A DNA stretch of 64,000 nt from Thermoanaerobaculia bacterium (GTDB lineage: Bacteria; Acidobacteriota; Thermoanaerobaculia; Multivoradales; UBA5704). This document shows positions 1-64,000 of the stretch, piece by piece. Each line of letters starts with the position of its first letter. Positions within the stretch are counted from its first letter, which is position 1. The DNA is taken from positions 32,480-96,479 of the forward strand of contig JBBRUC010000001.1 of NCBI GenBank assembly GCA_038248205.1, given 5' to 3'. A program made the translations under genes and the position numbers. The notes below the pieces were generated by a model that ran no database searches, was not told the DNA's origin, and worked only from the letters and a program-made list of their open reading frames with translations.

Positions 1-931
1 CGGTCGATCACGATCGCCCCCAGCAGCGCCGCGGGAACCTCCACCCAGACCTGGGCCGAATAGAGGAGTAGCGGCGGCGAAAAAGCCGCCAGCGCATAGG
101 CGAGCAGCGCGCCGGTGGGGCCGATGTTCGGATAGCGCTCGGCGAGGCGGAGGGTCATCCAGGCGAGCGCGGCGGCCATCACGATCATTATGGCGAGCGC
201 CCCGGGGAGCCCGGCGAGCCGATAGCTCGGAGCGAGCAGCAGCGGCAGCATCTCGTTGTGGCGCGAATAGAGCTCGCCGTGCGGACCGACCGGATCGCCC
301 GGCTGGGGCTCGATCGGCCGCGGCATGAAATGGCGCCACTCGCCTTCCCGGTAGTCGTCGGTCAGGTCGGCGTCGAAATCGTAGGCCAGGCTGTGGGTGA
401 TCAGCAGATAGTAGGGCTCGTCGCCGTCCGGCGGCCGCTGCTCTGAGGTCCAGGGAAGGATCGCGAGGTAGGCCAGCAGCGGCAAAACGAAGAACGGCCA
501 GCCGGGCGTTGCGGGCGGGGCAGGGAGCCCGCTGGTCTGCGGCGCGCCGGTTCCCAGCAGGGGCCGGAGCGCGAGCGTCTGCCGCGCCAGCCGGTGGGAG
601 AGAACGAGCGCGAAGCCCGCCGCGAGCACCGGCTCCATCCCGGAGATCCCGAGGTGCCCGCGGCCGATCGCAAGCAGGGTGAGCAGCGCCAGAGCGATCG
701 CTTCGCCGCCGCGCGCCGCGGGGGGAATCCGCCGCGCGCCGCGCCTCACCGCACCCCGTTCGAGCAGGACGAACCCGGCGATCAGAGCGGGGAGCAGAGC
801 GATCGTGCTGCGCAGTGGATCGTCCGCCGCGAGCGGCAGCAGCGCCCGGCAGGCGAGGGAGGCCGCGATCCCTCCGAGCAGGAGAGCGACCGCCCGGACC
901 GTCCCGGCGAACCGGACGCGGGAAGGGGTCA
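1..931 (-). CDS. PMT/ArnT-family (GT39/GT83-like) membrane glycosyltransferase, N-terminal part; the gene continues past the window start
   Basis: Reverse-strand translation from ATG 931..929 gives MTPSRVRFAGTVRAVALLLGG..., with several hydrophobic helices and a DEPYYLLITHSLAYDFDADLTDDYREGEWRHF loop typical of the DE-motif loop of ArnT/PMT glycosyltransferases. No in-window stop, so it is partial and absent from the ORF track. Codon usage is consistent with the genome. Confidence 0.55.
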
Positions 932-995
932 TGGCCGGCGCCCCATCGAACCGCTACCCGGTTCGCCGCCGCTTCTGAGGTATCGTCCCGCTTCG

Positions 996-1747
996 TGAGC
1001 CGCAATGCTTTTCGCTGGAAGAACGCTTGGGCGCGGCTCCTCGCCGGGCTGCCGGTGCGCGGGCCGGTGATCTCCCCCGAAGTGCCGAACGATCTGTTCC
1101 AGGCGCATCGTTCTTTCTACGCGTTCGCCGCCGGTTTCGCCGCGGGGCGGGCGGTGCTCGACCTCGGTTGCGGCACCGGCTATGGCACGGCGGACCTGCT
1201 CGCGGCGGGCGCCCGGCGCGCGGTGGGGATCGATCCGGAAGCACGACTGATCCGCTACGCTCAACGCCGCTTCCGCGCCCCGGGCCTCGATTTTCGCGTC
1301 GGACGGGCGGAGCAGCCGCCGGCCGATCTCGGAAGCTTCGACCGGATCGTCCTGGGCAATGTGCTGACCCACCTCGCCGATCCCGACGCCGCGCTCGCCG
1401 CCTCGGCCGATCTGCTGAGGCCGGACACCGGCGGCTCCGAAGCAGCCCTTCTGATCGCCTCCGTGCCGCCGATTCTGGATGGCCAGACGCTCGCGCAGCA
1501 CAAGGCGCTCGGCGCGGTGAACGCGCGCTTCCTGTGGGATTGGGACGAGATCCTCGCGGGCCATTTCCCGCATCTTCGCCTGTTCCGCTGTCTGCCGCCC
1601 GATGGGGTTCATCCCGATTTCGGCGATCCCGCGCCGTCGCGCCTCGCCCCCGGCGATTTCCGCTTCGAGGAGATTCCCCGCGCGAACCTCGACGACGTTG
1701 GCGGCCTCGCGGCGGTGTTCGTCGCCTCGCCGAAACCCACGTCGTAA
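996..1747 (+). CDS. Class I SAM-dependent methyltransferase
   Basis: Motif I VLDLGCGTGYGTADLL followed by GIDPEARLIRYAQRRF. A GTG at 996 is preceded by GAGGT. The track ORF starts at 815 but would overlap the divergent upstream gene, so the exact start is uncertain. Confidence 0.65.
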
Positions 1748-1779
1748 AACACCGCGTCGGGGCGAGCGGCCGAGGGGGA

Positions 1780-2826
1780 TCAGGGAATCTCCGGCGGTGC
1801 GTGACCGCGGAGCGGGTTGTCGAAGCCGCGGGCGGCGCTCTCCTCTAGGGAACCCGCCGGGGTCAAAATCCGGTCCGTGCCGAACGAGCGGCTCTTCGGC
1901 GCGTCGTCCGTCCCCGGTACAAGCACCGTCTGCCGCACCCGCCGGTAGTTGCCCAGGGTCAAAAAATGGACCACGAAACTCTTCCGGGTGAGCGCCGGAT
2001 CGTTCGGGTTCGAGCCGCCGTGAAGCAACGAGTGGTGCCAAAGCAGGACGCTGCCGCGGCGGCAGAGGAACGGCTCGGGGCGGAGGTTTTTCTTTGCCCC
2101 CTCTTCCAGATCGTGCGCCAGCGCCTGCTCCAGCCGTTCCGGGCCGTGGCGGCCGTGGTCGAAACGATGATCGCCGGGCTCGAACTCGTAGTAGGGGAGC
2201 CGGTGCGAGCCCGGCACGTAGGTGAGCGGCCCGCAGTCCGGCCCGATGTCTTCGAGAGCGATCCAGGCCGCCAGCAGGTGGCTCGGGGGGGAGGTATGCA
2301 CGTGGATCGGATCGCGATGAAGCGTCTGCTGGCTACCGTACTCGAAGTGGAGCGATTGGGTGGCCACGCCTGAGCGATCGAACACCAGATCGACCCAGCG
2401 GAAGATTTCGGGGTTCAAGTAGAGATCGGCGGCGGCGGCGCTCGCCGAATGCAGATCGGCGATCCGGACCGAGGGGCGCCGGTCGTGCGCCTCGTCGGCG
2501 AGCGGGAAGAGCTTGAGCCCGCTCTGATAGGCGAACGCCACGTCCCACGGCTTGTCCCGCCAGAGTCGATCGACGTCCGCCTCGATCCTTCGCGCCGCGG
2601 CCTCGGGCAGCTCGATCTCGAACGTCAGATAGCCGCGCTCGACGAAATGGCGGAGCTTCTCCGCTTCCGTTCCCGAGATCTCCTCGTTCCGCTCCCGTTC
2701 GGCGATCCGCGCGGCGGCATCCGGCTGATCGAGCCAGAGATCGCTCTTGAGCAGCCCCTGGCGCGAGAGGGGGCTTGCCGGATCGTCCTTCTTGCCGAAG
2801 ACTCCCCCGAATAGACGTCCGAGCAT
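1780..2826 (-). CDS. Phytanoyl-CoA dioxygenase (PhyH) family Fe(II)/2-oxoglutarate oxygenase
   Basis: 348 aa with an HxD...H facial triad (HRDPIHVH ... WHHSLLHGG) and overall PhyH-like pattern. Confidence 0.7.
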   Translation of the reverse strand: MLGRLFGGVFGKKDDPASPLSRQGLLKSDLWLDQPDAAARIAERERNEEISGTEAEKLRHFVERGYLTFEIELPEAAARRIEADVDRLWRDKPWDVAFAYQSGLKLFPLADEAHDRRPSVRIADLHSASAAAADLYLNPEIFRWVDLVFDRSGVATQSLHFEYGSQQTLHRDPIHVHTSPPSHLLAAWIALEDIGPDCGPLTYVPGSHRLPYYEFEPGDHRFDHGRHGPERLEQALAHDLEEGAKKNLRPEPFLCRRGSVLLWHHSLLHGGSNPNDPALTRKSFVVHFLTLGNYRRVRQTVLVPGTDDAPKSRSFGTDRILTPAGSLEESAARGFDNPLRGHAPPEIP

Positions 2827-2891
2827 CCGTGGATTCTACGAAAACGGCCGGCCCGGGGAAACCCGAGCCGGCCTTGAGGGAAGAAGCTGGT

Positions 2892-2916
2892 CCCTTCGCC
2901 GCAAAGGCGAAGGGGG
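2892..2916 (-). terminator. GC-rich hairpin (CCCTTCGCC-gcaaa-GGCGAAGGG) just downstream of the lon stop
   Basis: Perfect 9-bp inverted repeat with a 5-nt loop between lon and the PhyH gene. No strong U-tract, so it is only a putative terminator. Confidence 0.35.
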
Positions 2917-2921
2917 GACCG

Positions 2922-5489
<2,568 letters not shown>

Positions 5490-5820
5490 CTTCGATGACT
5501 CCCTGACCTCGTTCGAGGTCTGCCAAGGTGGCGCGCAATCTTCTGGGCGCCGCGTAAAGCTTGGAACCGCCAGGCACCCCTTGGTATTCCAGCTGAATCC
5601 AGGGCTCCAAGAGAATCTTAGCTGCCAAGGCTCATACATTGACGGACGCAGGTCCGTGAGTTGGACGTTGAACTCTCTCGGAGAGAAAGTCAAGAGATCG
5701 CAACCCCCGCCCGGAACGCGCGTAGAGTTGGAGCCACACTCTCTAACCCGAAGCGATTCGCTCGAATTCGAATCGCACCGTCCGGCACCGACCGTCCGTG
5801 GCCGCCCGAGGAGATCCGTG

Positions 5821-7353
5821 ATGAAGCGCTTTCGTTTTCTGCCTGTCTTTGCCCTCCTGCTCGCCGTTTCCCGCTTGGCCGCGGCGTTGCCGGACTCGAT
5901 GACTGACAAGGCCAAACCGGCGGCCGAGCCGGCGGCACCGGCCGAGAAGAAATCGGTGACCTCCCACTCGATCGTCCTCGGCGGTCAGCGTCTGGCCTAC
6001 ACCGCCACGGCCGGGACGATCGTCCTACGCGACGACGACGGCAAGGCGAAGGCCTCGGTCTTCTCGATCTCCTACGTTAAGGACGGGGTGAGCGATCCCG
6101 CCACCCGCCCGATCACCTTCTGTTTCAATGGCGGGCCGGGGACCTCATCGCTGTGGGTCCATCTCGGAGCGTTCGGGCCGCGGCGGGTCGAGACCGACGC
6201 CGAAGGTCTGCACTTTGCCACCCCCTCCCGCCTGGTCGACAACGAATTCTCCATCTTCGATGTCACCGACCTGGTGTTCATCGACCCGGTGACCACCGGC
6301 TGGAGCCGGGCGGCCCCAGGGGAAGATCCCAAGCAGTTTCACGGCTATACCGAGGACATCGAGTCGGTCGGCGAGTTCATCCGCCTCTGGCTGGCCCGCA
6401 ATCAACGCTTTGCGTCGCCCAAAATGATCGCCGGCGAGAGTTACGGCACGGCGCGGGCGGCCGGCCTCGCGCTGTTTCTCCTCGAGCGCTACGGTATCCA
6501 GCTGAATGGCGTGGCGCTGCTCTCCGTCGTGCTCAATTGGCAGAACCAGGAATTCGCGATCGGCAACGACATCCCGTATCTGATCCACCTACCGAGCTAT
6601 ACGGCGGCGGCCTGGTACCACGGCCGCCTGGCGCCCGACCTGCAAAAGGACCTGCGCTCCGCGCTCAAGGAAGCCGAGACCTTCGCCCTCGGTGACTACG
6701 CGACCGCTCTGCTTCAAGGCGATCTTCTGCCCACCGACCGCCGTCACGAGATCGCCGCCCATCTCGCCCGGCTGACGGGTTTGTCGACCGAGTTCGTCGA
6801 GCGGGCGGACCTGAAGATCGAGCTGTTTCGCTTCTTGAAAGAGCTATTGCGCAGCGAAGGCAAGACCGTCGGCCGGATCGACGCCCGCTTCACCGGCCGC
6901 GACCTCGACTCGGCGGGGGAGGAACCTGAGTTCGATCCGTCGATCGTCGGCCTCGAAGGGCCGTACGCGGTGGCGATCAACGATTATCTACGCCGCGATC
7001 TGGGCTACCAGGAAGATGCCGTCTACGAGCACTTTACCCGGAAGGTGCGGCCCTGGAACTGGGGCGGCGGCAACGGCTATGTCAACGTGGCCGAGTCGCT
7101 TCGCAAGGCGATCACCAAGAATCCCGGCCTCCACGTGATGATCGCGAGCGGCTTTTTCGATTTCGCGACCCCGTACTTCGATGCCCACTACACCCTGGCG
7201 CACATGGGGCTGCCGGCGGAAATGCGCGATCGGGTGCGAATCGAGACCTACGAGGCCGGCCACATGATGTACGTCAAATCCTCGGAGCACCGGAAGCTGC
7301 ACGACGACCTGGTCCGCTTCTATCGGGAAGCGACGGGAAACGCCGGGCGCTGA
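5821..7353 (+). CDS. Secreted S10-family serine carboxypeptidase-like peptidase
   Basis: Signal peptide MKRFRFLPVFALLLAVSRLAAA. Motifs FCFNGGPGTSSLW and GESYGT (catalytic Ser) match peptidase S10. GAGGAG Shine-Dalgarno before ATG 5821. Confidence 0.75.
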   Translation: MKRFRFLPVFALLLAVSRLAAALPDSMTDKAKPAAEPAAPAEKKSVTSHSIVLGGQRLAYTATAGTIVLRDDDGKAKASVFSISYVKDGVSDPATRPITFCFNGGPGTSSLWVHLGAFGPRRVETDAEGLHFATPSRLVDNEFSIFDVTDLVFIDPVTTGWSRAAPGEDPKQFHGYTEDIESVGEFIRLWLARNQRFASPKMIAGESYGTARAAGLALFLLERYGIQLNGVALLSVVLNWQNQEFAIGNDIPYLIHLPSYTAAAWYHGRLAPDLQKDLRSALKEAETFALGDYATALLQGDLLPTDRRHEIAAHLARLTGLSTEFVERADLKIELFRFLKELLRSEGKTVGRIDARFTGRDLDSAGEEPEFDPSIVGLEGPYAVAINDYLRRDLGYQEDAVYEHFTRKVRPWNWGGGNGYVNVAESLRKAITKNPGLHVMIASGFFDFATPYFDAHYTLAHMGLPAEMRDRVRIETYEAGHMMYVKSSEHRKLHDDLVRFYREATGNAGR

Positions 7354-7394
7354 GGCGCTTACTCGGGGCCTGCGGGCCGGCCTTTCCTTTGATA

Positions 7395-8255
7395 TTAGGG
7401 GCCGGCCACCAGGCCGCGCAGTACGTCGAGGTCTTGGCGCAGCCCCGCCTGATCGTCGCCCGGATCGGTTTCGAGCACCATCGGCACGGTGGCGAAACGT
7501 GGGTCAGAAAGCAGGCGGGCGAACGCTGGGTGCCCGATCTCGCCCTTGCCGATGTGCTCGTGGCGGTCGCGGCGCGAGGCGAACGGCTTGGCCGAGTCGT
7601 TCAGATGGAAGGCGCCGAGGGCTGAGCCGAAGCGTTCGGCCGCCTCGGCCGCGAATTCTTCGTAGCCGGCCGGCTCGTGGATCGCGTAGCCGGCCGCGAA
7701 GGCATGACAGGTGTCCAGGCAGACGCCCGTGCGTTCCGGCGAAGCGAGGCGGGAACGGATCGCCGCCAACTGCTCCAAGCGCCAGCCGATCGTCGAGCCC
7801 TGGCCCGCGGTGTTCTCCAAGAGGACGCGCGGGGTGGCTTCCGGCAGTCCGGAGAAGATCTCGTCGAGCGAGGCCGCGGCGCGGGCGATTCCGTCCTCTT
7901 CGCCGGTACCGAGGTGGGCGCCGGGGTGGAGAACGAGCCCGTCGATTCCGAGCGCGGCGCAACGGACGAGTTCGTCGGAGAGCGCCGCTTTCGACTTCGC
8001 GAGAATCTCCGCGTCGGTCGCCGCGAGGTTGATCAAGTAGCTGGCATGGGCGATCACCGAGCCGATCGCGCTCCGGGCCCGGGCGGCACGGAATGCGGCG
8101 ATCTCCTCCGGCAGGATCGTCCGGCCGCGCCACTGGTTGGCGTTTTTGACGAAGACTTGGATCGCGGTGCAGGCGAGGGCGGTGCCATTTTCGATCGCCC
8201 GGGGCATGCCGCCCGCGGTCGAGACGTGGGCGCCGAGAGGGGGTAGGCTGGCCAT
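7395..8255 (-). CDS. nfo: Endonuclease IV (deoxyribonuclease IV)
   Basis: 286 aa with full-length TIM-barrel AP endonuclease family 2 pattern: HASYLINLA, LVLHPGAHLG, CLDTCHAFAAGY, MVLETD. Confidence 0.9.
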   Translation of the reverse strand: MASLPPLGAHVSTAGGMPRAIENGTALACTAIQVFVKNANQWRGRTILPEEIAAFRAARARSAIGSVIAHASYLINLAATDAEILAKSKAALSDELVRCAALGIDGLVLHPGAHLGTGEEDGIARAAASLDEIFSGLPEATPRVLLENTAGQGSTIGWRLEQLAAIRSRLASPERTGVCLDTCHAFAAGYAIHEPAGYEEFAAEAAERFGSALGAFHLNDSAKPFASRRDRHEHIGKGEIGHPAFARLLSDPRFATVPMVLETDPGDDQAGLRQDLDVLRGLVAGP

Positions 8256-8293
8256 GGAGGGGAATTGTACGCGGGCTGGTAGACTGAGCCGCC

Positions 8294-9046
8294 ATGTTGC
8301 GCAAAATCCTTCGCTCGGCGGGTCTTTTAGCCTACGCGCTCCTGGTGGCGACGGTTTTCGTCGTGTGCGGCTATCTCGCCTTCAGCGGCTTCGTCCGCAG
8401 CGGCACGACCACGGTGCCGAAAGTTGGAGGGCTGACGATCGTCGAAGCCGAGAACCTACTGCGCGAGAAGGGCCTGCTGCCGCAACGCAGCAACGCCGAT
8501 CGCTACGACCCGCGGGTGCCCTCCGGGCGAATCGCCCGCCAGACGCCGGATGCCGGCTCCTGGGTCAAGCGCGGCAGCCCGGTCGAGTTGATCGCGTCGC
8601 GCGGGCCGCAGCAGGTCGAGGTTCCCGGGCTCACCGGGCGCGCGCTGTCGGCGGCGCAATTCACTCTCGCGGCGGTGGGCCTGGGGGTCGGCCGCTCGCT
8701 CGCCGTTTTCAGTACCGGCAACCCGGGCGTGGTGATCGAGCAAGACCCTCCCGCGGGAGCCGCCTTGCCGCCCGCTTCACCGGTCGACCTACTGGTCGCC
8801 CTGCCGAGTTCAGGTGAGAAATATGTAATGCCGGATCTCACCTACCGCCACTACGAAGAAGTCCGGCCGGCGTTCGAGCGGCAAGGCTTTCGCCTGGGTA
8901 ACGTGAAGTTCGAGCCCTATGAGGGCGTGGCCTCCGGGGTGATCCTTCGACAGTTTCCGCTCGCCGGTCATCCGGTGAGCCATCAGGACGCGATCTCGCT
9001 GGTCGTTGCGACGGCCGATCGGTTACCCGAGCAGCCGGTTCGTTGA
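8294..9046 (+). CDS. Membrane-anchored protein with three PASTA domains
   Basis: N-terminal TM helix (LLAYALLVATVFVVCGYLAF) followed by three roughly 70-aa repeats with a PASTA-like pattern (VPKVGGLTIVEAENLLREKGL..., VEVPGLTGRALSAAQFTLAAVGLGVG..., VMPDLTYRHYEEVRPAFERQGFRLGNV...). Confidence 0.7.
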   Translation: MLRKILRSAGLLAYALLVATVFVVCGYLAFSGFVRSGTTTVPKVGGLTIVEAENLLREKGLLPQRSNADRYDPRVPSGRIARQTPDAGSWVKRGSPVELIASRGPQQVEVPGLTGRALSAAQFTLAAVGLGVGRSLAVFSTGNPGVVIEQDPPAGAALPPASPVDLLVALPSSGEKYVMPDLTYRHYEEVRPAFERQGFRLGNVKFEPYEGVASGVILRQFPLAGHPVSHQDAISLVVATADRLPEQPVR

Positions 9047-9110
9047 ATTCACCCGGCCCCCATCGCTCTGCCCGACCCAACCACCGTTTGAAGATCCGAG
9101 GCCCCCTCCG

Positions 9111-9797
9111 ATGCGCATCGCCCCTTCGATCCTCGCCGCCGACCTCGCCGACCTAGCGGGGGCGCTCAGCGTCTGCGAGCGCGGCGGCGCCGATTTCGTC
9201 CATGTCGACGTGATGGACGGCCACTTCGTGCCCAATCTGTCGTTTGGCATTCCGGTCCTTGCCGCGATTCGGCGGCGCACCACCCTGCCGCTCGACGTTC
9301 ACCTCATGGTGACCAATCCAGGCGAACTGCTGGACGACTACCTCGCCGCGGGCGCTTCCAGCGTCGCGGTCCATTGGGAGACCGCGCCGCATCTCGATCG
9401 GCTGCTCGACCGCATTCGTCGGGGCGGCGCCCGGGCGGGGGTGGCGATCAACCCGGCGACCCCGGTCGAGTTGTTGATCGACAGCCTGGGGAGGCTCGAC
9501 TACGTCCTTTTGATGTCGGTCAATCCCGGTTTCTCCGGCCAGGCGTTCCTGCCCCACGTCTTGGACAAGGCGCGCCGCCTGCGCCGTCTGTTGGTCGCCG
9601 CGGCGCCGATCGGTACGCCGGGAGGGACGCAGATCGAGATCGGGATCGACGGCGGCATCGGGCGCGATAACATTCGGGCGGCCGCCGAGGCCGGCATCGA
9701 TTCTGCTGTCGTCGGTTCCGCGGTCTTCGGAGCCGCGGACCCCGCCGCCGAAATCGGCGTGCTGCACCGTCTTGCCGCGGCTCCCGCCGCGGAGTGA
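9111..9797 (+). CDS. rpe: Ribulose-phosphate 3-epimerase
   Basis: MRIAPSILAADLADL...VHVDVMDGHFVPNLSFG...MSVNPGFSGQAF is the canonical Rpe TIM-barrel pattern. Start at ATG 9111 (GAGG upstream); the track ORF has a 35-aa spurious extension. Confidence 0.9.
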   Translation: MRIAPSILAADLADLAGALSVCERGGADFVHVDVMDGHFVPNLSFGIPVLAAIRRRTTLPLDVHLMVTNPGELLDDYLAAGASSVAVHWETAPHLDRLLDRIRRGGARAGVAINPATPVELLIDSLGRLDYVLLMSVNPGFSGQAFLPHVLDKARRLRRLLVAAAPIGTPGGTQIEIGIDGGIGRDNIRAAAEAGIDSAVVGSAVFGAADPAAEIGVLHRLAAAPAAE

Positions 9798-9880
9798 ATC
9801 GGCCGATCAGGAGGATCATCTACAGTGCATCGAATCGCGCGAACCGCCGTCCATCCAACCGAAGCCTCCGGGAAGACTCT

Positions 9881-10666
9881 ATGAATCGACCGTTTGCGCT
9901 CGCCTTCGTTCTCCTCGCCGCCGTCGCTCCTCTGGGGCTTGGCGGTTGTCGCTCCGGCACCACCCAAGATCCCATCCTCAAGCTGGCGACGACCGAATCG
10001 CTCACCGCGGGCAAGGCACTCCTGGCGGACAAGAAGTACGCCAAGGCGAGGCCCTACTTCACCCACGCCTATGAAGTTGAACCCAACTCTGCGCAGGGAC
10101 GGGAAGCGCTGCTGCTGGCCGCCGACACCTATTTCCTGGAGGGTGGCAACACCAACCACATCCAGTCGGAAGCGAAGTATCGCGACTACCTCAATCGCTT
10201 CCCGACCAGCGACCAGGCCGCCTACGCGCAGTTCCAGGTCGCCAATTCGCTCGCCGAGCGGATGGAGAAACCGGATCGCGACCAGAGCGTGACCCGCAAG
10301 GCCTTAGAGGCCTATAAGGATCTGCTGCGCCTGTTTCCGACCAGCGACTACGCCGGCCAGGCACGAGAGAAGATGATCGTGGTGCGCGCCAATCTGGCGG
10401 AGCATGAGTTCGTGGTCGGCCGGTTCTACCAGCGCTATGGCATTCCGGCCGCGGCCGCCGGAAGGTTCGAGTACTTGCTGGAGCAGTTTCCGGAATATCC
10501 CACCAAGGACAAGGTGCTCTATTACCTGGGGGTTGCCTATTCGAACAGCGCCAAGGTCGACGAGTCGCAAAAGACCTTCGAGCGCCTGCGGACCGAATAT
10601 CCCGAGAGCCGGTGGAACCGCGAGATCCCCAAACTGGAGCCTTCGAAACAAAAGGTGGCTTCATGA
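9881..10666 (+). CDS. bamD: Outer membrane protein assembly factor BamD (TPR lipoprotein)
   Basis: Lipoprotein signal MNRPFALAFVLLAAVAPLGLGGC. TPR-like helices with YFTHAYEVEPNS, FPTSDQAAYAQFQVA, FPTSDYAGQAREKM and GRFYQRYGIP are typical of BamD/YfiO. Confidence 0.8.
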   Translation: MNRPFALAFVLLAAVAPLGLGGCRSGTTQDPILKLATTESLTAGKALLADKKYAKARPYFTHAYEVEPNSAQGREALLLAADTYFLEGGNTNHIQSEAKYRDYLNRFPTSDQAAYAQFQVANSLAERMEKPDRDQSVTRKALEAYKDLLRLFPTSDYAGQAREKMIVVRANLAEHEFVVGRFYQRYGIPAAAAGRFEYLLEQFPEYPTKDKVLYYLGVAYSNSAKVDESQKTFERLRTEYPESRWNREIPKLEPSKQKVAS

Positions 10667-11574
10667 CTCAGAAAACACCCCGCTTGCCGGTGCTCGCCGT
10701 CTGGTGTTCGCTCCTCGCAGCCACCGCCTGCGCTTCAGCACCCTCGCGAACCCCGGACGCGAAACCCGACGATCTGGCCGAGCTGAAGGCCCGGGTGGTC
10801 GAACTCCAGCAGAAGGCGGCGATTTCGGATGCGGAGATGGGGCGACTTCGCCAGCAGGTGACCGACCTCGAGGCGCGCCTCGGGGTGCGCCCGGCGACCG
10901 CGACACCGCCACCCCCTCCCGCCAAAAAGCCCGCCCCCACCCCGCCGGCCGCGGCGCCCGCCCGACCGTCTTCGCCTTCGAGCGGCGCGGCCACCACGCC
11001 TCGGCCCGCGCCTCCTCGCGGCCAGGAGATCGAGGTCGCCGACATCGACGTCGTTCCGATCGCTCCAGCCCCTACGGCTCCAACACAGACCGCGCCGACA
11101 CCGGCCGTGCCAAAAGCTCCCCCCGCCGCGAGCCCCCCGCCGGTGACGCCGCCGCCTGCCGCCAAACCCGCCATCCTGCCCGGCACTTCCGTGCCGCAGC
11201 CCGCCACCCAGGCGCTCTACGATCGCGGCTATACGCTTTATCACCAAGGGCATTACGCCGACGCCGAAGCGAGCTTCCAGCGCTTTCTGGAAGGGAACCC
11301 GACGAGCGAACTGGCCGACAACGCCCAGTATTGGATCGGCGAGTGCCGGTATGCGCGGGACGATCTGCGCGGTGCGCTCGACGCCTTCCGGCGGACGGTC
11401 GAGACGTTTCCCCAGGGCAACAAGGTTGCGGACTCTCTGCTCAAAGCCGGCCAGTGCCTGGAGGGGCTGGGCCAGAAGAACGACGCGCGAACGACCTACC
11501 GCGAGGTCGCGCGACGCTTCCCCGGCAGCGCGGCGAGCGCGGTCGCCGAAGAGCGCATCGCCAAGCTCAAGTAA
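10663..11574 (+). CDS. cpoB: Tol-Pal system protein YbgF/CpoB (coiled coil, Pro-rich linker, C-terminal TPR)
   Basis: Signal peptide, coiled-coil segment (LAELKARVVELQQKAAISDAEMGRLRQQVTDLEARL), long Pro/Ala-rich linker, and C-terminal TPR (YDRGYTLYHQGHYADAEASFQRFLEGNPTSELADNAQYWIGECRY). A 4-bp ATGA overlap with the bamD stop implies co-translation. Confidence 0.75.
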   Translation: MTQKTPRLPVLAVWCSLLAATACASAPSRTPDAKPDDLAELKARVVELQQKAAISDAEMGRLRQQVTDLEARLGVRPATATPPPPPAKKPAPTPPAAAPARPSSPSSGAATTPRPAPPRGQEIEVADIDVVPIAPAPTAPTQTAPTPAVPKAPPAASPPPVTPPPAAKPAILPGTSVPQPATQALYDRGYTLYHQGHYADAEASFQRFLEGNPTSELADNAQYWIGECRYARDDLRGALDAFRRTVETFPQGNKVADSLLKAGQCLEGLGQKNDARTTYREVARRFPGSAASAVAEERIAKLK

Positions 11575-11727
11575 CGGCGGCCCGGTCGCCCGTAAGCCAG
11601 GGCATCGTCTCAACCATCGCTTGAGAGGAAGGCGGCTAAACCTTGACCTTCGAAAGCGGATCGGTGTAGCCTAAGCCATAGAGATTTCACTATACGCCGG
11701 CTCTCCCTGGTCGCAGGAGGCCCCTAC

Positions 11728-12960
11728 ATGAAGCGGTTCTCTGTCTATCTTCTCGGATTCGCGCTTGGGCTTGGCGCGTCATCCGGTGCCTCGGCGGCCG
11801 ATCGGCCGCCGCGTGATCTACATCTGGTCGGCGACCATTGGACGGCGTGGGATCCGCCGACACCGCCCGCGGGGGCGGAGGTCTATACGATCGTCCGCGG
11901 CGACACGCTCTGGGATCTCGCGAATCGATTCCTGGGCAATCCCTACCTTTGGCCGCAGATCTGGGAAGTGAATCAATACATCCTCGACGCGCATTGGATC
12001 TATCCGGGCGACCCGCTGCTGATCGGCCCGACCGCGGGCGGGGTCGCTTCCGAGGCCGATGGCGAAGCGATCACTTCCGACAGCGATACCGCCGAATATC
12101 AGCCGGTCGACGACGGTGAGGACACCACCCCGGTCGATGGCGTACAGACCTCCGCCGCCGCCGCGAGCCCGCCGCAGGCGCTCGGCTCCGAGAGTGACAT
12201 CTACTGCACCGGATACATCGGTGAGCTGGAAGAGACGTTTCCGCTCCAGGTCGTCGGATCGGAATTCGAAAACCTGACGCCGGACACCGACGGCCGGGCC
12301 AAAGAGCCCGAAGACGTCCGGGCACCGATCGTCACCTCGTTCGGTCTCTCTCGGGGAGAGACCGCCAAATACGGCCTCGCCACCGGCGATATCGTCTATC
12401 TCGACGGCGGCCGCGCGAAAGGTTTGACTCCGGGCAGCCTGTTCACCGCCATCCGGCGGGGCGACCGCGTTCGTCATCCGCTGTTCGGCGACGTCCTCGG
12501 CCGTTACTACGGCTACCTCGGCCGCGTCCGCGTGCTGTCGGTCCAGGAGGACACCGCGATCGCCGAGGTGGTCCACTCCTGCGACCCGATTCCGGTCGGA
12601 GCGCCCCTGCGGCCGTTCGAAGAGGAGCCGGTGCCCTTGGGGCGGCGGGCAGGGTTGCGCCCGGTCAACTTCCCGGCGACGCCGCAGGAACTCGAAGGCG
12701 CGCCGTCGATCGTGTTCGCCAAGGATGGCATCGTCACCCTGGGTCAGGACCACTTGGTCTTCATCGACCGAGGCGAAGAAGAGGACGTGACACCGGGCGA
12801 CCTCTACACCATCTACCGCTTGAACCGTCCGGGAATCCCACCTCTGGTGATCGGCGAGTTGGCGGTTCTCTCGGTCGGACGGCGAACCTCGCTCGCCCGG
12901 ATCATCGAGGCCCGCGGGTCGATCTTCCTCGGCGACCGGCTGCAGGCGAAGAAGCAGTAA
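11728..12960 (+). CDS. Secreted LysM domain-containing protein
   Basis: Signal peptide, then a LysM motif YTIVRGDTLWDLANRFLGNPYLWPQIWEVN. The remaining roughly 300 aa is of unknown function. Confidence 0.7.
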   Translation: MKRFSVYLLGFALGLGASSGASAADRPPRDLHLVGDHWTAWDPPTPPAGAEVYTIVRGDTLWDLANRFLGNPYLWPQIWEVNQYILDAHWIYPGDPLLIGPTAGGVASEADGEAITSDSDTAEYQPVDDGEDTTPVDGVQTSAAAASPPQALGSESDIYCTGYIGELEETFPLQVVGSEFENLTPDTDGRAKEPEDVRAPIVTSFGLSRGETAKYGLATGDIVYLDGGRAKGLTPGSLFTAIRRGDRVRHPLFGDVLGRYYGYLGRVRVLSVQEDTAIAEVVHSCDPIPVGAPLRPFEEEPVPLGRRAGLRPVNFPATPQELEGAPSIVFAKDGIVTLGQDHLVFIDRGEEEDVTPGDLYTIYRLNRPGIPPLVIGELAVLSVGRRTSLARIIEARGSIFLGDRLQAKKQ

Positions 12961-13015
12961 GAAACGATCCGGCGGATCGGACGACGCGCGCGGCCGTGGT
13001 AACGTGCCGCGCCGT

Positions 13016-13678
13016 ATGTCCGATCACGAGGCCGGCCGCCCCCCTCACGGTTTGTTCGTCACCTTCGAAGGCATCGACGGCTCGGGAAAGTCGACGCTGC
13101 TACGCCGAACCGGCGCATGGCTCGCCGGGCGCGGCGTCGCCGTGCGGACCACCCATGAGCCGGGAGGCACCCCCCTGGGCGACGCGATCCGGGGCATCTT
13201 TCTCGATCCTCGCTGGGGCGAGGTCGACGGCACGGTCGAGCTTCTATTGGTCTTCGCAAGTCGGCGCCAGCATTTGCACGAGGTGATCGATCCGGCGCTC
13301 GCCGGGGGCCAGGTCGTCCTGTGCGATCGCTTCACCGATTCGACCTACGCCTACCAGGGGGCTGGCCGAGGGGTCGAGCGCGCGCGGATCGACGAGATCG
13401 ACCGAATCGCCACGAACGGCCGGCGCCCCGATCTCACCCTCTTGTTCGATCTATCGCTCGACGAGGCGGAGCGGCGGATGGGCGCCGTCGAACGTGGCGG
13501 GCAGGATCGTCTGGACGGCGAGAGCCGCGCGTTCGCGGGCCGGGTGCGCGAGGGGTTTCTCGCCCTGGCGTCGGCCGAGCCCGAACGCGTCCGCATGATC
13601 GACGCCTCGGGGCCGATCGAACAGACCGAAGCCGCGGTTCGAGCGGTGCTCGCGGCCGCGCTGAGGCTTGTGCCATGA
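13016..13678 (+). CDS. tmk: Thymidylate kinase
   Basis: P-loop FVTFEGIDGSGKST, DRF motif (LCDRFTDSTYAYQG) and lid region. An alternative GTG start lies at 13004. Confidence 0.85.
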   Translation: MSDHEAGRPPHGLFVTFEGIDGSGKSTLLRRTGAWLAGRGVAVRTTHEPGGTPLGDAIRGIFLDPRWGEVDGTVELLLVFASRRQHLHEVIDPALAGGQVVLCDRFTDSTYAYQGAGRGVERARIDEIDRIATNGRRPDLTLLFDLSLDEAERRMGAVERGGQDRLDGESRAFAGRVREGFLALASAEPERVRMIDASGPIEQTEAAVRAVLAAALRLVP

Positions 13679-14511
13679 ACCGCGAATCGATCCTCGCCGC
13701 CGCCCGCTCCGGCCAGCTCTATCCCGCGGTCATCCTTCACGGCTCGACCTCGGAGGGGCGGCGAGAGATGGTCTTCGAACTCGCCCGGGCTCTGCTGTGC
13801 GACGCCGAGCCCGCCGCCCGGCCCTGTGGCGTATGTCGTCATTGTCGGCGGATCGTGGCGACCGAAAGCGGCGGCGATGCGCCGTTTCATCCCGATTTCC
13901 AGCTTCTCGATCGCGATACCAAGACCTCGACCTCGGTCGATGCCACGCGGGAGCTTTTGAAGGCCGCGCAGTTTTCACCGTTCGAGGCCCGTGGCCAGGT
14001 CTTCGTAGTCGCCAGCGCCGAGAGCCTCACCGGCGAGGCGGCCAACGCCCTGCTCAAGGCGCTCGAAGAGCCGTACACCACCTCGCCGCGCCATTTTTTC
14101 TTGCTCGCCCCTTCCCGCCTCGATCTGCTCGCCACCTTGCGCAGCCGGTCGCTCTCGGTGTTCCTCGGCCCCGCCGCGCCGCCCGATCGCGAGTCCCTGG
14201 CCCGCGTGGCGACGACCTTCGCCGCCGCGGTTGCCGCCTGGGAAAGCAGCAGGGCGCCGATCCACCTGCTCGCCGCGGCGAGCATCCTCGGGAGCGTAGG
14301 TGATTTCGACGACGCTCGATCGAGTCAACCCTGGGCGCTGGCCGCGACCGCCATCCTGGCCGGCCTACCGGTCGAAGGGCCGCCGTGCTCTCCCCTGCTC
14401 GCGCTCGCCGAAGCGTTGCTCGAAGCACCGGCGTGGCGTTTGCGCGGCATCCCGGCCGACCGCATCCTCGAAGGGCTGGTCGCCCGGCATTTGGCGCTGG
14501 CCCTACGGTAG
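13675..14511 (+). CDS. holB: DNA polymerase III delta-prime subunit
   Basis: Zinc module CGVCRHCRR, a degenerate Walker region and SRC-like motif TLRSRS follow the conserved tmk-holB order. ATGA overlap with the tmk stop. Start at ATG 13675, internal to the 396-aa track ORF. Confidence 0.8.
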   Translation: MNRESILAAARSGQLYPAVILHGSTSEGRREMVFELARALLCDAEPAARPCGVCRHCRRIVATESGGDAPFHPDFQLLDRDTKTSTSVDATRELLKAAQFSPFEARGQVFVVASAESLTGEAANALLKALEEPYTTSPRHFFLLAPSRLDLLATLRSRSLSVFLGPAAPPDRESLARVATTFAAAVAAWESSRAPIHLLAAASILGSVGDFDDARSSQPWALAATAILAGLPVEGPPCSPLLALAEALLEAPAWRLRGIPADRILEGLVARHLALALR

Positions 14512-14624
14512 GTCTGGAGCCAGGAGGCCAGGGGTGCGTGATCTCCTGGTCCGCCCGTTCGCCGGACCGGAGCGCGGGACGAACCGCAGTTCGCGGGGGG
14601 CTGGTAGGATCTCGCCGGTCCAAC

Positions 14625-15869
14625 GTGAAGATCCTCCTCGTCGTTTCCCGCTCGCCGTTCCCGCCGCGCCGGGGGGATCAGATGCGCGCCGTCCAGGCTC
14701 TGGAAATTCTGGGGTCCGAGCACCAGATCACCCTCGTGACCCCGCGCGGCGGGCAGCCTCCAGCAGAGCTGGGCGGGCGGGTTCGATTCGAAACCTATGA
14801 GCCGCCGGGCCGATTTGCGCGGCTGGTCGGCGTGGCGGGTGCCGCGGTCCAAGGCCAGCCGCTTCAGGCGGGGCTGTTTCGGAGCAGCGACCTTGCGCGG
14901 AAGCTGCGGACGCTCGCTCCGCGACACGATCTCGTCGTGCTCCAACTGGAACGGCTGATCGGTCACCTTCCCGACCTGCTCGGCGTACCGCTGGTCGTCG
15001 ACCTGATCGACAGCCTCTCCCTGAACTTCGAGCGACGGGCCGATTTCGATTCTTGGATCTGGCGCCCCGCGCTCCGGTTCGAAGCGGCGCGGCTGCTTGG
15101 CGCCGAGCGCCGGTTGGCGAGCCGGGCGTTCAAGGTGCTCGTCGTCTCCGAGCGGGATCGTCACTACCTCGAGGGGCGGCTCGGTCCCGAGTTGGCGGCA
15201 AAGGTGGCGGTGGTGCCGCTCTCCATGTCGATCCCCGAGGATCTGCCGCCGACCCTGCGTTTGTGGAAGCGGCCGGGCGAAGCGTGGGCCGGCGCGGCGG
15301 CGGTCGATCCGATTGAGCCCGGTGAGCCCAAGGAGCGCCCCCTTCTCGCGATGACCGGCAATCTTGGGTACTTCCCAACCCTCGACGGCGCCCTCTGGTT
15401 TCTCGAGTCGGTCTGGCCGCTCGTCCGGGCGGCGCGGCCGGAGGTTCGGTTCGTCCTCGCGGGCGCCCGGCCGCCGCGGCGGCTCCGGACCGCTATCGCC
15501 CGGGGGGGCGCCGAGCTGATCGAATCCCCCCCCGATCTGCGCTCGATCCTCAAAGGCGCCACGCTCGCCCTGGCACCGATGCGGGCGGGTTCCGGCCTGC
15601 CGGTCAAGGTCCTCGAAGCCTGGCTTGAGGGGGTTCCGGTGGTCGCAACCCCGTGGGCTGCGGAGGGCGTTTCGGGCCATGCCGGGCTCGACCTGGCGGT
15701 CGTGGAACCCCAGCCGGCCGGCTGGTGCGGGGAGATCTTGCGCCTGTTGGGCGATCCCGGCGCGAGGGCACGGCTCGTCGCGCGGGCTCGCGAACGCCTT
15801 GCCGCGGACTACGGCGCGGAGATCGTGGCGGACCGTTGGCGCGCGGCGATCGAGGGAGCGAGCGATTGA
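14625..15869 (+). CDS. Family 4 (GT-B fold) glycosyltransferase
   Basis: VKILLVVSRSPFPPRRGDQ N-terminus and the C-terminal EAWLEGVPVVATPWAAEGV nucleotide-sugar-binding region of GT1/GT4. Start is GTG 14625, in frame within the track ORF. Confidence 0.7.
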   Translation: MKILLVVSRSPFPPRRGDQMRAVQALEILGSEHQITLVTPRGGQPPAELGGRVRFETYEPPGRFARLVGVAGAAVQGQPLQAGLFRSSDLARKLRTLAPRHDLVVLQLERLIGHLPDLLGVPLVVDLIDSLSLNFERRADFDSWIWRPALRFEAARLLGAERRLASRAFKVLVVSERDRHYLEGRLGPELAAKVAVVPLSMSIPEDLPPTLRLWKRPGEAWAGAAAVDPIEPGEPKERPLLAMTGNLGYFPTLDGALWFLESVWPLVRAARPEVRFVLAGARPPRRLRTAIARGGAELIESPPDLRSILKGATLALAPMRAGSGLPVKVLEAWLEGVPVVATPWAAEGVSGHAGLDLAVVEPQPAGWCGEILRLLGDPGARARLVARARERLAADYGAEIVADRWRAAIEGASD

Positions 15870-15915
15870 GGAAATGGCCGGAGCACCATTTTCCGTCTTC
15901 GCGTAGAGTCGGGCG

Positions 15916-16566
15916 ATGGAACGGCAACGTCGGCAGCACACGACGGCGGAAGAGGTCGCCAACAGCGTGACGCACGGAGTGGGCCTGATCTTGTCGCTGA
16001 TCGGCTTTCCGCTCCTGGTCTTCACCGCTTCGGGACGCCAAGATCCTTGGCAGCTTTTGGGTTACGCGGTCTTTGCCACCACCCTGGTCTTTCTCTATGG
16101 GATCTCGACGCTCTATCACTCCGCCAAGCCCGGCCGGACGAAGCAGATCTTAAGGGTGCTCGACCATTCCGCGATCTACCTTTTGATCGCCGGTACCTAC
16201 ACGCCGTTCACCCTGGGCGTGCTTCGCGGCGCCTGGGGCTGGACGCTCCTCGGTTTGATCTGGGGTCTTGCGGTCTTCGGAATTCTGTTCAAGAGCCTGA
16301 TCGGCATCCGTCTGCCGCGCGCCTCGATCGTCCTCTACATTCTGATGGGCTGGCTGGTGGTGATTGCGATCCGTCCCTTGGCCGTCCAGCACGACGGCGC
16401 GGCGTTGCGCTGGCTGCTCGCGGGGGGTCTCCTCTACACCGGGGGGGTCGTGTTTTACGCCTGGGAGCGACTGCGCTACCACCACATGCTCTGGCATCTG
16501 TTCGTTCTCGGCGGCAGCGTCTGTCACTTTCTCGCTGTGCTCTGGTACGCCGCTCCGCCGGCTTGA
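15916..16566 (+). CDS. Hemolysin III family (PAQR/YqfA) membrane protein
   Basis: Seven TM segments. Motifs EEVANSVTHGVG, HSAIYLLIAGTYTPF and MLWHLFVLGGSVCHF match HlyIII. Confidence 0.85.
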   Translation: MERQRRQHTTAEEVANSVTHGVGLILSLIGFPLLVFTASGRQDPWQLLGYAVFATTLVFLYGISTLYHSAKPGRTKQILRVLDHSAIYLLIAGTYTPFTLGVLRGAWGWTLLGLIWGLAVFGILFKSLIGIRLPRASIVLYILMGWLVVIAIRPLAVQHDGAALRWLLAGGLLYTGGVVFYAWERLRYHHMLWHLFVLGGSVCHFLAVLWYAAPPA

Positions 16567-16633
16567 GACGGCGGCAGTCTCGAAGCAACCACGCGACTCC
16601 CCCTTGACAGGCTGTATCCCCCCGCCTATCCTG

Positions 16634-16660
16634 TTAGCAGTCGTTGCCCGAGAGTGCTAG
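16634..16660 (+). promoter_or_regulatory. CIRCE-like inverted repeat (HrcA operator) upstream of groES
   Basis: TTAGCAGTC-N9-GAGTGCTAG, compared with the consensus TTAGCACTC-N9-GAGTGCTAA (2 mismatches), sits 79 bp upstream of the groES start. Confidence 0.7.
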
Positions 16661-16738
16661 CAGAAAGCGCGCTAGTACGCCCAGGGCAACGAGTTGGAAT
16701 TCAAACCCAAACAAGAGTTTTGAGGGAGGTATCGAGCC

Positions 16739-17026
16739 GTGAATATTCGTCCCCTTCACGATCGGGTGGTCGTCAAGCGAATTGAGCAGGGTGAGCAGGT
16801 CCGCGGAGGCATCATCATCCCGGACACCGCCAAAGAAAAGCCGCAGGAGGCCGAGGTCGTGGCCGTGGGTCCGGGCAAACTGAACGACGAGGGCAAGCGG
16901 ATGCCGATCGACGTCAAGGCCGGCGACCGTGTGCTGATCGGCAAGTACTCGGGCAGCGAGATCAAGATCGATGGTGAAGAACTCGTCATCCTCCGCGAGG
17001 ACGAGATCTTGGCCGTGGTCGGTTAA
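16739..17026 (+). CDS. groES: Co-chaperonin GroES
   Basis: 95 aa reading [45 protein letters not shown], a canonical Cpn10 sequence. GTG start with AGGGAGG upstream. Confidence 0.95.
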
Positions 17027-17056
17027 CTCAACTCTACGACCTCAAGGAGGTTCTAA

Positions 17057-18712
<1,656 letters not shown>

Positions 18713-18758
18713 GACGCACTTCCCGAAGGGGCACCGCCCCTTCGTACGCTGCAAAAAA

Positions 18759-18791
18759 CGGCCGGCCCTTTCGGGGGCCGGCCGTTTCGTT
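18759..18791. terminator. Bidirectional rho-independent terminator between convergent groEL and the outer-membrane protein gene
   Basis: CGGCCGGCCC-tttc-GGGGGCCGGCCG hairpin, followed by TTTCGTT on the plus strand and preceded by AAAAAACG (a U-tract for the minus strand). A second hairpin, CGAAGGGGCACCGCCCCTTCG, lies at 18724..18744. Confidence 0.6.
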
Positions 18792-18815
18792 GGTGCGCCA
18801 GATTTGAAAGAGGTT

Positions 18816-19442
18816 CTAGAAGTGGGCGCGCAGGCCGAGATAGATCTTGGTCTGCAGGCTGGCCTGCGCGTCCTGGACGAGGTCGAAGCGGCCGGTGCCG
18901 AACGCGGAGACGTGCTCCGAGAGGAAGAGGTCGACACCGAACTGGGCGTCGACACCCACCTTGGTCTGGTCGCCGGACTCGCCCGGGTTGTCCTTGAGCA
19001 GCGCGGAATCGATCTGATGGAGCGCCGCGCCCGCGCCGAAGAAGGTCTCGATGTTGCCGAACGGAACCACGCCGATCAGATTCGCGCCAATCAAGAGGTC
19101 GCTCGCTTTGCCGTCGCCGCGCGCCTTCGAGGTCTCCCAGTAGCCGATTTCGGGCTCGACGTAGCCGCGAATCCCGCGGTCGGGCGAACCGTAGTCCTGC
19201 TCGTTCTTATGACCCGCGCGGATGCGCAACGAGGCGGTAAGGTACGGCTCGGTGAAACTGCCGTTCGAGGGTTCGACCAAGCCGACGCCGACGGACAGAG
19301 CGAACCGCTTTTCTTCTTTGTAGTCCGCATAGGGATCCCGGTTCGGATCGCCATCGCGGCTTTGCGGATCTTGAGCCCGCGCCGCCGCTGCGGGCAGCAT
19401 CAGGGTCGCGCCCACGGCTACCACGGTGAGCCATCGTTTCAT
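18816..19442 (-). CDS. Small outer-membrane beta-barrel protein (OmpA/OmpW-like transmembrane barrel)
   Basis: Signal peptide MKRWLTVVAVGATLMLPAAAARAQ, alternating amphipathic beta-strands, and a C-terminal aromatic residue (...YLGLRAHF). AGGAGGG Shine-Dalgarno before ATG 19442. Confidence 0.6.
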   Translation of the reverse strand: MKRWLTVVAVGATLMLPAAAARAQDPQSRDGDPNRDPYADYKEEKRFALSVGVGLVEPSNGSFTEPYLTASLRIRAGHKNEQDYGSPDRGIRGYVEPEIGYWETSKARGDGKASDLLIGANLIGVVPFGNIETFFGAGAALHQIDSALLKDNPGESGDQTKVGVDAQFGVDLFLSEHVSAFGTGRFDLVQDAQASLQTKIYLGLRAHF

Positions 19443-19534
19443 CCCGATTCCCTCCTGTTGCGTTAGAGCCCACTGTCGGTGTCGACGGGAGCCAAAGTTT
19501 TCGATCGATTGGATCTGCAATTTGCCCGCCAATT

Positions 19535-20026
19535 CTAGCAAAAAGCATCCCCCGTCGCTTTGGGGCTTACTTCACCCCCCGTTCGGATCAGCGGCGCGAA
19601 ACGCTCGGCGAGCGTCGGCGACTCTCCAATCGGCGTTCCGCGATGCTCCACCCAGGCGTGGGCGGCGAGAGCCGCGCCCTCTTTGCTCACCCCAAAACGG
19701 ATCTCGGTCTCGATCCCCTCCTCGGCAAGGAACGATTGGAGGGCGAGAGCCCGCGGAAGGCAAAGCATGGGGTAGAGATGGTGCCGCGCGGCGACGTCTA
19801 CCGCCCGGACCCAAAGAGCGAGGATCTCCGTTTCGCCACCCGGCGGAAACGAGCCGGGAGGGCGGCGAGCCGCGAAGCGGCTGGAAAGTCGCGCCGCAAC
19901 CCGAGAATATCCGAACAGGCGTAGGCGGAGATCGACCCCGGCGAGGCGCAGTATCGCGCGCAGCAGCCGGCGACGCTCAGGACCCGGGAGGGCGAGCCAT
20001 CGACGGGCGTCACGCGGGCGCCACAT
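19535..20026 (-). CDS. Lasso peptide biosynthesis B2 protein (transglutaminase-like leader peptidase)
   Basis: CLPRALALQSFLAEEGIETEIRFGV...ALAAHAWVE is the conserved Cys/His core of the lasso B2 (McjB C-terminal-domain) family. The start overlaps the B1 stop. Confidence 0.85.
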   Translation of the reverse strand: MWRPRDARRWLALPGPERRRLLRAILRLAGVDLRLRLFGYSRVAARLSSRFAARRPPGSFPPGGETEILALWVRAVDVAARHHLYPMLCLPRALALQSFLAEEGIETEIRFGVSKEGAALAAHAWVEHRGTPIGESPTLAERFAPLIRTGGEVSPKATGDAFC

Positions 20027-20309
20027 CGATCAGCCCATGGTCGAGCAGGTCGCGCACGAGATCCGTGAGATCCGAGCGCAACACCTCGACTTCGACCTTG
20101 TAATCGCTTTGCAGCCGCTCCAGCGTCTCGCCGAACGTCGAACCTTCGAGCCAAAGGGTCCAAGCCCGGGTGGCGACTTCGTTGAGGCCGTAATAGATCC
20201 CCCCCTCGACGTCGAGGACGACCATCTCACCCCCCAGCTCTCGGGCCAGCACGCCTTCACGGGGGCGAACGACGCTGTGCGGAAGAAGACCCAAGGTTGC
20301 GGTGGTCAT
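20010..20309 (-). CDS. Lasso peptide biosynthesis B1 protein (PqqD-like RiPP recognition element)
   Basis: MTTATLGLLPHSVVRPREGVLARELGGEMVVLDVEGGIYYGLNEVATRAWTLWLEGSTFGETLERL has the PqqD/RRE fold pattern. Start at ATG 20309; the track ORF has a 45-aa upstream extension. Confidence 0.8.
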   Translation of the reverse strand: MTTATLGLLPHSVVRPREGVLARELGGEMVVLDVEGGIYYGLNEVATRAWTLWLEGSTFGETLERLQSDYKVEVEVLRSDLTDLVRDLLDHGLIDVAPA

Positions 20310-20325
20310 GCGGAGAGGAAAATTA

Positions 20326-21276
20326 TCACAGCCCCTCAAGGTGCCCGAGAACCGCGGCACGGACCCGCGGCAGGTGCTCCAGTCCATTCGGATAGCGAAG
20401 ATGAAATACCGGAATCCGCTCGGCGACCCAGGCCAGGCGCTCAAACCGCCGACCTATGCCGATCGCCGCCTCGCCGAGCGCCCCGAGAAAGGAATGGCGT
20501 ACCAGTTCGATCATCGCCTCGCGGGGGGAGAGGCGTTCCATCTCGATCGTTGAACCTTCGCGCACCGGCAGGAACAGCGCGTCGAGCGGGCGCGCCGAAT
20601 CTTGAAACGTGCCGAGCCCTGCCCCGCCGACCGGCACCCGGCGCTTGTCGAAATCGGGATGCACCGGTTCAAGCTCGGTGGGATTTTCAACCAGATCATC
20701 CATCGATCTGGGCCAGAGGCGGAGCTGCGGAAAGCTCGGCGTGGCCACGATGGCGCCGAGAGAATCGACTTCCACGGCGAGCACGTCGTCGGTCAGAAGT
20801 GAAAAGCCCTCCGGAAGAAAGCTCGCGGCGAGACTGCTCTTGCCGGCTCGGTTGAAACCGAGAAAGCCGACTCCACCCAGAGGCGTGTCGACAGCGGAAG
20901 CGTGTAGGCAGAGAGCCCCCGAGATCTCCAGCCAGAGCGCGAGTACGATCCCCAAAAGGTAGGTCTCGGCCGAGGCGCAATCACCCTTTTGCCCGATCGA
21001 ATAGGCAATCCGTCCTCTCTCGACCCGGAACTCAATGCCCTCGACGAAGCGCAGTAGATGGTGGTCGCCCTCTCGAAAGGCGGTGAGCCAGCGCTCTGCT
21101 CCCTCCTCTAAGGATCCACTCTCAAAGAACGCTTCGGCTCGGCGGCCGGATCCTCGTTCGACCGCGGGGACGCGCTCGACCACGAGGTCGATTGAACCTT
21201 CGGATTGGGGCGCGACGAGTGTTTTGAGTGAAGGCTCGACGGAGACTCGGCGGCCGAAAAGGAGATAGGTGGGCAT
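20326..21276 (-). CDS. HPr kinase/phosphorylase-related kinase (lasso peptide precursor Ser-kinase type)
   Basis: Walker A FLGFNRAGKSSLAASF lies inside an HprK C-terminal-like domain. An HprK homolog inside a lasso cluster is the hallmark of paeninodin-type phosphorylated lasso peptides. Confidence 0.75.
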   Translation of the reverse strand: MPTYLLFGRRVSVEPSLKTLVAPQSEGSIDLVVERVPAVERGSGRRAEAFFESGSLEEGAERWLTAFREGDHHLLRFVEGIEFRVERGRIAYSIGQKGDCASAETYLLGIVLALWLEISGALCLHASAVDTPLGGVGFLGFNRAGKSSLAASFLPEGFSLLTDDVLAVEVDSLGAIVATPSFPQLRLWPRSMDDLVENPTELEPVHPDFDKRRVPVGGAGLGTFQDSARPLDALFLPVREGSTIEMERLSPREAMIELVRHSFLGALGEAAIGIGRRFERLAWVAERIPVFHLRYPNGLEHLPRVRAAVLGHLEGL

Positions 21277-21309
21277 TCGATCGGCAGATTCTGGAGCTGG
21301 CTCGGCGAA

Positions 21310-22995
21310 TCAATGGAAATGCAACCTCAGCCAAGCCTCTAGGGTCAGGCTATACCAGAACAGCGCTTCGTTCGTGGCGCCGGCCTGGTACCGCTCGTAC
21401 GCCCGGCGCAGCGGAGCTTCTTCGACGAAACCCATCCGGGCGGCGATCATGTCGGTACAAAGGTCCAACGCCTGCTTCTGCTCTCGCTCCCGCAAACCGC
21501 GATCGAAGATCGGGGTCGGATAGGTCTTTCCCAGGCGCTCGACCTCCGGGGCCGGAAGCAGACCCGCGAGCGCATTGCGAAGAACGAGCTTCGGCGACCC
21601 GGCACGATAGGTCTGATCCGAAGGAAGCGACGCCGCAAGCTCGAACAGCCGATGATCGAGCCAGGGGTGGCGCAGCTCGATGCCGTGCTCCGCCGCCTGC
21701 TCGGTCGCCTGGGCGGCAACGGCGCGCAGCAAGGGGTCGCGCAGAATCTCCAGCCGGCGGCGACGCCCGGGCAAGAGGGTTCGAGGGATTTCGGGGAACG
21801 CGGGCGGGGCGACCCCTCGCAGGCGAGGTCCAAGCCACTCAGGAGGCGAATCGGAAGATCGCCGAGGCATCAGGAACCGCGCGATCGGGCCGAGAGTTTG
21901 GAAACGCAGGAGCCAATACCAGTCCACCCCGAACTGGCGCCGATGGCTCAGCAGGCCCTGGGTCAGGCGCAGCCAATGGCCCTGCCAGAACAGGTCCGAA
22001 TAGGAGACGACATTGCCTCCGACCAGATGGTCGCCGCTCAAGCCCGACAGGAGAACACGAATTCCTTCCGATCGAACGGTTCGGAAGGTCTCGTCCCAGA
22101 GCGAGGAGTAGGAGTTGGCGAGCGGACTCCCAGGCGGAAGCCGCGGCGGACGACGGAGCGTCCACTCCTGATCGGCCGCGATCAGCACTTGCCGCAGGCC
22201 GAGCGCGCGGCAAACGTCGGCGGCCAGAGCACTCTCGTCGGCTTCCGGTAGCTCGGGGCTCGCCCACGAAAACGCCAGCAGGCTCGAAGCCGGAACCGTT
22301 TGCCGCGCCGCCGCGGCCACCGCCGTGGAGTCGAGGCCGCCGCTTACGGTAACTCCGCACGGCTCCTCCGGCAGGTATTCGGCGACCACCGAGAGCAGAC
22401 GGTCACGAAAAGCCTCGGCGTATTCCCCATCGGACCCAAGTCGCAAGGTTGAGATTGCCTCGGGTCGCCAGTAGACCCGCGTCTCAAGACGGGAAGAGTC
22501 GGCGATCAGGACGGCTCCGGCGTCGAGGGCGTGAATGTCACGATAGAAGGTCTCGCCGGGATCCGGCACGGCGCCGCAGATTTGGCGGGCCACTGAGGTC
22601 TCGTTGAGCGCCGGAGTCTGGTCGGCGAACAGGTCCTCAATTCGATCGGAAAGGGCGAGGAGATCGCCGCGCAGCGTGAAGTAAAGAGAATTCGCCCCCA
22701 GTCGATCACGTAAAACGTACAAACGGCGACGAGGACCATGCCACAAAATCCAGGCACAGGGCCCGGCAATGAGACGCGCCGCGTCCAGAGGTTCGCGCGA
22801 GCAGGCGCGAACGAGCAGCATAATATCGCTCTCTAGAGGATCGGCCCCGAAAGCATCAATCAGCTCTTTTCTATTCGCAATGAAGCCGGAAAACCAGAGG
22901 CATCGAATCGCGTCGTACCCGACTCCATCGGGCGCCGCGCGGCTTCTGTGCCATCGAACCAAGGAACTTTGAAAAGCCGCCGAGGCAACGGACAT
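21310..22995 (-). CDS. Lasso peptide isopeptide-bond-forming cyclase (asparagine synthetase B-like; C protein)
   Basis: PP-loop SGGLDS and an AsnB C-terminal-domain-like pattern. The track ORF begins with TTG at 23091 and would overlap the candidate precursor. ATG 22995 (MSVASAAF...) gives a 22-nt gap after the precursor stop and is preferred. Confidence 0.8.
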   Translation of the reverse strand: MSVASAAFQSSLVRWHRSRAAPDGVGYDAIRCLWFSGFIANRKELIDAFGADPLESDIMLLVRACSREPLDAARLIAGPCAWILWHGPRRRLYVLRDRLGANSLYFTLRGDLLALSDRIEDLFADQTPALNETSVARQICGAVPDPGETFYRDIHALDAGAVLIADSSRLETRVYWRPEAISTLRLGSDGEYAEAFRDRLLSVVAEYLPEEPCGVTVSGGLDSTAVAAAARQTVPASSLLAFSWASPELPEADESALAADVCRALGLRQVLIAADQEWTLRRPPRLPPGSPLANSYSSLWDETFRTVRSEGIRVLLSGLSGDHLVGGNVVSYSDLFWQGHWLRLTQGLLSHRRQFGVDWYWLLRFQTLGPIARFLMPRRSSDSPPEWLGPRLRGVAPPAFPEIPRTLLPGRRRRLEILRDPLLRAVAAQATEQAAEHGIELRHPWLDHRLFELAASLPSDQTYRAGSPKLVLRNALAGLLPAPEVERLGKTYPTPIFDRGLREREQKQALDLCTDMIAARMGFVEEAPLRRAYERYQAGATNEALFWYSLTLEAWLRLHFH

Positions 22996-23017
22996 CCGAG
23001 GGGAGACGGGACGAAAA

Positions 23018-23248
23018 TCAGCTCCGGGTGCCTTTTCCGGGGTCGGGTTTGCTATTCGCTCGAGAACCGAAGAAACCGTCTGGATTGCCAAAGTTTCCCG
23101 CCGCCTGCGTCAATCCGGAAAGGTCTCCGAAAACGATCAATCGCGGACTGGAATAGGCGCTCCGGGCGGTCCACGGACGGTCGGCAAATGTCTCAGAGTC
23201 CACTGACTCTCGCATATTTGCATATCGATCGGACCGAGGCTCGACCAT
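23018..23248 (-). CDS. Candidate lasso peptide precursor (A peptide)
   Basis: 76 aa: MVEPRSDRYANMRESVDSETFADRPWTARSAYSSPRLIVFGDLSGLTQ / AAGNFGNPDGFFGSRANSKPDPGKGTRS. Thr sits at leader position -2 (LTQ). The core starts with Ala and has Asp at position 9 (a 9-residue macrolactam, as in paeninodin AGPGTSTPD) and ends in Ser. GGGGG Shine-Dalgarno before ATG 23248. Located immediately upstream of the cyclase. Codons are AT-richer than the genome average. Confidence 0.55.
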   Translation of the reverse strand: MVEPRSDRYANMRESVDSETFADRPWTARSAYSSPRLIVFGDLSGLTQAAGNFGNPDGFFGSRANSKPDPGKGTRS

Positions 23249-23400
23249 TTACCTAACCCCCATCGTGTAATTGCTAAGGAAGCGCCCTTGCTCCGGGGGC
23301 TGCTTTTTACCAAAGGATCTCTCCGAGTATAGCAGAGGCCGCTATAGGTCAAAGCAAAGGCCCTGCCAAGGAGCCAGACGGCGGCGCCGGAGTCTCCCTC

Positions 23401-23430
23401 AAAAAAAATGAGCCCGGGAAACCCGGGCTC
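23401..23430 (-). terminator. Rho-independent terminator downstream of giant gene 1
   Basis: GAGCCCGGG-aaa-CCCGGGCTC hairpin, followed on the minus strand by TTTTTTTT. A second perfect 10-bp hairpin, GGTCGGCGCC-aa-GGCGCCGACC, lies at 23452..23473. Confidence 0.65.
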
Positions 23431-23487
23431 GCGAAACTTCGATAAAGAGAGGGTCGGCGCCAAGGCGCCGACCTTCTCAAAGTCAAC

Positions 23488-26400
23488 CTAGTTGCGATGC
23501 GGTGCGCAGAGCAACCCGTTGTTGTAGTCGTCGAGCATCTCGTGCCACGGCGAGGCCTGATTCCAAGCCGAGCTGCTGCCGCGTACGTTGCTGCCGACCG
23601 GGTGGGTCTTCAGCCAGTTGTCGGCAGAGGTGATGATCGAGTCGATGCAGCTCGAGACGTTGCCGACCAGAACGTTCAACTTGGCCGCGATCAGCTGTTT
23701 GGCCAAATCGATCGTCTTGTCGCCCTTGCTCGGGGTGCCGAGAAGCGAGATCGCCTGGGAGACCGAGTAGGTCTTGTTGCCGATCTTGATGCTCTCGACC
23801 GGCCAGGCGCTCGCGTGGTTCTTCCAGTAGCCGATCGTGCCGGTACCCGGCGCCGGAGTGGTCGGCGGGCACTGGACGATGTCGACGTTGATGTCGCCTT
23901 GACCGGTGGTGGGCAGGGAGCCTCCCGAAGAGGGCTGCGTGACCACCGTCCACTTGTACCAACCGGAGGCCCCGTAGTTAAGGTTCTTGCCGTTGGCACC
24001 GACGCCGAGCTGGAACGCCGGCCCGGTGCGGGTGACGTTGATCACCGCGCCGCTGTTGCTGCTGAGTCCGGTCAGGGTTCCGTTGTACCCGGTGTAGTAG
24101 ATCCAGGTTCCCGTGTTGACCGGGCCGCCGTTCTCCGAGTAAGCCGAAGCCATGAGTTCCTTCTTCGGGCTACCGGCGGGGGTGACGGTCGTCCGGCCGG
24201 TGAAAGTGATGCTCACCGTCCAGGCGTTCAACGAGTTGGACAAGCTGCGCAACGTACCGTTCATGTTCGCCGTGCCGTTCGAGTTCTGAATGAACGAGCC
24301 CGGGGCCGGAGTGAACTGGTAATCGGTACCGATGCCCGGGAGCCAGAAGGCATGATTGGCTCCAGCGCCTTGGACCGACGGATCGTTGATCGCTTCGTCC
24401 ACACACTGCGGGTTATTGCTCGGGGAGTTGTAGCCGAAGTCTACGTCGAGCTTCGACTGACCGGCCGCGAGAGCGAACGCCGTGGTGTTCGCCGTGCCGA
24501 TGCCGTCGAGATCGTAGGTCTGCACATAGCCGGCCGGAACGGTCATCACGTCGACCGTCACCGTGTAGTTGCCGGAGAGCAGGTTCGAGAACAGGTAGTT
24601 CCCGTCACCGCTCGTGGTTACGACAGCGACCACGTTGCCGGAGCTGTTGCGCAGCACCACGTCGACGCCGTTGATTCCGAGCTCACCGGCGTCCTGAATG
24701 CCGTCGGCGTCGGTATCGGTCCAGACGCGGTCGCCGACCGAGGCCGTACCGCGGTAGCCGAAGTCAACGTTGAAGTTCGACTGATTGGCCGCGAGAGCGA
24801 CCGTCGCCTTGTTCGGGGTGCCCAGGCCATCGAGATCGTAGGTCTGGGTCAAACCTGCAGGCAGGGTAGAGGTGACGACCTGCACTGAGTAGGTGCCGGC
24901 CAGGAGGTTCTGGAACTGGTAGAGGCCGTCGCCCGCCGTGACCTTGGTGGCGATGACGTTGCCACCGGCGTCGAGCAGGTTGACGGTGACTCCGTTGATG
25001 CCGACTTCGAGCAGGTCCTGCGCGCCGTCGCCGTCGGAATCGATCCAGACCCGGTCACCGATCGAGCCGGTGCCGCGATAGCCGAAGTCGACGTCCGTAC
25101 GATTCTGGCCTCCGGTGATCGAAGCGGCGGCGATGTTCGCCGTCCCGGTTCCGTCGAGATCGTAGGTCTGGGTGAGGCCGGCGGGCAGCGTCGAAGACTC
25201 GACGCGGACCGAATAGCTTCCGGCCGCCAGGTTGGTGAAGGTGTAGTTACCGTCGCCACTGGTAATCGCCGTCTGGAGGACGACGCTACCTGAGCTAAGG
25301 AGCGAGACCGTGACGCCGTTCAGGCCGGACTCGCCGGGATCCTGGACGCCGTTGCCGTTGGTGTCGATCCACAGCCGGTCGCCGATCGAGCCGGTGCCGC
25401 GATAGCCGAAGTCGACGTCGTCGCGTTCCGCCTGAGCGAGCGTAAGCGTGGTGCTCGCGATGTGCGGGGTGGCAATTCCATCGAGATCGAACGTCGGGGC
25501 AAGACCCGCGGGCAGCGTCGAGGTCGCGACGCGGACCGAGTAGCTACCGAGCGGCAGATTGGCGAAGTTGTAGTTGCCGTTGCCGCTCGTCGCGGTGGTG
25601 GCAATGACGTTGCCGCCGTTGTCGAGCAGATCCAGGGTGACGCCGTTGATGCCGGACTCACTCGCGTCCTGGAGGCCATCGCCGTTTTCGTCGAGCCAGA
25701 TACGGTCGCCGATCGCGCCGACGCCCTTGTATCCGAAGTCGGCGTCGGTCCGGTTCTGGCCGGGGCCGAGCATCAGGTCGGTGAAGTTGACCGACGAGAT
25801 CCCGTCGAGGTCGTAACTCGCGGCGAGGCCGGCGGGCAGCGTTGCCGCTTCGATCCGCACCGAGTAGTGGCTCGACGGCAGGTTACCGAACGTGTAGTCG
25901 CCGTCGCCGCTGGTCACCCGGGTCGCCAAGACGTTGCCGCCCTGGTCGAGCAAGGAAACCGTGACGCCGTTGATCCCGTTTTCACCGGCATCTTGGATGC
26001 CGTCGGCGTCGAAGTCGAGCCAGACACGGTCGCCGATCGAGCCGGTACCGCGATAGCCGAAGTCGACGTCGGTCCGGTTCTGGCCGCCGATCAGGCCGAC
26101 CACGGCAAAGTTCGCCGTGCCGATGCCATCGAGGTCATAGGAGGGAACCAGACCGGTCGGGAGGGTGGCGGCTTCGACCCGCACGGCGTAGGAACCGCCC
26201 GGGAGGTTGCCAAAGGTGTAGTTGCCGTCGCCCGCGGTGAGCTGCGAGGCGATGACGTTGCCGCCGCTGTCGAGCAGTGTGACCGTGACGCCGTTCAAGC
26301 CGGCCTCACCGCCGTCCTGGATGCCGTCGTTGTTGAAATCGAGCCAGAGACGATCACCGATCGAGCCGGTGCCGCGATAGCCGAAGTCGACGTCGGCCCG

Positions 26401-29358
26401 GTTCTGGCCGCCCGCGAGGCTCGCCGCGGCGAGGTTCGCCGAGCCGATGCCGTCGAGGTCGTAGGTGGGCGCAAGGCCCGCCGGGAGAGTCGCCGCCACC
26501 ACCCGTACGGAGTAGTTGCCGGCGGGGAGATTGGCGAAGGTGTAGCCGCCGTCTCCGGCGGTTACCTGGGTCGCGAGAACGTTGCCGCCGTTGTCGAGAA
26601 GCTCCACAGTGACGCCGTTGATTCCGGCCTCCCCGGCGTCCTGGACGGTATCGGCGTCGAAATCGAGCCAGACGCGATCACCGATCGAGCCGGTGCCGCG
26701 ATAGCCAAAATCCACGTCGATCCGGTTCTGACCACCGGCCAGAGCGAACAAGGCGATGTGGGCCGTGGCGATGCCGTCGAGGTCGTAGGTCGGAGAGACT
26801 CCCGCCGGCAGGGTGGCCGAGACGACCCGGACCGAGTAGTTGCCCACCGGGAGGTTGGAGAAGGTGTAGTTGCCGTCGCCCGAAGTCACCTGCGATGCGA
26901 CGACGGTACCGCCGGAATTCAAAAGCTCGACGGTGATGCCGTTGAGCCCTGCTTCACCGCCGTCTTGGACGCCGTCGGCGTTGAAATCGAGCCAAACGCG
27001 ATCACCGACCGAAGCCGTGCCGCGATAGCCGAAGTCTACGTCCATCCGGCTCTGTCCGCCGATCAAGGAGACCGAAGCGACGTTGGCCGAGGCCAGACCG
27101 TCGAGGTCGTAGGTCTGGACCGAGCCGGCCGGAAGGGTCGCTGCCGCCACACGCACCGAATAACTTCCGGCGTTCAAGTTCGAGAAGGTGTAGTGGCCGT
27201 CGCCCGAGGTCACCTGGCTCGCGATGACGTTGCCGCCGTTGTCGAGCAACTCGACGGTGACGCCGTTGATGCCGGTCTCGCCGACACCCTGCAAGCCGTT
27301 GCCGTCGGCGTCGAGCCAAACGCGATCGCCGAGCGAACCGGTGCCGCGGTAGCCGAAGTCGACGTTGGTTTTGTTCTCGGCGGCCGCAAGAGAGAAGCTC
27401 GCAATGTTGGCCGAGCTTGTACCGTCGAGATCGAAGGTCGGGGCAACTCCCACCGGAAGGGTAGAGGTTACGACCCGCACCATGTAGCTGCCGGCGGCTA
27501 GATTGTCGAACAGATAGTCGCCGTCGCCGGTCGTTACCTGCGTGGCCAAGACGTTGCCGCCGTTGTCGAGGAGTTCGAGGGTGACGCCATTGATGCCGTT
27601 TTCGCCGCCATCCTGAATGCCGTCGCCGTTGGTGTCGAGCCAGACCCGGTCGCCAACCGAGGCGTCGTTGGCAGCCCCTTCGGAATAACCGAAGTCATAG
27701 GTGAGGACGTTGCCGTTGGTGAGCGTACGGGTGAGCGATTCGCCGCCCGTCGTCGAGGACTTACCCTCCAACGGCTGGCCGGGACCGAAGTTGCTCGCCG
27801 CGACCCGTACTTCATACGTTCCCGGCGAGTCCATGCCGAAGCAGTAGAGGCCGTTGGTGTCGGTACCCGTGTTGTTGGCTACGCACGCCGACCAGTTCGG
27901 GCTCGAAGTCTCGCCCGTGGTGGCCGTAGCGATCACCGATCCGTCGCTCGGACGGACCAGCTCCATCAGAACGCCCGGAATGCCCGCTTCACTCGGATCC
28001 AAAACACCCGGATTCGCTGTGTCCGCCCAGACGAAATCACCCAACAGATAGATCGATTCGTCCGAGCAGGCCGCCACGCGCGGCACATCGTCAGGATCCT
28101 CACCCGGGATCGGGGCGCGGGCCGGTCGCGTCGCACAGGTGTCCGCGAACCAGAAGTTCAGATTCGCGAGGTCCAAACCGATAATCGTGACTTTCCACAT
28201 ACCCGAGGGAAGAGTCGCGCCGCCGTAGACCCAATCCGCATCGCCGGCGAACGGCGAATTGATGCTCGCGATCAGGAACTGCTCCCATTCGAAGCTGCCC
28301 GAGGGGTTATCGTTGAAATAGATGTTGCCGTCCGGATCCGTCACTTCGTAGCGGACGCAGCCGATCCGGTTCGGATCGCCGGGCTCGCCGCGGCGGAAGG
28401 CATCCAAGTTGTTGTCATCCGGCGGTACGCCAGGGCCTTGGACCCCTTCCGGGTTGGCACCGGCGGTCGAGAAGGGGAAGCCGCTGTAGTCGGCGGCGGT
28501 ATCGAAGTCGTCCTCGTCCTCGCACGGATCGAGCGCCACGCCCGAGGGAGAGCCCACGGTCGAATTGGTACCGAAATCGAAGTCGCCGTCGAACATACGG
28601 AGTTCGGTTTCGCCGCCGGGCAGGGTGAAGAAGAACTCGAACGTGCCGTCGTAGGTCGTCGGCGCGGTGAGGAATCCGCCCGGGGGCGGAAACGTGCCCG
28701 GGTAAAGAATCGGGCCGTCGTTGAACAGCTGACGGAACGCGCCAACCAGGCCGAACTGCGGAGTACGGAAGGTCATCGGGTTCGAGGCCGCGACCTTGAT
28801 GTTGCTCTCAAGAACCTCGCCCGGGGCGCACGAGCCGTCGAGGCCGATCACCAAGTTATAGAAGTAGTTGCCGCTGGGCGCCTGGGCAATGGCCCCGTTT
28901 GTGACCGTCACAGCCCACCAATCGTTGTCGGGCATGGCGGCTGAGCTGGAAGTCCAGAGCGGCCCACTCGTCGGATTGACTCCGTTGCCGGTCCAGGTGC
29001 CGATCAGGTTGGCGGGGGCGGTGCTGCCGGTGCGCAGCGGATCCGCATAGAGGGAGTAGATGAGCTGGCGGGAGCCGGCGTCCCAATGCGGACGCGCGGC
29101 GCCATCGGCCATGCCGGTGTCGCCATCGAAGATGTTGACGTCGAACGTCGGGACCGACGCAGGCGCCGCCATGGCAATCTGGACGTTCTGCTCGAACGTC
29201 GCGATGCCGGCGCAACCGAAGCCCATGAAGCGACCGTCGGTGGCGCTTTCCGAGGGAAACGCCGCGAACGGCCCCGGTCCGATCTGAGCCCTCGCAGCGC
29301 CAAGGGCCGTCAGGGCCAGTAGCGCCAAAGTAGCGCACCTACTGTAAAACCTTCTCAT
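23488..29358 (-). CDS. Giant secreted repeat protein 1 (about 1956 aa): conserved N-terminal domain, about 11-12 SdrD-B/Cna-B-like Ca-binding repeats, one X repeat, conserved C-terminal domain
   Basis: Signal peptide MRRFYSRCATLALLALTALGAARAQ, with GGAG before ATG 29358. The roughly 600-aa N-terminal domain is shared with the two downstream paralogs. Tandem roughly 103-aa repeats read GDRVWLDxNGNGxQDxGExGINGVTVxLL...SGDGNYTFxNLPAGxYSVRV...LPAG..PTYDLDG...DVDFGYR, matching SdrD B-domain/Cna-B-like repeats with DxDxDG Ca sites. One roughly 200-aa Cys-bounded X repeat follows. The C-terminal domain GYWKNHASAWPV...LLCAPHRN is nearly identical in gene 2. Confidence 0.8.
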   Translation of the reverse strand: MRRFYSRCATLALLALTALGAARAQIGPGPFAAFPSESATDGRFMGFGCAGIATFEQNVQIAMAAPASVPTFDVNIFDGDTGMADGAARPHWDAGSRQLIYSLYADPLRTGSTAPANLIGTWTGNGVNPTSGPLWTSSSAAMPDNDWWAVTVTNGAIAQAPSGNYFYNLVIGLDGSCAPGEVLESNIKVAASNPMTFRTPQFGLVGAFRQLFNDGPILYPGTFPPPGGFLTAPTTYDGTFEFFFTLPGGETELRMFDGDFDFGTNSTVGSPSGVALDPCEDEDDFDTAADYSGFPFSTAGANPEGVQGPGVPPDDNNLDAFRRGEPGDPNRIGCVRYEVTDPDGNIYFNDNPSGSFEWEQFLIASINSPFAGDADWVYGGATLPSGMWKVTIIGLDLANLNFWFADTCATRPARAPIPGEDPDDVPRVAACSDESIYLLGDFVWADTANPGVLDPSEAGIPGVLMELVRPSDGSVIATATTGETSSPNWSACVANNTGTDTNGLYCFGMDSPGTYEVRVAASNFGPGQPLEGKSSTTGGESLTRTLTNGNVLTYDFGYSEGAANDASVGDRVWLDTNGDGIQDGGENGINGVTLELLDNGGNVLATQVTTGDGDYLFDNLAAGSYMVRVVTSTLPVGVAPTFDLDGTSSANIASFSLAAAENKTNVDFGYRGTGSLGDRVWLDADGNGLQGVGETGINGVTVELLDNGGNVIASQVTSGDGHYTFSNLNAGSYSVRVAAATLPAGSVQTYDLDGLASANVASVSLIGGQSRMDVDFGYRGTASVGDRVWLDFNADGVQDGGEAGLNGITVELLNSGGTVVASQVTSGDGNYTFSNLPVGNYSVRVVSATLPAGVSPTYDLDGIATAHIALFALAGGQNRIDVDFGYRGTGSIGDRVWLDFDADTVQDAGEAGINGVTVELLDNGGNVLATQVTAGDGGYTFANLPAGNYSVRVVAATLPAGLAPTYDLDGIGSANLAAASLAGGQNRADVDFGYRGTGSIGDRLWLDFNNDGIQDGGEAGLNGVTVTLLDSGGNVIASQLTAGDGNYTFGNLPGGSYAVRVEAATLPTGLVPSYDLDGIGTANFAVVGLIGGQNRTDVDFGYRGTGSIGDRVWLDFDADGIQDAGENGINGVTVSLLDQGGNVLATRVTSGDGDYTFGNLPSSHYSVRIEAATLPAGLAASYDLDGISSVNFTDLMLGPGQNRTDADFGYKGVGAIGDRIWLDENGDGLQDASESGINGVTLDLLDNGGNVIATTATSGNGNYNFANLPLGSYSVRVATSTLPAGLAPTFDLDGIATPHIASTTLTLAQAERDDVDFGYRGTGSIGDRLWIDTNGNGVQDPGESGLNGVTVSLLSSGSVVLQTAITSGDGNYTFTNLAAGSYSVRVESSTLPAGLTQTYDLDGTGTANIAAASITGGQNRTDVDFGYRGTGSIGDRVWIDSDGDGAQDLLEVGINGVTVNLLDAGGNVIATKVTAGDGLYQFQNLLAGTYSVQVVTSTLPAGLTQTYDLDGLGTPNKATVALAANQSNFNVDFGYRGTASVGDRVWTDTDADGIQDAGELGINGVDVVLRNSSGNVVAVVTTSGDGNYLFSNLLSGNYTVTVDVMTVPAGYVQTYDLDGIGTANTTAFALAAGQSKLDVDFGYNSPSNNPQCVDEAINDPSVQGAGANHAFWLPGIGTDYQFTPAPGSFIQNSNGTANMNGTLRSLSNSLNAWTVSITFTGRTTVTPAGSPKKELMASAYSENGGPVNTGTWIYYTGYNGTLTGLSSNSGAVINVTRTGPAFQLGVGANGKNLNYGASGWYKWTVVTQPSSGGSLPTTGQGDINVDIVQCPPTTPAPGTGTIGYWKNHASAWPVESIKIGNKTYSVSQAISLLGTPSKGDKTIDLAKQLIAAKLNVLVGNVSSCIDSIITSADNWLKTHPVGSNVRGSSSAWNQASPWHEMLDDYNNGLLCAPHRN
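24430..27700 (-). repeat. Tandem array of about 11 near-identical ~309-bp coding repeats (SdrD-B-like modules) inside giant gene 1; coordinates approximate
   Basis: Recurrent DNA strings such as GTCGCCGATCGAGCCGGTGCCGCGATAGCCGAAGTCGACGTCGG and GACGCCGTTGATGCCG recur with roughly 309-bp periodicity across this span. These are coding repeats, not CRISPR. Confidence 0.7.
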
Positions 29359-29701
29359 AACTCCATTCCCTTTCCCCGGCCAAAAGCATCGCCACGAAGG
29401 CGGGCGCGTCCGGTGCCCCAATGTTGCCGGGTGGGGGCCACCGAACCTCCAATCAAGTAGTCCGCTGCCAAAAATTGCGCAGCGCGAGAGCCAAAGATCG
29501 TCAGTCAACCCTTCGTAAGAGCAAAAAGGCAGTTCCATCTACGGCAAGTAGGAAACGACTCTTCCAAGACTGAGCGCCACATTGGGCTCGATGTTTTGGA
29601 CAGGCGGCACCCTTTGCCCTTCCGTTCAGTCGTTTAGTTGTTTAATGGGAACTTGATGGTTCCCGGGGCGGCTAAGACAATCCGCACTGTAACGAAAGGA
29701 C

Positions 29702-29719
29702 CGTCAGGGTGCCGTCAGG
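29702..29719 (-). promoter_or_regulatory. Heptameric direct repeat pair CGTCAGG-N4-CGTCAGG (11-bp periodicity) upstream of giant gene 1; SARP-type activator site candidate
   Basis: The same CGTCAGGnnnnCGTCAGGAG-N3-4-ATTT(G/T) element occurs upstream of giant gene 2 at 36319..36336. Direct heptads spaced one helical turn apart are the known architecture of SARP-family binding sites. A SARP gene lies at 38602. Confidence 0.4.
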
Positions 29720-29908
29720 AGATATTTGGAGTTTTTCGATCGACCCCTGAGCGGGCTCGTCGGCGCCTGGAGGAACTTCGCGAAAGGGCGCCTTTCAATC
29801 GGGATGGGGGACGCCAGCCAGGAACCTCAAGCGATCCGAGGCGAACCATCAGAACGTGGCACCGCGAGGTGGGCGCTCTTAGAAGTGGATAGAGGAACTG
29901 CGGAAAGC

Positions 29909-29936
29909 GAAGGCCGGAGCCGAAGCGCCGGCCTTC
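29909..29936 (-). terminator. Hairpin just downstream of the giant gene 2 stop
   Basis: GAAGGCCGG-N10-CCGGCCTTC, a 9-bp stem, starts 10 nt after the TAG at 29946..29948. The U-tract is weak (GCTTTCC). Confidence 0.45.
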
Positions 29937-29945
29937 GCATCAAAA

Positions 29946-32900
29946 CTAGTCGCGGTGCGGAGCGCAGAGCAACCCGTTGTTGTAGTCGTCGAGCATGTTG
30001 TGCCACGGCGAGGCCTGAGACCAGGCCGAGCTGCTGCCCCGGACGTTGCTGCCGACCGGATAGGTCTTCAGCCAGTTGTCCGCCGAAGTGATGGTCGCGC
30101 TGATGCAGCTCGACACGTTTCCGACCAGGACGTTCAACTTGGCCGCGATCAACTGCTTGGCCAAATCGATCGACTTGTCGCCCTTGCTCGGCGTGCGGAG
30201 CAGGTTGATCGCCTGAGAGACCGTGTAGGTCTCGTTACCGATCTTGATGCTGGTGACCGGCCAAGCGCTCGCGTGGTTCTTCCAGTAACCGATCGTACCG
30301 GTGCCCGGAGCGGGCGTGGTCGGCGGGCACTGGCCGATGTCGACGTTGATGTCGCCCTGGCCGCTGGTCGGCAGAGCCGAGCCCGACGTCGGCTGGGTCA
30401 CCACCGTCCAGTTCAGCCAGCCCGAACCGCCGTAGTGGAGGTTCTTGCCGTTGGCGCCCGTGCCCACCTGGAACGCCGGACCGACGCGCACCAGATTGAG
30501 CTTGGCACCCGCGGCGCTGCCGGTTCCCGTGAGGGTACCGGTGGCACCCGTGTAGTAGTACCAGGTGGCAGTCTTGATCGGACCGCCGTTCTCGCTGTAG
30601 GCGCTTGCCGCAAGCTCCTTCTTCGGGTTGCCGGCGGGAGCCGTCGTGGTGAAGCCCGAGAAGGTGACGTCCACCGCGAAGCCAAAGTTCGGGTTCGAGG
30701 TGCTTACCAGGGTGCCGGTCAAACGGGCTGTACCGTCGGCCTTCTCGACCAACGAGCCGTTGCCCGGTGAGAAGACGAGATCGGTCGAAATGCCCGGCAG
30801 CCAGATCGCGTGATGGGCGCTCGTTGCGTTGACCGACGAATCGTTGTCGGCCTTGTTGGCGCACTGCACGCAGTCGAAGATGTCGAGGTTGATGTCGCCT
30901 TGGCCGGTCGAGGGATAGCTGCTGCCCGAGGGCTGGGTCGCCGTCCAATGAATCCAGCCGGACGCCCCATAGTGGAGGTTCTTGCCGTTGGCGCCGACGC
31001 CCACTTGGAACGACGGACCGACGTTGGTGATGCTCAAGACGACGCCGGCATTGCCGTCGATGCCCGTCAAGACTCCGCCGAGGTAGCCGTAGTAGCGCCA
31101 GGTGGCCGGATCGATCGGTCCGCCGTTATTGACGTACGCGCTCCCGGCGAGTTCCTTCTTCGGGTTGCCCGGCCCCGGGGTCGTGGTGCGGGCGAAGAAG
31201 TTGATAGCGACCGTGAAGGCGTTGTTCGGATTCGACTGGCTCCGCATCGTACCGGTCAGCGTTGCCGAGCCGTCCGCCTTCTCGAGGAAGGCGCCAGGGT
31301 CGGGGGTGAAGGAGTAGTCGGTGCCGATACCGGGCAGCCACAACGCGTGATTGGCCGCGCTGCCGTTGTACGCCGGATCGTTGTTAGCCTGGTTGGCGCA
31401 GCTCTTCGCGTCGGTCTTGGACTGGTAGCCGAAATCGACGTCGGAGCGGTTCTGGCCCGCAGCCAGTGCCACCGTCGCGCGATGGGCGGTTCCGAGACCA
31501 TCCAGGTCGTAGGTTTGAACGTAACCGGCCGGAAGCGTCGCGCTTTCGACCCGCACCGAGTAGCTACCGGCCGGCAGATTGCCGAACAGGTAGTTGCCGT
31601 TGCCCGAAGTCACCTGGCTGGCGAGGGCGTTGCCACCCGTGTCGAGCAATGTGACGGTGACGCCGTTGATCCCGGCCTCGCCGCCGTCCTGCACCCCGTT
31701 GCCGTTGGCGTCTTCCCACACCCGATCGCCGATCGTCCCTTGCCCCCTGTAGCCAAAGTCGACGTCGGTCCGGTTCTGACCGCCGGTTAAAGCAGCCGTC
31801 GCGATGTGAGCGGTGCCGACTCCATCCAGGTCGTAGCTCGGAACGAGCCCCGCCGGAACGGTCGCCGATTCAACACGGACTTTGTACGTCCCCGCCGGAA
31901 GGTTCGCGAAGGTGTAGTTGCCGTTGCCCGTGGTCACCTGGGTCGCCAGGGCCACGTTGGCAGAGTTGAGGAGAGTAACGGTGACGCCGTTGATCCCGAC
32001 CTCGCCGCCGTCCTGCACACCGTTGGCGTTGAAATCGAGCCAGACCCGGTCACCGAGCGAGGCCGTACCCCGATAGCCGAAGTCCACGTCGGTCCGGTTC
32101 TGAGCCGCCGTCAACGAGGCCGCCGCCGTATGCGGAGTGCCGATCCCGTCGAGGTCGTAGCTCGGGGCCAGACCCGCCGGCAGCGTTGAGGAAACCACCC
32201 GGACCGTATAGTTGCCGGCCGAGAGGTTGGTGAAGTTGTAGGTGCCGTCACCCGACGTCACCTGGGAAGCCACCACGGTGCCGCCGGAATTCAGCAGCTC
32301 GACCGTCACGCCGTTGATCCCGACTTCGCCGCCGTCCTGCACCCCATTGGCGTTGAAATCGAGCCAGACCCGATCGCCGAGCGAGGCCGTGCCCCGGTAG
32401 CCGAAGTCCACGTCCGTCCGGTTCTGTCCCGCCGCCAGAGCGAACGAGGCGCTGTTCGCCGTCCCGAGGCCGTCCAAATCGAACGTCGCTGCCAAGCCTG
32501 CGGGAAGGGTCGCCGGAACCACCTCGACCCGATAGGTACCCGCGACGACGTGGGCGAAGGTGTAGATCCCGTCGCCAGCCGTCACCTGGGTCTCGACGGT
32601 CACGCCGTGCACAGTGTCCACCAAGCGAACCGTCACGCCGTTGATGCCGGTTTCGCCCGCATCCTGGACGCCGTTGCCGTTCGTGTCGTTCCAAACCCGG
32701 TCACCGATCGAGCCGTAGCTGACCGGCGGGCACTCGAACAGGTCGAGGTTGATGTCGCCCTGGCCCGAGCCGACGAGGGTCTCGCCGCCCGACGGCTGGC
32801 TCGTCACCTGCCACTGGTACCAACCCGAGCCACCGAAGTGGAGGTTCTTGTTGTTGGCGCCGACTCCCAGCTGGAAGGCCGGTCCGGTGCTGGAAATCGA

Positions 32901-35900
32901 GATCGAGCCGCCCGCATAGGCGCTCACCCCGACCAGGGTTCCCGAGTAGGACGTGTAGTAGCTCCAGCTCGCCGAATCCGCCACGCCGCCGTTCTCGACG
33001 TAGGCACCAGCGGAAAGCTCCTTCTTCGGGCTGCCCGGAGGAGTGGTCGCGGTGTAGCCCGAGAACAGGATGTCCACCTGGAACCCGTGGGTCGGGCTCG
33101 AAAGGCTGTACATCGTTCCCGTCAGGTGCGCCGTGCCGTCCGCGTTGCGAACGAACGTGCCGTCGACCGGACTGAACTGGAAGTCGGTACCGATCCCCGG
33201 CAGCCAGAACGCGTGGTTGTACGTCGAGCCCAAAACCGCGGGATCGTTGTTGGCGTTGTTTGCGCAGGACGAGCAGTTGCCGAAGTCGACGTTGATGTCA
33301 CCCTGGCCGGACTGCGTGAGCGCCGGACCGCTCGCGGGCTGCGAGGTGACGTTCCACACGAACCAGGCCGACGCCCCGTCGAGCAGGTTTTTGTTGTTGG
33401 CACCCGTGCCGAGCTGGAAGGCGGAGCCGGTGTTGGAAATGCCGATCACCGATCCGGCATACGCATCGATGCCGGTGAGCGTACCGGTGAAGCTCGTGTA
33501 GTACGTAAACGTCGCCGTGTTGACGGGTCCGCCGTTTTCCGAATAGGCGTTTCCGGAGAGCTCTTTCTTCGGGCTGCCCGGAGGAGCCGTCGCGGTCAAG
33601 CCGCTGAGCACCACGTCGACGACGAAGGCCTCGCTCGAATTCGCCGTCCGCCGCACGATGCCCGTCAGGCGAGCGGTTCCGTCCGCCCGCTGTACGAAGC
33701 TGCCGGTCGCCGGAGCGAACTGGAAGTCCAAACCGATGCCGGGCAGGTAGAACGCGTGCCCATCCGGGTTGCTGCCGTAGGCCGGATTGTTGAACGAGCC
33801 CTGCGCGCAGGTCTCGGTGTCGTGCGTGCGATAGCCGAAATCCACGTCGGTGCGATTCTGACCGGCGGCCACGGTGGCCGTTGCCCGGTGCGGTGTCGCG
33901 ACACCGTCGAGGTCATAGGTCGGGCCGAAGCCGGCCGGCAACGTGGTCGAATCGACCACCACCGTGTAGCTTCCGGCCGCCAGGTTGCCGAAGGTGTAGT
34001 TGCCGTCGCCCGAGGTCACCTGCGTCGCGACGACCGTGTTGGTCCCGTCGAGCAGGCGAACGGTGACGCCGTTGATCCCAACCTCGCCGGCATCCTGCAC
34101 ACCGTCGCCGTCGAGATCGCTCCAGACCCGATCGCCCAAGCTGCCGGGCGCCGGAGGCTGCCGGTAGCCGAAATCCACGTCGGTCCGGTTCTGCGACTGC
34201 GCGAGAGCGAAGCTCGCGATGTTCGCCGTACCGGTGCCGTCCAGGTCATAGGTCTGGGCCAAGCCCGCGGGCAGCGTCGCGGTCACCACGCGAACCGAGT
34301 AGTTGCCGGCCGCCAGGTTGTCGAACAAGTAGTTGCCGTTCCCCGAGGTGATTTGGCTGGCCACGACGTTGCCGCCGTTGTCGAGCAGATCAACCGTGAC
34401 GCCGTTGATGCCGTTCTCCCCGCCATCTTGAACGCCGTCGCCATCGGCATCGAGCCAGATCCGGTCGCCGACCGAGGCGTCGTTCGTCGCCGCCTCGGCG
34501 TAACCGAAGTCATACGTTAGCTCGTTGTCGGCCGAAAGCGTTCGGGTGAGCGACTCGCCGCCCGTCGTCGAGGACTTACCTTCCAACGGCTTGCCCGGGC
34601 CGAAGTTGCTTGCCGCGACCCTCACCTCGTAGGTGCCGGGAGCGTCCATGCCGAAGCAGTAGAGACCGTTGATATCGGTTCCCGTGTTGTTCGCCACGCA
34701 CGCCGACCAGTTCGGGCTCGTCGTGTCGCCCGTCTTGGCCGTAGCGATCACCGATCCGTCGCTCGGACGAACCAGCTCCATCAGAACGCCCGGAATGCCC
34801 GCTTCGCCCGGATCCAACACGCCCGGGTTTCCGGTGTCCGACCAGACGAAATCGCCTATCAGGTAGATGGATTCATCCGAACAAGCCGCCACGCGCGGAA
34901 CGTTGTCCGGATCTTCCCCCGGGATCGGATCGCGGGCCGGGCGCGTCGCACAGGTGTCCGCGAACCAGAAATTCAGATTCGCTAGGTCCAGCCCGATGAT
35001 CGTGACTTTCCACATCCCCGAGGGAAGCGTCGCGCCGCCGTAGACCCAATCCGCATCGCCGACGAACGGCGAATTGATGCTCGCGATCAGGAACTGCTCC
35101 CACTCGAAGCTGCCCGAGGGGTTGTCGTTGAAATAGATGTTGCCGTCTGGATCCGTCACTTCGTAGCGGACGCAGCCGATCCGATTCGGATCGCCGGGCT
35201 CGCCACGGCGGAAGGCATCCAAGTTGTTGTCATCAGGGGGAATACCGGGGCCTTGGACCCCTTCGGGGTTGGCGCCGGTGGTCGAGAAGGGGAAGCCGCT
35301 GTAGTCGGCGGCAGTATCGAAGTCGTCCTCGTCCTCGCACGGATCGAGCGCTACGCCGGAAGGCGAGCCGACGGTCGAGGCGGTACCGAAATCGAAGTCG
35401 CCGTCGAACATCCGCAGCTCGGTTTCTCCGCCGGGAAGAGTGAAGAAGAACTCGAACGTGCCGTCATACGTGGTCGGCGCGGTGAGGAACCCGCCCGGGG
35501 GCGGGAAGGTACCGGGATAGAGAATTGGACCGTCATTGAAGAGCTGACGAAACGCGCCAACCAGACCGAACTGCGGAGTCCGGAAGGTCATCGGGTTCGA
35601 GGCCGCGACCTTGATGTTGCTCTCAAGAACCTCGCCCGGGGCGCACGAGCCGTCGAGGCCGATCACCAAGTTATAGAAGTAGTTGCCACTGGGCGCCTGG
35701 GCAACGGCCCCGTTGGTGACCGTCACGGCCCACCAATCGTTGTCCGGCATGGTGCTTGAGCTGGAAGTCCAGAGCGGCCCACTCGTCGGATTGGCTCCGT
35801 TGCCGGTCCAGGTGCCGATCAGATCGGCCGGCGAGGTACTGCCATTGCGCAACGGGTCCGCATACAGAGAGTAAATGAGCTGGCGATTGCCGACGTCCCA

Positions 35901-36182
35901 ATGAGGACGGGCGGCGCCGTCGGGCATCCCGGTTTCGCCGTCGAAGATGTTGACGTCGAACGTAGCATTGGCGGCCGGCGCAGCCATCGCGATTGTGACG
36001 TTCTGCTCGAACGTTGCAATCCCGGCGCAACCGAAGCCAAGGAAACGTCCATCCGTGGCGCTCTGCGACGGAAACGCCGCAAAGGGACCCGGCCCTATCT
36101 GGGCTGATGCTCTACCGAACCCCAACAAGGCTCCTATCGCCACCAAGAGTACAGCTCTCAAAACTTGTCGCTGAGCTTTCAT
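29946..36182 (-). CDS. Giant secreted repeat protein 2 (about 2078 aa): N-terminal domain, 2 SdrD-B, 2 X repeats, 4 SdrD-B, 3 X repeats, C-terminal domain
   Basis: Signal peptide MKAQRQVLRAVLLVAIGALLGFGRASAQ, starting at ATG 36182. The N-terminal 600 aa and the C-terminal 130 aa are over 90% identical to gene 1 (for example QIGPGPFAAFPS(E/Q)SATDGRF(M/L)GFGCAGIATFEQNV). Five copies of the roughly 200-aa X repeat read C..N.NDPA..G....HAFWLPGIGTD..F.P..G.F......GTA.LTG.......P...F.V...F.G.T.T.PPGSPKKEL...AY.ENGG.......YYT...GTL.G.......I....TGPAFQLG.GAN.KNL..G.SGW..W.V.SQP.......GQGDIN.D...C. Confidence 0.8.
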   Translation of the reverse strand: MKAQRQVLRAVLLVAIGALLGFGRASAQIGPGPFAAFPSQSATDGRFLGFGCAGIATFEQNVTIAMAAPAANATFDVNIFDGETGMPDGAARPHWDVGNRQLIYSLYADPLRNGSTSPADLIGTWTGNGANPTSGPLWTSSSSTMPDNDWWAVTVTNGAVAQAPSGNYFYNLVIGLDGSCAPGEVLESNIKVAASNPMTFRTPQFGLVGAFRQLFNDGPILYPGTFPPPGGFLTAPTTYDGTFEFFFTLPGGETELRMFDGDFDFGTASTVGSPSGVALDPCEDEDDFDTAADYSGFPFSTTGANPEGVQGPGIPPDDNNLDAFRRGEPGDPNRIGCVRYEVTDPDGNIYFNDNPSGSFEWEQFLIASINSPFVGDADWVYGGATLPSGMWKVTIIGLDLANLNFWFADTCATRPARDPIPGEDPDNVPRVAACSDESIYLIGDFVWSDTGNPGVLDPGEAGIPGVLMELVRPSDGSVIATAKTGDTTSPNWSACVANNTGTDINGLYCFGMDAPGTYEVRVAASNFGPGKPLEGKSSTTGGESLTRTLSADNELTYDFGYAEAATNDASVGDRIWLDADGDGVQDGGENGINGVTVDLLDNGGNVVASQITSGNGNYLFDNLAAGNYSVRVVTATLPAGLAQTYDLDGTGTANIASFALAQSQNRTDVDFGYRQPPAPGSLGDRVWSDLDGDGVQDAGEVGINGVTVRLLDGTNTVVATQVTSGDGNYTFGNLAAGSYTVVVDSTTLPAGFGPTYDLDGVATPHRATATVAAGQNRTDVDFGYRTHDTETCAQGSFNNPAYGSNPDGHAFYLPGIGLDFQFAPATGSFVQRADGTARLTGIVRRTANSSEAFVVDVVLSGLTATAPPGSPKKELSGNAYSENGGPVNTATFTYYTSFTGTLTGIDAYAGSVIGISNTGSAFQLGTGANNKNLLDGASAWFVWNVTSQPASGPALTQSGQGDINVDFGNCSSCANNANNDPAVLGSTYNHAFWLPGIGTDFQFSPVDGTFVRNADGTAHLTGTMYSLSSPTHGFQVDILFSGYTATTPPGSPKKELSAGAYVENGGVADSASWSYYTSYSGTLVGVSAYAGGSISISSTGPAFQLGVGANNKNLHFGGSGWYQWQVTSQPSGGETLVGSGQGDINLDLFECPPVSYGSIGDRVWNDTNGNGVQDAGETGINGVTVRLVDTVHGVTVETQVTAGDGIYTFAHVVAGTYRVEVVPATLPAGLAATFDLDGLGTANSASFALAAGQNRTDVDFGYRGTASLGDRVWLDFNANGVQDGGEVGINGVTVELLNSGGTVVASQVTSGDGTYNFTNLSAGNYTVRVVSSTLPAGLAPSYDLDGIGTPHTAAASLTAAQNRTDVDFGYRGTASLGDRVWLDFNANGVQDGGEVGINGVTVTLLNSANVALATQVTTGNGNYTFANLPAGTYKVRVESATVPAGLVPSYDLDGVGTAHIATAALTGGQNRTDVDFGYRGQGTIGDRVWEDANGNGVQDGGEAGINGVTVTLLDTGGNALASQVTSGNGNYLFGNLPAGSYSVRVESATLPAGYVQTYDLDGLGTAHRATVALAAGQNRSDVDFGYQSKTDAKSCANQANNDPAYNGSAANHALWLPGIGTDYSFTPDPGAFLEKADGSATLTGTMRSQSNPNNAFTVAINFFARTTTPGPGNPKKELAGSAYVNNGGPIDPATWRYYGYLGGVLTGIDGNAGVVLSITNVGPSFQVGVGANGKNLHYGASGWIHWTATQPSGSSYPSTGQGDINLDIFDCVQCANKADNDSSVNATSAHHAIWLPGISTDLVFSPGNGSLVEKADGTARLTGTLVSTSNPNFGFAVDVTFSGFTTTAPAGNPKKELAASAYSENGGPIKTATWYYYTGATGTLTGTGSAAGAKLNLVRVGPAFQVGTGANGKNLHYGGSGWLNWTVVTQPTSGSALPTSGQGDINVDIGQCPPTTPAPGTGTIGYWKNHASAWPVTSIKIGNETYTVSQAINLLRTPSKGDKSIDLAKQLIAAKLNVLVGNVSSCISATITSADNWLKTYPVGSNVRGSSSAWSQASPWHNMLDDYNNGLLCAPHRD
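31400..32700 (-). repeat. Tandem SdrD-B-like coding repeats (4 units) inside giant gene 2; a further 2 units lie at about 33830..34560; coordinates approximate
   Basis: Same ~309-bp unit as the gene 1 array. Confidence 0.6.
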
Positions 36183-36318
36183 CCGATCACCCTTTCTCCG
36201 ATGGTCCAAAAGACTTCGCGCGCTTTCCGAACTGCCGCCCGACAAGACTCGCAAACCTAAGTAAAACCAAGAGTTTGGCCTGGAACTACCCGCTTGTAGG
36301 GTGATCTTTTTCGGCGAT

Positions 36319-36336
36319 CGTCAGGAAATCGTCAGG
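36319..36336 (-). promoter_or_regulatory. Heptameric direct repeat pair CGTCAGG-N4-CGTCAGG upstream of giant gene 2
   Basis: Exact copy of the gene 1 upstream element, with the same 11-bp spacing, GAG extension and downstream ATTT. Confidence 0.4.
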
Positions 36337-36591
36337 AGGACCATTTTGCCCATCGCGCAAAGGTTCGGACGAGAAGGGAGGTAGCAGGATCTACAGGGCG
36401 AAGCGTGGGTCCTAGGGGACTGCCGGAGGGGGGACTGCGTGGAAGTGTGGAAGTGGAAAACGAAGGCGGGGGCAGGGCGCGGCCGGGCAAGGGGTCCGGT
36501 CTTGGAGCCGGCTTGAACGGTGGGCTCCTGCCCAAGACTTCGAGAGATCCGGCCCACAAGGCGCTCCGGGTCGGCCGCTCCCAGCAAAGAT

Positions 36592-38325
36592 CTACCGCGC
36601 CCTGGAACTCCGCATCCCGGAGAAACCGAAGTCGAAGGTCAAAACGTTGGCCGCGGTGAGGGTGCGGGTCAAAGAGCTGTTCCCGGTCGTCGCCACTTGG
36701 CCGAAGAGCGCCCCTCCCGAGGTGAAGTTACGCGCCGCCACACGAACCTCGTACGTGCCCGGAACATCCTGACCAAAGCAGTACAGACCGTTCGAGTCAA
36801 CGCCCGTGCTGCTCGCCCGGCAGGCTGCCCAGTTCGGACTCGTCGGGTCGCCCGTGACCGCGGTGGCCAGTACCACGCCGTCGCTCGGACGGATCAACTC
36901 CATCACCACACCCGGCATGCCCACCTCGCCCGGATCCAGAACCCCCGGATTCGCCGTGTCCGCCCAGACGAGATTTCCCAAGAGATAAATCGATTCGTCC
37001 CCGCAGGCTGGTACCCGCGGCACGTCGATCGGATCTTCGCTCGGTAGCGGCTCATGAGCCGGACGCGTCGCGCAAGTCTTCGCATACCAGAAGTTCAGAT
37101 TGGCCAAGTCCAAGCCTACGATCGAAACCTTCCAGCTTCCCGCGGGAAGCAGGGCGTCGCCGTAGACATAGTCCGCATCCCCGACGAACGGCGAGTTGAC
37201 GCTCGCGATCAGAAATTGCTCCCACTCGAAGCTGCCCGAAGGGTTGTCGTTGTAATAGACATTGCCGACCGGATCCTGGACTTCGTAGCGTACGCAACCG
37301 ATGCGGTTCGGATCCCCCGGCTCACCGCGCCGGAATGCGTCGAACTTGTTGTCGTCGCTGGGAATGCCTGGCCCCTGGACCCCTTCGGGATTGGCTGCGA
37401 CGACGACGAATGGAAAGTTGCCGTAATCGGCAGGCGTATCGGGGTCGTCCTCGTCCGCACACTCGTCGAGAAACAGGCCCGAAGGCACTCCGCGGGCCGC
37501 ATCGGTGCCGAAATCGAAATCGCCATCGATCAGGCGCAGCTCCGTCTCGGATGCGGAAAGATTAAAATAGAGGTCGAAAGAGCCGTCGTAGGTGGTCGGC
37601 GCGGAAACGAAACTACCGGTAAGCGGCGCCGTCGGCAAGGAGCCCGGATAGAGGATCGGCAGGTCTGCTGCGAGCTGTCGTAGCGCGCCGACCAAACCGA
37701 AGTGAGAGGTGTTGAAGCTGACGGGGTAGGAAGCCGCGATCTTGAAGTTGCTTTCCAATATTTCGCCTACTTCGCAGGCTCCATCCGTATCGATCACCAG
37801 ATTGTAAAAGTAGTTTCCGCTTGGCGTCTGGGCGATGGCAGCGTTGGTGATTGTCACCCCCCACCATGCGTTGTCCGGCATGTTCGCCGCGGTGGAAGTC
37901 CACAGCGGACCGGCGATTGGATTTCTCTTATTGCCGTACCAAACACCGATTAAATCGGCCGGCAAAATACTCCCTTTGCGCGACGGATCGGCGTGCAGCG
38001 CAAATTTCAGCTGGCGGGTGCCAAGATCCCAGTGGGCGGTGTCCATACCGTCGAGCCCACCGGTTTCTCCATCGAATAGATTGAGGGAGAAGGTCGAGGT
38101 GGACGCGGGCACGGCAAGCGCTACCTGAACATTGCGTTCCAAGGTCGCGAGGCCCGCACAGGCAAGGCCTAGGAATCGCCCGTCCGTAGCGCTCTCCGAC
38201 GGGAAAGACGCGAGAGGCTTTGGCCCCAATTGGCCTCGCGCGGAAACGAACCCCAGGAGAGTTCCAAGGATCGAGAAAAGAGCGACCCGCAAAACATTCG
38301 ACAACGAACGAATCACGCTACTCAT
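36592..38325 (-). CDS. Truncated paralog 3 (about 577 aa): N-terminal domain of the giant proteins only, no repeat region or C-terminal domain
   Basis: Signal peptide MSSVIRSLSNVLRVALFSILGTLLGFVSARGQ. Roughly 50% identical to the N-terminal domains of genes 1 and 2 (FDGDFDFGT, NPEGVQGPGIP.DDN, DAFRRGEPGDPNRIGCVRYEV, GSFEWEQFLIAS, WKVSIVGLDLANLNFW, YCFG.D.PGTYEVRVAA.NF). AAGGGGGG Shine-Dalgarno before ATG 38325. Confidence 0.75.
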   Translation of the reverse strand: MSSVIRSLSNVLRVALFSILGTLLGFVSARGQLGPKPLASFPSESATDGRFLGLACAGLATLERNVQVALAVPASTSTFSLNLFDGETGGLDGMDTAHWDLGTRQLKFALHADPSRKGSILPADLIGVWYGNKRNPIAGPLWTSTAANMPDNAWWGVTITNAAIAQTPSGNYFYNLVIDTDGACEVGEILESNFKIAASYPVSFNTSHFGLVGALRQLAADLPILYPGSLPTAPLTGSFVSAPTTYDGSFDLYFNLSASETELRLIDGDFDFGTDAARGVPSGLFLDECADEDDPDTPADYGNFPFVVVAANPEGVQGPGIPSDDNKFDAFRRGEPGDPNRIGCVRYEVQDPVGNVYYNDNPSGSFEWEQFLIASVNSPFVGDADYVYGDALLPAGSWKVSIVGLDLANLNFWYAKTCATRPAHEPLPSEDPIDVPRVPACGDESIYLLGNLVWADTANPGVLDPGEVGMPGVVMELIRPSDGVVLATAVTGDPTSPNWAACRASSTGVDSNGLYCFGQDVPGTYEVRVAARNFTSGGALFGQVATTGNSSLTRTLTAANVLTFDFGFSGMRSSRAR

Positions 38326-38601
38326 GGTTACCCCCCTTAGCGGCCGACACACTCCGCCGCAGGGGCTTACTTTGCGCCAACTGAAAGCTCGTATAGGCCG
38401 GACAAAATAGCGCAGCGCGCGATTGTCCCCCCATCGGCGAATCGGGGTTCTGAGTTAGGATCGCCCTCTCTTGCGATTGCGGCCAACGAACAACCTCTGA
38501 TAAGGCCAGTTCCCCCGTGAGCTACGAGCGATTTATCCGCCGAGCCCTTCGATCGAGCTGGCCTTCCGCGCGATGAGGTTCCCGGCCGGAGGTGTTGTAG
38601 C

Positions 38602-40848
38602 GTGATTCGAGTTCGGTTATTCGGCGGCTTCGAGGTCTGGCACGGAGATCGGCAGGTGCGAGGCTTCGAGTCCCAGAAGGTCCGAGCCCTCTTCGCCTAT
38701 TTGGCCTGTCAGTCGGCGCGCGCATTCAGTCGCGATCACCTCGCCGGCCTGCTCTGGCCCGAACAGGAAGACGACGGCGCACGGCACGCGCTGCGCCAAG
38801 CGCTCTATAACTTGCGTTCTGCGCTTCCCGGGCGTGACTCGGCGAACCCGCCGCTTCTGGTGAGCCACGGCGAGATCCGTATCAACCCGGCGGCGGGCCT
38901 TTGGGTCGACGTCCATGCCTTCGAGGAGTCGATCAAGCGTGGCGCCGCGCGGGACGCCGCCGACCCTCATCACCTCGCGACCGCGGTCCAATTGTATCGA
39001 GGCGATTTTTTGGTGGGTTTTTTCGTTCGCGACAGCAACACGTTCGAGGAGTGGCTGATCGCCGAGCAGGAGCGCCTTCGAGAGGCGACGGTCGAGGCGC
39101 TACACACCTTGATCGAGAGCTACCGGCGCCGGGGCGAATATCGATTTGGCCTGCACTATGCCCGACGGCTCGTCGCCCTGGAACCTCTCGCCGAGGAACC
39201 CCGACGCAACCTGATGCAGTTCTACGCGATGACCGGGCGCCGCAGCCAGGCGCTTGCCGAGTACGAGGATCTGGTGGCCCTCCTCGATCGCGAACTCGGT
39301 GTCGATCCCTTAGGGGAAACCCTGGAACTCTACGAATCGATCCGGGACGACGCGCCGACGCAAGGGGTTCCTCTCGCGGACGGCGAGCCGATCGGCCCGA
39401 TCATCCCCCTGGCGGGGCGCCGCGGCGCTTGGGATCGGCTTCGCGACAGCTGGCGCAGGGCTCTCTCCGGAGAGACCCCCGTCACTTTGGTCGTGGGAGA
39501 GACCGGCATCGGCAAAACCCGGCTGATCCGTACTTTTCTCGACGCGGTGAGCGGCTCTCGCCGAATCGTCGTCCTGCGCGGCGCAGGCCGGCCCTCGACT
39601 CTGCCGATACCGTTTCTCCCCTGGCTCGACCTCTTGCGTGGCGCGTTTGACGAGGCGACCGAAGGCGGCGGCCCCGACCCCGCGGCGCTTACGCCCCAAA
39701 AGTTCGGAGACCTCGCACGCCTTCTGCCCGAGATCGGATCTCGCCGCCCCGAGCTACCCTCTCCGGCGCCGTTGAAACGCGCAGCCGAGCGGCGACGGTT
39801 CTTCGAGAACGTGATCGACTACCTCGGCGCTTTTTGCTCCGCCGGCCCAGGAGTGGCGACCGTGCCGTTGGTGATCTTTCTCGACGACCTTCACCTGGTC
39901 GACGAGGACTCCCTGGAGCTTCTCTACGCGGCGATCTCTCGATTGCATGGGCAACCCTGTTGGTTCCTGATCGCCTCCGAGGTGATCGACCCGTCCGAGG
40001 CCCCGCCCTTCTTCTCTGAAGTTATCGCGCTCGCCGAGCGCGTCGAGATTCGACGGTTCGACGACAGCGCGATCGAAGAGATCGCCGCCTCCTTGGTTGG
40101 CGACGATCGTGCGAGAGAGCTGTCTCACTGGCTCGCCGGCCGGAGTAAAGGCCTGCCGTTCGCGATCGCGGAGCTGATCAACCTGCTCTGGGACGAGGGG
40201 CTGCTGACGCCTGGCGAAAACGGCATATGGCAGCTCGCATCCTCTTTGGAAACCGCGGAGGTGCCCACCAGCGGAGAACTCGGCGCCCTGCTCGGCGAAC
40301 GGGTCCGGCGGCTCCCCTCCTCGATCCGACGGCTGGCGATCCAAGCGGCGTTTGCCGGCGGCAGCTTCGAGGCCGACCTGCTCCAAAAGGCGGCTGACGA
40401 ACACCCGGCGGTGGTCGAAATCGGCCTTGAGCTGCTGCTCAAGCGGTGGCTGATCCGCCAGAGCATTCGGTACTGGTCGACTTTCGGCCGGGCATCCGAT
40501 GTCGCACTGTGGAACCGGGGCGCCCGGCGGGGCAGCTTCGAGTTCGCGCACCAGCAGGTGCGCGAGGCCCTGGCGTCTTCCGTCGTGCCGGAACGGCAAA
40601 GAGCCCTCCACGCCCGGATCGCCTCGACTCTAGAGACTCTGGCCGCGGATCATCTGGAGAGCCACTTCGAAGAACTCGCCGGGCATTACCTGGCAGCCGA
40701 GATGTGGAACCGAGCCCTCCCCTACCTTGAACTGGCGGAGAACCGAGCCCGGGGCCTGTTCGCCCGCACCGCCGCGGCGCGCTACGCCGCCGCGGCAGCC
40801 GAGGCGCGATTCCACCTCACCACCGAAAAATCTGGAACGACAGAGTAA
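38602..40848 (+). CDS. AfsR-like SARP-family transcriptional activator (OmpR-type winged helix, BTAD, NB-ARC-type P-loop ATPase, C-terminal helical repeats)
   Basis: N-terminus VIRVRLFGGFEVWHGDRQVRGFESQKVRALFAYLA (SARP DNA-binding domain). The BTAD region has MQFYAMTGRRSQALAEYEDLVALLDRELGVDP. Walker A VVGETGIGKTRL. GTG start at 38602, divergent from paralog 3. Confidence 0.8.
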   Translation: MIRVRLFGGFEVWHGDRQVRGFESQKVRALFAYLACQSARAFSRDHLAGLLWPEQEDDGARHALRQALYNLRSALPGRDSANPPLLVSHGEIRINPAAGLWVDVHAFEESIKRGAARDAADPHHLATAVQLYRGDFLVGFFVRDSNTFEEWLIAEQERLREATVEALHTLIESYRRRGEYRFGLHYARRLVALEPLAEEPRRNLMQFYAMTGRRSQALAEYEDLVALLDRELGVDPLGETLELYESIRDDAPTQGVPLADGEPIGPIIPLAGRRGAWDRLRDSWRRALSGETPVTLVVGETGIGKTRLIRTFLDAVSGSRRIVVLRGAGRPSTLPIPFLPWLDLLRGAFDEATEGGGPDPAALTPQKFGDLARLLPEIGSRRPELPSPAPLKRAAERRRFFENVIDYLGAFCSAGPGVATVPLVIFLDDLHLVDEDSLELLYAAISRLHGQPCWFLIASEVIDPSEAPPFFSEVIALAERVEIRRFDDSAIEEIAASLVGDDRARELSHWLAGRSKGLPFAIAELINLLWDEGLLTPGENGIWQLASSLETAEVPTSGELGALLGERVRRLPSSIRRLAIQAAFAGGSFEADLLQKAADEHPAVVEIGLELLLKRWLIRQSIRYWSTFGRASDVALWNRGARRGSFEFAHQQVREALASSVVPERQRALHARIASTLETLAADHLESHFEELAGHYLAAEMWNRALPYLELAENRARGLFARTAAARYAAAAAEARFHLTTEKSGTTE

Positions 40849-40899
40849 CCTCGTGCCACGAACCCGCGCCGAGCTGGCTCTCGGCGCAAGGAGCCCCCG

Positions 40900-41433
40900 A
40901 TGACCCTTACGACCGAACGTAGCTGTCCGAGCGGCAAGCCCGCGCGGAAATCTCGTCTGACGCCGGAGGAACGCGCGGCGGCGATCGCGGCGATTCGAGC
41001 CACGCCGGCCGAACTTCGCACCGCCTTGGCCGGGCTCTCCGAGGAACAGCTCGATACTCCCTATCGACCCGGCGGCTGGACCGTCCGCCAGGTCGCCCAT
41101 CACGTGCCGGACAGTCACATGAACGCCTACATCCGGCTGAAACTGGCGCTCACCGAAGATCGTCCGCGAATCAAGCCGTACGATCAGGATGGCTGGTCCC
41201 GGTTGGCCGATACCGCGAACACTCCCGTCGGGGTATCTCTGGCGCTGCTCGAAGCGCTTCATGTCCGCTGGGTGGAGCTGCTCTGCGCGATGAAGCCGAC
41301 GGAATTCGAGCGGACGCTCGAACATCCCGAACTCGGCGAGGTCACCCTCGATTCCGTAGTCGGTCTCTACGCCTGGCATGGGCGGCACCACGTCGCCCAC
41401 GTGACCCGGCTCCGCGAGCGGGAGGGTTGGTAG
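40900..41433 (+). CDS. DinB_2/YfiT-like metal-dependent four-helix-bundle protein
   Basis: PGGWTVRQVAHHVPDSHMNAYIRLKLALTEDRPRIKPYDQDGW ... YAWHGRHHVAHV shows the DinB/YfiT His triad pattern. Confidence 0.65.
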   Translation: MTLTTERSCPSGKPARKSRLTPEERAAAIAAIRATPAELRTALAGLSEEQLDTPYRPGGWTVRQVAHHVPDSHMNAYIRLKLALTEDRPRIKPYDQDGWSRLADTANTPVGVSLALLEALHVRWVELLCAMKPTEFERTLEHPELGEVTLDSVVGLYAWHGRHHVAHVTRLREREGW

Positions 41434-41459
41434 GCGCAACGGCCGGAGCTGTCGGCGTT

Positions 41460-41702
41460 CTATGCGGCAGGGGCCAAGGTTGTCAGGCGTTGGGGAAGTT
41501 GCGCCAAGAAATCGCCAAGATCCTCGGTGTCGGGCAGGACGATCTCTACCTTGCCGTTGGCCAGCCTCTGGACTGAGCCTGAGCCCTCCATCGCGAGCGG
41601 TACCTGCACCGCTTCTCGATCGAGCGGAATCTCATCGATCACCTCGAACAACCGCTGCATCGCTTCCTGGGTGAGAATTCGCACCGTCAAATGCCCTCTC
41701 AA
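41460..41702 (-). CDS. Hypothetical small protein (80 aa)
   Basis: The only ORF in a 360-bp gap, with protein-like composition. No recognizable domain. Confidence 0.25.
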   Translation of the reverse strand: MRGHLTVRILTQEAMQRLFEVIDEIPLDREAVQVPLAMEGSGSVQRLANGKVEIVLPDTEDLGDFLAQLPQRLTTLAPAA

Positions 41703-41796
41703 GGTAGATTACCATCCTAAAAACCCGTCCGGAGTACGAGCCCGGCTCAAGATAGAATTCCGGCGATAAGCTTACGCTTCGAGGCCCTCTACGATC

Positions 41797-44340
41797 ATGG
41801 CGGAACGCCGCGACATTGGTGAGCGATACCGAATCACCCGAAAGCTTGGGGAGAGCGCATTTACCAGCGTTCACGCCGCGACGGACGCCACGAACGGCGC
41901 CATGGTGGTGGTCAAGCGGATCGCTCCCGGGCGCAACCCGGAGGCGATGTCGCGATTTCTCCAGACCGCCACGGCCCTGGCCAAGATTCGCCACCCGACC
42001 ATCCCTTCGCTCCTCGATTTCGGCACGCTGCCGGACGGCGGCGCATTCATGCTGCTTGAGCCGGTCGCCGGCCGGGGACTCGAAGTGCTGGCGGGCGCGG
42101 CACCCGCCGAAGTGCTCTCCCATCTGCTTCAGGTTCTCGACGGGCTCGAGCTTCTCGGCCAAAGCGGCATCGCTCACGGCAATCTGGTGGCGGAAAACAT
42201 TCGCTTGGCCGGAACCTCCACGGGAGAGCAGGCGAAGCTTCTCGGCTTCGGCACCCGCATCCTCCATCCGCCGATCGCCGGCATGCCCGGGGTCGAAGGT
42301 ACGGCACCCGAGATGCTCGCCGATGGCGCAGGCGACAGCCGTTCCGACGTGTACTCCTTTGCCCGTATCGCCTGTCGGCTCCTCGACATCGGAATTCAAA
42401 ACGACTCCCGGGGAGAGCCTGAGCTCTCCCTGCCGCTCGGCGTAAGCTTCGAGCTGGAGGACGCGGAAGCCCTGCGCCAGGCGCTTCTGCGCTCGTTGCG
42501 CCGATCGCCCGCCGATCGCCCGAGCTGGAACGAGGTTCGCGAGGGTCTGCGCACGGCGCTGCGCGGACCGGTCGCCCAACCGTCGGTGGGCGAGAAGACC
42601 AACCCGGTCTACATTCCTCCTTCCGCGACCGACGGCGATCCTCCGGCGCTCCGATTCGAGGAATCTTTCGAAGGATCAACCCCGGCACCGTCCGCACTGC
42701 TGGAAGCCCTGCCTCCGCTCGCTTTCGCGGATCCACTTCCGCCGTCGGCGCCGCCTACCCCGCCGACGCCATCGATACCACCAACGGCGACGACCCCGCC
42801 AATACCGGCGCCGATACCGGCGACCCCGATTCCACCGAGCCCGAAACCTCCCGCGCCGGTTTCGGCGTCGGACGATCTCTTGTCCTCGGTCGAAGACTTT
42901 CTCGCCGCACCGATCGTCGCTCCGATCACCGCACCGGCGGCCCAAAGGGAGGTCGCCCCGGCGTTTGCGATGCCGATCAAGCCGCCCGATACCGCCGAGA
43001 TTCCGGTCGTCCCCCAACCGCGGCGGTCACCCGGCAAGAGCAAAAAGGTGATCCTGATCGCTCTGGCCGCCGCCATCGGTCTCGGCGTATTGGCCGCGAT
43101 TTTGATCTACCTGCGGGATCGAGACGTCGATCCGTTTGAGATTCAAGACGAGCTGAGAGTCCCGGCGACACCCGCGGCAACGCCCAGCGCGCCGATCGAC
43201 TTTCAATCGACCCTCGGGGACGTCGCTCCGGCCGGAAATCCCGGCCTGGCCGCGGCGCGCGCCGCGCTCGATGCGGGAAATCCTTCGGCCGCCCTCGCGG
43301 CGCTCAATGCCCTTGATGCCTCCTCGCTTTCGCCGGAGGAACGCGAGGAAGCCAAGGCGCTGCGCGATTCGCTCGGCCAATCGCAGATCGAGCGCCTTGC
43401 CGCCGATCTGAAGCGCGGTTTGCGAACCGGCAACGTGACCACCTTGCGTTCCACGGTTCGCGCCATTACCGCGAACCGGACGGCATTCTTCAAGGACAAT
43501 CCGAGCCTCCGGACGGATTTCGATCGAGCCAAGGAGATCGTCCGCCTTTCGGCGCAGCTGCAACAAGCCGCCAAGGGGAGCGATCCGCTCGCGACCGTCC
43601 GCCTCGCCGGCTCGTTCGCCGAGCTGGCGCCGCGCGACAAGACGGCCCCCCGGCTGCGCGAACAAGCGGCCGCGACGATCGAAGCCGAGGCCGATCGGCT
43701 GAGCCAAAGCGGTCAAGCCCAGGTCGCTCTCAACCGGCTGGAAGCCCTGCGCGCCGCCTGGCCGGAGAGGCCGGGAGTGAGGGAACGGATCGGCCGTATT
43801 CGGACCGTCGCCGAGGTCGACCCGCGGCTCGACCGAGTCCTCGCGAACGCCCAAGCGGCGGCGCAGCGCAAGCGGCCCGACGAGGGCCTCGCGATCCTGC
43901 GCGCGGCGAACCCGACCGGCCCCTATGTCGAGCGCTTTCGGGAGCTGTCCGATCGGTTGAAAGCCGATTTCGCCCAACTGGACCAGAATCCTCCGGCGAT
44001 CGAGCTTCGCGAAGGTTCCGCGAGCGAGTTCGAGAAGGGTGCGACCACGCGGGTCTCGCTGCGGATCACCGACGATTTCCAGGTGGCGAAAACCGCCCTC
44101 TTCGCCCGCCCCGAGGGAGGCTCCTGGCAGACCTTGGAGCTACGCCAATCCGGGTCGTTCTACACGACCGAGATCCCGGCGAGCTTCCATCAGAACAAGA
44201 ACCTTCAGTGGTACGCGACCGCCACCGACGTCTCCGGCCATACGGCCCAGCTAGGCAGCGAGAGTGCGCCCAGGGTCCTCAAGCGAAAGAAATGGTTCGA
44301 CCGCATCCGCGGCAGCAAGGAGGAGGACGGCGGGCGGTAA
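41797..44340 (+). CDS. Ser/Thr protein kinase-like protein, predicted pseudokinase; Pro-rich linker, one TM helix, C-terminal helical/TPR-like domain
   Basis: Kinase fold markers are present: GxGxxG-like LGESAFTSV, VAIK-like VVVKRI, and APE (GTAPEMLA). The catalytic HRD is replaced by HGN (IAHGNLVAENI) and DFG by GFG (KLLGFGTR). A TM segment lies at KKVILIALAAAIGLGVLAAILIYL. Confidence 0.7.
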   Translation: MAERRDIGERYRITRKLGESAFTSVHAATDATNGAMVVVKRIAPGRNPEAMSRFLQTATALAKIRHPTIPSLLDFGTLPDGGAFMLLEPVAGRGLEVLAGAAPAEVLSHLLQVLDGLELLGQSGIAHGNLVAENIRLAGTSTGEQAKLLGFGTRILHPPIAGMPGVEGTAPEMLADGAGDSRSDVYSFARIACRLLDIGIQNDSRGEPELSLPLGVSFELEDAEALRQALLRSLRRSPADRPSWNEVREGLRTALRGPVAQPSVGEKTNPVYIPPSATDGDPPALRFEESFEGSTPAPSALLEALPPLAFADPLPPSAPPTPPTPSIPPTATTPPIPAPIPATPIPPSPKPPAPVSASDDLLSSVEDFLAAPIVAPITAPAAQREVAPAFAMPIKPPDTAEIPVVPQPRRSPGKSKKVILIALAAAIGLGVLAAILIYLRDRDVDPFEIQDELRVPATPAATPSAPIDFQSTLGDVAPAGNPGLAAARAALDAGNPSAALAALNALDASSLSPEEREEAKALRDSLGQSQIERLAADLKRGLRTGNVTTLRSTVRAITANRTAFFKDNPSLRTDFDRAKEIVRLSAQLQQAAKGSDPLATVRLAGSFAELAPRDKTAPRLREQAAATIEAEADRLSQSGQAQVALNRLEALRAAWPERPGVRERIGRIRTVAEVDPRLDRVLANAQAAAQRKRPDEGLAILRAANPTGPYVERFRELSDRLKADFAQLDQNPPAIELREGSASEFEKGATTRVSLRITDDFQVAKTALFARPEGGSWQTLELRQSGSFYTTEIPASFHQNKNLQWYATATDVSGHTAQLGSESAPRVLKRKKWFDRIRGSKEEDGGR

Positions 44341-44348
44341 CCGCGGCG

Positions 44349-44894
44349 CTATTTCCCCGCCGCCTCCGCCATCCGGCGGTTGAATTCCTCGGTCTTGCCG
44401 CGCGGCACCGTGAGCGGCCGCCAGGTCTCGGAAACGTAGTGCTTGGCGAGCATGACGATCTGGCCGACGTGGTACGCCTGGTGGCAGAGCGATCGTTGGA
44501 GCGCCTCGACCACCGAATGCGGCTCGTGGCGGATGGTGATGGTCTTCAGCAGATCGTCCGGCGTTAGGCTCGCCAAGGTCGAGAGCAGACACCCCCAACC
44601 CTCCTCCCAACGGGCCATCAGCTGCGCGCGCGTCGTATCGGGTGCCACTTCGAACTCCGCGTCGCGATGTCGGTCGGGCTTCTCGCCGTCGGTAGTCAAG
44701 AAGTCGGTGAACCGGGAGCGCAAATTACCGCCCATGTGTTGAACCAAGACCGCGAGACTGTTCGTCTCGCGGTCGAGGGTGAGAAAGAGATCCTCGTCCG
44801 AAACCTGCGCGAGCGCTGCTTCGGCGAGCGTCTTGTGGCCGCGGAACCGTTTTTCCAACTCTTCGATCAGATGCTGCCCGACTACCTCGGCCAT
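44349..44894 (-). CDS. DinB/DUF664-like four-helix-bundle protein
   Basis: 181 aa with a conserved His pattern (LVQHMGGNL ... CHQAYHVGQIVML). Confidence 0.55.
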   Translation of the reverse strand: MAEVVGQHLIEELEKRFRGHKTLAEAALAQVSDEDLFLTLDRETNSLAVLVQHMGGNLRSRFTDFLTTDGEKPDRHRDAEFEVAPDTTRAQLMARWEEGWGCLLSTLASLTPDDLLKTITIRHEPHSVVEALQRSLCHQAYHVGQIVMLAKHYVSETWRPLTVPRGKTEEFNRRMAEAAGK

Positions 44895-44943
44895 TTCGTT
44901 CGTCTCCTCATCAAGAGCCGATGCTACCAGGACCGGGCGCCGC

Positions 44944-45774
44944 TCACCCTTCCAACGGGCGGAAGAACAGCTTGCGGATAGCCGCGAGCAGCAGGAGCGC
45001 GGCGCCGAAGGTCGCGACGATCGTCGCCCCGGTCGGCAGATCCCAGAGGAACGAGAGCCAGACTCCCCCAGCTGAAACCACGGCGCCCAGGGACCAACCG
45101 ATCGCCAGGCGCGTCCCCAGGCGACGGGCGAACAACATCGCCGCCACCGACGGGACGATCAGGAAACAGAAGACCAAGAGTACACCGGCCACCGCGACCG
45201 ACGAAGTCACCACGAACCCGAACGAGACGTAGAACAGGAAGTCCCAGAAGCGGACGTTCAGCCCATTTCTCTCCGCCGCCTCCTCGTCCATCGAGATCGC
45301 CAGAAAACGCTCGCGGAAGATGTAATGGAACAGCCCGACCAGCGCATAGAGCACCGCCGTCTTAGCCAACTCCGGCCAGGTGACCGAGAGAATGTTGCCG
45401 ACCAGCATCTCTTTGAGGTGCTCGGTCTCTTGCGTCGCCTTGGACATCACCAGGATCGCGAGCGCCGCGGACACCGCGTAGGCGATGCCGATCACCGCCT
45501 CTTGGGGAATCCGGGTCTTTCGATGGACCTTGGTGAACGCGAAGACCGCGGCGCCCAAAAAGGTAAAGCCGAGCGAGAAGAGATACGCCATTCCCGAGTG
45601 CAGGTCGTAGCCCGCGAGGTAGGCGACCGTGGGGCCGAGCGCGGCGATCTGTGCGAGCGAGAGGTCGACGAAGATCACGCCGCGCTCGACGACGTGGACT
45701 CCCAGGTAGGCGTGGATGCCGGTGAGGATCAGGCTCGCGACGAACGCCGGGAGCAGCAGCTCGAAGATCGTCAT
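44944..45774 (-). CDS. Metal (Zn/Mn) ABC transporter permease, ZnuB/MntB (ABC-3) family
   Basis: MTIFELLLPAFVASLILTGIHAYLGVHVVERGVIFVDLSLAQIAALG and multiple TM helices. Start at ATG 45774, overlapping the binding-protein stop by 4 bp. Confidence 0.8.
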   Translation of the reverse strand: MTIFELLLPAFVASLILTGIHAYLGVHVVERGVIFVDLSLAQIAALGPTVAYLAGYDLHSGMAYLFSLGFTFLGAAVFAFTKVHRKTRIPQEAVIGIAYAVSAALAILVMSKATQETEHLKEMLVGNILSVTWPELAKTAVLYALVGLFHYIFRERFLAISMDEEAAERNGLNVRFWDFLFYVSFGFVVTSSVAVAGVLLVFCFLIVPSVAAMLFARRLGTRLAIGWSLGAVVSAGGVWLSFLWDLPTGATIVATFGAALLLLAAIRKLFFRPLEG

Positions 45775-46685
45775 CGGCTGCCCACCGCGGCCACGAACGA
45801 GTCGACGTTCTTGTCGAAGAGCGAGAAGTAATTGTCGATCCCGGGCGCGCCGCCCACCGACGGATAGAACGTCACGACTTTGGCACCCGTCTTTCCCCCG
45901 ATGTATTTCGGCGTCTTGGTGTCGAAATAGGGTTCGACCAGGATCACCGGGATCTTCTGCGCCATGATCAGATTGATCACCTCCAAGGTGTGGGTGGGCG
46001 ACGGCGGAATGCCCGGCTTCGGCTCCACGTGTCCGGCCACCACGAGCTGGAAGCGCTTCGCGAAGTTGGGCCAGGAATCGTGAAAGGTCACGATCTTCAG
46101 GCCCTTGTAGGGAGCCATCCTGGCGCTCCATTCCTGCTCTTTTGCCGTGAGCTTCGCCTCGAACGCCGCGAGGCCCTGAGCGTAGGCGCCCTTACCTGCC
46201 GGATCGAGTTGCGAGAGGCGCGCCGCAATCGCCCGCGCGATCACCCGGCCGTTTTCCGGATCGGTCCAGTAGTGCGGATTGCCGTACGGATGGACGTCGC
46301 CCATCGCGCGGGTCACCTGCTGGGTCGGCCGCTGCAAGATGTCGCAGCCGGCCGAGGCGTCGAGATAGCCGGGGTTGCCCGTATGGATCTTGTCGTTGCG
46401 GCTCTGGTCGAGGAGCGGCGGCAGGTAACCGATTTCGAGCTCCAAGCCCGCGACGATCACCAGGTTCGCGCGCGACAGCTTGAGCACGAAGGACGGCTTG
46501 GCGTCGACGAAATGGGGATCTTGGTACCCCTTGGCCAAAGCGAAGGTTTCGACCCGGTCGCCGCCGACGCTGGCCGCGATCGAGGCCAGATCTTGCAGCG
46601 TGGTGACCACCGAGATCTTGGCCTCCGCCGCATGGGCGAGGCCGAGCAGCGAAAGGGCGAGAAGGAAGATCTGCCAAGTTTTCAT
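45771..46685 (-). CDS. Metal ABC transporter substrate-binding protein (ZnuA/TroA family)
   Basis: Signal peptide MKTWQIFLLALSLLGLAHAAEA. Reads KISVVTTLQDLASIAASVGGDRVETFALAKGYQDPHFVDAKPS and DVHPYGNPHYWTDP. GAGGT Shine-Dalgarno before ATG 46685. Confidence 0.8.
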   Translation of the reverse strand: MKTWQIFLLALSLLGLAHAAEAKISVVTTLQDLASIAASVGGDRVETFALAKGYQDPHFVDAKPSFVLKLSRANLVIVAGLELEIGYLPPLLDQSRNDKIHTGNPGYLDASAGCDILQRPTQQVTRAMGDVHPYGNPHYWTDPENGRVIARAIAARLSQLDPAGKGAYAQGLAAFEAKLTAKEQEWSARMAPYKGLKIVTFHDSWPNFAKRFQLVVAGHVEPKPGIPPSPTHTLEVINLIMAQKIPVILVEPYFDTKTPKYIGGKTGAKVVTFYPSVGGAPGIDNYFSLFDKNVDSFVAAVGSR

Positions 46686-46696
46686 GGTCGGGTACC

Positions 46697-47956
46697 TCAG
46701 AACGGATGGGCGCCGTGCGCGCCGATCGCGAATTGCAGTTGAAGGAGAAGCTCGTTGGCCGTCTCGCCGAGGTCGAACCGGCGGCGGCGCAATTCCGCGC
46801 GCAACGCCGAAAACTCGCTCGGCATGAAGGTGATGAGGAACGCTTGCCCCGTGTCGCGGCGCGCGGCGTCGTCGGCCCTCTCGGAGGATTCGAGGCGGGC
46901 GCCGACGGACCAGCGCTTCGCGAGTTGGTAGTCGCCCGAGAGGAACCATCCGAGCGCCGTCTGAGCCCCGAGCGGCTCCTCGCGGCGGCTGCGGATCACC
47001 TCGCCGCGGATCGTCGCCGAGCGGTAGCTCGCGGTCGCCAGCGGCTTCCAGCGGTAGGTGAAATCGAGCCCGGACAGTGCGGTGTCTTTCCCCGTCGCCG
47101 TGCCGTTGGGACCGCGGCCGTAGGAGAACCCAAGATCCAGGTTGCTGGCATCGGTGAGATCCCGGAAAATTCGGTAGTGGCCGTTGTACGCAAGATCGCC
47201 GCGCCGCGGGCCGTCGAACAGGCCGGCGGCCTCGCCGCGAAAGACCTGGAGAGTCGCCTCGGAAAACGTGTCGCCGAGCGGTAGCAGGCGCGCCGCGGAA
47301 ACGCCCGTGCCGATCCACCCTTCTTCCCCCCCGAGAAGATTGACCACCGGCAGCGGCTGGTCCGGCCAAGGGAGGGTGTGCAGGTGCATCGTGTTGACTT
47401 TGCCGAACGCCGCGCGCATCCGGCCGACTTTCAAAAGGAGATCGGCGGGCAGCGAGGTAAACGTCGCGTACCCCTCTTCGACTTCGACCCCCTCTTCGCC
47501 GAAGGAGAGGAAAATGTCCGCCTTGGCATACGGGTCGATGATCGCCTGGAGCCCCAACTCCGACTCGCGGAGCGAGGAATTCGGCAGGTTCTCGGTCCGG
47601 CCATGACCGCCGACCGCCAGGTAGTTGCCGATCAACGAGATCGCCGGGTTGAAGTAGTTCGAAGTCTGCGCGGGCGCCGCGGCCGGCGGAACCTCCGCCA
47701 CTTGGGGAGCTTCCACCTCCACCGTTTCAGAGGCTGGCGAAAGCTCGGCCAGCCTCTGCTCCAGGTCGGCGATCCGCCGCTCGTAGTCGCTTTTCAAATC
47801 GGCTAGCTCGCGGCGGAGCGCGGCGACCGCTTCGTCGGAGGCTGAACCGGACTCCGGCGTCTGCGCGACGAGCGGCGATGCCGTCGGCACGGCGATTAGA
47901 AGTGTCAACAACGCCCAACGGGTCATCGACCCGCGGAGCAAGCTCTGCGAAACCAT
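46697..47956 (-). CDS. Outer-membrane porin-like beta-barrel protein with N-terminal coiled coil, co-operonic with the metal ABC importer
   Basis: Signal peptide, coiled coil (AVAALRRELADLKSDYERRIADLEQRLAEL), then alternating beta-strands ending ...LQLQFAIGAHGAHPF. GGGAGGA Shine-Dalgarno before ATG 47956. Confidence 0.55.
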   Translation of the reverse strand: MVSQSLLRGSMTRWALLTLLIAVPTASPLVAQTPESGSASDEAVAALRRELADLKSDYERRIADLEQRLAELSPASETVEVEAPQVAEVPPAAAPAQTSNYFNPAISLIGNYLAVGGHGRTENLPNSSLRESELGLQAIIDPYAKADIFLSFGEEGVEVEEGYATFTSLPADLLLKVGRMRAAFGKVNTMHLHTLPWPDQPLPVVNLLGGEEGWIGTGVSAARLLPLGDTFSEATLQVFRGEAAGLFDGPRRGDLAYNGHYRIFRDLTDASNLDLGFSYGRGPNGTATGKDTALSGLDFTYRWKPLATASYRSATIRGEVIRSRREEPLGAQTALGWFLSGDYQLAKRWSVGARLESSERADDAARRDTGQAFLITFMPSEFSALRAELRRRRFDLGETANELLLQLQFAIGAHGAHPF

Positions 47957-48073
47957 AGGTTTTCCTCCCGCCTTCGGGGGTACCGTCGTTCTACTCGAAG
48001 ATCGGGAACGAACGATCGCGAGGATCGCTACGATCGGGAAACGTCCCCGGACGTAAACGCTGCGAAACAGCGC

Positions 48074-48499
48074 TTACGCGGCGGGAGGTGCGCGGGCGGG
48101 GAGCCCGGAACGGCCGGCGGAGTGCGGCGGGCGGGTCGAGACCGCGAGAGGCGCCCGTCGGATGTCCGGGAGCGACTGCGGGATTGGCGATCCGAGAAGT
48201 CCGTTGCCGATCTGGCCGCTGAACAGGCAGAAGGCGCAAGGTTCTTCTTCGGTCTGCGGCGAGCTTTCGACGTGGAGCGGCGCCGTGGGATGGCTCGCCC
48301 CTTCGGCGATCAGCGTCTTTTCGCCGCCGAACGATGCTCCTACCTGCTGAGCCCGGTGGACGTCCAGATGCGGCGCGACCAGCAGGACAAGCGCTCCCAC
48401 CAGCGCCACGGCGCGGGAGAGGCCGGCAAGAAACCCAAGAGGTTCGTTCCGGGGTGCGGATCGAGGAACGGATCGACGCATCGCGCCAGATGATAACAC
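48074..48499 (-). CDS. Hypothetical small secreted/membrane protein with a CAFC motif
   Basis: Hydrophobic N-terminal segment LGFLAGLSRAVALVGALVLLVAPHL and a His/Cys cluster (HVESSPQTEEEPCAFCLF). Lies upstream of the metal-uptake operon. Weak evidence. Confidence 0.3.
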   Translation of the reverse strand: MLSSGAMRRSVPRSAPRNEPLGFLAGLSRAVALVGALVLLVAPHLDVHRAQQVGASFGGEKTLIAEGASHPTAPLHVESSPQTEEEPCAFCLFSGQIGNGLLGSPIPQSLPDIRRAPLAVSTRPPHSAGRSGLPARAPPAA

Positions 48500-48621
48500 C
48501 GAATCAGTAGCCGACTCGGGCGTCCGTCTCGGTGTTACGATTCGCCCGCCTCCGAGGAGTCTTGGTGCCCGAATCCGCCTCTCCCAGCCGCCCCCCTCTC
48601 CTGCTCGAAGCGGAACGCCCG

Positions 48622-50391
48622 ATGGCGCGGCTGTTCGCCTATCTGGCGCCCTACCGCACCCGGCTCAACTTGGGCATCTCGTCCTCGGTGCTCAACAAGG
48701 TTCTCGATCTGATGCCGCCGCTGCTGGTCGGCTGGGTGATCGACTCGCTTCGCGGCGAGCCTCCTGCCTGGATTGCCCGGCTCGCGGGAACTTCCGAAGC
48801 CTGGAACCTCGCGGTGGTGCTCGCCGCGCTCTCGGTCGCGATCTTCTTCTTCGAGAGCCTGTTCCAATGGGGCTACCAGCATTTCTTCATGACGTTGGCC
48901 CAGGAGGTCCAGCACGACCTCCGGCTCGACGCCTACGAACGCATTCAGCGCCGCGAGATCGCGTTTTTCGAAGAGCACCGCCTGGGCGAGACGCTCGCGA
49001 TGTTGAACGACGACGTGAACCAGCTCGAACGTTTCTTGAACAACGGTGCCAACGAGCTGATCCAGACCGTGGTGCTGTTCATCTTCTCGGGCATCGTGCT
49101 GTTCGACACCTCGTGGCGCCTGGCGTTCATCGCAATGGCGCCGATCCCGTTGATCCTCTGGGGCAGCCTCGCCTACCAGCGCCGGATCGCGCCGCGCTAC
49201 AAGCGGGTGCGCGAAGCGGTGGGCAGCCTGTCGAGCCGGCTCGAAAATAACATCGGCGGCATCTTGGTCATTCAAAGTTTCGGCGCCGAAGCGTTCGAAC
49301 TGGACCGGGTGCGCGCCGCGTCGGCCGAATATCGGGAGGCGAATTTTCAGGCGATCCGGCTCTCGGCGATCTTCGTCCCGGTGATTCGCATGGCGATCGT
49401 GCTCGGCTTCGCCGGGGTGCTCCTTGTCGGCAGCCACTGGATTCTCGAACAGCGCAGTTGGATCACGGTCGGCCAGCTGGTCCTGTTCGCAATGATGACC
49501 GAACGGCTGCTCTGGCCGCTGGTCCGCCTCGGCCAGGTTCTGGACGAATATGAGCGGGCGAGGGCTTCGGCGCGGCGGACGTTCGGGTTGCTCGACACGC
49601 CATCGAAAATCGTCGAGCCGGCCGATCCGATCCGCATCGAGCGCGCCCGCGGCGAGCTGGAACTGGCGAACGTCGATTTCACCTACCAGCGCGGCGACCG
49701 GATTCTCGACCACCTGTCGTTCCACATCGCCCCGGGCGAGACGATCGGCATCGCAGGCCCCACCGGAGCGGGCAAATCGACGTTGATCAAGCTGCTGCTC
49801 CGCCTCTACGACCCGACCGGCGGCGCGGTCAAGCTGGACGGCCACGACTTGCGCGACCTGGCGCTCGAAGACCTGCGTCGCTCGATCGCCCTGGTCTCCC
49901 AGGACGTCTATCTCTTCCACGGTTCGCTACGCGAAAACATCGCCTATCGCGAGGTCGGCGTACCGTTCGAAAAAATCGTCGAAGCGGCAAAGTACGCCGA
50001 GCTGCACGATTTCATCGCCGGCCTGCCCGAGGGGTACGACACTCTCGTTGGAGAGCGCGGCATCAAGCTCTCCGGGGGCCAACGTCAGAGGCTGTCGATC
50101 GCCCGGGCGATCTTGAAGGACGCACCGATCCTGATCCTCGACGAAGCGACCAGCTCGGTCGACACCGAAACCGAGCGCGCAATCCAAGAAAACCTCCGCC
50201 GCTGGACCGCCGGCCGCACCGCCCTGATCATCGCCCATCGCCTCTCGACCATCCGCAACGCCGACCGCATCCTCGTCCTACGCGACGGCCGGCTCGCCGA
50301 AGAGGGTTCCCACGACGAGCTGATCGCTAGAGGGGGCACCTACGCCGATCTTTGGCACGTGCAGTCGGGCGAGCTGGTGGAGGTGGGGTAG
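48622..50391 (+). CDS. ABC exporter, fused TMD-NBD (MsbA/ABCB-like half transporter)
   Basis: Six TM helices, then an NBD with GPTGAGKSTL, LSGGQRQRLSIARAIL and ILDEATSSVD. No N-terminal C39 peptidase domain. Start chosen at ATG 48622 (MARLFAYLAPYRTRL). Confidence 0.85.
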   Translation: MARLFAYLAPYRTRLNLGISSSVLNKVLDLMPPLLVGWVIDSLRGEPPAWIARLAGTSEAWNLAVVLAALSVAIFFFESLFQWGYQHFFMTLAQEVQHDLRLDAYERIQRREIAFFEEHRLGETLAMLNDDVNQLERFLNNGANELIQTVVLFIFSGIVLFDTSWRLAFIAMAPIPLILWGSLAYQRRIAPRYKRVREAVGSLSSRLENNIGGILVIQSFGAEAFELDRVRAASAEYREANFQAIRLSAIFVPVIRMAIVLGFAGVLLVGSHWILEQRSWITVGQLVLFAMMTERLLWPLVRLGQVLDEYERARASARRTFGLLDTPSKIVEPADPIRIERARGELELANVDFTYQRGDRILDHLSFHIAPGETIGIAGPTGAGKSTLIKLLLRLYDPTGGAVKLDGHDLRDLALEDLRRSIALVSQDVYLFHGSLRENIAYREVGVPFEKIVEAAKYAELHDFIAGLPEGYDTLVGERGIKLSGGQRQRLSIARAILKDAPILILDEATSSVDTETERAIQENLRRWTAGRTALIIAHRLSTIRNADRILVLRDGRLAEEGSHDELIARGGTYADLWHVQSGELVEVG

Positions 50392-50568
50392 CGGGAGCCT
50401 CCGGGTAACGCCCAAGACCTCGTCAAAATCGATTGCCTTGTAGGGGCGCCCCCCCGTTGTCCGGCCTTCAGGACACCCCCGTGGGCGCCCAAGAAGGCCA
50501 CGGGCTCCAACGTTCCATCCGGGGTACCTCGTGTCGCGGCCGGGCGTGCTAGATTTTGTTCCGACTCG

Positions 50569-53085
50569 ATGACGCTCAAAGCCTCCGACGTCCTTCGTCG
50601 CGACCCGGCCGCCCAGGCGGTAGCACTCCCCGATGGCCGTCTCTTCCTCCGGCATCGCGACGGGGCGAGCCTGCTCGGCGGAATCGAGCTTGGCAATCTT
50701 CACGGCCTGCTCGGCCTCGTCGACGGCGTGCGCACCGCGGCGGAAGTCGTAGCCGCGGCGGGGGCGCTCGATCCGCCGTTTTCCGAGCGGGAGGCGCGGG
50801 GCCTGCTCCAGGCGCTCGACGGCGAAATGGTGCTGCGGGTGTCGGCAAAAGCGAACGAGGCCTCCGAGGCTCTGTCGGTTCTCGTACTCGGCGAGGGCGA
50901 TCTCGCTCGCTCGATTGAGGCGTCGCTCCGCCGCGCCGCTCCTTCCGTCGCGATCCGCCGGCTCGATCGTTTCGACCCTACCGATCCCGCACTCCCGGAC
51001 TCGGCGCTCGTCGTCTGCGTGACAGAGGAAGTGTCGTACCGGGATCTTCTCGCCGTCCAGGCGGCTTGCTTGGATGCGGGCGCGCCGGCCCTTTTCGTAA
51101 CCGCCGATCCAGATGGCGTTCGCGTCGGACCGACCGCGATTCCGGGAGTCGGTCCGTGCTTTGCCTGCGCGCAGCTCGCGGCGACCCGGTTCGTCGGTCT
51201 CGACCCCGCGGCGAGGCTCTCGGCCGTCTCAAACTTCCGAGCGGGGAAGATCGATCCCGCAACGCGTACATGGGTGGAGCGCGCGCTCGCCGACGAGGCG
51301 CTTCGGGTGCTGGGGGTAGACGGCCGAGGGCCAGACCTCTTCGATGCCCTCCTCGTGCTGGCCCCACGGGCGTTCGATTCGGGCGAGGCGCGACGCGTTC
51401 CGCTCGAACGCGACCCCGGCTGCCCCCTCTGCGCGGGAACGGAACCGCCCCGGACCGCGATCGCCGAGCGCGCCGAGATCTCGATCGTCGAGACCGAAGA
51501 TCGCAAGCCGTTACGCGCCGCCGTTGTCGTGCGCGAAGAGCCGGAGGCGTTCGTCCGTTCGGTCGGCATCGTCGGCGGCGGCACGGCCGGGTACCTCGCC
51601 GCCTTGGCGCTCCGGAAGAAGGTTCCCAGTCTCGCGGTCACCTTGATCGAGTCGCCGGACCTGCCCGTCATCGGCGTCGGCGAAGCGACCACGCCGCTTC
51701 TGCCGCAGTTCCTGCACGTCGATCTCGGGCTCGACATCCATACACTGTTCGAAGAGGTCCGTCCGACGCTCAAGCTCGGCATCCGCTTCCTTTGGGGAGC
51801 CCCCGGCGTGGGCGATTTTCACTATCCGTTCGGCCCCGTCCACGTGTTGGAACCCGCCGTCTATGGCGGGTCGGAGGATCTACGTTCCTGCTCGCTCCAA
51901 TCGCTCTTGATGGGCGCGGACGCGGTCGGTCTGTACCGAAGCGAAAACGATTCCTGGAGCAGCCGTTTGAACACGGCGACCGCCTATCACTTGGACAACG
52001 AGCGTTTCGTCTCGTATCTCCAGCGGCGCGCCGTCGAGGCCGGCGTCGAGCGAATCGAAGCGACCCTGGTCGATGCCGAGTTGGCGGAAAGAACGGACGG
52101 CGGCGGCGGGGATCGCGAGGTAAGCCATCTGGTCGCCAGCGACGGCCGTCGCCTGGCGTTCGACCTCTACCTCGACTGCACGGGATTCCGCTCGTTTCTT
52201 TTGGAGCGTGCCCTCGGTTCGCCTTGGCTCAGCTTCGAAAAGAGCCTATGGACCGACCGGGCGGTGGTCGCCGCGGTACCTCACGGCGGCACGATTCATC
52301 CCTACACGACCGCCGAAACGTATGCCGCCGGATGGTGCTGGAACACGCCGCAGATCGAAGCCGACCATCGCGGCTATGTCTACTCGTCGGCCCACCTGAG
52401 CCCCGAAGAGGCCGAGGCCGAGATGCGACGCGGGAACCCGGGGATGGGCGAGGCGCGCGAAGTACGGTTTCGCGCCGGCCGGCACGAGCATTTCTGGCAG
52501 GGCAACGTGCTCGCGCTGGGCAACGCCTACGGCTTCGTCGAGCCGCTTGAGTCGACCGCGCTCCACCTGCTGATTCGCCAGATCGGGCTGCTCTGCGGGC
52601 TCTTCCCGCTCCGCCGCACCGACAGAAGCCTCGTCCCGCTGCTCAACCGTCGCGTGGGCGCCTGGTGGGACTACCTCTCCTGGTTTCTCGCCATCCACTA
52701 CCGCTTCAACCGCCGCCTCGACACTCCGTTTTGGCGTGCCGCGCGAGCCGAGGTGGACGTATCGCAGCATGCCGAGCTGCTCGACACCTTCCGGCATCGC
52801 GGACCGCTGTCCTACGACCCGGCCATCCGGAACGCTTTCGACTATCCCGACCCGCTCTGGGGGCCGGAAGGAATCGACACCCTCCTGCTCGGCCAAGGCG
52901 TCCCCTGTCGCCTGCCGCGCCCTTTCCTGTCCCCCGACGCATGGCGCGCTCAGATCGAGAGAATGCAGTCCACCGTCGGGCGGGCCGCTCCCCACTCCCT
53001 GGCCCTCGACCTGCTCGCAACCCAGGCGAGCCTTCGCGAAAGCTTCGCCGCCACCTTCCGCGCCGCCGGGCCTGCCTTCCCCTAG
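50569..53085 (+). CDS. Tri-domain fusion: PqqD-like RRE (about aa 1-90), E1/ThiF-like TOMM-docking-type domain (about aa 100-320), flavin-dependent tryptophan-halogenase-family domain (about aa 330-838)
   Basis: RRE: VALPDGRLFLRHRDGASLLGGIELGNLHGLLGLVDGVRTAAEVV. E1-like: VLVLGEGDLARSI, and DLLAVQAACLDAGAPALFVTADPDGVRVGPTAIPGVGPCFACAQ with a CxxC. Halogenase: VGIVGGGTAGYLAALAL...IGVGEATTP, and GWCWNTPQ, which approximates the WxWxIP flavin-halogenase signature. Confidence 0.75.
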   Translation: MTLKASDVLRRDPAAQAVALPDGRLFLRHRDGASLLGGIELGNLHGLLGLVDGVRTAAEVVAAAGALDPPFSEREARGLLQALDGEMVLRVSAKANEASEALSVLVLGEGDLARSIEASLRRAAPSVAIRRLDRFDPTDPALPDSALVVCVTEEVSYRDLLAVQAACLDAGAPALFVTADPDGVRVGPTAIPGVGPCFACAQLAATRFVGLDPAARLSAVSNFRAGKIDPATRTWVERALADEALRVLGVDGRGPDLFDALLVLAPRAFDSGEARRVPLERDPGCPLCAGTEPPRTAIAERAEISIVETEDRKPLRAAVVVREEPEAFVRSVGIVGGGTAGYLAALALRKKVPSLAVTLIESPDLPVIGVGEATTPLLPQFLHVDLGLDIHTLFEEVRPTLKLGIRFLWGAPGVGDFHYPFGPVHVLEPAVYGGSEDLRSCSLQSLLMGADAVGLYRSENDSWSSRLNTATAYHLDNERFVSYLQRRAVEAGVERIEATLVDAELAERTDGGGGDREVSHLVASDGRRLAFDLYLDCTGFRSFLLERALGSPWLSFEKSLWTDRAVVAAVPHGGTIHPYTTAETYAAGWCWNTPQIEADHRGYVYSSAHLSPEEAEAEMRRGNPGMGEAREVRFRAGRHEHFWQGNVLALGNAYGFVEPLESTALHLLIRQIGLLCGLFPLRRTDRSLVPLLNRRVGAWWDYLSWFLAIHYRFNRRLDTPFWRAARAEVDVSQHAELLDTFRHRGPLSYDPAIRNAFDYPDPLWGPEGIDTLLLGQGVPCRLPRPFLSPDAWRAQIERMQSTVGRAAPHSLALDLLATQASLRESFAATFRAAGPAFP

Positions 53086-53187
53086 CAGCCCGTGGTTTAA
53101 GTGTCCCGAACTGCGATTGCTCACCCGTAAGCCCTTTAGATTCAGTGCCCGAACTTGGCCCAAACGACTTCTGCCACGGGCTGCTAG
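53082..53187 (+). promoter_or_regulatory. Long-range perfect 14-bp inverted repeat (CTAGCAGCCCGTGG ... CCACGGGCTGCTAG) bracketing the halogenase stop, with internal direct repeats GTG(T)CCCGAACT; possible attenuator or processing structure before the precursor gene
   Basis: Arms at 53082..53095 and 53174..53187. Internal direct repeats at 53100..53114 and 53143..53157. It sits between the modifying-enzyme gene and the precursor ORF. Confidence 0.35.
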
Positions 53188-53275
53188 GGGTAATCCGACC
53201 CGATTGCCCCGGCGATTCGCACCTTCTTGGGTAGGACGCGTCGATTGCCGCCGCGGCCGGAAAGGAATTTTGCCG

Positions 53276-53494
53276 ATGAAAAAGAAGAAGCTCACCCTCT
53301 CCAGAGAGACCCTGGCCCACTTGGAGTCCCGAGGCCTTCGCGCCGTCCGCGGCGCCTCGGCCAACACCTGTACTCAGTGTACCGACTGGGTGACGTGCGC
53401 CACCTGCGAGTCGTGCGATACCTGCCCGCCCTGGTGCGTCATCTCGGAAACGCTCTGCCTCTCGGCCTGCAAAACGGCCTGCGCGGGCTGCTGA
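53276..53494 (+). CDS. Candidate Cys/Thr/Trp-rich RiPP precursor peptide (72 aa)
   Basis: MKKKKLTLSRETLAHLESRGLRAVRGASA / NTCTQCTDWVTCATCESCDTCPPWCVISETLCLSACKTACAGC. AAGGA Shine-Dalgarno 10 bp before ATG 53276. Amphipathic leader-like N-terminus with a Gly-Ala junction. The core has 11 Cys, 2 Trp and many Thr/Ser. It lies directly downstream of the RRE-E1-halogenase fusion. Confidence 0.5.
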   Translation: MKKKKLTLSRETLAHLESRGLRAVRGASANTCTQCTDWVTCATCESCDTCPPWCVISETLCLSACKTACAGC

Positions 53495-53549
53495 TACCGA
53501 TCACCCGGATCGTCGGGCACGAGCGGCGATCCGGGCGTCTTCAATTCCC

Positions 53550-55565
<2,016 letters not shown>

Positions 55566-55659
55566 AAATTCTCCTCGAACAAGGTGGCCAGGTGGCGGCG
55601 AGCCTGCGCATCCTAGCAGCGGGCCAACGAAGCGGCGTGGGTCACTCGCCCTTCCTAAC

Positions 55660-56301
55660 TCAATCCGCGAACACCCGCCCGACTTCCACCCCAGACCGCG
55701 CCGCCAGGTCCCGTAACGCTCGCTCCGCCTCGCCTGCGAAAACGACCCCCACCGGCAAGTAGGCGACCAGCCAGCCGTGGGCGGTTTCGGGTTGGATCTT
55801 CACCCGCACGCTGTCGGTGATCGGAGTACCGAGCGGCCCCTTGGCGTCGGCGAGAAGCGGTTTTCCTTCGAGCGAGAACGGCCCGCGGAGCGACTCGAAG
55901 GTTTCGCCGGATGCTCCGGCGCGGAGGACGAGCGGCGGCTCCATGGATTCGGCGGCCATGATGCAGCTGGGCACCGCGAGGTCGATCGAGAGGGCGTTGT
56001 TCAGATCGACCAGCGGCTGGATCGCCGCGAGGTCTTCACCCTTGAGCACCCTGCGAAGCAGCGCTTCGGACGACGGCCGGTAGCGGGTGGGATCGCAGCC
56101 CGCGGCGCGGAACAGCTTGCGGATCGCGGCCACCGTCGGATCGTCGGCCGACAGCTGCGCGCCATGCCGCGCACGAGCTTTCTCGATCGTCTCGCGCAGC
56201 ACCGCATGCGCCGCGGGAGAGAGGGGATCGACCGTCAACTCGGCCCAGACGAGAGTCCAGCCGGGAAGATCGAGGCGGACGGCAAAGGGAGCGTCGTTCA
56301 T
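55660..56301 (-). CDS. B3/4 domain-containing protein (PheT-like tRNA-binding fold)
   Basis: PTVAAIRKLFRAAGCDPTRYRPSSEALLRRVLKGEDLAAIQPLVDLNNALSIDLAVP matches the B3_4 domain pattern. Confidence 0.6.
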   Translation of the reverse strand: MNDAPFAVRLDLPGWTLVWAELTVDPLSPAAHAVLRETIEKARARHGAQLSADDPTVAAIRKLFRAAGCDPTRYRPSSEALLRRVLKGEDLAAIQPLVDLNNALSIDLAVPSCIMAAESMEPPLVLRAGASGETFESLRGPFSLEGKPLLADAKGPLGTPITDSVRVKIQPETAHGWLVAYLPVGVVFAGEAERALRDLAARSGVEVGRVFAD

Positions 56302-56337
56302 GCCCCCGATTCTGGCACGGGCACCGGGCGGTTCGCC

Positions 56338-58242
56338 TCAGCGGGGAACGATCGGCTGGAACGTCTCGGTCGCCGGATCCCAACGGGCGAAGGTGGCCGG
56401 CCCGGTGAGCACGACCTTGGCCTTGGATTCCGCTGGATCAAGCGGCGGCACCCTGCCGCGTCCCACCTCTCGAATCGTGCCGGCCGCGAGGTCGAAAAGG
56501 ATCAGGCGTCGCGCCTCCAAGGTAGAGGGTGCGCCGCCGGCCGCGACCGAGGCTAGGATGGTGGTCGGAGTCGGTTGGCCGGCTAAGAGGAGCCCGGGGT
56601 ATCCCCCCAGATCGAACCGCCGCCGCAACGTTCCGGTCCGGTCGTAGATCGCGAGGCTCCGCGACTCCGGAAGGCGGACCCTGATCGCCACCAGGCCGTT
56701 CCGCAGAAGGTCACCGCTGCTTTGTCTCGGCTCGTCGATCACGCCCACCGCATCACCGGTCCGGCCGTCGAAAATTTCCCGATGTCCGGTTCCGGTTTCC
56801 CGCACGAGGAGAGTCGCGCCGTCGCGGCTCACGTCCCAGGAGATGCCGTGCGCGGGAAGCTCGATAAAGCCGACCTGGAGGGCGGCGGCTCCCGGTTCCG
56901 AGGGCACCTGGATCTCCGCGATCGAGATCTGTGACGAGACGGAGACCGGGGCGTTGGCCACCATGTTCCAACAACGCAGGCGATCCTCGCCGGTCCAGGC
57001 CGTCCGGACCGCGCTCCAGTCCGAGTTGACGGGAACCGAGGCGACGAGGCGGCCGGTTCGAAGCTCGAAGATCAGAAGACGACCGTCCGAGCGGGTGGCG
57101 AGCCAGCGGCCCGTAGGGGAAAGAGCGGGTATTTCGGCGGCCCGTTCGAACGAGATCGGACCGTTCTCGACCTTCGGCTTGGCCGCCGAAATGTCGGTCC
57201 AGAGAACTCTCATCTCTGTCGGCGAATCGGAAAACCACGCCGCCACCCTACCGTCGCTCGAGAAGGTGGTCGGAAAGAACCAACTATCGCGAGAAACGCC
57301 CTGACGCACCACGCGGCCGGTGGCTGCGTCGATCAGGAACCTGCCCGAGAGTGCCCCTCGGTTGCGCAGCTTTCCGCCCACCGAAAACCACGAACCGGCC
57401 GGCGCTTCGAACACAACGTCGACACCCGCGAGATCAGTCACTTTCGGCGTAACGACCCACCGCGAGGCCGCCTCGAGGGCGAGAGCTCCGAGGAGGAGCG
57501 GTACCCAGAGCGCGATCGAGAGCACGCGGTGCCCGCGGGCGAGATCGGTTCGCCCGACCAGCAGCTGAACCAGGGTGGCGCCGGTCAAAACGATGAGAAA
57601 AAGGGCGAGATAGGAGGTCGCGCCGACGGAGAATGCATCCTGCGCCCAGCTTCGGTGAAGACGCGTGAGGGCGGCCCCCACCAGAAGTCCCACAGCCAAA
57701 AGCCCGACGAGATCCAACCCGAGCGCCGCCGATCGCGAGGCAAACAGCAGTACGCCGACATGGGAAAGGAAGAGGAGTGCCAGGCAACACAGCAGGCTGG
57801 CGACGAACGTCCAGTTCGGCCCCAGAGCGGCAGCGGTCGGCAGGTAACCGACTTCCTTGGGCAGGAACGAGTGCTTCAGCCAACCGACGAGGAACGCTGG
57901 GGCCACCACCAGCACCGCCGAGGCAAAAAGCAGCGTGACCGCCGAGCCGATCCGTCCCGCCCAGATGGAGAAGCCCGAGATCGGTCGGACGAAATCGAAT
58001 CCAAGCCGGCCCTCGACAAGGTCGCGAACGACCGCACCGGACCCGAGGACCAGGGCAAAGATGCCGCAGGTGAGCAGGCTGAGCAGGAGCGCCGCCTCGA
58101 CTGCCGTTTCGGCGGCGGTGGCGCCGACCTGCCCTTGCAGGCGCGGTACGACCAAAGCCATGAGGCCGATGGCGAATGCGCCGATCAGCAGAACCCGGCG
58201 CAGGCGAAACTCCCGGGCGAAGACGGCGAGAAACGCGCTCAT
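56338..58242 (-). CDS. ABC-2-type transporter permease fused to a C-terminal extracytoplasmic beta-propeller-like domain
   Basis: About 6 TM helices in the N-terminal 300 aa, then a roughly 330-aa soluble domain. ATGA start/stop overlap with the upstream ATPase gene. Confidence 0.55.
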   Translation of the reverse strand: MSAFLAVFAREFRLRRVLLIGAFAIGLMALVVPRLQGQVGATAAETAVEAALLLSLLTCGIFALVLGSGAVVRDLVEGRLGFDFVRPISGFSIWAGRIGSAVTLLFASAVLVVAPAFLVGWLKHSFLPKEVGYLPTAAALGPNWTFVASLLCCLALLFLSHVGVLLFASRSAALGLDLVGLLAVGLLVGAALTRLHRSWAQDAFSVGATSYLALFLIVLTGATLVQLLVGRTDLARGHRVLSIALWVPLLLGALALEAASRWVVTPKVTDLAGVDVVFEAPAGSWFSVGGKLRNRGALSGRFLIDAATGRVVRQGVSRDSWFFPTTFSSDGRVAAWFSDSPTEMRVLWTDISAAKPKVENGPISFERAAEIPALSPTGRWLATRSDGRLLIFELRTGRLVASVPVNSDWSAVRTAWTGEDRLRCWNMVANAPVSVSSQISIAEIQVPSEPGAAALQVGFIELPAHGISWDVSRDGATLLVRETGTGHREIFDGRTGDAVGVIDEPRQSSGDLLRNGLVAIRVRLPESRSLAIYDRTGTLRRRFDLGGYPGLLLAGQPTPTTILASVAAGGAPSTLEARRLILFDLAAGTIREVGRGRVPPLDPAESKAKVVLTGPATFARWDPATETFQPIVPR

Positions 58243-59141
58243 GCGTCACCTTTCGGCCCGGCCGATCCGACCAGGGCGACGAACAGTTCTTCGAGCGGAA
58301 CGGCTTCTACCTCGGCCGCGCCGAAGCGGGCCATGCCCGCCCACAGCTCTTCGGTGAACCGCGAGACGATCGCCTCCAGCCCCCAAGCCTTCCGCTCGAC
58401 CGCGATCGGCTCCAGCTCGGCGAGGGCGGCTTCCACGCCCTCCGCCGGCCTCACCCAGCGCAGGCGGCGAAAGCGCGCTTTGACCGATTCGAGATCCTCG
58501 TCGAGCCGGAGCGTCCCCTCGCGCAGGATGCCCACCCGATCGGCGATCCCCTCGACCGCCGCCAGCTCGTGGGTGGTCAGGAAGACGGTGGTGCCGCGCT
58601 CGGCGAGGTCGCCGATCAGCTCTTCGAAAACGGAACGCTTGGCGACCGGATCGAGCCCGAGGGTCGGATCGTCGAGAATCAAAATGGGAGGCGCCGGGGC
58701 GAGGGCCAAAGCGAGCGCCACTTGCCCCTTCTGCCCCTTCGAAAGCCGGCCGAACGGCTGATCGAGCGGCACGCCGAACCGGCGCAAGCGCGCGTCGAAC
58801 CCGGCGCGGTCGAAACGCGGAAAAATCCGGGCGGAGAAACGCGCAATCTCCCGAGCCGAGAGGGCCACCGGAGCATCCGGCTCTTCGGGCACCACGCCGA
58901 CCTCGGCGAGCACTTCCGCCCGCTCCCGCCAAACGTCCCGGCCGAACAGCTGGGCGCTCCCGGAGTCCGGCCGACGCAGGCCGAGCAGGCAGCGGACAAG
59001 GGTTGATTTGCCCGCACCGTTCAAACCGATCAGCGCGTACACGGAGCCGCGAACGACCGACAGCGAAACCTGCTCGAGGGCGCTCTTCCGCCCGAACCGG
59101 ACGGTCAGGTCGGTCGCCCGCAAAGGAACTTCGGGGCTCAT
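58239..59141 (-). CDS. ABC transporter ATP-binding protein
   Basis: LIGLNGAGKSTL, LSKGQKGQVALALAL and ILILDDPTLGLD. GAGGAGGA Shine-Dalgarno before ATG 59141. Confidence 0.85.
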   Translation of the reverse strand: MSPEVPLRATDLTVRFGRKSALEQVSLSVVRGSVYALIGLNGAGKSTLVRCLLGLRRPDSGSAQLFGRDVWRERAEVLAEVGVVPEEPDAPVALSAREIARFSARIFPRFDRAGFDARLRRFGVPLDQPFGRLSKGQKGQVALALALAPAPPILILDDPTLGLDPVAKRSVFEELIGDLAERGTTVFLTTHELAAVEGIADRVGILREGTLRLDEDLESVKARFRRLRWVRPAEGVEAALAELEPIAVERKAWGLEAIVSRFTEELWAGMARFGAAEVEAVPLEELFVALVGSAGPKGDA

Positions 59142-59539
59142 GACTCTCCTCCTCTTTCGCGGCTCTCGACGATTTGGTCCCATGCCGCCTCGGCCGCCTC
59201 GACCGTCTCCTCCCGCGAGACCCCCAAGGTCACGGCCTGGCTCGCGAATCGAACCGCAGCCTCTTCCAGCAGACGGTCGCGCTCCCGCTTGGGGAACGCC
59301 GGGGGCTTTTCCGACACGAACGTCCCCTCGCCCCGGCGGACGACGAGCACCCCCTGGTCGGTCAGACGCTGATAAGCCTTGGAAACCGTCGCCGGATTGA
59401 CCTGCAGATCCTTTGCCAAATCGCGCACCGAAGGGACGTTCTCCCCCGAAGGCAGAGCCCCACTCGCCACCAAATGGCGAACCGCCTCCTCAATCTGTCG
59501 CCAGATCGGGCGCGGATCCGATGGATCGATCCTGAGCAT
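59138..59539 (-). CDS. GntR-family (YtrA-subfamily-like) transcriptional regulator
   Basis: HTH region LPSGENVPSVRDLAKDLQVNPATVSKAYQRL and a short C-terminus. First gene of a GntR, ABC ATPase, ABC-2 permease operon. Confidence 0.75.
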   Translation of the reverse strand: MLRIDPSDPRPIWRQIEEAVRHLVASGALPSGENVPSVRDLAKDLQVNPATVSKAYQRLTDQGVLVVRRGEGTFVSEKPPAFPKRERDRLLEEAAVRFASQAVTLGVSREETVEAAEAAWDQIVESRERGGES

Positions 59540-59662
59540 CCCGGCGTCCCCGAAGGCCACCGGCTGGACGGTGGCGGTGTGTTAGGGTTATAACACAGCT
59601 CGGGGAAGGGGTGGCGGAGGGATTTGGACGGGAGTTCTATAGGTTGCATGCAGGGCGAAACT

Positions 59663-61051
59663 TCAGGGATACGACTCAGACTCCGGGATGAGCGGCACCG
59701 GATGATTGCCTGTTTGCGGCCGCTCGATCCTGTCGCCGTTGAATAAACAGGGTTCTAGATTGTATAAGGGAGAGATATACCTCCCTTCATAGTTCAACAT
59801 CGCCATCACAATTCTCTTCAGCAGCTCCTCCGCGATGTCACTCGCACGATTTATGCGGCCCCGATTCTTTCCGATCTTCTCCAGGAACCCTCGATGAACA
59901 AGATCGTTTCGGCAGCCTACAACGACATGTCGCAGTTCACGTTCATCGATATCATTTACCGGAACCTTGTAGTGCTCCATAAGCTGTCGCACCTTGTCGA
60001 AAAACGTGGGCCTGTTTAAATTTGCGAGACTCTTGTTTAGGCTTTCTTTTTGCGTTGGCTCCAAGACTCCGCTTTCGACTAGGCCAGCAAGAGCCTCACG
60101 TAGCCGCGGCACTACCTTTGAACTGAATATTTTCTTGGGGATCAAGGGACTGGCTTTGTTTTCAAAGGTAGAGACCAGCAACTCTAGTGCAATTATCTGG
60201 TTTAAAATTCTCGTTTCCGCATATGGCGCCGGAGCAAGCATCCATGAAAGTGCAACGTCGAGCTTGGTCTGAAGAATAAGATCCCGCGTGCAGGACTGAA
60301 CTGCGAGCTGAAGTACGGGCTCGAGGTCAAGGTGAGGAAAGAGCTGAGCTAAGACTGCGTCGCTGAGGCTGTGAGAACGGATCCTTTTGGAGACCAGGTC
60401 GTCACCTACTGCTACTTCCCGAGCGGTCCACATGAGCCAGCGTCCCTGTGCCAATGACAGTACGTTGAGGACTCTCTCGGCAAGGTCATCACTGGCTTTA
60501 ATCCATTCGTCAAGGCTGAGATCGACGTTCTTCACTATTCGAATTGCGCCAAATTTTTCCATTGCCGCCGCAACACTGGAAGTTGCGCTGGTGAAAAGCG
60601 TACCTACCGTAGTGTCAACTGGTCGATGAGGGAATCCGAGTTGGCCAAGTGATAAGTAGGTAGCAGAGACATCCCTTTCTGCTGTACACGCGGGAGACGG
60701 CCGCTCGAGATTAAGCTCGGAAACAGAAACCATCGGTTGAAGAGTAACCGCCCCAGGAGTGGAAGATGTAACCAAGTTTTCCAGGTGCGCGAATTCCGAA
60801 TATACCTTTAGACCACATGCTGACAGCCCTGATAGATGAAAATATGGACGTTGCCGATTATTGCTTTGTAGTAAGTCATGCCACAGCTTCCAGTGGGCAC
60901 ACCACTCTCTGTTGGACGATTGGACAGCATCGATCTCTAACGTGATTTCCCCTAACTGGCCGATTTTGACGCGGAAGCTCACTCTTAGCTCAATCCCCGC
61001 CCAGGACAAGATACCTTCGCGTACTTCAATTGACTGAGTCGTCTCTATCAT
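59663..61051 (-). CDS. Hypothetical protein with a C-terminal HEPN-like Rx4H motif, encoded on a low-GC island (candidate Abi/defense or toxin protein)
   Basis: About 50% GC over 59700..61050 versus about 68% elsewhere. The C-terminal segment ELRHVVVGCRNDLVHRGF carries an R-x4-H motif characteristic of HEPN RNase folds. No other recognizable domain. Start uncertain: ATG 61051, while the track ORF extends to 61219. Confidence 0.45.
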   Translation of the reverse strand: MIETTQSIEVREGILSWAGIELRVSFRVKIGQLGEITLEIDAVQSSNREWCAHWKLWHDLLQSNNRQRPYFHLSGLSACGLKVYSEFAHLENLVTSSTPGAVTLQPMVSVSELNLERPSPACTAERDVSATYLSLGQLGFPHRPVDTTVGTLFTSATSSVAAAMEKFGAIRIVKNVDLSLDEWIKASDDLAERVLNVLSLAQGRWLMWTAREVAVGDDLVSKRIRSHSLSDAVLAQLFPHLDLEPVLQLAVQSCTRDLILQTKLDVALSWMLAPAPYAETRILNQIIALELLVSTFENKASPLIPKKIFSSKVVPRLREALAGLVESGVLEPTQKESLNKSLANLNRPTFFDKVRQLMEHYKVPVNDIDERELRHVVVGCRNDLVHRGFLEKIGKNRGRINRASDIAEELLKRIVMAMLNYEGRYISPLYNLEPCLFNGDRIERPQTGNHPVPLIPESESYP

Positions 61052-61097
61052 TCGCCAGTGAACCTTTTTCTGTCCCACCACCGGCGGACCCGGCCGC

Positions 61098-61394
61098 TCA
61101 AGTCGTAGGGCAGCACGTCCGGCTCGCTTGTCCGAGCAACTCGATGAAAGCCTCAACGGAGAGGTCGGCCAGTTTCGCGGCTTGCGCCAGCGTCGCCTGT
61201 CCGGCTTCGTAGACATCAAGGGCCACGGCCCGATGGACTCCGTGAGCTAGCAGGCGCTCTCCGAAGGGAATCGCCAGAATGGCAGGCCGACCGTTCTTCG
61301 TGATGATCGATAGCTTTCCCGCCTCAGCGTCCCGAAGCAATTCTCCTGAACGAAGCCGGAGGTCGCGGGCGGTGAAAACGCCAAAGCGTTCCAT
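61098..61394 (-). CDS. Phd/YefM-like antitoxin N-terminal domain fused to a UPF0175-like C-terminal domain
   Basis: MERFGVFTARDLRLRSGELLRDAEAGKLSIITKNGRPAILAIPF shows the Phd/YefM pattern. AVALDVYEAGQATLAQAAKLADLSVEAFIELL is UPF0175-like. GGAAGGAAGAG Shine-Dalgarno before ATG 61394. Confidence 0.5.
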   Translation of the reverse strand: MERFGVFTARDLRLRSGELLRDAEAGKLSIITKNGRPAILAIPFGERLLAHGVHRAVALDVYEAGQATLAQAAKLADLSVEAFIELLGQASRTCCPTT

Positions 61395-61482
61395 AGGTCT
61401 CTTCCTTCCCATTGTGCCGTCAAAGCGTAGCGCCACACCGGCGCTGGGGGTATCGTGCGCCGCGCCAACGCCCGGAGGCGAC

Positions 61483-61785
61483 TCAGCTGACCGAGCGCCC
61501 ACGCAGCCAACGCCCGAGGGAGGATTGGCTCTCGCCCGAAGGGCGGCCGAGGATCAAGCCCTCGACGCTGATGTCCTCGTCCAGGTCGGGCCAGTGGATT
61601 CCCTCGCCCCCCTGGATCAAGCGCCAGTGCGCTCGCTCAGCGGGGCTGCCGCGGAGAAGTCGCGGATACCATCCCAGCGGCACAGAGATCGTTCGGCCAT
61701 CTAGCAGGTCGACGGTCAGGGCTTCGTCTGTGACTGAGAGGCCCAACGCTTTCCCAACCTTGGGTTCATACGCCAAAGAACTCAT
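61483..61785 (-). CDS. DUF2442 domain protein
   Basis: LTVDLLDGRTISVPLGWYPRLLRGSPAERAHWRLIQGGEGIHWPDLDEDISVEGL matches the DUF2442 pattern. Confidence 0.6.
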   Translation of the reverse strand: MSSLAYEPKVGKALGLSVTDEALTVDLLDGRTISVPLGWYPRLLRGSPAERAHWRLIQGGEGIHWPDLDEDISVEGLILGRPSGESQSSLGRWLRGRSVS

Positions 61786-62002
61786 TCCAGCTCCCTAAGA
61801 GGTCGTCTTTGTGATCCTCGATCATCTGTTGCAGCCGAGCGAGCTCAACCCGGCTGAAGCCTTCGCTGGAGTGGAGGCGAACCGGCAAGAGCCAAAACTT
61901 GGCCTCGCCCCCAGCGCTCTCTACGTGCACATGCGGCGGCTCGCTTCGGTCGCCCGAGTAGAAGAAGAAGCGGTACGAACCGCTGCGCAAGATCGTCGGC
62001 AT
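61766..62002 (-). CDS. DUF4160 domain protein
   Basis: MPTILRSGSYRFFFYSGDRSEPPHVHVESAGGEAKFWL matches the DUF4160 pattern. It overlaps the downstream DUF2442 gene by 20 nt, forming the common DUF4160/DUF2442 two-gene module. Confidence 0.6.
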   Translation of the reverse strand: MPTILRSGSYRFFFYSGDRSEPPHVHVESAGGEAKFWLLPVRLHSSEGFSRVELARLQQMIEDHKDDLLGSWNEFFGV

Positions 62003-62257
62003 GAGACATGACTCTAGGCGAAGGGCCGAAAGGGAGCGTAAGTCTCGTTACCCCCGGTGTCAATCCGCCCGTCCTGCCTGCGCAATCGGCTGCGGGTCCA
62101 TTGCGCCGAACCTGACCCGCAGGGGGAGAGACGCCCCAGGACGTGACCACAGACTTGCCCGGGTCCACCGACGTCGGGGCGTCTCCAGCGCACCAACGAC
62201 CACCGGCGCCAGCTACATGGACAGACGGCGACACACGCGGCCCCGGCGCCCTGGCGG

Positions 62258-62824
62258 CTAACCGCGCAGGCGCTGCACGAGGTGGGCAGCGCATCGCGGC
62301 AGCAGCAGCCCGCCTTGGATCAATATGTATCCGCAGGCGACAAACAGCACGACGAACTTGATTCCGGCCGCCAGGCTCGCGCCGACGACGTCGAGCTTCG
62401 TGGCGCCCTGGTCGAGCATGCGCAGCATGAACAGGTTCTCGGTGGCATCCAGGGGGAGTGCGGCGAGCACCGACCAGGCGATGACGAACCCGATCGGCCC
62501 GCCAAAACTTTTCGGGGAGCGCGCCAGCAGGGAACAGGCGAGCGAAAAGGCCAGCGGGTAGAGCACCAGGAACCCGAAGTCCCAATGGATCTGCTTGCGG
62601 GCGAGATCGAGTTGGTTGGCGTCGGCCCAGGACTGACGAATCGCATCGGCACGATCCGGGGTCCAGGCAAGCTCGTACGAGACCACGGCGTGCGTCGCCA
62701 CGCGATTATTGAGGTCCTTGCCTTGCTTGCCGAGAGCCAAGGAGTAACAGACGGTCGCAACCGCGAGAACCAAAAACAGCACCCAGCGAGCTGGACCCTG
62801 GAGAAACGCAAAGGGGTCGCTCAT
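62258..62824 (-). CDS. Hypothetical integral membrane protein
   Basis: 188 aa with about 5 predicted TM helices. No identifiable family. Confidence 0.45.
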   Translation of the reverse strand: MSDPFAFLQGPARWVLFLVLAVATVCYSLALGKQGKDLNNRVATHAVVSYELAWTPDRADAIRQSWADANQLDLARKQIHWDFGFLVLYPLAFSLACSLLARSPKSFGGPIGFVIAWSVLAALPLDATENLFMLRMLDQGATKLDVVGASLAAGIKFVVLFVACGYILIQGGLLLPRCAAHLVQRLRG

Positions 62825-63077
62825 CTCTCTTCACCTCCCGAGAGTAATGACAGACCCTACGCCAGTTTTACGCCAAGATTTTCTGCCCGGCGCGGACCTG
62901 CGCGAATCGAGCCGAACAACGCCGGGAGACGGAAACCCCTCCGCCCTGGGGACGACCTCGCAGATCTCGGCGATCCACGGCAAGCGAAGCGAACGGCGAA
63001 TTCCCCGCGGCGTAACCTTCCGGGCCGCCACTCAGTTGCGTGGCGACCCGGAAGGTGTCGATCTATTTTTCTCCTGC

Positions 63078-63272
63078 CTAGGCCGAAACCGCCCGTCCCT
63101 CGACCCGGGCGGGTGGCGGGGGGAGAGGGTGGCCGCAGCCGAGGCCGGTTCCTCCGGGGGAGGCGGTGGCAAGGTCCGTCCGGTGCTCGGCGCAGAGGCC
63201 GATCGAGCAGTGCGGGCAGAGGGCGACCGCCTCGGTGGCGCGGCCCGCTTCGTTACAGAGATAGCAGCGCAT
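63078..63272 (-). CDS. Small Cys-rich zinc-ribbon-like protein (64 aa) immediately downstream of the catalase
   Basis: MRCYLCNEAGRATEAVALCPHCSIGLCAEH carries a CxxC...CxxC pattern. GGAGGTGGG Shine-Dalgarno before ATG 63272. It begins 5 bp after the catalase stop. Confidence 0.45.
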   Translation of the reverse strand: MRCYLCNEAGRATEAVALCPHCSIGLCAEHRTDLATASPGGTGLGCGHPLPPPPARVEGRAVSA

Positions 63273-63276
63273 GGCT

Positions 63277-64000
63277 TTAGCCCACCTCCGCCAGCTCGGG
63301 CTCCCGGACGCAACCGATCGCCCCGGGGGCCATCGCCGCGATCTCGGCGCCGGAGATGCCAAGCTCCGCGGCGACCCGCATGCCGTAGTCGGGATCGGCG
63401 CGGAAGAAGTGGCAGAGCTGCAGCATCTGCACCTCGCGCCGCGCCTGCGAGAGCGGTCCGGCGATCGCCTTGGCCAACCGGTCGCGCTCCCCTTCGTCGA
63501 ACAGCCGGAAGAGATTGCCCGGCTGGGTGTAGTCGTCATTGCCGATCCGATGGTCATAGCGATCGGCCACCACGTCACCGAGCGGCATCGGCGGCTCGGC
63601 GTACTGGGGCGCCTCGCGCGGCGTACCCGGCACGGTGTTGGGGAAGTAGTTGGGCGAAGAGCCCCCCTGGCCGACCGACATCACCCCGTCGCGCTGGTAG
63701 TTCATGACCGGGCAGCGTGGTTTGTTGACCGGCAGCTGGTGGTAGTTCGTCCCGATCCGATAGCGGTGGGCGTCGGCGTAGCTCATCAGCCGGGCCTGGA
63801 GCATCTTGTCGGGGCTCCAGGAAATGCCCGGCACCGTAGCGCTGGGCGAGAACGACGCCTGCTCGACCTCGGCGAAGTAATTCTCCGGATTGCGGTTGAG
63901 CTCCAGGATGCCGACCTCGATCAGTGGAAACTCGCCGTGCGGCCAGACCTTGGTCAGATCGAACGGGTTGAACCGGAACTCCTCCGCCTGGACCTCGGTC
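63277..64000 (-). CDS. katA: Catalase (monofunctional heme catalase), C-terminal part; the gene continues past the window end
   Basis: Reverse-strand translation to the window edge gives FNPFDLTKVWPHGEFPLIEVGILELNRNPENYFAEVEQASFSPSATVPGISWSPDKMLQARLMSYADAHRYRIGTNYHQLPVNKPRCPVMNYQRDG, a canonical catalase core/C-terminal sequence. Confidence 0.9.
   Translation of the reverse strand, partial: TEVQAEEFRFNPFDLTKVWPHGEFPLIEVGILELNRNPENYFAEVEQASFSPSATVPGISWSPDKMLQARLMSYADAHRYRIGTNYHQLPVNKPRCPVMNYQRDGVMSVGQGGSSPNYFPNTVPGTPREAPQYAEPPMPLGDVVADRYDHRIGNDDYTQPGNLFRLFDEGERDRLAKAIAGPLSQARREVQMLQLCHFFRADPDYGMRVAAELGISGAEIAAMAPGAIGCVREPELAEVG

Follow-up and report, generated by a model that had tools for sequence, protein, structure and literature searches.

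A predicted receptor-like pseudokinase and a SARP-LAL-like regulator in a Thermoanaerobaculia genome: probably two separate units

Bacterial pseudokinases are recognised, yet experimentally they are almost unstudied. A pseudokinase has been defined by the absence of at least one of three residues, the β3 lysine, the HRD aspartate and the DFG aspartate (PMC12599244). The current classification, with seven families drawn from RefSeq and UniProt, makes no mention of Acidobacteria, and neither PMC12599244 nor the bSTK atlas preprint mentions them. Among the described families, ActPs2 has the lysine changed to arginine and DFG deleted, ActPs3 has all three motifs degraded, GLW has leucine or tryptophan in place of the lysine, DLHK keeps HRD and CP1 has no transmembrane (TM) helix (PMC12599244). 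In the bacterial pseudokinases described there and in the bSTK atlas preprint the TM anchor often lies C-terminal to the domain, and a scaffold role has been proposed. The sites of SARP regulators are heptameric direct repeats with 11-nt spacing that overlap the -35 element, and SARP-LAL regulators, which sit inside gene clusters, have sites composed of heptamer direct repeats with 4-nt spacers (PMC10972967). A Hanks-type kinase and a SARP come together in the AfsK/AfsR system, in which AfsR is phosphorylated by AfsK, a catalytically active kinase.

The window, which is the whole stretch of 64,000 nucleotides analysed here, encodes a Hanks-type protein a few genes from a large, NTPase-containing SARP, in which respect it resembles AfsK/AfsR. 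An AfsK/AfsR-like pair with a dead kinase, as the preliminary description had it, is nevertheless not supported by the analysis. It is instead suggested, with moderate confidence, that two functionally separate units, a dead receptor pseudokinase and a SARP-LAL-type activator, lie close together by chance of gene order in one genus-level clade (Table 1).

Table 1. Features of the window discussed in the text, in order of position
Feature	Positions	Strand	Basis
Lasso-peptide genes: Asn-synthase-like cyclase, HprK-related protein, PqqD (B1), transglutaminase-like B2	19535..23091	-	Pfam; NCBIfam
Three SdrD_B/CarboxypepD_reg repeat genes (2016, 2102, 586 aa), divergent from regulator	23488..38352	-	Pfam; synteny
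Second tandem box CGTCAGGGTGCCGTCAGG, 164 nt upstream of 2016-aa SdrD_B gene start	29702..29719	+	Box scan
Tandem heptamer box CGTCAGGAAATCGTCAGG, 64 nt upstream of 2102-aa SdrD_B gene start	36319..36336	+	Box scan
SARP-LAL-like regulator, 748 aa: wHTH, BTAD, AAA_16 P-loop ATPase, helical C-terminal region	38602..40848	+	ORF; Pfam; NCBIfam
YfiT-family bacillithiol transferase (DinB_2), between regulator and pseudokinase	40900..41433	+	Pfam; NCBIfam NF009807, 226.8 bits vs cut-off 160
Small ORF, 74-80 aa (80-aa call), divergent from pseudokinase gene	41460..41702	-	ORF list; no Pfam match
Single-pass membrane pseudokinase gene, 847 aa	41797..44340	+	ORF; Pfam Pkinase
Pseudokinase domain, residues 1-262, bilobal kinase fold	41797..42582	+	AF2 model; Foldseek; StkP alignment
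Catalytic-loop remnant HGNLVAEN, residues 127-134	42175..42198	+	StkP and PknB-indexed alignments
GFG, residues 150-152, replacing metal-binding DFG	42244..42252	+	StkP and PknB-indexed alignments
Juxtamembrane linker, residues 270-415, 29% Pro	42604..43041	+	Orthologue alignment; composition
Single TM helix, residues 417-439	43045..43113	+	Hydropathy scan
Periplasmic helical-repeat (TPR-like) region, residues about 482-728	43240..43980	+	AF2 model m75e9e456bd00, pLDDT 84
C-terminal Ig-like β-sandwich, residues about 734-830	43996..44286	+	AF2 model; Foldseek
DUF1572/DinB-like gene, convergent with pseudokinase gene	44349..44894	-	Pfam; syntenic in close clade

Catalytic motifs and architecture of the kinase-like protein

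The 847-aa protein is identical to P0001 and has about 18 orthologues. Its bilobal protein-kinase fold is indicated by Pfam (Pkinase, E 4e-10, residues 11-196), by the AF2 model of the pseudokinase domain (pLDDT 83, pTM 0.81) and by Foldseek, in which the best matches of that model were S. aureus Stk1 and Xanthomonas PknS (TM about 0.7) and HER3 ranked twelfth. Alignment columns were indexed with a PknB reference, and an independent alignment to StkP (phmmer, PDB search) agrees on the placement of the motifs, with GIAHGNLVAENI opposite GIVHRDLKPQNI and KLLGFG opposite KVTDFG. The StkP alignment thus confirms the placement of the two substitutions first noticed in the preliminary description, HRD to HGN (H127-G128-N129) and DFG to GFG (G150-F151-G152), and also the retention of the VAIK lysine (K40, in β3) and of APE (A170-P171-E172). 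A retained Gly-rich loop, claimed alongside these, is contradicted: GESAFT lies opposite GRGGMA and GFGGMS, so that the first glycine alone remains. In the catalytic loop the arginine and aspartate of HRD and the loop lysine, now V131, are gone and the asparagine (N134) is retained. The αC glutamate is replaced by T57 and no acidic residue occurs in helix 50-63, in the alignments or in the AF2 model; in the distant clade a glutamate lies two residues before the aligned position, so that the αC loss is ambiguous there. Of the features expected of a competent kinase, the β3 lysine is present and the Gly-rich loop, the αC glutamate, the HRD aspartate and HRDxK lysine, and the DFG aspartate are absent. 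With two of its three defining residues missing, and their loss conserved, the protein falls under the published definition of a pseudokinase (PMC12599244).

Given that the catalytic base, the metal-binding aspartate, the Gly-rich loop, the αC glutamate and the loop lysine are all gone, the protein is, as judged from its sequence, most likely incapable of phosphate transfer. Single substitutions of such a kind, as in HER3 (HRN) and CASK (GFG), can leave residual or Mg-independent activity. This raises the possibility that a non-canonical activity, whether CASK-type and Mg-independent, weak and HER3-type, or otherwise nucleotide-dependent, persists by way of the β3 lysine and the loop asparagine. 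K40, N134, APE and the αF aspartate are indeed near-invariant in the family, the replacement asparagine at the HRD position is conserved in most members, and pseudokinase folds have been repurposed for other reactions in SidJ and SelO (PMC12599244). Such activity is nevertheless very unlikely on two grounds: five elements have been lost together (Gly-rich loop, αC glutamate, HRD aspartate, loop lysine and DFG aspartate), and no compensating acidic residue is conserved in the orthologue alignment.

From the N-terminus the protein consists of a cytoplasmic pseudokinase domain, a Pro-rich linker, a TM helix and a periplasmic domain, the N-in, C-out topology being indicated by the sequence RRSPGKSKK on the N-terminal side of the helix (positive-inside). 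The hydropathy scan bears out the earlier proposal of a TM helix and finds a single one. The large helical or TPR-like C-terminal domain proposed with it stands in part: a helical repeat is present, but the region is not helical throughout, as the AF2 model also contains an Ig-like β-sandwich. A Foldseek search of the PDB with the ectodomain model gave generic matches and no functional lead: the helical repeat resembled TPR proteins, P58IPK among them, and the sandwich resembled Ig domains of titin and of adhesins and the C-terminal domain of PPAD. It is suggested that the protein would be a receptor-like, catalytically inactive Hanks-type pseudokinase, with the pseudokinase domain facing the cytoplasm, and most likely a transmembrane scaffold or allosteric module. 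On this view the pseudokinase domain would shift in conformation or oligomeric state when a ligand or partner binds the periplasmic domain, and the strongly conserved C-lobe (αH-αI, residues 212-262) would be the docking site for a partner in the cytoplasm, perhaps a canonical kinase with the same periplasmic domain and/or FHA proteins.

A pseudokinase family and its canonical relatives

The substitutions are not chance events, since the same ones recur in every orthologue examined: the motif losses, like the residues retained, are conserved in 36 of 36 orthologous Thermoanaerobaculia genome loci, at 31-90% identity. The wider family that shares the ectodomain (helical repeat plus Ig-like sandwich) comprises 591 clusters at 50% identity (E ≤ 1e-3) and is essentially confined to Thermoanaerobaculia and Acidobacteriota. 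About 100 of its 110 kinase-bearing representatives carry the substitutions, with H-x-N in at least 80 of the 110 and G[LFW]G in 92; the pattern across the catalytic loop is H-x-N....N. The β3 lysine and the catalytic-loop asparagine are each present in 100 of the 110, and the Gly-rich loop has zero or one glycine in 98. Identity to the distant clade is 38-45% in the kinase domain against 31-36% in the ectodomain, and this better conservation of the kinase domain points to purifying selection on a dead domain. One apparent kinase-less member, P0018, was rejected; kinase-like sequence lies just upstream in its locus (L007, 3140-3730) and the assembly is fragmented, so that it is taken as a gene-call or frameshift artefact.

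On the evidence of its members' sequences this is a large and old Acidobacteria pseudokinase family, of which no description was found in the literature. Its pattern (lysine kept, H-x-N, G-[LF]-G) is uniform, and its ectodomain is well modelled. The earlier suggestion that the kinase-like protein is catalytically dead is thereby strengthened, the loss of catalytic residues being old and conserved across the 36 loci and the family representatives, in keeping with a receptor or scaffold that has no catalytic function.

Canonical motifs (xxGGMG, K, E, HRD, N, DLG and SPE) persist in five representatives that share this ectodomain, and ordinary Thermoanaerobaculia kinases match their kinase domains at 45-50% identity. 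The canonical-motif members do not form one basal clade in a crude NJ tree of ectodomains. These members offer a natural comparison for the passage from receptor kinase to non-catalytic signalling module. At a single locus, L131, a pseudokinase member (HLN/GFG, ectodomain E 2e-97) lies directly upstream of a canonical member (HRD/DLG, ectodomain E 1.5e-89) on the same strand, followed by a further kinase and an FHA protein (502 aa); no second kinase or second ectodomain copy occurs within 10 kb in the 36 genome loci. The tandem pair fits a HER3-like picture, in which a lineage-wide family of receptor pseudokinases would pair with canonical paralogues through their periplasmic domains and exert allosteric control over output to FHA effectors. 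This proposal is speculative and held to be rather unlikely; if true, it would represent a bacterial receptor kinase/pseudokinase heterodimer system.

FHA proteins also bear on a different role, in which the pseudokinase would be mainly a phospho-acceptor platform resembling MviN, its Thr/Ser- and Pro-rich linker being phosphorylated by active Hanks kinases and so recruiting FHA proteins. Pro, Ala, Ser and Thr abound in the 146-aa linker, an FHA-T2SSE gene adjoins a canonical relative in L050 as the 502-aa FHA protein accompanies that of L131, and MviN of M. tuberculosis provides a precedent (PMC12599244). This role is nonetheless considered improbable: the linker is poorly conserved and variable in length in the orthologue alignment, and no FHA gene lies near the pseudokinase in the 36 genome loci.

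The regulator, its conserved partners and its distance from the pseudokinase

In the 748-aa regulator an N-terminal OmpR-type wHTH is followed by a BTAD domain, as is characteristic of the SARP family. Pfam detects BTAD at E 1.8e-24 and AAA_16 at E 5e-23, while Trans_reg_C scores 23.1 bits, just under its cut-off of 26.2, with PF00486 recorded in most orthologues; sequence matches in the PDB include AfsR (8hvr, E 2.7e-7, residues 3-248) and EmbR (2fez). Both Walker motifs are intact (A, GETGIGKT at 299; B, VIFLDD at 424), and residues 267-734 match the ATPase part of TIGR03903 (positions 480-919, E 6.5e-29). A SARP module is thus combined with a LAL/cyclase-type P-loop half, and no LuxR-type domain was detected by Pfam or NCBIfam, which is the SARP-LAL composition. 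Pfam, which found AAA_16 and AAA_22, gave no match at E ≤ 0.01 to NB-ARC or TPR, the domains that AfsR carries, and the AfsR equivalog NF053617, whose cut-off is 1430 bits, reaches 32.7 bits over the SARP part alone. From these domain assignments the regulator is classed as SARP-LAL-like and not as an AfsR orthologue. The notion that SARPs are uncommon outside Actinobacteria fails for the Thermoanaerobaculia lineage, in that the regulator has 1211 homologues; each of the best 120 of the 1211 has 48% identity or more with at least 77% of the query covered (94-100% in most), and the source-named entries among these 120 come from Thermoanaerobaculia or Acidobacteriota.

Alignment of orthologous upstream regions revealed a tandem heptamer box, CGTCAGG-N4-CGTCAGG, which occurs within 600 nt upstream of the BTAD gene and on its strand at 64 of 87 loci, where the background rate is 0.006 per 600 nt; on the other strand none was found in the 600 nt upstream of the BTAD genes at the 87 loci. 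TAnAAT follows about 19 nt past the box at many loci. The regulator's own upstream region in the window (38353-38601) is without the tandem box, and a repeat search there returned short chance repeats only. Both boxes of the window lie upstream of SdrD genes, yet on the strand opposite to them. An SdrD_B giant gene is divergent from the regulator at 25 of 27 loci. Beyond the giant genes of the window lies a lasso-peptide set, consisting of a B2 protease, a B1 PqqD-like RRE and an Asn-synthase-like cyclase; NF033537 reaches 67.4 bits where 33 are required, and the PqqD and lasso-cyclase models, the top matches for their own ORFs, score below the NCBIfam cut-offs, the Pfam families being over theirs. 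The conserved partners of the regulator are the SdrD_B giant genes and the tandem heptamer box, rather than the pseudokinase. The regulator would be an ATP-switched SARP-LAL-type activator, most likely binding the CGTCAGG repeats; its targets would be the divergent SdrD_B giant genes together with the lasso-peptide genes, its own promoter, or both, and not the pseudokinase. Regulator and box together make SARP-type activation in a lineage other than Actinobacteria directly testable, here in association with giant surface proteins and a lasso-peptide cluster.

The alternative draws on gene order: the neighbouring SARP would be bound and modulated by the pseudokinase, acting as sensor or scaffold, in an analogue of AfsK/AfsR that works without phosphorylation. 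The two genes of the window share a strand and lie within 950 bp, but they are not the direct neighbours that had been described, since the YfiT/DinB_2 gene and a minus-strand ORF intervene. A small minus-strand gene (74-84 aa), matched by position, is found at the same place in L001, L005 and L006. A 269-aa minus-strand ORF (40630-41439) was considered as the enoyl-CoA hydratase of relatives and rejected, because it overlaps the well-supported YfiT gene; the window is without that hydratase gene. The regulator is near the pseudokinase in the closest clade only (at least 70% identity; L001, L002, L008-L012 and L051), the block of BTAD, DinB, pseudokinase and DUF1572 genes being retained in 8 close loci, and the spacing to the pseudokinase across relatives ranges from 52 to about 2660 bp. 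In L009, BTAD, DinB and pseudokinase are consecutive on one strand, with 52 bp before the pseudokinase, and may be co-transcribed; in L006 the pseudokinase, though rearranged, is still inside the GroESL/lasso/SdrD neighbourhood. These arrangements favour a link, and the products of distant genes could still interact physically, a matter on which synteny is silent. Scanning 38200-44600 for promoter and terminator consensus sequences yielded no signal over shuffled background, a result that is uninformative on operon structure.

Such modulation of the SARP is, however, most improbable. First, the association is missing from the distant loci: no BTAD gene was found in more than 25 distant pseudokinase loci (31-45% identity, flanks up to 10 kb), and the pseudokinase is present at 1 of 27 BTAD-orthologue loci. 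Second, the genes in between vary and frequently have the opposite orientation, and in several close-clade loci such opposite-strand genes separate regulator from pseudokinase. Furthermore, there is no tandem box upstream of the pseudokinase, Pfam finds no FHA or other phospho-binding domain in the regulator, and the regulator has other conserved partners. Of the proposed scaffold or sensor acting on the SARP, then, the pseudokinase stands, whereas synteny argues against its functional pairing with the SARP and against the AfsK/AfsR-like pairing in general.

DinB/YfiT genes recur beside the pseudokinase, DinB genes being very numerous in Acidobacteria, and in the distant clade bshABC lies about 7 kb from it.

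Comparison with known systems

The closest sequence and structure matches of the pseudokinase are PknB, StkP and Stk1, which, like it, have a kinase fold at the cytoplasmic N-terminus, one TM helix and, at the C-terminus, a sensor domain outside the cytoplasm. It differs from them in being without the catalytic aspartates, the Gly-rich loop, the αC glutamate and the loop lysine, and in its ectodomain, where a helical repeat and an Ig-like sandwich take the place of PASTA. A Hanks fold with degraded motifs is likewise found in ActPs1-3 (including the MviN domain), GLW, CP1, DYD, DLHK and EssB/YukC, but the motif pattern of the window protein, with β3 lysine kept, H-x-N and G[LF]G, is different. 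In combination with a TM helix and this ectodomain, it does not match ActPs2, ActPs3, GLW, DLHK or CP1 as the review describes them in its text. With HER3/ErbB3 it has in common a single-pass receptor layout, an HRD aspartate changed to asparagine, a lost αC glutamate and competent paralogues sharing the ectodomain type, and by analogy it might, hypothetically, heterodimerise as HER3 does. The evolutionary relationship between the two does not extend beyond the kinase fold. HER3, moreover, has both DFG and its Gly-rich loop intact and is able to bind ATP.

The regulator resembles the SARP-LAL proteins PimR, SanG and FilR of Streptomyces in having N-terminal wHTH and BTAD domains, in its ATP-binding P-loop half, which is akin to LAL regulators and guanylate cyclases, and in its lack of a LuxR HTH. 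It differs from them in coming from Acidobacteriota, in its candidate box, CGTCAGG, which is other than the Streptomyces consensus, and in its neighbours, the giant SdrD_B repeat proteins and the lasso-peptide set. In contrast to AfsK/AfsR, the kinase-like protein of the window is without catalytic residues, the regulator is not assigned as an AfsR orthologue and the gene pairing is not conserved.

Kinase motifs, architecture and family of the 847-aa protein

The kinase-like protein carries a protein-kinase domain at residues 11-196 of 847 (Pfam, E 4e-10). Given that a phmmer alignment to the solved structures of StkP, PknG and PknB fixes the motifs, the HRD to HGN and DFG to GFG changes of the preliminary description are correctly placed: the StkP catalytic loop GIVHRDLKPQNI aligns with GIAHGNLVAENI, in which the loop Lys is replaced by Val and the Asn is kept, and KVTDFG aligns with KLLGFG. 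The VAIK Lys (K40; StkP EEVAVK against AMVVVK) and APE (A170-P171-E172) are retained, as described, whereas the Gly-rich loop, also described as kept, is lost, with GESAFT opposite StkP GRGGMA and the first Gly alone left. The αC Glu is replaced by Thr (T57; RFQREA against RFLQTA), and the two losses beyond HGN and GFG, this Glu and the loop Lys, strengthen the case for inactivity. At the level of sequence, the motif losses support the reading of the protein as a pseudokinase, and this reading extends to a large family.

AlphaFold gives a confident model of residues 1-280 (pLDDT 83, pTM 0.81); the best structural matches of this model in Foldseek are S. aureus Stk1 and Xanthomonas PknS (TM ~0.7), and the pseudokinase HER3 ranks twelfth. 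C-terminal to the domain lies a weakly conserved linker of 146 residues (29% Pro), and the TM helix noted earlier is a single one at residues 417-439, the basic N-side of which indicates an N-in, C-out topology. The periplasmic domain (ectodomain; model pLDDT 84) had been described as helical or TPR-like, which is borne out by a helical repeat at ~482-728 but not at its C-terminal end, an Ig-like sandwich at ~734-830; Foldseek on this model returned generic TPR and Ig matches and nothing more specific.

When one genome per GTDB species was scanned, 36 orthologous loci (31-90% identity) were identified, each carrying a label of Thermoanaerobaculia, Holophagales or Acidobacteriota. All 36 have H-[GLHF]-N and G-[FL]-G with a degenerate Gly-rich loop, and all keep the Lys, catalytic-loop Asn, APE and αF Asp. 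In the distant clade (31-45% identity) the pseudokinase domain (38-45%) is more conserved than the ectodomain (31-36%), and residues 212-262 (αH-αI) are an invariant stretch of the orthologue alignment. Judged from these alignments, the pseudokinase state is old and conserved. An ectodomain profile searched against 1.84 billion cluster representatives matched 591 proteins at E<=1e-3 (235 at E<=1e-30), and the ectodomain is C-terminal in every one. Among the best 150 of the 591, 110 have a kinase-like N-terminus; many of the other 40 are short (233-650 aa), and these short sequences are probably fragments. The database protein P0018, from a fragmented long-read assembly, lacks a kinase domain as called; kinase-like sequence sits immediately 5' of it, so the missing domain is probably a frameshift artefact. 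The β3 Lys and the catalytic-loop Asn are each kept in 100 of the 110 kinase-bearing representatives, H-x-N occurs in more than 80 and G-[LFW]-G in 92.

Five of the 110 are fully canonical (xxGGMG, K, E, HRD, N, DLG, SPE); one of them, P0246, shares 45-50% identity in its kinase domain with ordinary kinases of Thermoanaerobaculia. Locus L131 holds a tandem array on a single strand, in which a pseudokinase (959 aa, HLN/GFG) lies directly upstream of a canonical kinase (917 aa) that carries the same ectodomain, followed by a second canonical kinase, with TPR (1037 aa), and then an FHA protein (502 aa). The P0246 gene and a Tad/Flp pilus operon are transcribed divergently, and the T2SSE ATPase of this operon contains an FHA domain. 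Both arrangements are single observations, and across the 36 genome loci no further kinase or additional ectodomain lies within 10 kb. A crude ectodomain tree did not resolve the history of canonical versus pseudokinase members.

Gene context of the regulator and the pseudokinase

The SARP-type (BTAD) regulator had been described as next to the kinase-like gene; in fact 38602-44340 holds four genes, two of them intervening. An NCBI protein encoded on a 118-kb contig matches the pseudokinase ORF exactly, and the relatives of this ORF that are named derive from MAGs of Thermoanaerobaculia or Acidobacteriota; window GC content is ~65%.

Features of the window and of the loci compared
Feature	Positions	Strand	Basis
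Lasso-peptide set: Asn-synthase-like cyclase, HprK-related protein, PqqD B1, transglutaminase-like B2	19535-23091	-
Three consecutive SdrD_B/CarboxypepD_reg repeat genes (2016, 2102, 586 aa)	23488-38352	-
Tandem boxes upstream of the two giant SdrD genes	29702-29719; 36319-36336	+
Regulator, 748 aa	38602-40848	+	ORF, domain search
YfiT-family bacillithiol transferase, DinB_2 superfamily	40900-41433	+	NCBIfam 226.8 bits vs cut-off 160
Small ORF, 80 aa, divergent from pseudokinase gene	41460-41702	-	ORF; no Pfam match
Kinase-like gene, 847 aa	41797-44340	+	ORF, Pfam
DUF1572 gene	44349-44894
Trp-halogenase-domain protein, 838 aa	50569-53085	+	E 1e-105
Kinase array	L131 4976-15537
P0246 gene region	L050 1-10397
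P0018	L007 3140-3756
Bacillithiol biosynthesis genes	L003 18849-22350
50-aa ORF	L003 12669-12821; L004 3838-3990; L007 5694-5846
Example boxes in relatives	L047 7887-7904; L053 4125-4142

The BTAD-YfiT-...-pseudokinase-DUF1572 block occurs only in loci with at least 70% pseudokinase identity (L001, L002, L008-L012, L051). The YfiT-pseudokinase gap is 52 bp and empty in L009, ~350 bp with the small minus-strand ORF in the window and L012, ~1160 bp with an enoyl-CoA hydratase gene and a small ORF, both minus strand, in L001, L008, L010 and L011 (genes called in L001), and ~2660 bp with one gene more besides in L005. In the latter, where identity is 50%, the pseudokinase still has YfiT and DUF1572 as neighbours, and the contig ends before a possible BTAD gene. 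Near distant orthologues a BTAD gene was found in 0 of more than 25 loci, with flanks up to 10 kb. In the reverse test, metagenomes were scanned with the alignment of the regulator, yielding 80 loci, 27 of which were counted for context (at least 6 kb long, at least 45% identity), and the pseudokinase is present in one, the close-clade locus L051. The proposed AfsK/AfsR-style coupling is supported by neither count; the proximity of the two genes is shallow synteny.

In L001, L005 and L006 a minus-strand gene of 74-84 aa occupies the position of the window's small ORF, usually followed by the enoyl-CoA hydratase gene, which is absent from the window. Two DinB-superfamily genes, YfiT and DUF1572, flank the pseudokinase gene in the close clade (at least 70% identity), and bacillithiol biosynthesis genes (GT4, PIG-L, BshC) lie ~7 kb from it in the distant clade, for example in L003; both may be coincidence. 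Distant-clade loci also have a 50-aa ORF called directly 3' of the pseudokinase gene. The Trp-halogenase-domain protein, syntenic in L001, has an N-terminal extension of ~330 residues without a Pfam match.

The regulator and the CGTCAGG tandem box

The regulator comprises a wHTH, a BTAD, an AAA_16 P-loop domain in which both Walker motifs (A and B) are intact, and a helical C-terminal region; a domain search of the protein returned neither NB-ARC nor TPR. It is no orthologue of AfsR: the model for that protein scores 32.7 bits (cut-off 1430) and covers the SARP module alone. The domain make-up of the regulator fits the SARP-LAL subclass (PimR, SanG, FilR) as defined in PMC10972967. In its ATPase half it is similar to the corresponding part of TOMM kinase/cyclase fusions (E 6.5e-29). 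A search returned 1211 homologues. The best 120 show no less than 48% identity, with 77% or more of the query covered (mostly 94-100%), and mean column identity in the alignment is 66%; the family is abundant and strongly conserved in the window's lineage.

An SdrD_B-repeat gene lies immediately upstream of the regulator on the opposite strand in 25 of the 27 loci, and many of these also carry lasso-peptide genes and groEL. The window shares this arrangement on its minus strand (38352 to 19535), with the lasso-peptide set downstream of the three SdrD_B genes. When the sequences upstream of orthologous regulators were aligned, a direct repeat in tandem emerged, CGTCAGG-N4-CGTCAGG, with a period of 11 nt. 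It occurs in 64 of 87 regulator loci (at most 2 mismatches, on the regulator's coding strand, at most 600 nt upstream of the start) and on the non-coding strand of those 600 nt in none of the 87, against a background of 0.006 per 600 nt. In many loci TAnAAT follows ~19 nt downstream, then a conserved TGATCTGACA. Further copies lie 2.4-4.6 kb more upstream, at SdrD_B gene 5' ends in the loci checked. In the window, the 250 bp upstream of the regulator contain no box, nor does the sequence upstream of the pseudokinase. The 586-like and 2102-like SdrD_B parts appear to form one longer gene in relatives, and in the window they are separated by a copy of the intergenic region that bears the box, pointing to a rearrangement or to a join in the assembly.

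Known SARP sites consist of heptamers repeated directly at 11-nt spacing and overlap the -35 (PMC10972967), and the box looks like a candidate SARP operator outside Actinobacteria. The regulator may act on its own neighbourhood through these putative boxes.

Comparison with known pseudokinases

Seven bacterial pseudokinase families have been defined (PMC12599244 and the bSTK atlas preprint), and neither source mentions Acidobacteria. The motif patterns and architectures described for the seven differ from those of the window family, as set apart by text descriptions rather than profiles, and by those descriptions the window protein appears to fall outside every family compared. The large pseudokinase family was not found described in either source. 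Bacterial pseudokinases are already known as a category, and the function of the window protein is one that we infer: in mode of action it may most resemble a receptor pseudokinase, and the analogy is with HER3, with which it shares the Asp to Asn change in HRD, the lost αC Glu and the existence of canonical paralogues.

Follow-up and report, generated by a model that had tools for sequence, protein, structure and literature searches.

A low-GC gene acquired by horizontal transfer, coding for a candidate stand-alone HEPN ribonuclease, beside a truncated Phd-UPF0175 antitoxin gene

The 64-kb stretch of DNA analysed here (the window) contains a low-GC gene encoding a 462-aa protein of two domains, and the composition of the gene supports its horizontal acquisition. 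The gene is read, with a probability of roughly 0.6, as that of a stand-alone HEPN ribonuclease which arrived by transfer and displaced a DUF3368 toxin gene; its adjacency to a Phd-UPF0175 antitoxin gene would then be a scar of that event. By analogy with known HEPN proteins, the most likely function would be that of a single-protein, ApeA-style RNase conflict effector. Coordinates of the features are collected in Table 1.

Table 1. Features of the low-GC locus and its flanks, in window coordinates
Feature	Position	Strand	Basis
GntR-family regulator gene, host GC	59138..59560	-	Pfam GntR E 9e-16; bounds the insertion downstream
Low-GC gene, 462-aa two-domain protein	59663..61051	-	ORF and homologue start; GC; family of 670 representative clusters; AF2 model
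Helical C-terminal domain, residues 243-420, predicted HEPN RNase domain	59792..60325	-	Pfam and family profiles; PDB sequence match
E409-L-L-K-R413, E-x3-R motif in the following helix	59813..59827	-	Invariant in 93 sequences
R381-N-D-L-V-H386, R-x4-H motif (predicted catalytic)	59894..59911	-	R381 and H386 invariant in 93 sequences
N-terminal domain, residues 1-240, mostly beta strands	60332..61051	-	DSSP on AF2 model
Junction and leader, holding the new stop codon of the shortened antitoxin	61052..61127	-	End of homology to ATG; 100% identical in L001
Phd-UPF0175 antitoxin gene, 98 aa, shortened	61098..61394	-	UPF0175 and Phd/YefM profiles; comparison with intact copies
DUF2442 gene, DhiA-type antitoxin	61483..61785	-	Pfam E 2e-21
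DUF4160 gene, DhiT-type toxin, first of pair	61766..62002	-	Pfam E 3e-19

The low-GC gene starts at an ATG and runs for 462 codons plus a stop codon; the first-pass annotation had given it as encoding a 463-aa protein with an RNDLVH motif, which lies at residues 381-386. An alternative ORF of 518 aa with a TTG start, reaching 61219, overlaps the upstream antitoxin gene and is not supported, since the homologues all begin at the ATG. The GC content of the gene was 0.505, compared with a mean of 0.656 (sd 0.023, minimum 0.593) for gene-length windows elsewhere in the 64 kb (z = -6.5). In 300-nt windows GC was 0.48-0.53 over ∼59700-61050 and 0.65-0.70 on both flanks, making this the deepest GC trough in the 64 kb. 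The trough was sharp and GC was depressed at all three codon positions, with a greater deviation at third positions (GC3 of 0.533 versus 0.75-0.81 in the flanking genes). The leader between the end of antitoxin homology and the ATG had a GC content of 0.67, so the trough is limited to the ORF. Gene-sized troughs were also present at homologues in unrelated loci of other high-GC genomes (0.50 versus 0.68 in L002, 0.48 versus 0.68 in L004, 0.51 versus 0.63 in L007 and 0.43 versus 0.67 in L012). Horizontal acquisition is supported because the sharp trough extends to all codon positions and gene-sized troughs recur at homologues elsewhere. The GC drop and the foreign origin put forward in the first-pass annotation were both borne out, and the deviation not only persisted but grew at third codon positions.

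The marks of a discrete mobile element or integron cassette (flanking repeats, an attC-like 3' element, a nearby tRNA) were not found at the gene. Flanking direct repeats, which the first-pass annotation had raised, and inverted repeats were limited to short ones at chance level. No conserved 5' or 3' non-coding sequence, including an attC-like element, was found among the homologue loci. No tRNA was detected at 50000-64000 and no Rfam match at 58000-64000. The GntR-family gene that bounds the insertion is the first of a GntR / ABC ATPase / permease operon (ABC_tran Pfam E 2e-24; GC 0.66-0.69), which is syntenic in the sister locus L001. The low-GC gene is alive, its ORF being intact in both sister genomes. 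Residues 1-420 carried 15 nonsynonymous and 11 synonymous changes, and dN/dS was 0.385 overall versus 0.05-0.15 in the neighbouring genes.

The family of the 462-aa protein comprised 670 representative clusters (50% identity) at E <= 1e-3 and 136 at E <= 1e-30. Among the matches listed, full-length members were about 420-480 aa long, mostly ∼440 aa. The family has no curated annotation and is missed by Pfam, NCBIfam and PADLOC at their thresholds; genome and metagenome scans with alignment A1 extended the set by no more than two short contigs (L010 and L011).

The C-terminal domain is best read as HEPN-type, a reading supported by the invariance of R381 and H386 in 93 relatives and by family-wide matches to two HEPN profiles. 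R381, H386, E409 and R413 were all invariant across these 93 diverse sequences, with the consensus RNxIVHxG and an N directly after the R. HEPN domains are defined by a conserved R-x4-6-H motif whose R is directly followed by a polar residue, N, D or H (PMC3710099), and RNDLVH has this form. In the full-length AF2 model (pLDDT 82, pTM 0.74) the motif closes a predicted helix at 370-386; a loop and a helix at 397-418 come next. This placement, at a helix end before a loop, agrees with the account of HEPN domains in PMC3710099. Candidate HEPN helices 2 and 3 are separated by extra helices at 332-360. A frequent second signature, Ex3[KR], is usually located in helix 2 upstream of R-x4-6-H (PMC3710099), whereas the invariant E409-x3-R413 sits downstream of R-x4-H, opposite to the usual order. 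E279 and E290, upstream of R-x4-H, are at least 90% conserved and stand outside any Ex3[KR] context.

Against Pfam HEPN_Apea the 462-aa protein scored E 0.006 and 17.4 bits, under the gathering score of 24.4. At E <= 0.01, 24 of the 93 relatives matched HEPN_Apea (best 9e-8) and 15 matched HEPN_RiboL-PSP (best 3.8e-5). The family profile found its best PDB sequence match in the antiviral protein Ec3ApeA (E 0.28); the ALExLV and RNxIVHxG motifs line up between the two and keep their order. Foldseek of the separately predicted C-terminal domain (pLDDT 78) against the PDB gave nothing at E <= 0.001; the solved HEPN toxins 8xdj_C and 1wty_A appeared at rank 28-29 with E 4.9 and TM 0.40. The HEPN-type motif claimed from the sequence stands in its invariant residues and family-wide profile matches, and does not extend to a profile score above threshold for the protein itself or to a significant fold match. 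PADLOC assigned no known system to the locus, for which a defence role had been suggested; the 462-aa protein drew a weak PDC-S58 match (E 0.003), and weak, sub-significant matches to Cas13-ApeA models were obtained for 15 of the 93 relatives (best 4.5e-5).

For the N-terminal domain, Pfam returned nothing even at E 10. Full-length Foldseek searches of the PDB and BFVD gave a weak resemblance of this domain to Hcp and to the tail-tube proteins of phages, with E of 0.004-0.1 and a target-normalised TM of 0.4-0.5. The matches are weak, and an Hcp or tail-tube identity was not taken as an assignment.

No neighbour gene was conserved across 12 independent homologue loci. Upstream of the homologues were found an Unstab_antitox gene, on the same strand as the homologue, and a 57-aa ORF (L002); a divergent PIN/VapB (L004); an EACC1-like gene and a 141-aa gene (L005); a 107-aa gene without assignment (L006); prs (L012); and a divergent gene (L023); no gene was called upstream in L007 or L024. 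One distant member is embedded in a cluster of housekeeping genes, with prs on one side and rplY/pth on the other. The pairing of a Phd-UPF0175 gene with the HEPN-type gene was seen only in the window, in its 95%-identical sister L001 and in the identical L022. The family is patchily distributed at non-orthologous loci. Eight plasmid records, of which 5 are conjugative, carry distant relatives, whose neighbours include DUF262 and patatin genes (Ensifer pC) and DUF6088/AbiEii and RES genes (Agrobacterium pTi); no relatives were found in viral contigs or GenBank phages. The 57-aa ORF in L002 was considered as a frameshifted ParE-type toxin remnant, and this was withdrawn after negative results from Pfam on the ORF and on two frameshift-corrected versions, from BLASTP against a ParE and from phmmer against the PDB. 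The ORF upstream of the L007 homologue was considered as DUF2442-like, which neither Pfam nor BLASTP confirmed, and this was also withdrawn.

The Phd-UPF0175 gene lies just upstream of the HEPN-type gene, as annotated, on the same strand and with a gap of 46 nt between its stop codon and the ATG. It is a clear member of its antitoxin family (UPF0175 E 5e-7; Phd/YefM Pfam E 0.003; NCBIfam phd_fam 24 bits, over its cut-off). UPF0175 has been reported solely with the DUF3368 (COG2405 PIN-like) toxin family (PMC5499597), and at two independent loci (L017 and L021) intact Phd-UPF0175 antitoxins of ∼111 aa are followed 12 nt later by the start of a 160-aa DUF3368 PIN-like gene. The window differs from these modules in that it has no such toxin, its antitoxin has lost its C-terminal end and the HEPN-type gene stands in the place of the toxin gene. 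The window antitoxin is 80-85% identical to the intact copies over residues 1-90, and homology to the intact loci stops at residue 90 (∼61128) in both protein and DNA. With 98 rather than ∼111 aa, it lacks the ∼21 C-terminal residues of the intact protein, which form the acidic tail and close the UPF0175 domain, and keeps the Phd-like and helix-turn-helix parts. Its last 8 residues are unrelated sequence, and its UPF0175 match spans profile positions 20-56 of 75 only. A tblastn search with two DUF3368 proteins over the whole window gave a best E of 0.29, and no DUF3368 gene was found.

Because the homology ends at residue 90 and DUF3368 is absent, the incoming segment appears to have taken the place of the antitoxin tail and of the whole toxin gene, a comparison made with the intact loci L017 and L021, which lie at other, non-syntenic positions. 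No genome with an undisturbed site (a syntenic DUF2442 / intact antitoxin / DUF3368 / GntR order) was found. The low-divergence patch between the window and L001 begins at the breakpoint, and the antitoxin and HEPN-type genes therefore have different histories. The antitoxin stub is unbroken in both sister genomes and gave a dN/dS of 0.05 against L001, with a dS of 0.37 compared with 0.06 in both neighbouring genes. From this strong purifying selection it follows that the stub still does something, which could involve the HEPN-type gene. A promoter and terminator scan gave counts at the level expected from shuffles, using a simple sigma-70 model that may not suit this phylum. The antitoxin is most likely a leftover and not a partner, and the pairing with the HEPN protein raised in the first-pass annotation was not supported, since DUF3368 is the partner of the antitoxin family, the copy in the window is cut short with its toxin gone, and such a neighbour is absent from all homologues outside the near-identical sister genome.

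In the proposed history, the gene would have come in as an essentially ORF-sized segment, replacing the last ∼21 antitoxin codons together with the whole cognate DUF3368 PIN-like toxin gene. Transcription of the HEPN-type gene probably starts at the old operon promoter, which may still be under repression by the surviving stub. On the model of ApeA and other HEPN effectors, the 462-aa protein would form a dimer through its HEPN domain, and R381 and H386 of both copies would make up a composite active site that needs no metal. The beta-rich N-terminal domain would restrain the enzyme until a trigger arrives, most plausibly infection or mobile-element invasion, and the activated enzyme would cut RNA and arrest the cell. 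The sensing step is conjectural, because the N-terminal domain differs from the helical N-terminal and Mid domains of ApeA.

ApeA was reportedly presented as a single-protein HEPN anti-phage system by Gao and colleagues in 2020. It cuts tRNA anticodon loops, and its N-terminal and Mid domains are predominantly alpha-helical and form a ligand pocket with the HEPN domain (bioRxiv 10.64898/2026.01.26.701840). Like ApeA, the 462-aa protein is a single large protein with a predicted C-terminal Apea-type HEPN domain and a non-catalytic N-terminal region, and its family has the single-gene organisation, with no conserved partner gene in the 12 independent contexts. The best Pfam family and best PDB sequence match for this protein family are both ApeA, and the RNxxVHxG and ALExLV motifs are common to the two. 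Unlike ApeA, it is beta-rich over residues 1-240 in the AF2 model, has 462 aa where Ec2ApeA is longer than 583 residues, and falls outside existing ApeA models, scoring under the Pfam HEPN_Apea threshold and giving no PADLOC ApeA match. In outline the predicted architecture resembles the ApeA-NTD1 + HEPN(Apea) arrangement described by Anantharaman et al. 2013 (PMC3710099), a likeness by description and not by sequence of their example PCC7424_5050; no Pfam model of an N-terminal domain could be linked by sequence to residues 1-240.

The order of the two genes could also be read as a new type II toxin-antitoxin pair, in which the small protein binds and neutralises the RNase. The genes share a strand and lie 46 nt apart, neither a terminator nor a promoter is predicted in the gap (scan counts at shuffle level), the stub ORF is intact and constrained, and in L002 another antitoxin gene (Unstab_antitox) is also found upstream on the same strand. 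Two-gene modules with HEPN RNase toxins, RnlA/RnlB (RNase LS) and HepT/MntA, are precedents for such a pair, and RnlA with RnlB is that of a large HEPN toxin with a dedicated antitoxin (PMC3710099). These modules have conserved cognate antitoxins, however, whereas the 462-aa family has none: the pairing is limited to the window and its 95%-identical sister and is absent in 12 other contexts. For the antitoxin family the conserved partner is DUF3368, the window copy is without its C-terminal ∼21 residues, and the breakpoint separates genes of different histories, all of which makes a cognate pair unlikely. Co-option of the stub is possible, if doubtful: it would be kept as a repressor of the old toxin-antitoxin promoter, now driving and throttling the foreign gene in a hybrid operon without neutralisation. 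The purifying selection fits this, as does the retention of the Phd-like and helix-turn-helix parts with loss of the C-terminus. No promoter-like site was seen in the 46-nt gap (with the simple sigma-70 scan, which may not suit the phylum), and the foreign segment brings almost no upstream sequence, its leader having a GC of 0.67 and being unconserved among homologues. The elevated dS is, however, confined to the stub, where gene conversion from an intact paralogue could account for it instead of long-term selection.

An improbable reading makes the 462-aa protein a HEPN-like factor for RNA processing or housekeeping, or a scaffold without catalytic activity, in either case unrelated to conflict and with low GC reflecting recent transfer only. 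It would accommodate the lack of a significant PADLOC match, the distant member between prs and rplY/pth, and the part of the family that scores best against RiboL-PSP-HEPN. Against it stand the patchy distribution at non-orthologous loci, the recurrence of an un-ameliorated GC trough, the plasmid-borne relatives beside AbiE, RES, DUF262 and patatin genes, the invariant catalytic residues and a dN/dS that is relatively high compared with the neighbouring genes. A long shot is that the gene acts as a plug-in toxin the size of an ORF, which spreads by taking the place of resident toxin-antitoxin toxins, seizing their promoter and keeping the stub as regulator or neutraliser, its ORF-confined low GC being selected and not a sign of recent arrival; if true, this would amount to modular toxin swapping that makes hybrid toxin-antitoxin or defence operons.

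If the preferred reading, a stand-alone HEPN ribonuclease brought in by transfer, is right, the family would represent a large unannotated branch of ApeA-related single-protein HEPN effectors with a different, beta-rich sensor domain. It would add a candidate for defence or abortive infection, probably with a novel type of trigger sensed by the N-terminal domain. The locus would also be a clean case of toxin-antitoxin operon remodelling, with a foreign gene in the place of the toxin and a harmless antitoxin stub under purifying selection, and it cautions that an antitoxin followed by a downstream nuclease need not be a cognate pair.

Further upstream, the DUF4160 and DUF2442 genes overlap by 20 nt. 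DUF4160/DUF2442 constitutes the DhiT/DhiA type II toxin-antitoxin system of Dickeya dadantii, which has been experimentally validated and has the toxin gene first (PMC8198452). The window pair has the same Pfam domains, the same toxin-first order and overlapping genes, and the small toxin-antitoxin islet suggested in the first-pass annotation is supported in so far as the pair corresponds to a DhiT/DhiA module. Unlike a close DhiT/DhiA homologue, the pair is only distantly related, the DUF4160 protein scoring 24.6 bits with NCBIfam toxin_DhiT against the equivalog cut-off of 100 bits. The pair is a separate module without a functional tie to the HEPN-type gene. Its DUF4160 gene is complete in the window and is cut down to residues 40-78 in L001.

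The islet comprises four genes, all in the same orientation on the minus strand. The DUF4160/DUF2442 pair and the Phd/UPF0175-type gene reported upstream of the HEPN gene by the first-pass annotation were recovered with Pfam and NCBIfam; the 98-aa stub protein, product of the truncated antitoxin gene, also gave a weak Phd/YefM match in Pfam and scored above cut-off for NCBIfam phd_fam. The DUF4160/DUF2442 pair is an ordinary DhiTA-type module (PMC8198452). A mechanical ORF list contained a TTG-initiated 518-aa version of the HEPN gene (59663-61219, ~120-nt overlap with the antitoxin gene); this start was ruled out, as homologue alignments put the real start at the ATG at 61051.

Genes of the islet, with GntR and ABC ATPase genes, and their divergence between the window and L001, the sister locus whose HEPN protein is 95% identical
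Gene	Position	Strand	Product	Match or spacing	dS	dN/dS
DUF4160	61766..62002	-	78 aa	Pfam E 3e-19		
DUF2442	61483..61785	-	100 aa	Pfam E 2e-21; 20-nt overlap with DUF4160	0.054	0.084
Phd-UPF0175 stub	61098..61394	-	98 aa	Pfam UPF0175 E 5e-7	0.37	0.05
HEPN gene	59663..61051	-	462 aa	46-nt gap after stub gene	0.06	0.385
GntR					0.24	0.146
ABC ATPase					0.40	0.142

GC was 0.48-0.53 across ~59700-61050 (300-nt windows), bearing out the sharp drop noted at first pass. The HEPN gene had a GC of 0.505, whereas gene-length windows taken elsewhere averaged 0.656 (sd 0.023, minimum 0.593), which gives z = -6.5. GC was lowered at all three codon positions. The deviation did not vanish at third positions (GC3 0.533 vs 0.75-0.81 in neighbouring genes), as it would have had to for the refutation named in the first-pass annotation. 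The 76 nt from the antitoxin breakpoint to the HEPN gene ATG had a GC of 0.67, and the trough therefore coincides with the HEPN ORF itself. A near-perfect palindrome, TGTGTTATAACCCTAACACA (59578-59597, minus strand), closely precedes the GntR gene and has a nearly identical counterpart in L001. It resembles an autoregulatory operator of the GntR/ABC-transporter operon and, lying ~65 nt past the HEPN gene stop, helps to delimit the foreign segment on its downstream side.

A word-indexed search returned nine relatives of the 462-aa protein. A full profile search returned 670 representative clusters (50% identity) at E <= 1e-3 and 136 at E <= 1e-30, the best-scoring matches being mostly full-length (~420-480 aa). 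When 93 diverse members (18-55% identical to the query) were aligned, R381, H386, E409 and R413 were invariant; the first two of these delimit RNDLVH (residues 381-386), the C-terminal Rx4H HEPN-type motif which had been picked out at first pass and is indeed present. HEPN_Apea matched 24 of the 93 members (best E 9e-8) and HEPN_RiboL-PSP 15 (best 3.8e-5), and no other family recurred among them. The query itself scored 17.4 bits against Pfam HEPN_Apea, under the gathering score of 24.4. The top PDB-sequence match of the family profile was the antiviral protein Ec3ApeA (9hxj), at an E of only 0.28, with ALExLV and RNxIVHxG aligned in the same order in both.

An AlphaFold2 model (pLDDT 82, pTM 0.74) comprised a beta-rich domain (1-235) and a helical domain (243-418), with R-x4-H at the end of helix 370-386, followed by a loop and helix 397-418. 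This position fits the description of HEPN domains, in which R-x4-H lies at a helix end before a loop and the R is followed by a polar residue (Anantharaman et al., PMC3710099). The Ex3[KR]-type motif, a further HEPN motif in the same description, lies downstream of the catalytic motif in the 462-aa protein, not upstream. Foldseek of the isolated C-terminal model against the PDB gave no significant match. For the N-terminal domain, Pfam gave nothing up to E 10 and Foldseek only a weak Hcp/tail-tube-like resemblance. NCBIfam gave the protein no assignment, and the PADLOC scan proposed at first pass assigned it to no system. Motifs and profile matches make it very probable that the C-terminal domain belongs to the HEPN domains of the ApeA/RiboL-PSP neighbourhood.

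Among known systems ApeA, a single-protein HEPN anti-phage system, comes closest: single-gene organisation and key motifs are shared, as would be the HEPN clade. The 462-aa protein falls below the ApeA model thresholds, and its modelled N-terminus is beta-rich, whereas the N-terminal and Mid domains of ApeA are helical (bioRxiv 10.64898/2026.01.26.701840); the protein lies outside the characterised ApeA system. An 'ApeA-NTD1 (mostly beta) + HEPN' architecture was listed in 2013 (Anantharaman et al., PMC3710099) and matches in outline, no sequence link having been made between the two.

The stub belongs to a widespread, well-conserved family of ~110-113 aa (171 matches). At two independent intact loci (L017 and L021) a 111-aa antitoxin gene is followed after 12 nt by a 160-aa DUF3368 PIN-like gene, and UPF0175 has been reported exclusively alongside the DUF3368-type toxin family (Matelska et al., PMC5499597). 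Homology of the stub to intact copies, in protein and DNA, was 80-85% to residue 90 (~61128) and then ended; the final eight residues (SRTCCPTT) bear no relation to intact antitoxins. No DUF3368 remnant was found anywhere in the 64-kb window. The Phd-UPF0175 gene represents a UPF0175/DUF3368 module that has been decapitated; on the simplest reading of these alignments, an incoming segment would have replaced the toxin gene in full, together with the last ~21 antitoxin codons. The stub/HEPN junction is identical in the window, L001 and the short contig L022, so the replacement is older than the divergence of these lineages.

The closest relative of the protein (95% identity) comes from a Thermoanaerobaculia MAG, where its locus (L001/L008) is syntenic. 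A 56%-identical homologue (L002) occupies an unrelated locus in a different, 8.8 Mb Thermoanaerobaculaceae genome, in a gene-sized trough of GC 0.50 within 0.68 DNA. The trough recurs at L004 (0.48 vs 0.68), L007 (0.51 vs 0.63) and L012, a 24%-identical member (0.43 vs 0.67) wedged between prs and rplY/pth. Immediate neighbours were different in every independent context. Conserved leaders and 3' motifs were not found among the homologue loci, nor were flanking repeats, which the first-pass annotation had suggested looking for. Relatives were absent from the phage collections; distant ones were located by tblastn on eight plasmids, of which five are conjugative. Those on Ensifer pC (L026; annotated 'HEPN domain-containing protein', beside DUF262 and patatin-like phospholipase genes), on Agrobacterium pTi (L028; beside DUF6088/AbiEii and a RES-domain gene, RES NAD+ phosphorylase) and on a Thalassospira plasmid (L025; near a recombinase and an NYN-domain gene) lie in defence or toxin-antitoxin style neighbourhoods. 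Across the loci compared, the family behaves like a mobile conflict gene without a partner.

Individual loci showed further features. The L012 member (8001-10162) is an insertion that separates prs from the rplY-pth-ychF cluster; 3 nt downstream of it begins a Methyltransf_21 (FkbM-type) gene of host-like GC, an arrangement found on 5 contigs. At L005 (246-2962) the homologue P0008 is longer (553 aa), with an additional Cys-rich stretch of ~100 aa at its C-terminus; upstream are a 98-aa protein, whose match to EACC1 (effector-associated constant component) is borderline (E 6e-5, 23.5 bits vs cut-off 23.6), and a 141-aa protein without known family. At L002 (9554-10000) an intact Unstab_antitox gene and a 57-aa ORF precede the homologue, the ORF ending 40 nt before the ATG, with a Phd/YefM gene on the other strand ~1.3 kb upstream. 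The 57-aa ORF has no detectable family; that it is a toxin remnant was suspected, not confirmed.

The gene is best read as encoding a stand-alone HEPN RNase effector, ApeA-like and acquired horizontally (probability about 0.6). From the HEPN literature we infer catalytic, sensing and defence steps beyond the sequence-level and contextual ones described here: the HEPN domains would dimerise to form a composite R381/H386 site, activity would be gated by the N-terminal domain until a trigger, and the triggered enzyme would cleave RNA, leading to growth arrest. The first-pass proposal that Phd-UPF0175 and the HEPN protein form a novel toxin-antitoxin pair, the feature which made the locus look unusual, is not supported and is considered very unlikely: the genes are adjacent, but the intact partner of the antitoxin family is DUF3368 and the neighbours of HEPN homologues vary. 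Toxins of the islet are being lost while antitoxins persist. L001 provides a second case, its DUF4160 DhiT-like toxin (9167-9283, against window 61766-62002) being reduced to residues 40-78, 100% identical, preceded by a stop codon and unrelated sequence, with the DUF2442 antitoxin intact. This is expected because toxin loss is tolerated and antitoxin loss is not, and through the same bias a foreign gene comes to sit 'behind an antitoxin' with no functional link.

Co-option, with the stub surviving as repressor of the promoter now driving the foreign gene, is compatible with a stand-alone effector and is regarded as rather unlikely. The stub and HEPN ORFs are both intact in the window and L001, and the stub has a low dN/dS. 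A sliding comparison (window 58100-62100 vs L001 8950-12930) gave a mosaic of ~1-2% divergence at 61863-61364, ~1-6% at 61114-59800 and 1-4% at 59563-59364, against 10-20% outside these patches; the catalase and B3_4 genes on the flanks share only 83-86% identity. The mosaic suggests recombinational exchange of islet parts among related lineages, or gene conversion of the stub by a paralogue, so conversion from an intact paralogue could account for part of the 'purifying selection' on the stub. A role for the 462-aa protein unrelated to conflict, or an inert protein, is highly doubtful. The protein evolves faster than those of its neighbours (15 nonsynonymous and 11 synonymous changes in residues 1-420, window vs L001), as is often seen in conflict genes. 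The locus is of interest for its unannotated family, its ORF-precise recurrent GC trough and its toxin-displacement scar.

A second UPF0175 fragment (54 aa; L021:5278-5442) and a DUF433 gene lie beside the intact Phd-UPF0175/DUF3368 pair, and fragmentary antitoxin copies seem common in these genomes. Milder GC dips (0.58-0.60) at ~22.5-23.7 kb and 37-38.7 kb (window 21310-29538 and 36592-40848) are unrelated to the HEPN gene finding; they neighbour an asparagine synthase-like gene, a 2016-aa surface protein with 11 SdrD_B repeats, a second SdrD_B protein and a BTAD/AAA_16 regulator.
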